IMG/VR virus record: IMGVR_UViG_3300020043_002997
Coordinates: 1 to 25,212 of that record
Reading direction: 5' to 3' (one strand)
DNA: 25,212 bases
Origin: a virus
Taxonomy: Duplodnaviria; Caudoviricetes
The notes beneath the pieces are model-generated. The model did no database searches. It was not told the origin of the DNA and saw only the letters and a program-made list of their open reading frames with translations. Made by a program: the position numbers and the translations under genes. Each line of letters starts with the position of its first letter. Position 1 is the stretch's first letter. Below are positions 1-25,212 of the stretch, piece after piece.

Positions 1-1381
1 CAGCAAACAATTGCACCATATATAAGCCATTTGCCACACCTGCGCTTTGATAGTTTGAAAACTCATAATACAAAGTTCCGCTTGTTGAGGTATTGCCAAA
101 CGCTGCTTTTTGTGCTGTGTCCGCACTCCTTGTGACTGATGCGCCAAGGGTGGGGATGTAGGAGGTGGGGTAGCTGCCGACTTCAAGCTGTGCGCCCCAA
201 ACATAAACGCCAGTACCAGTGCCAGCATATACAGTGCCATTAGCAGCGTTAACTAAAAACGCATTGTATCTGTTAAATGTTGCCGTTGAAGTGGTAATTG
301 TAAAAGAAATGCGATACCACCCATTCCCATAACTTGTAACGCTTCTTGATGGACTTGTATATCCAGCAGTTGGCGTAGCCATATTAGTAATAAATGCACC
401 AGTTGATGGGTCAAAAATGCCACTATCACCACCGCCTACTGCTGCGTCATCCATTGACAACTGAATCTTCATACCCGAATCCTTTGCTTTAACAAACAAA
501 GAATAAGTGTAGGTAACGGGACTGGCTGCTTTAGCAAAAACATTCAACAATGCGTGAATGTTATTGTCGGTTGTGTCTAAAAATGAATCCGCACTAACAT
601 AACCATCTGGTGAGGTAGCTGTATTGTATGTGGCAGTTGCCAAAGTCAAAGACCCAGACAAGCCGAAACTTTCAGAATAAATGTTTACGTTCGTCCTCTG
701 CGGTTCTAACAACAGCTTACCGCATCCTCCGCCCGTGTAGTCTAATCGGGGGATGTCGGCTGTAATGCCTACGGATACAGCTGCGGTAGTAGTGGGGATG
801 TAGTCGGTTGCTATGTCGCCAGTTTCGGCTTGCCCAAAGGCGAAAGAAATTTGTTCGCCATTGTCCCAGCTAAAGAACGCACCAAGAAACAAAGTGCTGG
901 TTGATGAGTCAGCAACAAATGAATAGGTAAAACGCTGATAAGAGGTCGTGTAGCTAATCGTATTTTGCGGAGCAAGAACCGTTCCGCTATGATTAAAGTT
1001 AATAGTTCCTGCTGATGCTCCCTTTATAAATATTGAAATTGCGTAAGGTGCGCCAACAACAGTGGCAAAATCCTTTGTTATAATAGCGTTCGAGCCATTT
1101 GAACCAGCAAACAATGTTGCAGTCATTCCGCCGTTAGGGTCAACCTGACCACTTGTTGCGCTTGCAATGTTTACTTGTGTCCAAGATGCTTGCGTAAGGT
1201 TTTGCGAATGCGTTAATACATTAGTCCGCACCTTCTCAATCAACCCCTCGGAGTTTACCCTTGTAGCGGTGTCTAATGCTCTTGTAAACGCTAAGTCACC
1301 TGCACCCGAATCAGGGATTTGGCTGTAAAGTTTTGAGGCTTTGTAGCGGTCGGGGATTAATAATAACGATGGGGTAGCCAT
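1..1381 (-). CDS. Fibre/spike-type virion protein, partial (runs off left edge; absent from the ORF track)
   Basis: ATG at 1381; my manual translation found no stop to position 1. It begins MATPSLLIPDRYKASKLYSQIPDSGAGDLAFTRALDTATRVNSEGLIE and contains PRLDYTGGGCGKLLLEPQRTN and GNGWYRISFT...VWGAQLEVGSYPTSYIPT...VTRSAD. Two related beta-rich domains are each bracketed by RTN and YIPT. It is Thr/Ser/Gly rich, as phage fibre and head-spike proteins typically are. Confidence 0.8.
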   Translation of the reverse strand, partial: MATPSLLLIPDRYKASKLYSQIPDSGAGDLAFTRALDTATRVNSEGLIEKVRTNVLTHSQNLTQASWTQVNIASATSGQVDPNGGMTATLFAGSNGSNAIITKDFATVVGAPYAISIFIKGASAGTINFNHSGTVLAPQNTISYTTSYQRFTYSFVADSSTSTLFLGAFFSWDNGEQISFAFGQAETGDIATDYIPTTTAAVSVGITADIPRLDYTGGGCGKLLLEPQRTNVNIYSESFGLSGSLTLATATYNTATSPDGYVSADSFLDTTDNNIHALLNVFAKAASPVTYTYSLFVKAKDSGMKIQLSMDDAAVGGGDSGIFDPSTGAFITNMATPTAGYTSPSRSVTSYGNGWYRISFTITTSTATFNRYNAFLVNAANGTVYAGTGTGVYVWGAQLEVGSYPTSYIPTLGASVTRSADTAQKAAFGNTSTSGTLYYEFSNYQSAGVANGLYMVQLFA

Positions 1382-1393
1382 TTTCTTTTGTCT

Positions 1394-1762
1394 TTAAATA
1401 AGTATGTTCAACATTGCATCAAGGCCGCATTTAGCAGCAATCGGATCTTCAGGGAAAGCACCATCGGCAGTTGCCCGTGCTTGGTATTCATCATAAAATA
1501 TAACCACGCCAATACCTTCGTTTATAGAAGATATAAATGCAGGCACAGTAGTTCCTAACGTAGCTAAAGCAGACTGAGTAGCAGATAGCGTTTCTCCTAC
1601 CATTGCCTTAGGATAAAGGTAGCCAACATAGCTACCGCTCGTAGGGTCGATTAGAGTGGCTACAAGAGCCTTGTATGGCACATACCATTGTCTGCCATCA
1701 GAGTAGTCTAAAGAGATTAATCTGCTGCTTAAATCGTAAGATGTTAAATTACCTAATGCCAT
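1394..1762 (-). CDS. Small virion protein with C-terminal RATADGAFP module
   Basis: 122-aa ORF in the structural operon. The C-terminal YQARATADGAFPEDPIAAKCGLD motif recurs in ORFs 2330..3079 and 13705..15123. Confidence 0.7.
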   Translation of the reverse strand: MALGNLTSYDLSSRLISLDYSDGRQWYVPYKALVATLIDPTSGSYVGYLYPKAMVGETLSATQSALATLGTTVPAFISSINEGIGVVIFYDEYQARATADGAFPEDPIAAKCGLDAMLNILI

Positions 1763-1766
1763 GCTA

Positions 1767-1774
1767 CAAATTTA
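1767..1774 (-). promoter_or_regulatory. Bacteroidota-type -7 promoter element TAAATTTG
   Basis: Matches TAnnTTTG and lies in the intergenic gap, 4 nt upstream of the ATG at 1762. No clear -33 TTG. Confidence 0.6.
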
Positions 1775-1779
1775 GCAAT

Positions 1780-2328
1780 TTAAAACTCGTTAATAATTAC
1801 ATTCAGGTTATCCAAGGTAACCGTAACCGCATGGGTAGAACACTTAACGTAAACTTGGAGAGAATCTCCCGTAGATAAAGGGACAACGCATTGCGTAGGG
1901 ATAGTAGTTTCGTTAGCAGAAGGCATAATGGAAACAAACTCAGAGCAAGGCCATAGCTGCCCATTCTTAAAGAAAGCAACGTGTATCTTTCTGCTAGACT
2001 GCCCCGTTAAAGCAGCAATAGCACTAAGCCTAAAGCTTTTGTTTACGCCAGTATAAGTTACTAATCCAGCTGTATTTACACTAAGTCCATTCCTATCAAA
2101 GCCAACAGTTATGCTAGCAGACAATGGCTGCCATACATCCTGAGTTAAGATAGTGGTAGAGTTAGAGCTAAAGTCGAAGAAGTTAAGAGCAGATGGCTTG
2201 AAGTATTCTTTCAAATCGCCTACGCTTATCTTCCCAGCAGAGATAAATCCTGCGGCATCAACTGCTATTTGTTGGGTATCCGATATGGTCTGTACCGTAG
2301 ATAAATCCCTTATTCTTTTTCTTGACAT
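1780..2328 (-). CDS. Short fibre/decoration protein with C1q/BclA-like C-terminal beta-sandwich
   Basis: The N-terminus KRIRDL...AVD...KISVGDL resembles phage fibre anchor peptides. The C-terminal pattern GLVTYTG...VAFFKNG...VVPLSTGDSLQVYV resembles C1q/TNF-like jelly-roll domains. Confidence 0.6.
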   Translation of the reverse strand: MSRKRIRDLSTVQTISDTQQIAVDAAGFISAGKISVGDLKEYFKPSALNFFDFSSNSTTILTQDVWQPLSASITVGFDRNGLSVNTAGLVTYTGVNKSFRLSAIAALTGQSSRKIHVAFFKNGQLWPCSEFVSIMPSANETTIPTQCVVPLSTGDSLQVYVKCSTHAVTVTLDNLNVIINEF

Positions 2329-2329
2329 T

Positions 2330-3079
2330 TTATAGGTATATTAATGTTGTGGAGGCATCAGAAGCTAAGTTGTTAATAGGGAATGGGATGTCATTGAATG
2401 TATCTATTCCGCATTGCTCAGAGATAGGGTCTACCGGGAAAGCACCATCTGCTGTCGCTCTAAGCGTGTAGGCAGGGTAAATGGCTTGCCAAGTAGCTAA
2501 GTCGTTTTCAGCAAGGAAGTAATCAGCGCAAGGAGGTGTAGTATCCAAGCAAGTGGCATCACCACGAACTTCTATGTTAAGATCAACAGAGATAATGTAC
2601 AGCTCGGTGTCCCAAGCAATGTCTGCTCCATCAAACTCTGAGTTTAAGTTAACCCGTATATCATATTGCACAGAGGCAGCGGTAATGTCTACATAGACTG
2701 CTCCGTAAGCCTGGGCAACTCCCTCGTACATACCAGTAACATTGCTCTTAATCAGAGAAGCTACCTCGTAAGGCTTCTGCCCTTTCCTCTTGCCTATAAC
2801 TACTAAGCGCATAGCAAAGACAGTGTTAAGCAAGTCTTGGCAGCCTATAAAGCCCTCATCTACCAAAGTGGTATTCTCTGCTCCATTGTAGCGGATGTAG
2901 GCAATGCCCTCAGTCCACTCGTAATCGTTTATAACGTGCTTATATTCGCCATTAGAGCAATATACAGCAGGGATAGTGGCATCCCCATCGGGAAGCATCT
3001 CCGCAAAGCCGTAATGCTTAACAAGCTGAAATTGCTTCAGCCTCTCAAATATCTCGCTCGTAATGTCCGTTACTATCAT
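2330..3079 (-). CDS. Putative tail terminator / head-tail joining protein with appended RATADGAFP module
   Basis: Acidic 249-aa protein at the third position downstream of the capsid gene. Function is inferred from gene order only. Confidence 0.5.
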   Translation of the reverse strand: MIVTDITSEIFERLKQFQLVKHYGFAEMLPDGDATIPAVYCSNGEYKHVINDYEWTEGIAYIRYNGAENTTLVDEGFIGCQDLLNTVFAMRLVVIGKRKGQKPYEVASLIKSNVTGMYEGVAQAYGAVYVDITAASVQYDIRVNLNSEFDGADIAWDTELYIISVDLNIEVRGDATCLDTTPPCADYFLAENDLATWQAIYPAYTLRATADGAFPVDPISEQCGIDTFNDIPFPINNLASDASTTLIYL

Positions 3080-3089
3080 ATCCTCAAAG

Positions 3090-3680
3090 TTACGTTATTT
3101 GAGATTTCTTATTGAAGGTGGATACAAACCGCCTAGTGAAGAATACTTCCTCTTCCCTAGTCAAGGCGAATATCTTCTTGCCAAACTTATTCTCGTTCAA
3201 TACAGCCTTCTCAGCAGTCTTAGTGCCTCGGAGTATTGCTGCCCAGCCATATCTTCCAAACTTCCTTAGAGAGCCTATAAATGCCCTCTGCGTTCTTCCG
3301 GTGTATATCAAGTCCACATACTGGCTTTTAAGGTTCTGTATCTGCTTTAACTGCTTGTATCCACCAGGCAACACCATAACGGGAGTAGCCTTCTTGGCGT
3401 TAGGAAACTTAATAAACATAGGGCGAGTGCCACCTCCTTTGTTAGGTCGCTGGCTTTGCTTAAAGGCAGACTTATTAACAAAAGACTTCTTAGAAACTAC
3501 TAATGGCTTGGTAGAATAGTTGCCTATCTTACTTTCATCAGCAGCCTTGCCTTGGATAAAGATGCGAGAAGAAACCTTCATATGCGTAGCCTTAGCTGCC
3601 TCTTCTAAAGACTGCTCTGCTGCCGCTTGTAAGGTATTCTTTTGTCTTTTAAGCTGCGCTATGAATTGCTCAGGGGTCAT
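3090..3680 (-). CDS. Putative neck / tail completion protein
   Basis: Basic 196-aa protein with motifs RIFIQGKAAD, VDLIYTG and NENKFGKKIFALT, typical of virion morphogenesis proteins. It overlaps the upstream stop as ATGA. Confidence 0.55.
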   Translation of the reverse strand: MTPEQFIAQLKRQKNTLQAAAEQSLEEAAKATHMKVSSRIFIQGKAADESKIGNYSTKPLVVSKKSFVNKSAFKQSQRPNKGGGTRPMFIKFPNAKKATPVMVLPGGYKQLKQIQNLKSQYVDLIYTGRTQRAFIGSLRKFGRYGWAAILRGTKTAEKAVLNENKFGKKIFALTREEEVFFTRRFVSTFNKKSQIT

Positions 3681-4678
3681 GGGATTCGGCTTGCCTGCCT
3701 TACTCTCTGCTTACAAGAAAAACATCCACTCTGAGGTAGCTGTGCTGCATCAAAGTATCTCTGCATATAAGCATCGTACTGCGCTTGGTAGTATTCGCCT
3801 AACTCTTGGTTGCGTTCTCTGTTGTAAGAGATAACGCCATTAAGACGCTTAGAGAACTCCATCTCCTTCAAGATAAGCATTCCAGCCTTGTAGAGCAAAG
3901 GATAGCCTAGCTGCCCTATATGAGCGCATAGAAGGCTCTCGAAGCTACAAGCCACTTGGTAGTCTATACTCAAGCCACCAGTCCAGCTTCCACCGCTAAT
4001 GTTCTGCTCAACGATTGCTCCGCCAGTAGGGATTTCGATGGTCCGCTCAAGCATATTGTCATACCAGCGATAGTTCCTTCCGCAGCTTCCGCAGCTATAA
4101 GTAGGGTAAAGTCCAGTCTGAAAAGAAGCAACAGATGTAGCATCGTAAACAACAGCCAAATTGAGCATCTGCCCATTGCTGGTGTATTTCTTATTAGTAA
4201 CTAAACGAATTTGTTTATTAGCAATAGCATTTACCGGGATGGTGTCCAAGATGGTCCCCGTGATAAGATCAACTACCAATACGTTAATCGTAGCTGTAAC
4301 GGGCAATAAAAGCGTAACAGCATTCAGAGATACACTAATGTAGTCTGCTTGGCGGTAACGCATTCCTATGCCTCTATAAACAGCAGAAGCACTCAAAGAG
4401 CGTAAAGACTCAGGGAAATATCCAATCTGTCCGTTCCAAGAGCTTGTAGTGTAGTTCCAGCGGTTGTAGAGGTAAGATAAAGCCTCTGCCTGCATCATAG
4501 TAGCAGCTTGGTCAATCTTCCTCTGAATGAGCGTAAATGCGGTAGAATCCTCGCTGTTTACCCCTGCATTCAAGTCTTGAATAGAGATACCCGTAAGGTC
4601 GTTTATATACAGACCGCTTGAAGGTTCTTGCGCTTCGCACAACCCTCTTATACCTATTACATTATTCCAGCAACTCAT
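3677..4678 (-). CDS. Putative head-tail adaptor/connector
   Basis: 333-aa ORF immediately downstream of the capsid gene, with helical N- and C-terminal parts around a beta-rich insert and several CxxC pairs. Function is inferred from position. Confidence 0.5.
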   Translation of the reverse strand: MSCWNNVIGIRGLCEAQEPSSGLYINDLTGISIQDLNAGVNSEDSTAFTLIQRKIDQAATMMQAEALSYLYNRWNYTTSSWNGQIGYFPESLRSLSASAVYRGIGMRYRQADYISVSLNAVTLLLPVTATINVLVVDLITGTILDTIPVNAIANKQIRLVTNKKYTSNGQMLNLAVVYDATSVASFQTGLYPTYSCGSCGRNYRWYDNMLERTIEIPTGGAIVEQNISGGSWTGGLSIDYQVACSFESLLCAHIGQLGYPLLYKAGMLILKEMEFSKRLNGVISYNRERNQELGEYYQAQYDAYMQRYFDAAQLPQSGCFSCKQRVRQASRIP

Positions 4679-4682
4679 GTCC

Positions 4683-4690
4683 CAAAGTTA
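4683..4690 (-). promoter_or_regulatory. -7 promoter element TAACTTTG
   Basis: Matches TAnnTTTG, lies just after the capsid terminator and 4 nt upstream of the ATG at 4678. Confidence 0.65.
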
Positions 4691-4694
4691 ATAC

Positions 4695-4723
4695 AAAAAA
4701 AAGGGATGCTTTTCAGCACCCCT
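4695..4723 (-). terminator. Intrinsic terminator after the major capsid gene
   Basis: Minus strand reads AGGGGTGCT-GAAA-AGCATCCCT followed by a T-tract. Confidence 0.85.
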
Positions 4724-4744
4724 CTTAATTGCGAACCTTCTAAC

Positions 4745-5779
4745 TTAGTTAGAAACCTTGCCGTTGAAGATGTAGTTAACACCGTTCAACTCATCGGTAG
4801 TCAAGAAGATATCGTCTGGTAGAGTTACAAACTTGTAGCTCAAGCCCATCCAAAACTTCCATGTGTTACAATCCAACTGAGCATAGTAATCGAACTCCAA
4901 GCCAGTCTCAGGGTCTACGATAGTACCCTTTTTGATAGCCTCATCGTCAATTACACGGATACCTTGTGCGCCTTTGAAAGCGTTGTAGCGGAGCATCTGT
5001 ACAGCACCAGGGGCCATGAATGCGAATTCACCAGCACCGAATACAGTGTCAGCCTTAGGCTCGAAGAAGAAGTATGACTGAGCATCGCTCTGCATCATTG
5101 CCTCTAAGTCTACGTTTACAGTAGCGCAGCAATGGCTCTTCAAAGCAGTCATGTACTTCTGGGTCAACTCACCACCGATGATGATAGGACGATCCCATCC
5201 TTCAGCAACCTGGTAAGCGTAAGTTACATCGCTCAAGTAGTCATCCAAGTAAACACCGGTAGTGGTGTTCTTAGTGGCAGTAGTCAACAATGCGCCACCG
5301 CCTACCAATGTACCAAAGTTGGTAGAAAGGAAAGATACAGCCTCAGAGTTGATTGAACGCTTGATAGCTTGCATATGCATAGCTAATTGGCGAGCAACAT
5401 AGTTTTCGTCACTTTCGCAACGTGGAGCGAGTTGGTCTAAAGAGAGAGACCAGCTGCGTGAAGCACCTTCGGTAGGGTCGATGGTGTACAGCTTAGAAGT
5501 CTCACCAAAGGTAGGACCAGCAGCACAAGTAAGTTCAGCAGAGTTTGAAGTATCTGCGTCAGACATACGAGGTTGGTAAACAACTTCAACAGCACGGTAG
5601 TGACCGTTCTTTGAGTCGATTTGGCTCTGCAAAATACCTGCTTCGTTCATCGGAGATGTAACGGCACGCAAGGTGTTAATGAAGCCTGGGAACATTGTAG
5701 GGTCTGCTTTAAAGTAACCCTCGTCAATGCGGCCCTGAATATCAGGGCAAGAAACGAATGAAGAAAATGCGTAAGACAT
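4745..5779 (-). CDS. Major capsid protein
   Basis: 344 aa, downstream of a coiled-coil scaffold gene and followed by a strong terminator. The central helix YVARQLAMHMQAIKRSINSEAV fits an HK97-fold spine helix. Confidence 0.75.
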   Translation of the reverse strand: MSYAFSSFVSCPDIQGRIDEGYFKADPTMFPGFINTLRAVTSPMNEAGILQSQIDSKNGHYRAVEVVYQPRMSDADTSNSAELTCAAGPTFGETSKLYTIDPTEGASRSWSLSLDQLAPRCESDENYVARQLAMHMQAIKRSINSEAVSFLSTNFGTLVGGGALLTTATKNTTTGVYLDDYLSDVTYAYQVAEGWDRPIIIGGELTQKYMTALKSHCCATVNVDLEAMMQSDAQSYFFFEPKADTVFGAGEFAFMAPGAVQMLRYNAFKGAQGIRVIDDEAIKKGTIVDPETGLEFDYYAQLDCNTWKFWMGLSYKFVTLPDDIFLTTDELNGVNYIFNGKVSN

Positions 5780-5805
5780 TGTTAAAAATCAAAGTTTTTG
5801 TTAAA

Positions 5806-5831
5806 CGGCTGTTAACTGCCCAGCCAAGGCA
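5806..5831 (-). promoter_or_regulatory. Predicted H-type RNA pseudoknot in the capsid mRNA leader
   Basis: TGCC-TT-GGCTG-GGCA-GTTAA-CAGCC-G gives S1 TGCC/GGCA and S2 GGCTG/CAGCC. It ends 26 nt before the ATG. Confidence 0.5.
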
Positions 5832-5876
5832 CACTTCGATGTTTAATGTCCATCGAGACACAGCTTTGTCGTGCGA

Positions 5877-6716
5877 TTACTTAGCTTTAGCAGCTGCGAG
5901 TGATTCGAGATGACCTTGCGCCCTAGGGTGAATGTATCGTCTCTGACCTCCGTTGCCTGAGCCAGTATTTGTCTGAACAGATGTGTTAGCTGTTACCGTT
6001 TTAGAACCTGCCTCTCCTGCTTTCTTAATTAATCCAGCTTTGGAGGCTTCAGATTGGAGAATGTCTTCAGGGGTCATATATCCAGTCCCCTTTTCATTCT
6101 TAACCTGATTTCCAGCCTTATCGGTAGCAATCAACTTGCCATCAGACAGCACAAAGTTAAACTTTTCTGCAATATCAATTTCAAAGCCTTTCTTAGCGTA
6201 TTGATTCGCTGAATCAGCCCACTGAATAGAAGACTTCACTTTGTTTAATTCCATATCAGCCATATACGAATTGATACGGTTATTGAAGTCACCCTCGCTC
6301 TCCTTCAGCTTCTTGCCTAAGTCAACAGCAAGGTCTTCTTGCTCTTTGCTGCGCTTCTTAGCTTCTTCCAACTGAGCCTTCAGTTCCTTAATCTCTTCGG
6401 GAGTTTGACCTGGACTCTTAATCTGTGCTTGCAAGTCATCAATCAATCCCTTCTGCTTCGTCTCAGCAATCTCGAAGAGGTCACTAAGCTTCTTGCCTTT
6501 TACTTCGTCTTCAGTAAGTCCAAACTGGCGCTTAAACTTAGTCTCAAGAGTTCCAAGAGTCTTCCCGGTTACCTTGTTGCGGATGTCTTCATCATCGGCA
6601 GCAACCTCACGAGAGACATAACGCTTAGACAGTTCATCCTTAAATGTGTCGAGAGATTCAAACTCTACTTCTTTGTCAAATAGCCATTTGCTAATTTCCT
6701 TGTGATCGATAGCCAT
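5877..6716 (-). CDS. Capsid scaffolding protein
   Basis: K/E-rich coiled coil with a low-complexity Gly/Thr C-terminal tail, directly upstream of the capsid gene. Confidence 0.7.
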   Translation of the reverse strand: MAIDHKEISKWLFDKEVEFESLDTFKDELSKRYVSREVAADDEDIRNKVTGKTLGTLETKFKRQFGLTEDEVKGKKLSDLFEIAETKQKGLIDDLQAQIKSPGQTPEEIKELKAQLEEAKKRSKEQEDLAVDLGKKLKESEGDFNNRINSYMADMELNKVKSSIQWADSANQYAKKGFEIDIAEKFNFVLSDGKLIATDKAGNQVKNEKGTGYMTPEDILQSEASKAGLIKKAGEAGSKTVTANTSVQTNTGSGNGGQRRYIHPRAQGHLESLAAAKAK

Positions 6717-6718
6717 AA

Positions 6719-7000
6719 TTAGTTGTTTGGTGTAATGGTTTGTGTTTTAATCTTCTTTTTTGGAATAACTTCTACTTCAGGTTTCTCTGAGATTAACTCA
6801 TTTACCTCAGGCATTAACTCATTTACCTCAGCCTCAACTACTACTTTGCCAATCTTGGTTTTAGCAATAGGCTGTTGCTCGGAATAGGTTTCATCCTCTA
6901 CTCGGATGCCATACTTTGATAGAAACTTTGCGTTTCTTGCTGTTGCCTCAGAAATAAAAATTACTCCACGAGGACCAACGGCTCTGATTTTTCTGTCCAT
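6719..7000 (-). CDS. Hypothetical head-module protein
   Basis: 93-aa ORF with an A-rich leader (AAAAAACACAAACC-ATG), ending 2 nt before the scaffold start. Confidence 0.7.
   Translation of the reverse strand: MDRKIRAVGPRGVIFISEATARNAKFLSKYGIRVEDETYSEQQPIAKTKIGKVVVEAEVNELMPEVNELISEKPEVEVIPKKKIKTQTITPNN
6792..6831. repeat. Tandem duplication, period 21 nt
   Basis: attaactcatttacctcag occurs at 6792..6810 and 6813..6831 and encodes EVNEL twice. Confidence 0.9.
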
Positions 7001-7016
7001 GGTTTGTGTTTTTTGA

Positions 7017-7046
7017 TAAAGTTAAGTAAGAATATTTGAAAATCAA
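7017..7046 (-). promoter_or_regulatory. Putative promoter of the scaffold-capsid operon
   Basis: TTG-N19-TAACTTTA, one mismatch to the TTG...TAnnTTTG consensus, in the intergenic gap. Confidence 0.55.
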
Positions 7047-7862
7047 CTATCTAACGGGAATAAGCCAGTGCCTACATCTGTATCCGCCTAAGTAAAAGAA
7101 GATAGTTGTCCTTGTTGTATTTGGTATTTTACCTTGCCAAGTGCCAATGTCTGCCCATGACCTAATTGTATCTACATTGTAAACACCGCCATTTCTAGCT
7201 ACGCAGAAGTCTCTCGAATCCTTAATCAATCCACCAGCATATCTAAACTTAGTAAATCCTAATACCCTTGAAAAGGTGCTTACCAAAGACCTGGTGATAG
7301 AAGTGAACAGCGTGTCGGATAAAGTGTTCGCAAACACAAATAACCTGCCTTTACGAACGGAATCTCCTACAACAATCTCCTTAAAGGAGTCTTCCAATAC
7401 AGACCTCGTGCCTGCTCCAGCAATGGCTAGAATCAAAGCATTTTGGATAGGAGAGTAAACAGATGCGTTTATTTGTGTTAGGGACTCAAGGGCAGAACGC
7501 TCAAGGCTGTCTTGCTGCGCTTCAATGGCTTCAATGTCCTCAGGGGATAATTTCTCGCCAATAGACTCGAAGTAGTCTCTAATGAGCTGAAATTGCTCTT
7601 CAAGCTTGTCTCTATAAAAGACTAATGCCTCAAGGTATTTACCGCTGCCCATAACCCTTTCTGCCTCCTGCATAATGCCATTTACAGCAGCGTAGTTCTC
7701 TTGCGAGTTAGCCACCTCATCACCATCATACTTCAGGTTACGCAACAAAAGCAAAAGGAGTGCAAGTAATTCCTCTTGCGACTCCTCCACCTTCTCCATG
7801 AACTCTTCGTTCACAGAGTCTAAATTATCTTGTATCCTGCTTTCTAATTGCTCAGGAGTCAT
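7047..7862 (-). CDS. Minor head protein (SPP1 gp7 / Mu gpF-like)
   Basis: Directly downstream of the portal gene. The C-terminal YAGGLIKDSRDFC...W.GK...GGYRCRH pattern is characteristic of this family. Confidence 0.75.
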   Translation of the reverse strand: MTPEQLESRIQDNLDSVNEEFMEKVEESQEELLALLLLLLRNLKYDGDEVANSQENYAAVNGIMQEAERVMGSGKYLEALVFYRDKLEEQFQLIRDYFESIGEKLSPEDIEAIEAQQDSLERSALESLTQINASVYSPIQNALILAIAGAGTRSVLEDSFKEIVVGDSVRKGRLFVFANTLSDTLFTSITRSLVSTFSRVLGFTKFRYAGGLIKDSRDFCVARNGGVYNVDTIRSWADIGTWQGKIPNTTRTTIFFYLGGYRCRHWLIPVR

Positions 7863-9646
7863 TATGCGTTCAAAATAGTGTCAACAGATAATCCTTGTTG
7901 TGCTTGTGGAGTCATCTCTTTAGCCTTAGCCTCAATCAGAGCTTTCTGCTCCAACATAGGTAAGTCTAAGAATCCCTCATTCTCTTCTACCAAGCCTTTA
8001 ATAATGGCTTCGATTTCAAAGTGCATAACAGCCTTCCACTTCTCGGCAATGCCTGAAGCAACTAAAGAAAGCACATCCTTCGGATCTAAGTTGAAGTAAG
8101 GGTCAACTTGAACCGATAGCTTCATAATAGCACTCTTAACCTCTTGAATAGGGAAGCGAGTCTCTAAGTATTGCTGGGCAAGCATAGCACGGGAGAAGTT
8201 AGGAGCTTGTTTAATCTCCTCTGTCAACTCTGCATCTGTACGCATCTCAAAGTTCTGCGGATAGCGTACTGCTGGCATCTGCCACTCAGCGCCATAACGC
8301 ATAGAGCCAATCGTATCGATAGCAAACTCGAAGTCATCGAATACAGTATTAGCAAAGCGAAGCAAGAAAGAATATAATTCTTCTCTATCGATAGCCTTAC
8401 CGGTAGCTGTTTCTCTGCCCGAAATCTTCTCGTTGTTCATTACATCAATACTCAAAAGCTCGAAAGCCATTTGGATATTCGTAATAACCTGCTTATTCAA
8501 GAACTCAAGAATCTCGTGCTTCACATCGATGAAGCCAGCAGGAGGAATGTTTATCTTGGTCTCTGTCTCGCTGGTAAAGCGGTTAGGTGCTTGAACTTGG
8601 TAAACGCTCATCGGACCAAACATACGCTTAGTGCCTGAGCCACCGCAGCTGCTACAAGCAATAGCTACCTTCTCTTCGAAGCCGATAGCCTCTTCAGTCT
8701 CTCCCGTTCCGTTACAAGTTTCGCACTCATCAACGTATTCCCACTTCTGCAAGAAGGCATGGCTGAACTTAGACATCTGTAAGGTAGAGAAGTCACTTAC
8801 CGCTTGGTCAAGGGCAGGTACTGCTGGAGTATAGAATGACTGGAAGTAGTAGTCTCCTGACTCTTGTACGGATATGCCACCAAGTCTGCGACAAGGTAAG
8901 TATCCTAAGTTATGGCGGTAGTACAGCTCAATCTCGAACTGGAAGTCGGATTTTTTCCCGACTTGCTTCGCTATTTGTATCTCGTTCTTGTCGAAGATGT
9001 AGAACACTAAGCCCTCTTCCTCTTCCTTGCCGTTATTACCGGTCTTTACATAGCTTTTCTGCTCTGCCTTAATGATTGCATACTCTTCATCCTTCCATGC
9101 CCATACACGCTTGCTCTTAAAGCAGTACGCTACTGGAGTAACCTCTACGGAGTCATTAAACTCACCGCTCTCGAAGTACTCAAGGTTAATAGGCATAATA
9201 GCAACAACCGCATTCGGGTCGGTAAGCGTTTCAAAGCTTACAATCTGCTGGAAGTAGTTCTCTAAGCTGCCAAAGCGAGGGTATTGCTCGGTGAAGTAAC
9301 GCTCTTGGTTTTGATTGTCAAATCGAACCTCGAAGTTCTGTCTGTTCCAAACACGACCTGCAATGTTTACAGCCTTGTGAAAGTAAGGGACAGTAATCGG
9401 GCGGTAGATAGCCTTACGGTAGTTAAACTCGTGAGGTAGTTCGTTGGGTGCTTTCTCTCGAAATAACTTTTCGGGGAATGCGTCATAGTCCGAATGGATA
9501 CGCAGACGCTCTGCCATCTCTACGCACTCTTTATAAGTAGGATAGAAGTCAGGAACGTAATACTTGTTCGACCTCTTCTTCTGCTCATAAATGGCATACT
9601 CCTTGGCAATCTTTGAAAGCAGTTCTTCTGCTAATTCAAGGATCAT
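7862..9646 (-). CDS. Portal protein with DnaJ-type zinc-finger insert
   Basis: 594 aa, upstream of the minor head gene. It has a HNLGYLP motif, an SGRETATGKAIDRE segment and PQNFEMRT, plus CETCNGTG and CSSCGGSG. Confidence 0.8.
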   Translation of the reverse strand: MILELAEELLSKIAKEYAIYEQKKRSNKYYVPDFYPTYKECVEMAERLRIHSDYDAFPEKLFREKAPNELPHEFNYRKAIYRPITVPYFHKAVNIAGRVWNRQNFEVRFDNQNQERYFTEQYPRFGSLENYFQQIVSFETLTDPNAVVAIMPINLEYFESGEFNDSVEVTPVAYCFKSKRVWAWKDEEYAIIKAEQKSYVKTGNNGKEEEEGLVFYIFDKNEIQIAKQVGKKSDFQFEIELYYRHNLGYLPCRRLGGISVQESGDYYFQSFYTPAVPALDQAVSDFSTLQMSKFSHAFLQKWEYVDECETCNGTGETEEAIGFEEKVAIACSSCGGSGTKRMFGPMSVYQVQAPNRFTSETETKINIPPAGFIDVKHEILEFLNKQVITNIQMAFELLSIDVMNNEKISGRETATGKAIDREELYSFLLRFANTVFDDFEFAIDTIGSMRYGAEWQMPAVRYPQNFEMRTDAELTEEIKQAPNFSRAMLAQQYLETRFPIQEVKSAIMKLSVQVDPYFNLDPKDVLSLVASGIAEKWKAVMHFEIEAIIKGLVEENEGFLDLPMLEQKALIEAKAKEMTPQAQQGLSVDTILNA

Positions 9647-9678
9647 CGTTTGCCTCCTCTTGTTCTACACTTACACAT
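9643..9678 (-). CDS. Candidate 11-aa micro-ORF MCKCRTRGGKR
   Basis: It starts inside the 3' end of the FkbM gene, and its TGA overlaps the portal ATG (ATGA), spanning the whole gap. Confidence 0.4.
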   Translation of the reverse strand: MCKCRTRGGKR

Positions 9679-10282
9679 AGCGTTTATTCTTTAAAAGGAC
9701 ATCCCAATCCCACTTCTTTACAATCTCCCAATCCTCCCCCAAAATTAACATAATTTCATCTAAGGATTTTTGACCTTTAAAATCTTCTTTGTTAGAATAT
9801 TCCGTATAAATCCATGCAGTCTTTTGAATGGCTTCTAAGGAAGCTTCTATAATCATAGCCTCTGCACCTTGGGTATCCATCCATAAGAAGTCAATCTTAT
9901 CAATTCCCTTCGCATCGCAGTAGCCACTAAGGGTAGTGCATTTGATTTGAACCTTGTGCTGGAAGTTAATATCGGGATGCTCTACTAAGTGGTTGCTAGG
10001 CTGGAGTAGGCTGGAAGAACAAGTCCATTGTGCGCCAGGTCTTTCGCTTAACCAAAAGTCTGTCATACCCTCCTTATCGGAGATGGCTTTGTAGTTTACC
10101 ACTACATTGCTAGGCATTCTCGTAAGCTGATTGCGAGGGTCGCACTCAAATGCGTGTACAACGCTATTAGAGACCCCTGCAAGCACTATCGTGTCCTCTC
10201 CCTTATGTGCGCCTATCTCTACAATTATAGGGGATTCTACGCCCTTTAAAACTCTTCGGATAATCGAATGTATTTCTTTCAT
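9671..10282 (-). CDS. FkbM-family SAM-dependent methyltransferase
   Basis: Motifs IVEIGAHKG, VHAFECDP, SSSLL, IDFLWMDTQGAE and IYTE. Confidence 0.9.
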   Translation of the reverse strand: MKEIHSIIRRVLKGVESPIIVEIGAHKGEDTIVLAGVSNSVVHAFECDPRNQLTRMPSNVVVNYKAISDKEGMTDFWLSERPGAQWTCSSSLLQPSNHLVEHPDINFQHKVQIKCTTLSGYCDAKGIDKIDFLWMDTQGAEAMIIEASLEAIQKTAWIYTEYSNKEDFKGQKSLDEIMLILGEDWEIVKKWDWDVLLKNKRYV

Positions 10283-10581
10283 ATAATCAAATCTTTAAAA
10301 TCCTCTACCTTGCCCTTTATAATAAAAGACATATCCTGCACTCTAATCATAAAGGTAGGTGTTCCATCGGCACAATCGTGCATTGTAATGGCAAAATCAA
10401 TAACATCAATAGCAAATAGAGCTGGTTTCCAGTTGTAATTGGTAGACTCCATAGGAGGAGATATACCTAAAGCATCGTAATCTATCTGCACACCCTCTTC
10501 AGGGCGATTATGGGCGCACTCACAAATAAGGAAGCCCTCACTTACAACTGGCTTGTTGTACACTAGCTTTGATTCTTTCAT
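10279..10581 (-). CDS. Hypothetical protein
   Basis: 100-aa ORF overlapping both neighbours, with an ATGA overlap onto the FkbM start. Confidence 0.65.
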   Translation of the reverse strand: MKESKLVYNKPVVSEGFLICECAHNRPEEGVQIDYDALGISPPMESTNYNWKPALFAIDVIDFAITMHDCADGTPTFMIRVQDMSFIIKGKVEDFKDLII

Positions 10582-11431
10582 AGATGCTGTATTTTTTTAA
10601 GAACTTTTGCTTGAATTTATTTACCTCTAAGACTTGCTTATCGTAGTCTACACTCGATATGATTTCGTTTATTTCGTTTAGAGCGTGTCTCGGAGACTCG
10701 TAAGACTTCAGCTCTATCGCAAAAGGCATATGCTTCTTTATATTCCTTGCCCCAACATAAATAGGAATGCAAGAACACATCACAGCATCTATAATCTTGT
10801 CAGATATGTAGTCATCCCAAATGCCATTCTCCATACATATAGAGAACTTATAAGGCAGCAAGCCGTAAGACTTATTGCCTAACTCACCCTTTACGCCTCT
10901 GTAATTAAGACCTCTACCGAAGACATCGCAGCTGTTAGTGCCTGCAAGCATCCTGGCTATATTGTGCCTATGCTCGTAGAAGCCACCACGGATACCCGAA
11001 GTAATCATAGAAAGCGTCTTGGTCTTTTCGATAGGCTGGAGGTATTCTTCGACATCTCCGTCCATGTGGTAGAACATCCCAGCAGGGAATCCTACTAAGT
11101 TGCCCTCTATGCCGTAAGCCTCAGGCTCTGTGCAAGTGTAAACAACATCGCAGTAGCTGCCAATGTTTCTATCAAAGAAGTTATGATCAGGTGGCTCTTG
11201 TATAAACCCTATCACATTGCTCTTGGGGACCTTTATATCAAAGTCCTTCTTGTCATTGAATATCACAAGCCACTCGTAAGAATCATCGTTAACAAAGTGT
11301 AGGTTGTCCTTAAACTGCTTGGTGCTTACATATTGGTCAATAATCCTATCATGAATAGCAAAGCTATCGCACCAATTTGTTATGACTCTTATTTTTGTAG
11401 GCTTTTCCAAAATTATCGGTAGTTTAATCAT
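10538..11431 (-). CDS. GT10-like (alpha-1,3-fucosyltransferase-like) glycosyltransferase
   Basis: YKFSICMENGIWDDYISDKIIDA...IPIYVG matches the GT10 motif YKFxxxxEN...DYxTEK...PxYxG. It also has QEPP and DVFGRG. Confidence 0.8.
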   Translation of the reverse strand: MIKLPIILEKPTKIRVITNWCDSFAIHDRIIDQYVSTKQFKDNLHFVNDDSYEWLVIFNDKKDFDIKVPKSNVIGFIQEPPDHNFFDRNIGSYCDVVYTCTEPEAYGIEGNLVGFPAGMFYHMDGDVEEYLQPIEKTKTLSMITSGIRGGFYEHRHNIARMLAGTNSCDVFGRGLNYRGVKGELGNKSYGLLPYKFSICMENGIWDDYISDKIIDAVMCSCIPIYVGARNIKKHMPFAIELKSYESPRHALNEINEIISSVDYDKQVLEVNKFKQKFLKKYSIYERIKASVQQASCK

Positions 11432-12066
11432 GCAATCGAGCTAACAAATCTGCGCTTTGCTTTTGCTTGATTCTCTCGGTTGCTGGTAGCAAGGTCTTTG
11501 CCTCTATAAAATTCTATTCGTTCTTCATCACTATGCTTAATTGTCGTAAGCCCGAAGGAGAACTTGCGCCTATCAATGCTGAACTTTTGATCTAACCGAT
11601 AGTAGAAGTCAATGTCATCCCATCCCCAGCCATCGACCACTTCGTTGTAGCCTCTAATCGCAAAGAAGTCTCTCTTCCAAACAAAACAACAGCCAGTGCC
11701 ATCTCCATACTCCCAGCCAGTAACGTAGCTTCCATCTACAAGCACTTTAGAGACATGGTAGTGCAAGAACTTTGGCTCAAGGAGTGCATCTGCATCTAAG
11801 AAGAAAAGGATGTCTCCAGCGGCTTCTAATGCCCCGATGTTTCTTGCCCGGCTAAGGTTAAAGTAATCTCCGCAGTCGGTAGCCTTTACAGCCTTAACCT
11901 TCGGGTTGTTCAAAGAGGTAACGTAGTCGTAGCTATTGTCAGGGTCGGCATAATCTACCACGATAATCTCGTAGGTAGTCTTGCCAATCTGCTCAAGCCA
12001 TGTCGGAAGAGCTTCCTTCAAATGATGCAGTCTTCCTTTGCAAGTGGTTATAATGCTTACTTTCAT
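11428..12066 (-). CDS. GT-A fold glycosyltransferase (GT2 N-terminus, GT7C-like C-terminus)
   Basis: Motifs VSIITTCKGR, EIIVVD, SRARNIG, FLDAD and IRGYNE...GWGWDDIDF..RL. I moved the start to the ATG at 12066, which overlaps the upstream stop as ATGA. Confidence 0.85.
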   Translation of the reverse strand: MKVSIITTCKGRLHHLKEALPTWLEQIGKTTYEIIVVDYADPDNSYDYVTSLNNPKVKAVKATDCGDYFNLSRARNIGALEAAGDILFFLDADALLEPKFLHYHVSKVLVDGSYVTGWEYGDGTGCCFVWKRDFFAIRGYNEVVDGWGWDDIDFYYRLDQKFSIDRRKFSFGLTTIKHSDEERIEFYRGKDLATSNRENQAKAKRRFVSSIA

Positions 12067-12986
12067 CGTGCAACAAGTACTTTTTGCTTTGCAGCGTGTT
12101 TGTCTTTTGCTAAGTAGTGCCACTTGTATTTGTGTAGCAGTCCTAATTCAGAATGGTATTTACGGATGAGCCTATCGGAGTACTCCCAGGCGGAAGTATG
12201 CGTAAAGCCTATGCCTCCATATAAACCTAAGAAGTAATACTTTTCGTGCATACCAGCAATGTCCCTTAGAGGCTCTAAGTACTGAAACATAACTGGGTTA
12301 ACGCCTGCAAACGGATCTAACTCAAACTGAGCGCAAGCTATGTTGTAAGCAAGCTCATCGGGGTAAGTGCCTCCCCATGGCATAGCAAGCCTATCAATAG
12401 GAATGCCGTTATCGATATTGTCTCTTACCTTTTGGTAGAACTTGGTAAGCTTCGCTCCTTTTTTAAGATACATGAACGAGCTATTAATAGCCGTAACCTC
12501 AGCATCTTCTTTAAGCTTATGAAACTCCCAAATAGTCTCTAAGGTTGCCCACTGCATCTCAGGGAAGTTATTCCCATCTCTCTTTAGGTTGCCCTTCGGA
12601 GTCTTTCCATCAGGAGTCATCCACGCAGCAGTCTGCGAGTAGAAGTAGCCGTTAAGAGTCTTTAGGTGGTCTAGCAAAGGAGTAAGAGGCTTCAGACAAA
12701 CAGCATCTACATCTAAGTAAATGTTGTTGTCATAGATTAGGTATTTGTCTATGCGAGTCTTTGCCTTACCGGGAGAGAACTTGCCATCAACGTACAAGTC
12801 ATCTTTCTCTACCTGGGTAAAGTCGTTAAACACCCACTTATCGTCATCTACGATACCCCAGTTTCCATCGTGTACAAGTTGAATTGGAATGTCCCTATCG
12901 AAGCAACGGATGGACAAGGCAAGGTTATATGCCATTTGATAGTAGGATGGCTTACCGAAAGCCATCATTATAATTCCCGTAGTCAT
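12063..12986 (-). CDS. GT-A fold glycosyltransferase (GT8-like)
   Basis: Motifs LALSIR, K...YDNNIYLDVD (DxD), INSSFMY and PDELA. I moved the start to the ATG at 12986, because the TTG start in the ORF track lies inside the promoter element. Confidence 0.7.
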   Translation of the reverse strand: MTTGIIMMAFGKPSYYQMAYNLALSIRCFDRDIPIQLVHDGNWGIVDDDKWVFNDFTQVEKDDLYVDGKFSPGKAKTRIDKYLIYDNNIYLDVDAVCLKPLTPLLDHLKTLNGYFYSQTAAWMTPDGKTPKGNLKRDGNNFPEMQWATLETIWEFHKLKEDAEVTAINSSFMYLKKGAKLTKFYQKVRDNIDNGIPIDRLAMPWGGTYPDELAYNIACAQFELDPFAGVNPVMFQYLEPLRDIAGMHEKYYFLGLYGGIGFTHTSAWEYSDRLIRKYHSELGLLHKYKWHYLAKDKHAAKQKVLVAR

Positions 12987-12989
12987 GCC

Positions 12990-13022
12990 CAAATTTAGGC
13001 AATTAATTGCTAATCAACCAAA
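12990..13022 (-). promoter_or_regulatory. Promoter of the glycosyltransferase-portal operon
   Basis: TAAATTTG at 12990..12997, 3 nt upstream of the ATG, with TTG at spacers of 17 and 21 nt. Confidence 0.65.
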
Positions 13023-13053
13023 AATAAAAAAACCCCACCATATAGGTAGGGTC
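13021..13053 (-). terminator. Intrinsic terminator after the tail tube gene
   Basis: ACCCTACC-TATAT-GGTGGGGT followed by TTTTTTATTTT. Confidence 0.8.
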
Positions 13054-13076
13054 TAAGTAGTTGTCAGCAGCGACAA

Positions 13077-13625
13077 TTACGGGAGGTCAAAGATACCAGC
13101 AGGTGCAGTGTATTTCTGTGGCAACTCGTTCGGGCCAATAGAGGCACGAGCTGTACAGTTAAACATCTGAAGTTCTTTGTTGTTTGCAGGGACCATCACT
13201 GGGTTACATACAAAGTTCACTTTGTTGTTCACAACCAACACCTCGTCACTTCCGCAAAGGAATAATACCAATTCGGTTGTGCGTGTGTTAAGCTGAGAGT
13301 AAAAGCTTACGTTTGCGCTGTTAGTGTTAGCATCCTGCCAAGTAGCGGTGAAGTTAAATCCGTTAAGGATTGTATCAGGACCGCAGCCAACTGGATTATC
13401 TCCTTCTACGGGAGAGGCATCAGGTACTGTTCCGCGAATGTTTTTGATGATTTTTAAGTCACCGGCAGCGATTGCAGCAGTGTATTGTGAAGCGTTAGAG
13501 TAATCAACAATTGTGTGGTCTGCTTCCAAAATACCAATTGCCGAAATACCCCCACGATCATAAACACCACAAGCTAAAAGCTGGTGATTCGGCAAAGTAC
13601 CGCAGCCATATTCAAAATATGCCAT
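13077..13625 (-). CDS. Putative major tail tube protein
   Basis: 182-aa beta-rich protein with its own promoter, structured leader and terminator, as expected for a high-copy virion protein. Confidence 0.65.
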   Translation of the reverse strand: MAYFEYGCGTLPNHQLLACGVYDRGGISAIGILEADHTIVDYSNASQYTAAIAAGDLKIIKNIRGTVPDASPVEGDNPVGCGPDTILNGFNFTATWQDANTNSANVSFYSQLNTRTTELVLFLCGSDEVLVVNNKVNFVCNPVMVPANNKELQMFNCTARASIGPNELPQKYTAPAGIFDLP

Positions 13626-13650
13626 GTTTTAAGATTTGGGAATGTTTTGT

Positions 13651-13678
13651 TTGACATTTGGATGGCAAGTCAAGGCCA
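13651..13678 (-). promoter_or_regulatory. Predicted H-type RNA pseudoknot in the tail tube mRNA leader
   Basis: TGGC-C-TTGAC-TT-GCCA-TCCAAAT-GTCAA gives S1 TGGC/GCCA and S2 TTGAC/GTCAA. It ends 25 nt before the ATG. Confidence 0.5.
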
Positions 13679-13693
13679 CAACGCACGACAGGA

Positions 13694-13701
13694 CAAATAT
13701 A
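13694..13701 (-). promoter_or_regulatory. -7 promoter element TATATTTG for the tail tube gene
   Basis: Matches TAnnTTTG and lies just downstream of the stop codon of the preceding gene. Confidence 0.6.
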
Positions 13702-13704
13702 CAA

Positions 13705-15123
13705 TTAAGAACAGAATGTTTTTGAACTTCCTCCAATAAGGTTCTGAGTCTTCTTCTCTACCTCTAAGGTTACCGGTGCAAGCCTGCTTATCCGTATCCA
13801 AGATGGAGAATATGATTCAGAGCGAGTGAAGGAGTTCTGAGCAATGATATTGTAGCTAACATCTGTCAACTCAAAGTTATCATGTCTGCAAGCTAGTCTT
13901 AAAGCATTGTGAACGTACTCAGGAGAGTAGTTTATAATGAAGCTCTTAAACTCTCTGCTCTCAGCGTACACTACTTGCTTTCTGCCAAAGCTGTCTTGGT
14001 ACATTTCCATCTCTCCGTCATACTGCGGATTGCGAATCTCTCCCCATACACGCATGAATTGCTTGAACTCATTTCCAACAGTAGCAGGAGGGTAGTAGAA
14101 ACCAAAGCCCGAAGCACCAGTAGTTGTAGTGGGAGTCTGCCAGTATTCTATTTTAACTGTATGGCAAGGGTCTGTAAGTGGCTTTATACACTTGCTATAA
14201 AAGACCTCGGTGCAACAGCACTCAGAGCCAAACTTAATGTAAGCACACTTTAGTTCAGGAGTAATTTCAATTAGACCTATTTTGCCATTGAATATTCCGT
14301 AATCAACGCCATTAAAAGTGTCAAGGGTTGTTTCTGATTCATAAATCTCGCCAATAACAGCAGAGCTTTCAGAAGTTACAAGTCCTAATGCCTCGAAAGT
14401 GCATGGCACAAACATAGCACGAAGGCTTATTATTCCATCAAAAATAGCTTCTCCGTCAGCCGGTATGTCAATTGTAAATCCATTTGGACCTATAACCATA
14501 TCGAAAGTAACCGAGAATCCAATAGCAGGGTCGTCAGCGCTTTGTATTTCGTAAACATCTCCGTATTCATTGGTTATTAATATAGTCCAGGGGAACTCCA
14601 AGTCTTCGTCAGGCGTAAGGGTAAAGCCGAAGGTATTTACGCATCCCTGAGCAAGGAAGCTGTAAGCAGTAAAGTCTATTATCTGAGGTATCGGTTCGGG
14701 ACCTCCGCCTTGCGTATTGAATCCTATTGCTCCAGCGACATAGCCGCTATCTTCAGGACCTACAATGGTTGTTTCGTCAGTTAGTGCAATTAATCTGTCA
14801 TCATCAAGTATTACACCTAAGTTATCGCAGGGCTGCTGTTCTCCGTCTTTCTCATAAAGAAAAGATATGTTTTCAGAGATATACCTTACCGATCTAGAAA
14901 GCTCGTAGAACTCATCCATAATCACTTCCATACAGGCCTCGGTTCTATCGCTAGGCAAAGCACCATCGGCAACAGCACGAGCCGTGTAGGCTTCATATAT
15001 AGCGTTACTAAACTCGAACAAAAGGGGAGCGCAGTACTCGTGCTTTTCGCATCCGCATTCATCAGTTGGAATCGTTTCGCTCCAACCGAGAGGCTGGTTA
15101 GGGACTATGGTATATACGCTCAT
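13705..15123 (-). CDS. Tail tip / baseplate-type structural protein with RAVADGALP module
   Basis: 472-aa acidic, Cys-containing protein between the tape measure and tail tube genes. Confidence 0.6.
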   Translation of the reverse strand: MSVYTIVPNQPLGWSETIPTDECGCEKHEYCAPLLFEFSNAIYEAYTARAVADGALPSDRTEACMEVIMDEFYELSRSVRYISENISFLYEKDGEQQPCDNLGVILDDDRLIALTDETTIVGPEDSGYVAGAIGFNTQGGGPEPIPQIIDFTAYSFLAQGCVNTFGFTLTPDEDLEFPWTILITNEYGDVYEIQSADDPAIGFSVTFDMVIGPNGFTIDIPADGEAIFDGIISLRAMFVPCTFEALGLVTSESSAVIGEIYESETTLDTFNGVDYGIFNGKIGLIEITPELKCAYIKFGSECCCTEVFYSKCIKPLTDPCHTVKIEYWQTPTTTTGASGFGFYYPPATVGNEFKQFMRVWGEIRNPQYDGEMEMYQDSFGRKQVVYAESREFKSFIINYSPEYVHNALRLACRHDNFELTDVSYNIIAQNSFTRSESYSPSWIRISRLAPVTLEVEKKTQNLIGGSSKTFCS

Positions 15124-15124
15124 A

Positions 15125-16780
15125 TTACTCTATTAGCAGGTCAAAGTTAGTCATTCCTGACTTTATGTTGTAGGATACCCTCGAAATCCACCCGTTTATG
15201 CCGTTAACATTAATATAGCCTTTTCTATTTGCAAGAATAGATTCAAATTGCGCTCTTGTCAATGGTGCTTCAAACGAAATGCCTTTGGCTATTTTAACAT
15301 TATTATTATTCGGTATCGTATTCCCTTCGTAAGTCAAGCCAAATGGCGCACGATTTACATAGTTTTTTGCAGTGTATAAATTAGCTATGCTTAGTGCATA
15401 ATAAATGCCGCCATTAATAATTGATCCACCGCTAAAGTATGTAGATTGATATGCGGCAATGTTAGATGTGCTTGGAACGGATTCACAAATATATAGTCTA
15501 TCAGAATTAGAGGAAGAGGCGCTGTTAGGCAATATGCCAGTAGGAACTCCAACAGCAGCAGATAATGATAGTGAATTTTGAGCGCAAGAATACGCAACAT
15601 AAGAAGCTCCCTTATAATAAGTAAGGGTATTGTCTTCGTTTTGCTCAGAATAGTTTAAAGAGCTAAATACAGTTGTGGCTATTTGGTTCTCTATTATTTT
15701 TGCATCAGTAATAACTGCATTTTGAGTTAGATTAAAAAAGGCAGGCTCTTGCTCCACTCTTATTTCCTGAGTAGGCCCGTTCTTAACAAACTCAAAGGAA
15801 AGATTATAATATCCCCCAATAGAAACCAAGTCTAAAAAGCTAACAAAAGTACCTCCAAATCCTCCCTGAATATTTTCTCCTGAGGTTATAAATACATTGT
15901 TTAAACCATAAGTAGAGCCTTTAACGGTTACTGGAGTTACTGTGCCAGTTCCAACAAGGCTAAATGTTAGGTTGCTAATGTTACCAGCGAATTTCAAAGT
16001 AATTACATTCCCTAACACAGTCGCACTAATTGGTCCACCACCGTCAAAAATAGGATAGCTTGGATTGAATCCTAGCATTCCTTGCGCTATTCTTTCTGCA
16101 TACTGGTCATTAGTCAATCCTGGAGGTATGGTAAAAATAGTAGTCCTCTGTATGCCTACAAAGTCTTTAAAGCTTATAATTATACCAGCAGATGCGCCAG
16201 TGCTAATGCAGGTCCATGTGTATTCAGATTCTTGGTAATTAGTGTTCATAAATGTGCTTACCACAGATATGCCATTGTCTGTAATATAGTCAAGAACGTG
16301 TTCCATCAGGTCCCTAAATCTATACCAAGTTTTATTTCCAACGCTTCCACCTGCATTTAAAGTAGTGCCTATGGGAAGTAAAGAAGATCCGTTTAAAGTA
16401 TTGCTGGAGTTTATTCTAACTTTAGTTTCTTTTAGCCTCATCACCTGACTTGCAAGGCTATTGTCTTCCACAGCGCAAGAAGCCGTACACTTGTACTTAT
16501 CTATCTCTACATCCGAAAGATAAATTATTCCGCTAAAGTCAATTGGATTGGTTGGGCAGTTTTCTAGAATCCTAACATTTATTGTAGAGCAAACTCCAAG
16601 GGTGTTTATGGCATCTACTATTACTTGGTAACCATCGCCCCAAAATGTTAATTCGCTAACAAGGATTGTGAAAAGGCCTTGAATATCTGTATCACGAACA
16701 ATGTCTATGCTTGTTGCGTCATTAAGGCCCATTGGCTCATCGTTAAGAACAACGCTGTTAAGAGTAACTGTAAAACTCAT
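15125..16780 (-). CDS. Tail tip protein (distal tail / hub-like)
   Basis: Directly downstream of the tape measure gene with an ATGA overlap. It begins DEPMG...I.RD...G...LTF.GDGY, ends GWISRVSYNIKSG, and has a Ser/Thr/Gly-rich middle. Confidence 0.65.
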   Translation of the reverse strand: MSFTVTLNSVVLNDEPMGLNDATSIDIVRDTDIQGLFTILVSELTFWGDGYQVIVDAINTLGVCSTINVRILENCPTNPIDFSGIIYLSDVEIDKYKCTASCAVEDNSLASQVMRLKETKVRINSSNTLNGSSLLPIGTTLNAGGSVGNKTWYRFRDLMEHVLDYITDNGISVVSTFMNTNYQESEYTWTCISTGASAGIIISFKDFVGIQRTTIFTIPPGLTNDQYAERIAQGMLGFNPSYPIFDGGGPISATVLGNVITLKFAGNISNLTFSLVGTGTVTPVTVKGSTYGLNNVFITSGENIQGGFGGTFVSFLDLVSIGGYYNLSFEFVKNGPTQEIRVEQEPAFFNLTQNAVITDAKIIENQIATTVFSSLNYSEQNEDNTLTYYKGASYVAYSCAQNSLSLSAAVGVPTGILPNSASSSNSDRLYICESVPSTSNIAAYQSTYFSGGSIINGGIYYALSIANLYTAKNYVNRAPFGLTYEGNTIPNNNNVKIAKGISFEAPLTRAQFESILANRKGYINVNGINGWISRVSYNIKSGMTNFDLLIE

Positions 16781-19425
16781 CTAAAAGACCTCCTTGCAAG
16801 AATTTTGTCAGCAGCGTTTGGCTTAATCTGCCCGGCAAGTTCTTTTATGCTGCTTTTATGTAGTCTTATCACCTTGTTTCCCCTTATGGCATTAACCATT
16901 TCAGCAGACTGAAAAGCCATCTCCATACTGGTGCTATTTGATGCAGACTGCTTTCTATCTTGACTTCTTTCCATTGCTGGAATTATGTACTTAGATGCAA
17001 TATAGTCTTCAAATCTTCCATCCCTAATTGCTGAAAGCTCATCTTTATATTTTCTTGTATCTTGCCTATCTATAACAGACTCTCCTCTTTGCAATTTAGC
17101 AATGAACTCATCCGACCTTAATGTCCCTGAAGTCTTTTTGGCATCTCCTACAATATCAATTCCTCCATCGTGAAACGTGGGGAATGGCTGTGATTTTATT
17201 GCATTAATCTGAACATCAGCAAGGCCTACCATTGCTATTCCTGCTGCTATTGCTAATTGCCAAGGTAAGTCAACAAATGCCTTTATGACCGCTACGCCTG
17301 TATTCATTTTTATTTTTTCAATTGCTGCATCTTGGTCAATTTTAAACTGCTTTCTTCTTATCGCATTTACTTGACTATTATAGTCCGCTTCTGATATTAG
17401 CTCTGATTGCAATTTTGCATCCAACATGTTTATAGATGCGTCCATATTATTTTTCATCATATCTCTCTCTGCGTCTGCAAAGGATTGAGATATTTGAGCT
17501 ATTTCACTAGCGACCCTGCTAACCATTCTTGCCGCTTCCGTTATGTTGTCTTGATTTCTACCTTTCTCCTTGTCAGCATTCCTCTGCCTGATATTATCAA
17601 TCTCTTTCTGCAAAGCCGCTTCAAGCTCCAGTCTTTCTACGGAATTCTCATCAGTAAGCTTAATTAACTCAGCGTAATGAGACACTGTTGCGGCAATCTC
17701 CTTGTCCATTGCGCTCATGAATGGAGCAGCAGTAGCCTCGGCTATTCTATCAGCATTCTTTCTAATCGTTTCAAGCTCTTTGTTAATTCTTTTTAATGCC
17801 GGGTCTTTGCTGGGGTCAGGAGTTTCCTCCCCCTCTAATACCTCTTGAGACAGTGCATCGGCAGTTTTTGCACGAGCTATCTCTATTTCCTCATTAGTGT
17901 TTTTTTCTCCCTTTAGTCTTTCAAGCTGCATAGTAGCATCGCTTTTGGCTAAAAAGACATTTAAATTAGCTTGTTTTTGAGCTAAATTTGCACGAGCCTC
18001 ATTTTCTGCAATACTTCCTTTTTCAGTAGCAAGAAGCCTCATTTCAGCCCTAGCTACCTCATCCCTCAAGAACTGGTCTTTAATTTTTTCAGCATCCTCT
18101 CTGTCCTTTCCTTCTTTAGAAGAAAGCTCTTGATCTAAATTGTAATACTCTATTCTAAGAGCAGATAGGAATTCATTCCTTGATTTTGCGTCAGTTATTT
18201 CCTTGTCTCTTTTAATCCTTTCAGTAGCAGTCATCTTATCCGCATCGGCTATAAGTAGTTTGTTTTTTTCAAACTCAGACTCTAAAGTTTGCTTTGTTAA
18301 TTCCCTTTGTTTTTTAGATGACTCTCCATAAGCTTTAGAGTTTTTTTCTAAGACCTTTCCGAATACCTCGTTGGTTATTATGGCCTGAGTAACCTTGTCA
18401 TTATATTCTCCTACGGCTGTTTGGATCATGTCAAATGCACCAACAGTTTTTTGGCTTTTTGCAGGGTCTCCAACAAATAGAGATGCGTATATCTTATCCA
18501 AAGTGCTTAGACTTTCTGAAGACAACACTGCATTTAACTCAAATAAAGAGGTATTAATAACTCCTGCTGCGGCCTTAAACCAATCAGCATTTCCTATATT
18601 GAGCTTTAACTTTAGAATTTCATTATTAACCCTATTTAAAGCAGCATCAAGTGAGTTTGTTTTACCCGAAAGGGCAGGCGCAAAAGTCTCTTCAATAACA
18701 TTTGCAAACTCAGGCAATATATCTTTAGATATAATCTTGCCGCTTTCTAAAAGTTTAGTAAACTCAAGGTTGGTTAAGTTAGCAGCAGGATGGAGCTTGT
18801 TATATGCCTTGGTCATTAAATCAGAAGCACCAGGCAAAGATTCACCTAACTGCCTTCTTAATTCTTCCGCAGCAACAACTCCCTTGGACATCATCTGCTG
18901 TAAGGCGTAAAAGGCTCTTTGAGTCTGTAAGGAAGATGCACCAGCAGCACGAAGACCGGATGCTACTTGGATAAATAGCTTTTCTGATTTCTGAGCAGAG
19001 AATCCTGCTTGCTGCGCTGCAATTCCGAAAGAGGCCATACCTTCTGCTGTATCCTCTATACTTAGTCCAAGCCTTCTACTCGTGGCTTCTAGCCTGGTGA
19101 ACATTTGCTCTCCGCTTGCAGAAGATCCGCTTAAAAAGTTTAGTCTGTTTTGAAGCAGCTCCATCTTTTTTTCGGCATCTATTAAGCCCTTAGTGAATTC
19201 GATTACTTTTGATACAGCGAATGCGGAAGTAATAGCGGCAGTAAGCTTGTTTATGCTTGAGTCAAGCTTATCGGCTTCTGTTTTTGCTCTTTTGGAAGCA
19301 TCAGAAAATTCATCCCCAAGCTTTTTAGCAGAAGAGGATGCTTGTTCTTGCTTTTTAATAATCTCAGAAAGCCCATTTGTTAAATTGGAAATATCTGCTG
19401 TGTACTGAATAGTAACATTAGCCAT
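16777..19425 (-). CDS. Tail tape measure protein
   Basis: 882-aa helical Ala/Lys/Glu-rich protein with the tape-measure domain motif ALQQMMSKGVVAAEELRRQLGESLPGA and C-terminal PTFHDGG...LQRGESVI. Confidence 0.92.
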   Translation of the reverse strand: MANVTIQYTADISNLTNGLSEIIKKQEQASSSAKKLGDEFSDASKRAKTEADKLDSSINKLTAAITSAFAVSKVIEFTKGLIDAEKKMELLQNRLNFLSGSSASGEQMFTRLEATSRRLGLSIEDTAEGMASFGIAAQQAGFSAQKSEKLFIQVASGLRAAGASSLQTQRAFYALQQMMSKGVVAAEELRRQLGESLPGASDLMTKAYNKLHPAANLTNLEFTKLLESGKIISKDILPEFANVIEETFAPALSGKTNSLDAALNRVNNEILKLKLNIGNADWFKAAAGVINTSLFELNAVLSSESLSTLDKIYASLFVGDPAKSQKTVGAFDMIQTAVGEYNDKVTQAIITNEVFGKVLEKNSKAYGESSKKQRELTKQTLESEFEKNKLLIADADKMTATERIKRDKEITDAKSRNEFLSALRIEYYNLDQELSSKEGKDREDAEKIKDQFLRDEVARAEMRLLATEKGSIAENEARANLAQKQANLNVFLAKSDATMQLERLKGEKNTNEEIEIARAKTADALSQEVLEGEETPDPSKDPALKRINKELETIRKNADRIAEATAAPFMSAMDKEIAATVSHYAELIKLTDENSVERLELEAALQKEIDNIRQRNADKEKGRNQDNITEAARMVSRVASEIAQISQSFADAERDMMKNNMDASINMLDAKLQSELISEADYNSQVNAIRRKQFKIDQDAAIEKIKMNTGVAVIKAFVDLPWQLAIAAGIAMVGLADVQINAIKSQPFPTFHDGGIDIVGDAKKTSGTLRSDEFIAKLQRGESVIDRQDTRKYKDELSAIRDGRFEDYIASKYIIPAMERSQDRKQSASNSTSMEMAFQSAEMVNAIRGNKVIRLHKSSIKELAGQIKPNAADKILARRSFR

Positions 19426-19708
19426 CTTTGGTCTTCTTTTTTCGGTTGTACGAAAACAAAGTTAAGGCTTTCTCCAATGGGGATTTCATATACTCGTTAT
19501 AGGCAATAATGTCCCCTTCAGCCATACTTACGAATAGCTCTCTCCAGTTAACATCATTCTTGTAGAGTTCTGCTCCTATTGTGAGGACTTCATCAGGTCC
19601 TGAATTGCTTGTAGGCGGATTTGGGATTGCTCCCACAATACCATCCAGTCTTTCTCTAAAGACTCGAAGTTGGGAAAGAATTGACTCAATCCGCCTGTAA
19701 CGAAAAAA
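19418..19708 (-). CDS. Tail assembly chaperone, frameshift (gpT-like) extension
   Basis: The -1 frame relative to 19576..20190 is open from the slippery T-TTT-TTC (19708..19702) to the stop at 19418, which overlaps the tape measure start. Confidence 0.6.
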   Translation of the reverse strand, partial: FFRYRRIESILSQLRVFRERLDGIVGAIPNPPTSNSGPDEVLTIGAELYKNDVNWRELFVSMAEGDIIAYNEYMKSPLEKALTLFSYNRKKKTKDG

Positions 19709-20190
19709 TCGTAAAGCTGGCCACTCGTGTAGTTCTTGCGGAACATATCCACCTTCTTGTGTTCGAATTCATCGTTCCACTCAGCTGGGTCTTGGTCTTC
19801 ACGGATGTATAGCGCACCGGCTAACTCCATCATAATCTCAGGATGCAAGAGCATCTCTTTTCTACTTTTAAGCTCCCCTATAAGGAAACCAATCTTAGCT
19901 AAGTCCTTTACCTTATCTCCGCTGGTAGCATTGAATAACGCCTGCTCCATGTTTTGAATAAAATTTGCTAGCTCGTCATTGCTAACCACTCGGTTAAGCT
20001 GGATGATATAATCTTGCACTCTGCCCATTCGTTCGATAGGGACATCGAATAAGTTGTTGTAAACAAAGAACTTATGCCCCTCGCAGACCATGGCAAACTT
20101 TAAGCCTCGCATTCGGTCAGGCTTGTAGGTCTCGTCCCAAACCATTTGGGTCAGCTCTTTCTTGAAAAGCCGATAAACAAATTTTATCAT
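19576..20190 (-). CDS. Tail assembly chaperone (gpG-like)
   Basis: 204-aa helical protein upstream of the tape measure gene, containing an in-frame slippery heptamer at DFF. Confidence 0.65.
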   Translation of the reverse strand: MIKFVYRLFKKELTQMVWDETYKPDRMRGLKFAMVCEGHKFFVYNNLFDVPIERMGRVQDYIIQLNRVVSNDELANFIQNMEQALFNATSGDKVKDLAKIGFLIGELKSRKEMLLHPEIMMELAGALYIREDQDPAEWNDEFEHKKVDMFRKNYTSGQLYDFFVTGGLSQFFPNFESLEKDWMVLWEQSQIRLQAIQDLMKSSQ

Positions 20191-20480
20191 TAAGCTAGTT
20201 TTATAAAGATGAAATTAAGCGGTACGCACATGGCGCATACAAATATCATCTCTAAAGCGTTAAAATCAAAGCCTGGGGCAAAAGATGTGGCAGCGTAGTA
20301 AATAACGCCCCAAATCGAAGCCATGCAAGCGACACAAGCGTGTGTGGGTTTGTTAAGGGGATTGCCTTCGGGAAAAGCTTTGGACAAAAAGCGTCCAATC
20401 TTCTCGAATATCATATCAGGCTCAAAGGAGATATGAGTAGCCACTATGAGTAGGCTAACTATTATCGCTCTCTCTATCAT
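20190..20480 (-). CDS. Small membrane protein (DUF1360-like CxxC-W motif)
   Basis: Two or three hydrophobic segments and CVACMASIWG. A holin role is possible but not supported. Confidence 0.55.
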   Translation of the reverse strand: MIERAIIVSLLIVATHISFEPDMIFEKIGRFLSKAFPEGNPLNKPTHACVACMASIWGVIYYAATSFAPGFDFNALEMIFVCAMCVPLNFIFIKLA

Positions 20481-20815
20481 TCGGAATAGAAAAAATCCAA
20501 CGAAACACAGCTCTCAAGGTCCTCAGAGATATCCGTATCAATATCAAGGGGATCATCAAAATTGCAAGCATCAGCAGGGTAAATTCTGACTTCATATGTT
20601 CTATTTACAGCAAATTTCGTTTGGTTAGGGATGAGGTAAACATCTCCTTGAGCGGAAGACTCATACACCTGCCTAATAATCGAATTAAGAGACAAGTCTT
20701 TAATCAGTAACAAATACTCGGTTTCTTCTTCGGGCATCCTCCCGATAAACACTTCTTCGCAGCAGATATCGTAAGTTCCCAAATCAAGACAATCGGTGCA
20801 TTCAAGGCAGCTCAT
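20477..20815 (-). CDS. Hypothetical acidic Cys-rich protein
   Basis: 112-aa ORF coupled to the next gene by an ATGA overlap. Confidence 0.7.
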   Translation of the reverse strand: MSCLECTDCLDLGTYDICCEEVFIGRMPEEETEYLLLIKDLSLNSIIRQVYESSAQGDVYLIPNQTKFAVNRTYEVRIYPADACNFDDPLDIDTDISEDLESCVSLDFFYSE

Positions 20816-20830
20816 AGCTTTACTATTTTA

Positions 20831-23128
20831 TTAATGAGGTAAAGGTAAAGTTTTATATCCACTTCTTTTCAAATGAATCAAATACCAATCGTTCAAAAAG
20901 GTGTTAATAGCGTACCTAGCGCAATTATGAACTAGTATTCCATTTGCATAAAAGCACTTGTCAGAATCAACCGTTATGTCAAATACTGTATCCGTATGAG
21001 AGTACTCAAATGACTTCACCTTTAACTTTTGCCCAGTAAGATGACTTTGTACATTTTCTTGAGCAGTTTGTGGTCTTTGTATATTTGTTTGCAATAAAGA
21101 CTTTTGAGCAATAAGAGCAAACTCTTTCTTCATTATCCACGCCAGTATTTCTTCTTGACTTTGATTTGCAGTTGTTAGAGCAGAATTTAGCTGTTGAATT
21201 TTTCTTAACAAAAACAGCCTCGCAAGTCTCGCAGTTTCCTTCACCGAATGTCTTAGTTCCAAAACCCGTGTTTGCAGCGTGCTGTTTATGCCATTCGATT
21301 CCCTTTTCTGTTGAATGCCATTCTTTGGCTGCTTCCCTTCCTTTTTCCATAAAAGACTTATAGAACTCTGGATTTTCAGCATTCCTTTTCTTAACGTGAT
21401 TGCGAGAGTGCGTAGAGGCATCAACCAATTCAAAATTATCAATAGAGTTATTAAAGGCATTACCATCCTTGTGGTGAACCTGCATACCTTGAGCAATGTC
21501 TCCATGGTTGTCAAACCAAATTTGGCGATGAAGCGACCTTGTGTACCTATCAGATTTAGCGCAGTAGTAATACTTCTGCCTTGGGTGCTTGTAATAGGGG
21601 ATTCCGTTGTAAATAATTTTACTTTCCATATACTTAAATTTTCTTCAAATATACTAAATATCGGATAGTATCCACGCTTATCGCTAAAGAATTTATGATC
21701 CTTTGTGCAATACACTTCAGAATCATCAGAAAGCGTAACCTTATAAATCTTGGCTGTGCTGCTCCATGCGTCAGTAATCATCCTCTGACCATTCGGGGTA
21801 ATTACATAATCTCCAATGCTAACATCTTGTATAGCAACCTCTCCAAATGGAGTCAGAACCATTGTGTCAGCAGCAAAGCAATCACCGTGGTCAGCTAACT
21901 GACTGATAATGTTTCGGTTACGTTTTATAATGTTGCCAGCAGCATCGCATCTAAGTTGCTTAAAGTCCCTAGACATATTAGGGCATTTCTTAGGATTCAC
22001 CCTAAAGTCGGGGTGGTTTCTAAGAACGTAGTTACATTGCGCCCTGCTGTTTTCGTGCTTAGGGTTAGGCTGTATCCGTATCTGTTTAGTGCTAAGGTTA
22101 AGCCCTCGTGCAAGCTGCTCGTAGTAGTTGGCATTGTCCCTTTGAGACAGGTCCCCTCTTTTGCCCATGGCATCACCAGTAATAAGGCACATAGGAAGAT
22201 ATGGCTCGTATCTTTCCTTAATAACATCTATCATCTTCGGGATGCTTCCATCCACTACATTAAACTCATCCACTATGTGGAAATGTTCTCCTTGGTCATC
22301 TTTCCACTTCTGCGCTACGATTCCAGCAAAAGGCTGCAAGTTAAAATCAAGCGATATAAGCAACGGAATATTTGGGTTGAAGTGTATGGACTGGTCTTCG
22401 TGAGTTAGTGCGTCATACGCCATGAAAAACGGATTGTCGGGCTTCTCTTGAATCTCCCAGTCTCCCTCCACGAATCGTAGGTATTCGTATTCGGGCATAT
22501 TCGCCTTTAGAGACTGAAGGTAGTCGGCAGGGATGTAGGGGTTGTCTGTAATCTTCGAAGGGATGTACGCCCAGGTTTCGGGCAGTGCCTTCTTCTGCCA
22601 TCTGTCGTAGACCTCTTCTTTCACCCAGTTGTTAGCAGGGTTACAAGTGGCAAGTACTACGATAGGCGGTCTGCCAACGGAGTTGTTCCATGATCCAGCA
22701 CGTTCGAGCATTTTGTACAGCGTCTGCTCTTGGCACTCGTTAATCTCGTCAATGCCTCCTCCATTTATTTCGAGTCCCTTGAAGCGATCCAAGTCCTTGT
22801 CCGTTTCGTAGTTTTCGCCCATGAAGATAATCTCGCTTCCATTAGTGAAAGTGACCGTCTGCGCCTTTTTGTCCCAAGAGGAAATATACTTAGCCAATCC
22901 TTCATTCAGAATGGAGTTAAAAGTTACTAAGGTAGTTCTTTCGAGCGTAGGCATATTCGCACGGACAATCACCCACCTGCTCTTCGGGAACTTTGAGCAT
23001 AGGGATATGAAGGTTAGAAGAAGCCAGTAAGTTTTTCCACCTCGGATAGCTCCGCCAAACAAGATGAACTGCTTCTCCCCGGACAACGCCATCCTATAGG
23101 CCTCCGTTTGTCTTTTAGTTAATTTCAT
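20831..23128 (-). CDS. terL: Terminase large subunit precursor containing an intein (predicted spliced product 446 aa)
   Basis: Walker A GGAIRGGKT, Walker B GGIDE, motif C ATCNP and nuclease LDFN. Removing residues 417-735 restores DHGD-CARY, the terminase nuclease C-terminal D..RY motif. Confidence 0.95.
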   Translation of the reverse strand: MKLTKRQTEAYRMALSGEKQFILFGGAIRGGKTYWLLLTFISLCSKFPKSRWVIVRANMPTLERTTLVTFNSILNEGLAKYISSWDKKAQTVTFTNGSEIIFMGENYETDKDLDRFKGLEINGGGIDEINECQEQTLYKMLERAGSWNNSVGRPPIVVLATCNPANNWVKEEVYDRWQKKALPETWAYIPSKITDNPYIPADYLQSLKANMPEYEYLRFVEGDWEIQEKPDNPFFMAYDALTHEDQSIHFNPNIPLLISLDFNLQPFAGIVAQKWKDDQGEHFHIVDEFNVVDGSIPKMIDVIKERYEPYLPMCLITGDAMGKRGDLSQRDNANYYEQLARGLNLSTKQIRIQPNPKHENSRAQCNYVLRNHPDFRVNPKKCPNMSRDFKQLRCDAAGNIIKRNRNIISQLADHGDCFAADTMVLTPFGEVAIQDVSIGDYVITPNGQRMITDAWSSTAKIYKVTLSDDSEVYCTKDHKFFSDKRGYYPIFSIFEENLSIWKVKLFTTESPITSTQGRSITTALNLIGTQGRFIAKFGLTTMETLLKVCRFTTRMVMPLITLLIILNWLMPLRTLAITLRKGMLKIQSSISLLWKKEGKQPKNGIQQKRESNGINSTLQTRVLELRHSVKETARLARLFLLRKIQQLNSALTTANQSQEEILAWIMKKEFALIAQKSLLQTNIQRPQTAQENVQSHLTGQKLKVKSFEYSHTDTVFDITVDSDKCFYANGILVHNCARYAINTFLNDWYLIHLKRSGYKTLPLPH
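20924..21880 (-). mobile_element. Intein, 319 aa
   Basis: Block A CFAADTMVLTP, block B CTKDHKF (TxxH), blocks F/G VFDITV...FYANGILVHN, followed by Cys+1. Confidence 0.95.
21006..21629 (-). CDS. HNH homing endonuclease with two C-terminal zinc-finger repeats, nested out of frame in the intein
   Basis: HNH motif LHRQIW...G.I..GMQVHHKDGNAFNNSIDN..LV....H...H, followed by CETC...FCSNNC and CSYC...CSRKC. It has its own ATG and TGA. Confidence 0.92.
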   Translation of the reverse strand: MESKIIYNGIPYYKHPRQKYYYCAKSDRYTRSLHRQIWFDNHGDIAQGMQVHHKDGNAFNNSIDNFELVDASTHSRNHVKKRNAENPEFYKSFMEKGREAAKEWHSTEKGIEWHKQHAANTGFGTKTFGEGNCETCEAVFVKKNSTAKFCSNNCKSKSRRNTGVDNEERVCSYCSKVFIANKYTKTTNCSRKCTKSSYWAKVKGEVI

Positions 23129-23546
23129 CTTCTTCTCGTAAGTCTTCTTCTATCTCTTCGGAGTCATCAATGTCAACCACCTGCGGCATCGAATCACCTG
23201 ATACTGTTACTGAGTCATTTCCGTCAGTAAGTTCAAGCACGAATGGCTTGTCGTTGTTCTCCTGCACTGCATTCTGTGGCTTACCATAGATGTAGGCAAG
23301 AACAAGCTCTATGGCTCTCATATTGCCACGGATACCCTCAGAGACTAATCTTGCAATCAGTCCTTCCATGCGAGTAACTCCGTTTATGCTTTTGTTGAGT
23401 TCTATCTCAAGCATATTCTTTAAGTCCTTCTTCTTAGCTTCCCTTAGCTTTTTGACAGCTACTATCCTTGGGTCATCGGGACCTGAGATAGGGATGAGGT
23501 TTGCTCGGTGGTCGTGCTTGTTTTTGCTTGGCTTTTCTTCGGGCAT
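23115..23546 (-). CDS. terS: Putative terminase small subunit
   Basis: Overlaps the TerL start. It contains NLIP...DPR and GNMRAIELVLAYIYGKP, typical of TerS-like proteins, and an acidic tail. Confidence 0.7.
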   Translation of the reverse strand: MPEEKPSKNKHDHRANLIPISGPDDPRIVAVKKLREAKKKDLKNMLEIELNKSINGVTRMEGLIARLVSEGIRGNMRAIELVLAYIYGKPQNAVQENNDKPFVLELTDGNDSVTVSGDSMPQVVDIDDSEEIEEDLREEDEIN

Positions 23547-23550
23547 GAAG

Positions 23551-23581
23551 CAAATTTAGTTCCTAATATTGAATTATGCAA
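23551..23581 (-). promoter_or_regulatory. Promoter of the terminase-tail operon
   Basis: TTG-N20-TAAATTTG, a full Bacteroidota consensus, 4 nt upstream of the terS ATG. Confidence 0.75.
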
Positions 23582-23631
23582 AAGAGCCACCATAAGGCAG
23601 CTCTTACACAAAGGAAACTAACTAAAAACGA
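23579..23631 (-). ncRNA. Candidate sRNA A (~50 nt)
   Basis: TATATTTG at 23636..23643 precedes a U-rich stretch and the hairpin AAGAGCTGCC-TTAT-GGTGGCTCTT. No ORF. Confidence 0.45.
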
Positions 23632-23679
23632 TATACAAATATACTTGTTTTTCGATTTGTTTATGGGTACATTTGTGCT

Positions 23680-23763
23680 GCTACTTTTTGTTTTGCTAAA
23701 AGTACTGTTGTTTCTTTATTTTGTTTAGCTGCCCTGGGTTGAGAAATCCGGGGCTTTGTTTTT
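23680..23763 (+). ncRNA. Candidate sRNA B (~85 nt)
   Basis: Promoter TTG-N20-TACATTTG (23645..23675) and terminator GCCCTGGGTT-GAGA-AATCCGGGGC-TTTGTTTTT (23731..23763). No ATG between them. Confidence 0.55.
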
Positions 23764-23828
23764 AAGGGATTAGCCTTAAAGTATATTAAGGTTAGTAAGG
23801 ATATAACCTGACTTGTAATAAGCTGGAC

Positions 23829-23861
23829 AAAAAGAAACCCCAACACTTCTGATGGGGTCTT
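23829..23861 (-). terminator. Intrinsic terminator downstream of the small early-type genes
   Basis: AGACCCCA-N10-TGGGGTTT followed by CTTTTT. Confidence 0.7.
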
Positions 23862-23957
23862 CCGACCGTGTACTCACGATCCACCACCTATCTCCATAGG
23901 CTACTACGTTTTTTATTTAACGTCAGGGTTCGCTGACCTGAGTGCAGTAAGGTAAAG

Positions 23958-24173
23958 TTAGAAAATATCCGTGGGTTGTTCATCGGTATATTCCAGCTTC
24001 TGCTTGAGCCACTGAATGTAAAGGGTGGCATCCATCAGCTCTTCTTCTAAGTGGGTAAGGCGGTCATTGATTTCTGCATTGTTCCTGCAAAGGGTAGTGC
24101 CGTACTTGTTAATGCCTACCTCGGATCGTCTGCGGAACTTAGCAACTACCTGCTCAACTATTTTATCGGTCAT
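23958..24173 (-). CDS. Conserved phage protein, possibly all-alpha NTP pyrophosphohydrolase-like
   Basis: The pattern RSEVGINKYGTTL.R...HLEEELMDATLY includes an EExxD motif reminiscent of MazG-like folds. Confidence 0.6.
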   Translation of the reverse strand: MTDKIVEQVVAKFRRRSEVGINKYGTTLCRNNAEINDRLTHLEEELMDATLYIQWLKQKLEYTDEQPTDIF

Positions 24174-24340
24174 GACTTTCTCCTCTCTACCCAGCCGGTG
24201 CTGCCGTTAGGGAATACCTGAAGCACTCGCTCGTAGTGGCTAGGGTCGAATATCCTTACTCGGTATTTATCGGGGTTCTTGTTTAGGTCGTGTTTTTCGG
24301 GCTTCTTCTTATCTGCGCCCTCTTGTTTACCGTTCTTCAT
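24170..24340 (-). CDS. Hypothetical 56-aa protein (absent from the ORF track)
   Basis: MKNGKQEGADKKKPEKHDLNKNPDKYRVRIFDPSHYERVLQVFPNGSTGWVERRKS fills the gap, and its TGA overlaps the next ATG (ATGA). Confidence 0.7.
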   Translation of the reverse strand: MKNGKQEGADKKKPEKHDLNKNPDKYRVRIFDPSHYERVLQVFPNGSTGWVERRKS

Positions 24341-24638
24341 CAAAATATGGTTTTAAGTCTTTAAGTTCGTACTCGTCACTTGTTAGCTGAACGCTAAGGC
24401 CTCTATGGAGGTCAAGCCACAATATTTCTTTTTTAGCCATAGCCATAGTCCAGCCCATCTTCTTTGCTGCGTACTTTATAGCCCACTGCGTCCATTCTTG
24501 GCTTTGGTCCATAGTTATCTTGTACTCAAGAAACTTCTCGAATGGCATCTCCGTGGCTTGCTCGAATGTAAGCCCTACAAGCTCGTACTGCTTGCCTAGG
24601 AGTTCCTTTATCAGTAGGCGTAGTTTAGATTCCTTCAT
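24327..24638 (-). CDS. Hypothetical protein
   Basis: 103-aa ORF in a tightly packed operon. Confidence 0.75.
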   Translation of the reverse strand: MKESKLRLLIKELLGKQYELVGLTFEQATEMPFEKFLEYKITMDQSQEWTQWAIKYAAKKMGWTMAMAKKEILWLDLHRGLSVQLTSDEYELKDLKPYFDEER

Positions 24639-24642
24639 AAGC

Positions 24643-24852
24643 CTATAAGTCGATTAAGTCTGTCTTTGGCACTTTCTTATGCAATACAATTGCATCAGTA
24701 GCCTGGCTAGAAGGTTTAACATCCTTATCGATTATGAAGCCGATAAGATTAATAATATCCTGCACGGTAGATCCAGCAGGAAGCTCGACTGAAAACTTAG
24801 TTTCAGGTGTGCGGATAGACACGCTAATGTGCTTCTCAAGTGTTTCGCTCAT
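24643..24852 (-). CDS. Hypothetical protein
   Basis: 69-aa ORF with an A-rich leader ACTAACTAAAACAAC-ATG. Confidence 0.7.
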   Translation of the reverse strand: MSETLEKHISVSIRTPETKFSVELPAGSTVQDIINLIGFIIDKDVKPSSQATDAIVLHKKVPKTDLIDL

Positions 24853-24872
24853 GTTGTTTTAGTTAGTAGGCG

Positions 24873-24900
24873 CAAGATACAAACTTTCTGCAAAAGTCAA
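24873..24900 (-). promoter_or_regulatory. Possible promoter of the small-gene operon
   Basis: TTG-N18-TATCTTG, a variant of the consensus, about 20 nt upstream of the ATG at 24852. Confidence 0.4.
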
Positions 24901-24932
24901 CTTTGTTCATTAAAAAAAAAAATATACCCTAC

Positions 24933-25212
24933 CCCTGATATATTCAATGTAGAAGGTCGAAACTAACTTCCAAGCTTTTTCTTTCAAAGTTTTCCGCAGA
25001 AAGTAGGTCAGAATGGTTCTTTAGAGGCTAGTTTTTGAATTGTTTAATAAGTTAGTTTTAGTCTAATTCAAATCTAATTCTAAAGGTTCGGTGTTTTCTA
25101 CACGGATAAGCTATTGTGGTTTAGTTTCTTATGAAGGTTTCTACACGATGAGAAGACAGTTGTAAGACAGTGTTTGGATTCTGTAAATTATCCACATTTG
25201 TATATATCAGGG
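24933..25212. repeat. Imperfect inverted repeats bounding an AT-rich non-coding segment
   Basis: CCCTGATATATTCAATGTAGA (24933..24953) versus the reverse complement of 25191..25212, CCCTGATATATACAAATGTGGA. The first 11 nt match exactly. Confidence 0.6.

Follow-up and report, generated by a model that had tools for sequence, protein, structure and literature searches.

A phage terminase intein with an HNH endonuclease gene nested out of frame: a probable composite mobile element

The window, a 25,212-nt phage contig of approximately 56% completeness, encodes a terminase large subunit (TerL) interrupted by an intein, and a complete HNH endonuclease gene lies inside that intein in another reading frame. 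We consider the intein and its nested gene most likely to be an active composite homing element, with a probability of roughly 80%. The two would act as one mobile element. The HNH protein would be translated from its own start, separately from TerL, and would cut intein-less terL alleles, leading to the copying of the whole insert into them, while the intein frame would splice the insert out of TerL. The 208-residue off-frame peptide would act as a passive linker, lying in the loop where inteins usually have their endonuclease, and would need only to be free of stop codons. An initial annotation of this DNA had put forward much the same mechanism. Comparison supports it through free-standing and split relatives, selection against stops only, and start signals, but the direction of events it proposed, though plausible, is not polarized by our trees, and its implied novelty is not supported.

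Anatomy of the terL intein and the nested gene

Open reading frames and motifs confirm the anatomy first assigned to this locus, including the coordinates of the intein and of an HNH ORF in the -1 frame with its own ATG and TGA (Table 1). The exteins add up to 446 aa, and removing the intein restores D-C-A-R-Y. From alignment, we take the Asp at the end of the N-extein to be a catalytic Asp of the TerL nuclease domain. A PHROG search with the ORF that overlaps the terL start gave no match.

Table 1. Coordinates of the terL locus and associated features in the window
Feature	Position	Strand	Description and evidence
terL, terminase large subunit precursor	20831..23128	-	765 aa; ORF; Pfam Terminase_6N and Terminase_3, PHROG terL families
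N-extein	21881..23128	-	416 aa; last residue is the Asp of the D..RY motif
C-extein	20831..20923	-	30 aa; starts C-A-R-Y
Intein	20924..21880	-	319 aa, TerL residues 417-735; Cys1, Thr59-x-x-His62, block F Asp, His318-Asn319, then Cys+1
N-terminal splicing region	21630..21880	-	about aa 1-84, single-coded; model pLDDT 95-98 over aa 1-80
C-terminal splicing region	20924..21034	-	aa 283-319; model strands 283-318, pLDDT 88-98
HNH endonuclease gene	21006..21629	-	207 aa, ATG to TGA; wholly inside the intein, frame 3
TAnnTTTG element, candidate internal promoter	21646..21653	-	ends 16 nt before the HNH ATG
Predicted 11-bp RNA hairpin	21628..21654	-	5' arm is the promoter-like element, 3' arm the HNH start region
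3' flank of the intein	20903..20923	-	11/21 bases differ from empty alleles, p ~1e-11; likely co-conversion tract
5' flank of the intein	21881..21913	-	6/33 bases differ from empty alleles, p ~0.001
Likely terminase small subunit	23115..23546	-	by position only; ORF overlaps the terL start

The intein has the motifs of class 1 (Cys1, block B TxxH, terminal His-Asn and Cys+1), and Pfam Intein_splicing, TIGR01445 and TIGR01443 all score above their cut-offs. C1, H62 and N319 are invariant among 43 aligned inteins. Residues 1-88 and 283-319 are confidently modeled as a HINT fold, and the best structural match of the model is the gp41-1 intein (E 9e-7), with DnaE and DnaB inteins also found. The insert between the HINT halves is predicted mostly at low confidence, except for one long helix. 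The first strand of the C-terminal region overlaps the final HNH codons, and 27 codons follow the HNH stop. Searched with Pfam and TIGR profiles, the intein frame gives no match to a nuclease family and thus differs from the canonical layout of a bifunctional intein with an in-frame endonuclease. From the intact motifs, and from cultured phages that share the layout, we infer that the intein frame splices the insert out of TerL, as its sequence predicts.

The HNH ORF is offset by +2 (equivalent to -1) relative to the intein frame. Both frames are open over the overlap, and the remaining third frame contains many stops. The predicted protein comprises an HNH_3 domain (aa 33-76; Pfam E-value 2.5e-10), a helical linker and two C4 zinc-finger-like units (Cys133-154 and Cys171-193), and it matches phrog_15471 at 4.7e-34. 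Its structure is modeled with a pLDDT of 90.5. It retains each His, Asn and Cys that is invariant in the family, and the HNH motif with conserved His and Asn, together with the DNA-binding extension, marks it as a putative homing endonuclease. The sole solved relative retrieved by a profile of the family is the intron-encoded I-HmuI (PDB 1U3E; E 5e-4), which shares the HNH core, a likeness limited to about 64-78 residues. Foldseek found no match to the HNH model at E 0.001 or better; I-HmuI was reported with probability 0.91 and E 0.49. Going by this likeness, the enzyme would nick DNA rather than cut both strands. The HNH DNA has a G+C content of 38.6%, compared to 46.2% in the N-extein.

A family of nested nucleases and selection on two frames

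The initial annotation had suggested searching phages for other inteins with an off-frame HNH, and they proved common. We analyzed the best 80 of 100 confirmed viral loci with HNH relatives (33-51% identity; 66 distinct HNH sequences); they are related and so not statistically independent, and one zinc-finger motif was favored by the patterns used to find them. Nearly all lie in or beside terL. At 54 of the 80 loci the HNH is nested, meaning that the frame HNH+1 contains no stop, in the same phase as in the window. The C-terminal intein block lies in frame HNH+1 at all 54, and the N-terminal block does so at 53. The intein sits in the D..RY motif of the TerL nuclease. At the 26 non-nested loci, HNH+1 contains 3-13 stops and no continuous intein spans the HNH. 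Nine of these place the gene between the halves of a split intein, 13 have it free-standing directly behind an intein-less terL, two have it behind a terL with a mini-intein, and two have it before an orphan intein C-part. None of the 80 encodes an in-frame fusion of HNH and intein, the HNH-frame ORFs being 162-282 aa long, and a weak search of longer proteins for in-frame HNH domains scored 0 of 102 candidates.

The hosts of the nested form are diverse terminases. Of its 54 host proteins we scanned 43; 37 have a Pfam terminase domain and the other six a D..RY C-extein. The 46 nested representatives fall into 28 terminase groups at 40% identity. Further HNH relatives occur in GTDB contigs and GenBank phages, and four cultured phages (TJE1, Highwayman, phiCDHM19 and LS06-2018-MD07) carry the nested form under an annotated terL. 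None of the four has the HNH annotated, and the off-frame peptide stands in the PHROG library as a family of unknown function, phrog_35162, indicating that annotation misses such nucleases. Scanning metagenomes with the intein yielded three distant partial matches among 58 candidates, which we excluded. Among the remaining layouts, locus L130 is a split intein, and the HNH relative at L129, read by eye, apparently lies inside a group I-like intron.

Family statistics rest on 76 representatives (46 nested, 30 non-nested) obtained by clustering 100 loci at 90% identity. These 100 remained from 107 after we dropped two partial matches, one locus with frame breaks, two with a broken HNH (L074 and L079) and two with a short HNH.

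Recoding the window HNH synonymously with the codon usage of the locus produced a mean of 4.6 stops in the intein frame, and zero stops in 0.26% of 20,000 trials. The two stop-free frames pointed out in the initial annotation are therefore beyond chance by the very check it proposed. Across the family, nested relatives fall below the synonymous-recoding null (mean expectation 5.6 stops), whereas non-nested relatives match it. Because the nested class is defined by an open HNH+1 frame, its lack of stops is not in itself a result. The result is that an open frame and a continuous intein always coincide, always in one phase, and that the stop counts of non-nested relatives fit the null. The double coding is real and under selection.

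What the intein frame demands appears to be only the absence of stops, since the off-frame peptide is no better conserved in nested pairs (22.3% identity) than the corresponding unused frame in non-nested pairs (21.9%). For the HNH the corresponding identities are 38.6% and 40.0%, and for third codon positions 36.9% and 36.8%. The window and its nearest relative, L001, are 50% identical in the HNH compared to 24% in the off-frame peptide. Stop avoidance in this phase costs little, requiring no NTA before a purine and no NTG before A. Met makes up 1.2% of nested HNH copies versus 2.0% of non-nested ones, and Leu 3.7% versus 4.7%, a small family shift (p = 0.0015).

Three peculiarities of the window had been read as marks of this constraint, and none survives comparison with the family. 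The window HNH has Phe in place of a conserved Leu, but 43 of 46 nested relatives retain the Leu. The overlap peptide lacks Asp and Tyr; Asp is absent only here (1/46), and Tyr is absent in 3/46. The HNH has just two Leu, but two free-standing relatives have just three, and the family shift is small.

Because the open frame could be inherited without being used, we considered whether the window HNH is silent or dying cargo. Such decay occurs in the family, as in L074 and L079, whose HNH frame is interrupted by two stops and whose intein frame stays open, and the window HNH itself carries, besides the Phe, an unusual Ala for a conserved Pro. However, it keeps every invariant His, Asn and Cys column, and strain variants are biased toward HNH-silent changes. 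Four runs yield 16 such variants within the overlap; seven are silent in the HNH, compared to 19% expected (p = 0.023), and three are silent in the intein frame, compared to 22% expected (p = 0.73). Nine alter the HNH protein and none creates a stop; within HNH codons 11-84, seven of nine are HNH-silent. Filled and empty alleles also coexist, as described below. We therefore regard a silent or dying HNH as very unlikely.

Probable separate expression of the HNH and mobility of the element

The HNH probably has its own start signals. At least four bases of a Shine-Dalgarno match precede 26 of the 46 nested starts. Recoding the intein frame gives 17.7, with none of 500 trials getting to 26, and among control off-frame ATGs (n = 164) the share is 14.6%. 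TATAAT-like hexamers precede 26/46 versus 15.6. These P values are optimistic because the relatives share ancestry.

The window HNH lacks a Shine-Dalgarno match, as do most genes of this phage. Instead, TATATTTG lies 16 nt upstream of its ATG, and the same element occurs 4-5 nt before four other genes of the window. We take TAnnTTTG to be the -7 promoter consensus of Bacteroidota. With 29 sites on the strand, genome-wide density gives a chance of approximately 3% for such proximity to the HNH start. The family as a whole shows no enrichment of it (3/46 nested starts), and a Sigma-70 scan placed no site on the minus strand (four overall versus 3.7 expected).

The predicted hairpin has the element in its 5' arm and the HNH start region in its 3' arm. 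In a local 50-nt fold it reaches a z of -3.3, with 1 of 100 shuffles equally stable, and a 141-nt fold around the start is not significant (z -1.23). By this model the start region would be 15% unpaired in a long transcript, compared to 87% in a transcript starting within the hairpin loop. We consider it likely that the HNH is expressed from an internal transcript beginning in the loop, with the hairpin masking the HNH start when the long message of terL is read. Stable hairpins (z below -2) are predicted at only 11 of 46 nested starts, and that of L001 leaves its ATG free, so a hairpin-timed start is a candidate for the window and no rule of the family.

Start signals of its own would set the HNH apart from a product of -1 ribosomal frameshifting near its start, made as a fusion of TerL, the intein's N-terminal portion and the HNH. 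X-XXY-YYZ heptamers serve as slip sites, and an in-phase one occupies 21641-21635, past the point where the HNH frame has its last stop before the gene. Such a heptamer occurs in only five of 46 nested loci, where recoding predicts 2.9 (P = 0.13), and is missing from L001. By contrast, all 46 nested copies offer an ATG (40), GTG (five) or TTG (one) no more than 20 codons from the aligned start, and Shine-Dalgarno matches are enriched there. A fusion would also waste a 416-aa TerL fragment. This makes frameshifting very unlikely as the source of the protein.

Mobility is indicated by alleles with and without the element. The intein is present in all six public sequencing runs that we compared with the region (six studies), on a single contig in five, and none of these assembled contigs has an indel inside it. 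No RNA run was among those listed as containing the locus. Two runs contain an empty-site contig beside the filled form; two others have loose contig ends compatible with an empty site, and a further two have no empty allele. Among 27 loci retrieved with TerL, 11 are intein-less, four at 99% and seven at 89% protein identity. Exactly 957 nt are absent from L081-L091 and from the empty-site contigs of the two runs, identifying an in-frame insertion that homologous genes lack. The empty site reads D-CARY-I in the runs and D-SCRY-M in L081-L084. The element is thus patchily distributed, with closely related empty alleles.

The bases bordering the insertion differ from empty alleles far more (Table 1) than the gene-wide background of 3.3-3.6% measured against L081 and L082. 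Such a pile-up of unpolarized mismatches is expected of either co-conversion or target escape.

Empty alleles also bear on the possibility that the terminase has domesticated the HNH as a cofactor for packaging, with the intein holding the gene in place. Almost all HNH relatives lie in or adjoining terL, and a role of this sort, in a terminase-linked HNH class, was raised for the brucellaphages in the accessible text of PMC4422536. Near-identical phages nevertheless join the empty site directly, and five such records contain no HNH relative (54-66% complete, searched without a positive control). An N-terminal HNH followed by zinc fingers, and the likeness to I-HmuI, are also traits of homing enzymes. 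A cofactor role seems highly improbable. Least credible of all is that assembly indels pushed an in-frame HNH off frame or that the segment is an intron: the apparent intron around L129 is the only point in its favor, the compensating indels named as a danger in the initial annotation are missing from the contigs of all six runs, the phase is common to the 54 nested loci and the four cultured phages, no in-frame form appeared in the locus set or in the weak search of longer proteins, Rfam has no match in the window, in 10 loci or in the intron-like stretch of L129, and an intron would not require an open intein frame.

Returning to the composite homing element, its nearest relative suggests how far it can travel. 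With support of 99 in the HNH tree and 97 in the splicing-domain tree, L001 is placed together with the window, and it shares the rare insertion site directly after the Asp. The two splicing domains are 51% identical, compared to 24% for the N-exteins. Intein and HNH therefore likely moved together between distant terminases. The order of free, split and nested states cannot be read from the trees, which are weakly resolved. One branch of the splicing-domain tree (support 95) separates 38 nested inteins from the split ones and eight further nested ones; in a quick HNH tree the layouts are clustered but interleaved, with 32 of 73 branches open. Invasion of a mini-intein by a free-standing HNH, as initially proposed, is a plausible direction that the trees do not polarize.

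Significance and comparison with known systems

The route by which inteins gain homing endonucleases is still debated, and cases with the nuclease out of frame have been described as rare and transient. In the present family, nested is the commonest state among the relatives found (54 of the best 80 of 100 confirmed loci), and free-standing and split relatives are built-in controls. We tentatively suggest, while holding it somewhat doubtful, that the present HNH family, aimed at the nuclease motif of TerL, displays the full path of nuclease gain by an intein. The gene would pass from free behind terL to beside a mini-intein, between split halves and nested out of frame, with one apparent intron, and HNH and intein would have slid among four neighboring sites around the same Asp. 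On this reading the out-of-frame state would be a stable end point rather than transit to an in-frame fusion, because separate, hairpin-timed translation would uncouple the dose of nuclease from that of the terminase. The 110-residue splicing domain also appears to tolerate about 200 residues of unselected peptide, and cultured phages with the layout, TJE1 for one, open separate translation and homing to direct experiment.

The layout itself is known, contrary to the novelty implied in the initial annotation. It has been in print since 2015, when a putative intein-encoded HNH gene was described out of frame in terL of all annotated brucellaphages (PMC4422536), and frame-3 inteins with the same invasion model appear in a preprint (bioRxiv 10.1101/2025.01.02.630785). 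The HNH family, its site, its breadth and the series of states were not found in the accessible text of these sources, and a search for literature on this HNH family at the TerL nuclease site, with most subscription journals outside its scope, returned no paper.

The brucellaphages, whose Perisivirus Tb record annotates the pair as ORF07/ORF08 (GenBank JN939331), resemble the window, as far as described, in the TerL host, the contiguous intein, and the complete HNH and zinc-finger gene on the same strand in another frame. Their HNH belongs to phrog_1271, with zinc fingers first and the HNH last, and matches the window HNH over only 30 aa. Its phase is +1 rather than +2, and its site is in the ATPase half of TerL rather than the nuclease D..RY motif. 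Given the different family, phase and site, the two layouts are probably of independent origin.

Actinobacteriophage inteins that carry an endonuclease VII-like gene in frame 3 are similar again, according to the accessible text: same strand, same frame, a structureless in-frame insert and a proposed origin from a free-standing nuclease (bioRxiv 10.1101/2025.01.02.630785). Their nuclease is described as IPR004211, which sets it apart from the window HNH, for which HNH_3 is the only Pfam match and phrog_15471 the family. Neither TJE1 nor Tetrasphaera is named in the main text of the preprint.

Fractured genes, in which split inteins surround a free-standing endonuclease (PMC2677866), match the split state of the HNH family (9 of the best 80 of 100 confirmed loci). 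The hairpin-plus-promoter leaders described there have a candidate counterpart in the window, and a nuclease 3' end overlapping the intein C-part is shared. Fractured genes involve GIY-YIG and Vsr-like nucleases and an interrupted host gene, whereas terL of the window is one continuous ORF; the outcomes given in the accessible text are split and in-frame ones, with no off-frame continuous one. Finally, the ShiLan domain is an out-of-frame HNH inside a phage methylase, with no intein (PMC11855218). As reported there, it too places an HNH in the third frame of a host gene that is kept open, but its host gene is not essential and it has no splicing domain. With its continuous intein frame and complete nested nuclease ORF, the window has the layout of an intein with an out-of-frame homing endonuclease.

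Insertion positions within the TerL nuclease motif

Among the 46 nested representatives, in which the HNH gene lies out of frame within a continuous intein, the D..RY motif is interrupted at four neighbouring positions near its D. Most lie two residues before D (26/46) or one residue before it (14/46). The window and its nearest relative, L001, are the two cases directly after D, and in the remaining four representatives the intein sits one residue further on.

In an Exiguobacterium phage (L129), the annotated TerL ends before D..RY, and a stretch coding for D-A-T-R-Y lies 3' of an HNH relative. This relative seems to reside within a group I-like intron that is missing from the annotation and interrupts terL at this same motif. 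We take the intron to be group I-like from features judged by eye; an Rfam scan of the stretch returned no match.

The intein-HNH element is intact in phiCDHM19 (L125), but its reading frame is broken in phiCD119 (L132), an older record that annotates terL as two pieces. These breaks may reflect sequencing error or decay.

Gene starts, gene order and host

Most gene starts of the window have no Shine-Dalgarno sequence. Together with the spacing of a promoter-like element that fits the Bacteroidota consensus, this points to a host among the Bacteroidota and to transcripts with almost no leader. Freshwater, runoff and coastal samples account for most of the sequencing runs containing the stretch. 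Gene order across window positions 2-19425 is unusual, and a PHROG scan found no match for 18 of the 25 window proteins scanned.

Coordinates of features in the window and in L129
Feature	Location	Position	Strand	Remark
TAnnTTTG	window	23551, 4683, 3085, 1767	minus	end 4-5 nt ahead of four gene starts
Tape measure	window	19425-16777		a few small genes between terL and tape measure
Portal	window	9646-7862		far downstream
Possible group I-like intron in terL, with HNH relative	L129	2270-3200		Exiguobacterium phage vB_EauM-23

Arrangements outside a continuous intein

HNH relatives are free-standing in Salmonella phage Shemara (L127), between terL and portal on the opposite strand, and in Acinetobacter phage BP10 (L128), upstream of terS, whereas in Acinetobacter phage Highwayman the gene is nested. 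Two loci, L055 and L056, carry a complete terL followed by the HNH gene and then by an orphan intein C-part to which a second C-extein is attached; recombination with a split locus probably left this remnant. In L067 and L075, terL contains a mini-intein at the same motif and a free-standing HNH gene lies ~66 nt downstream, an arrangement resembling collaborative homing.
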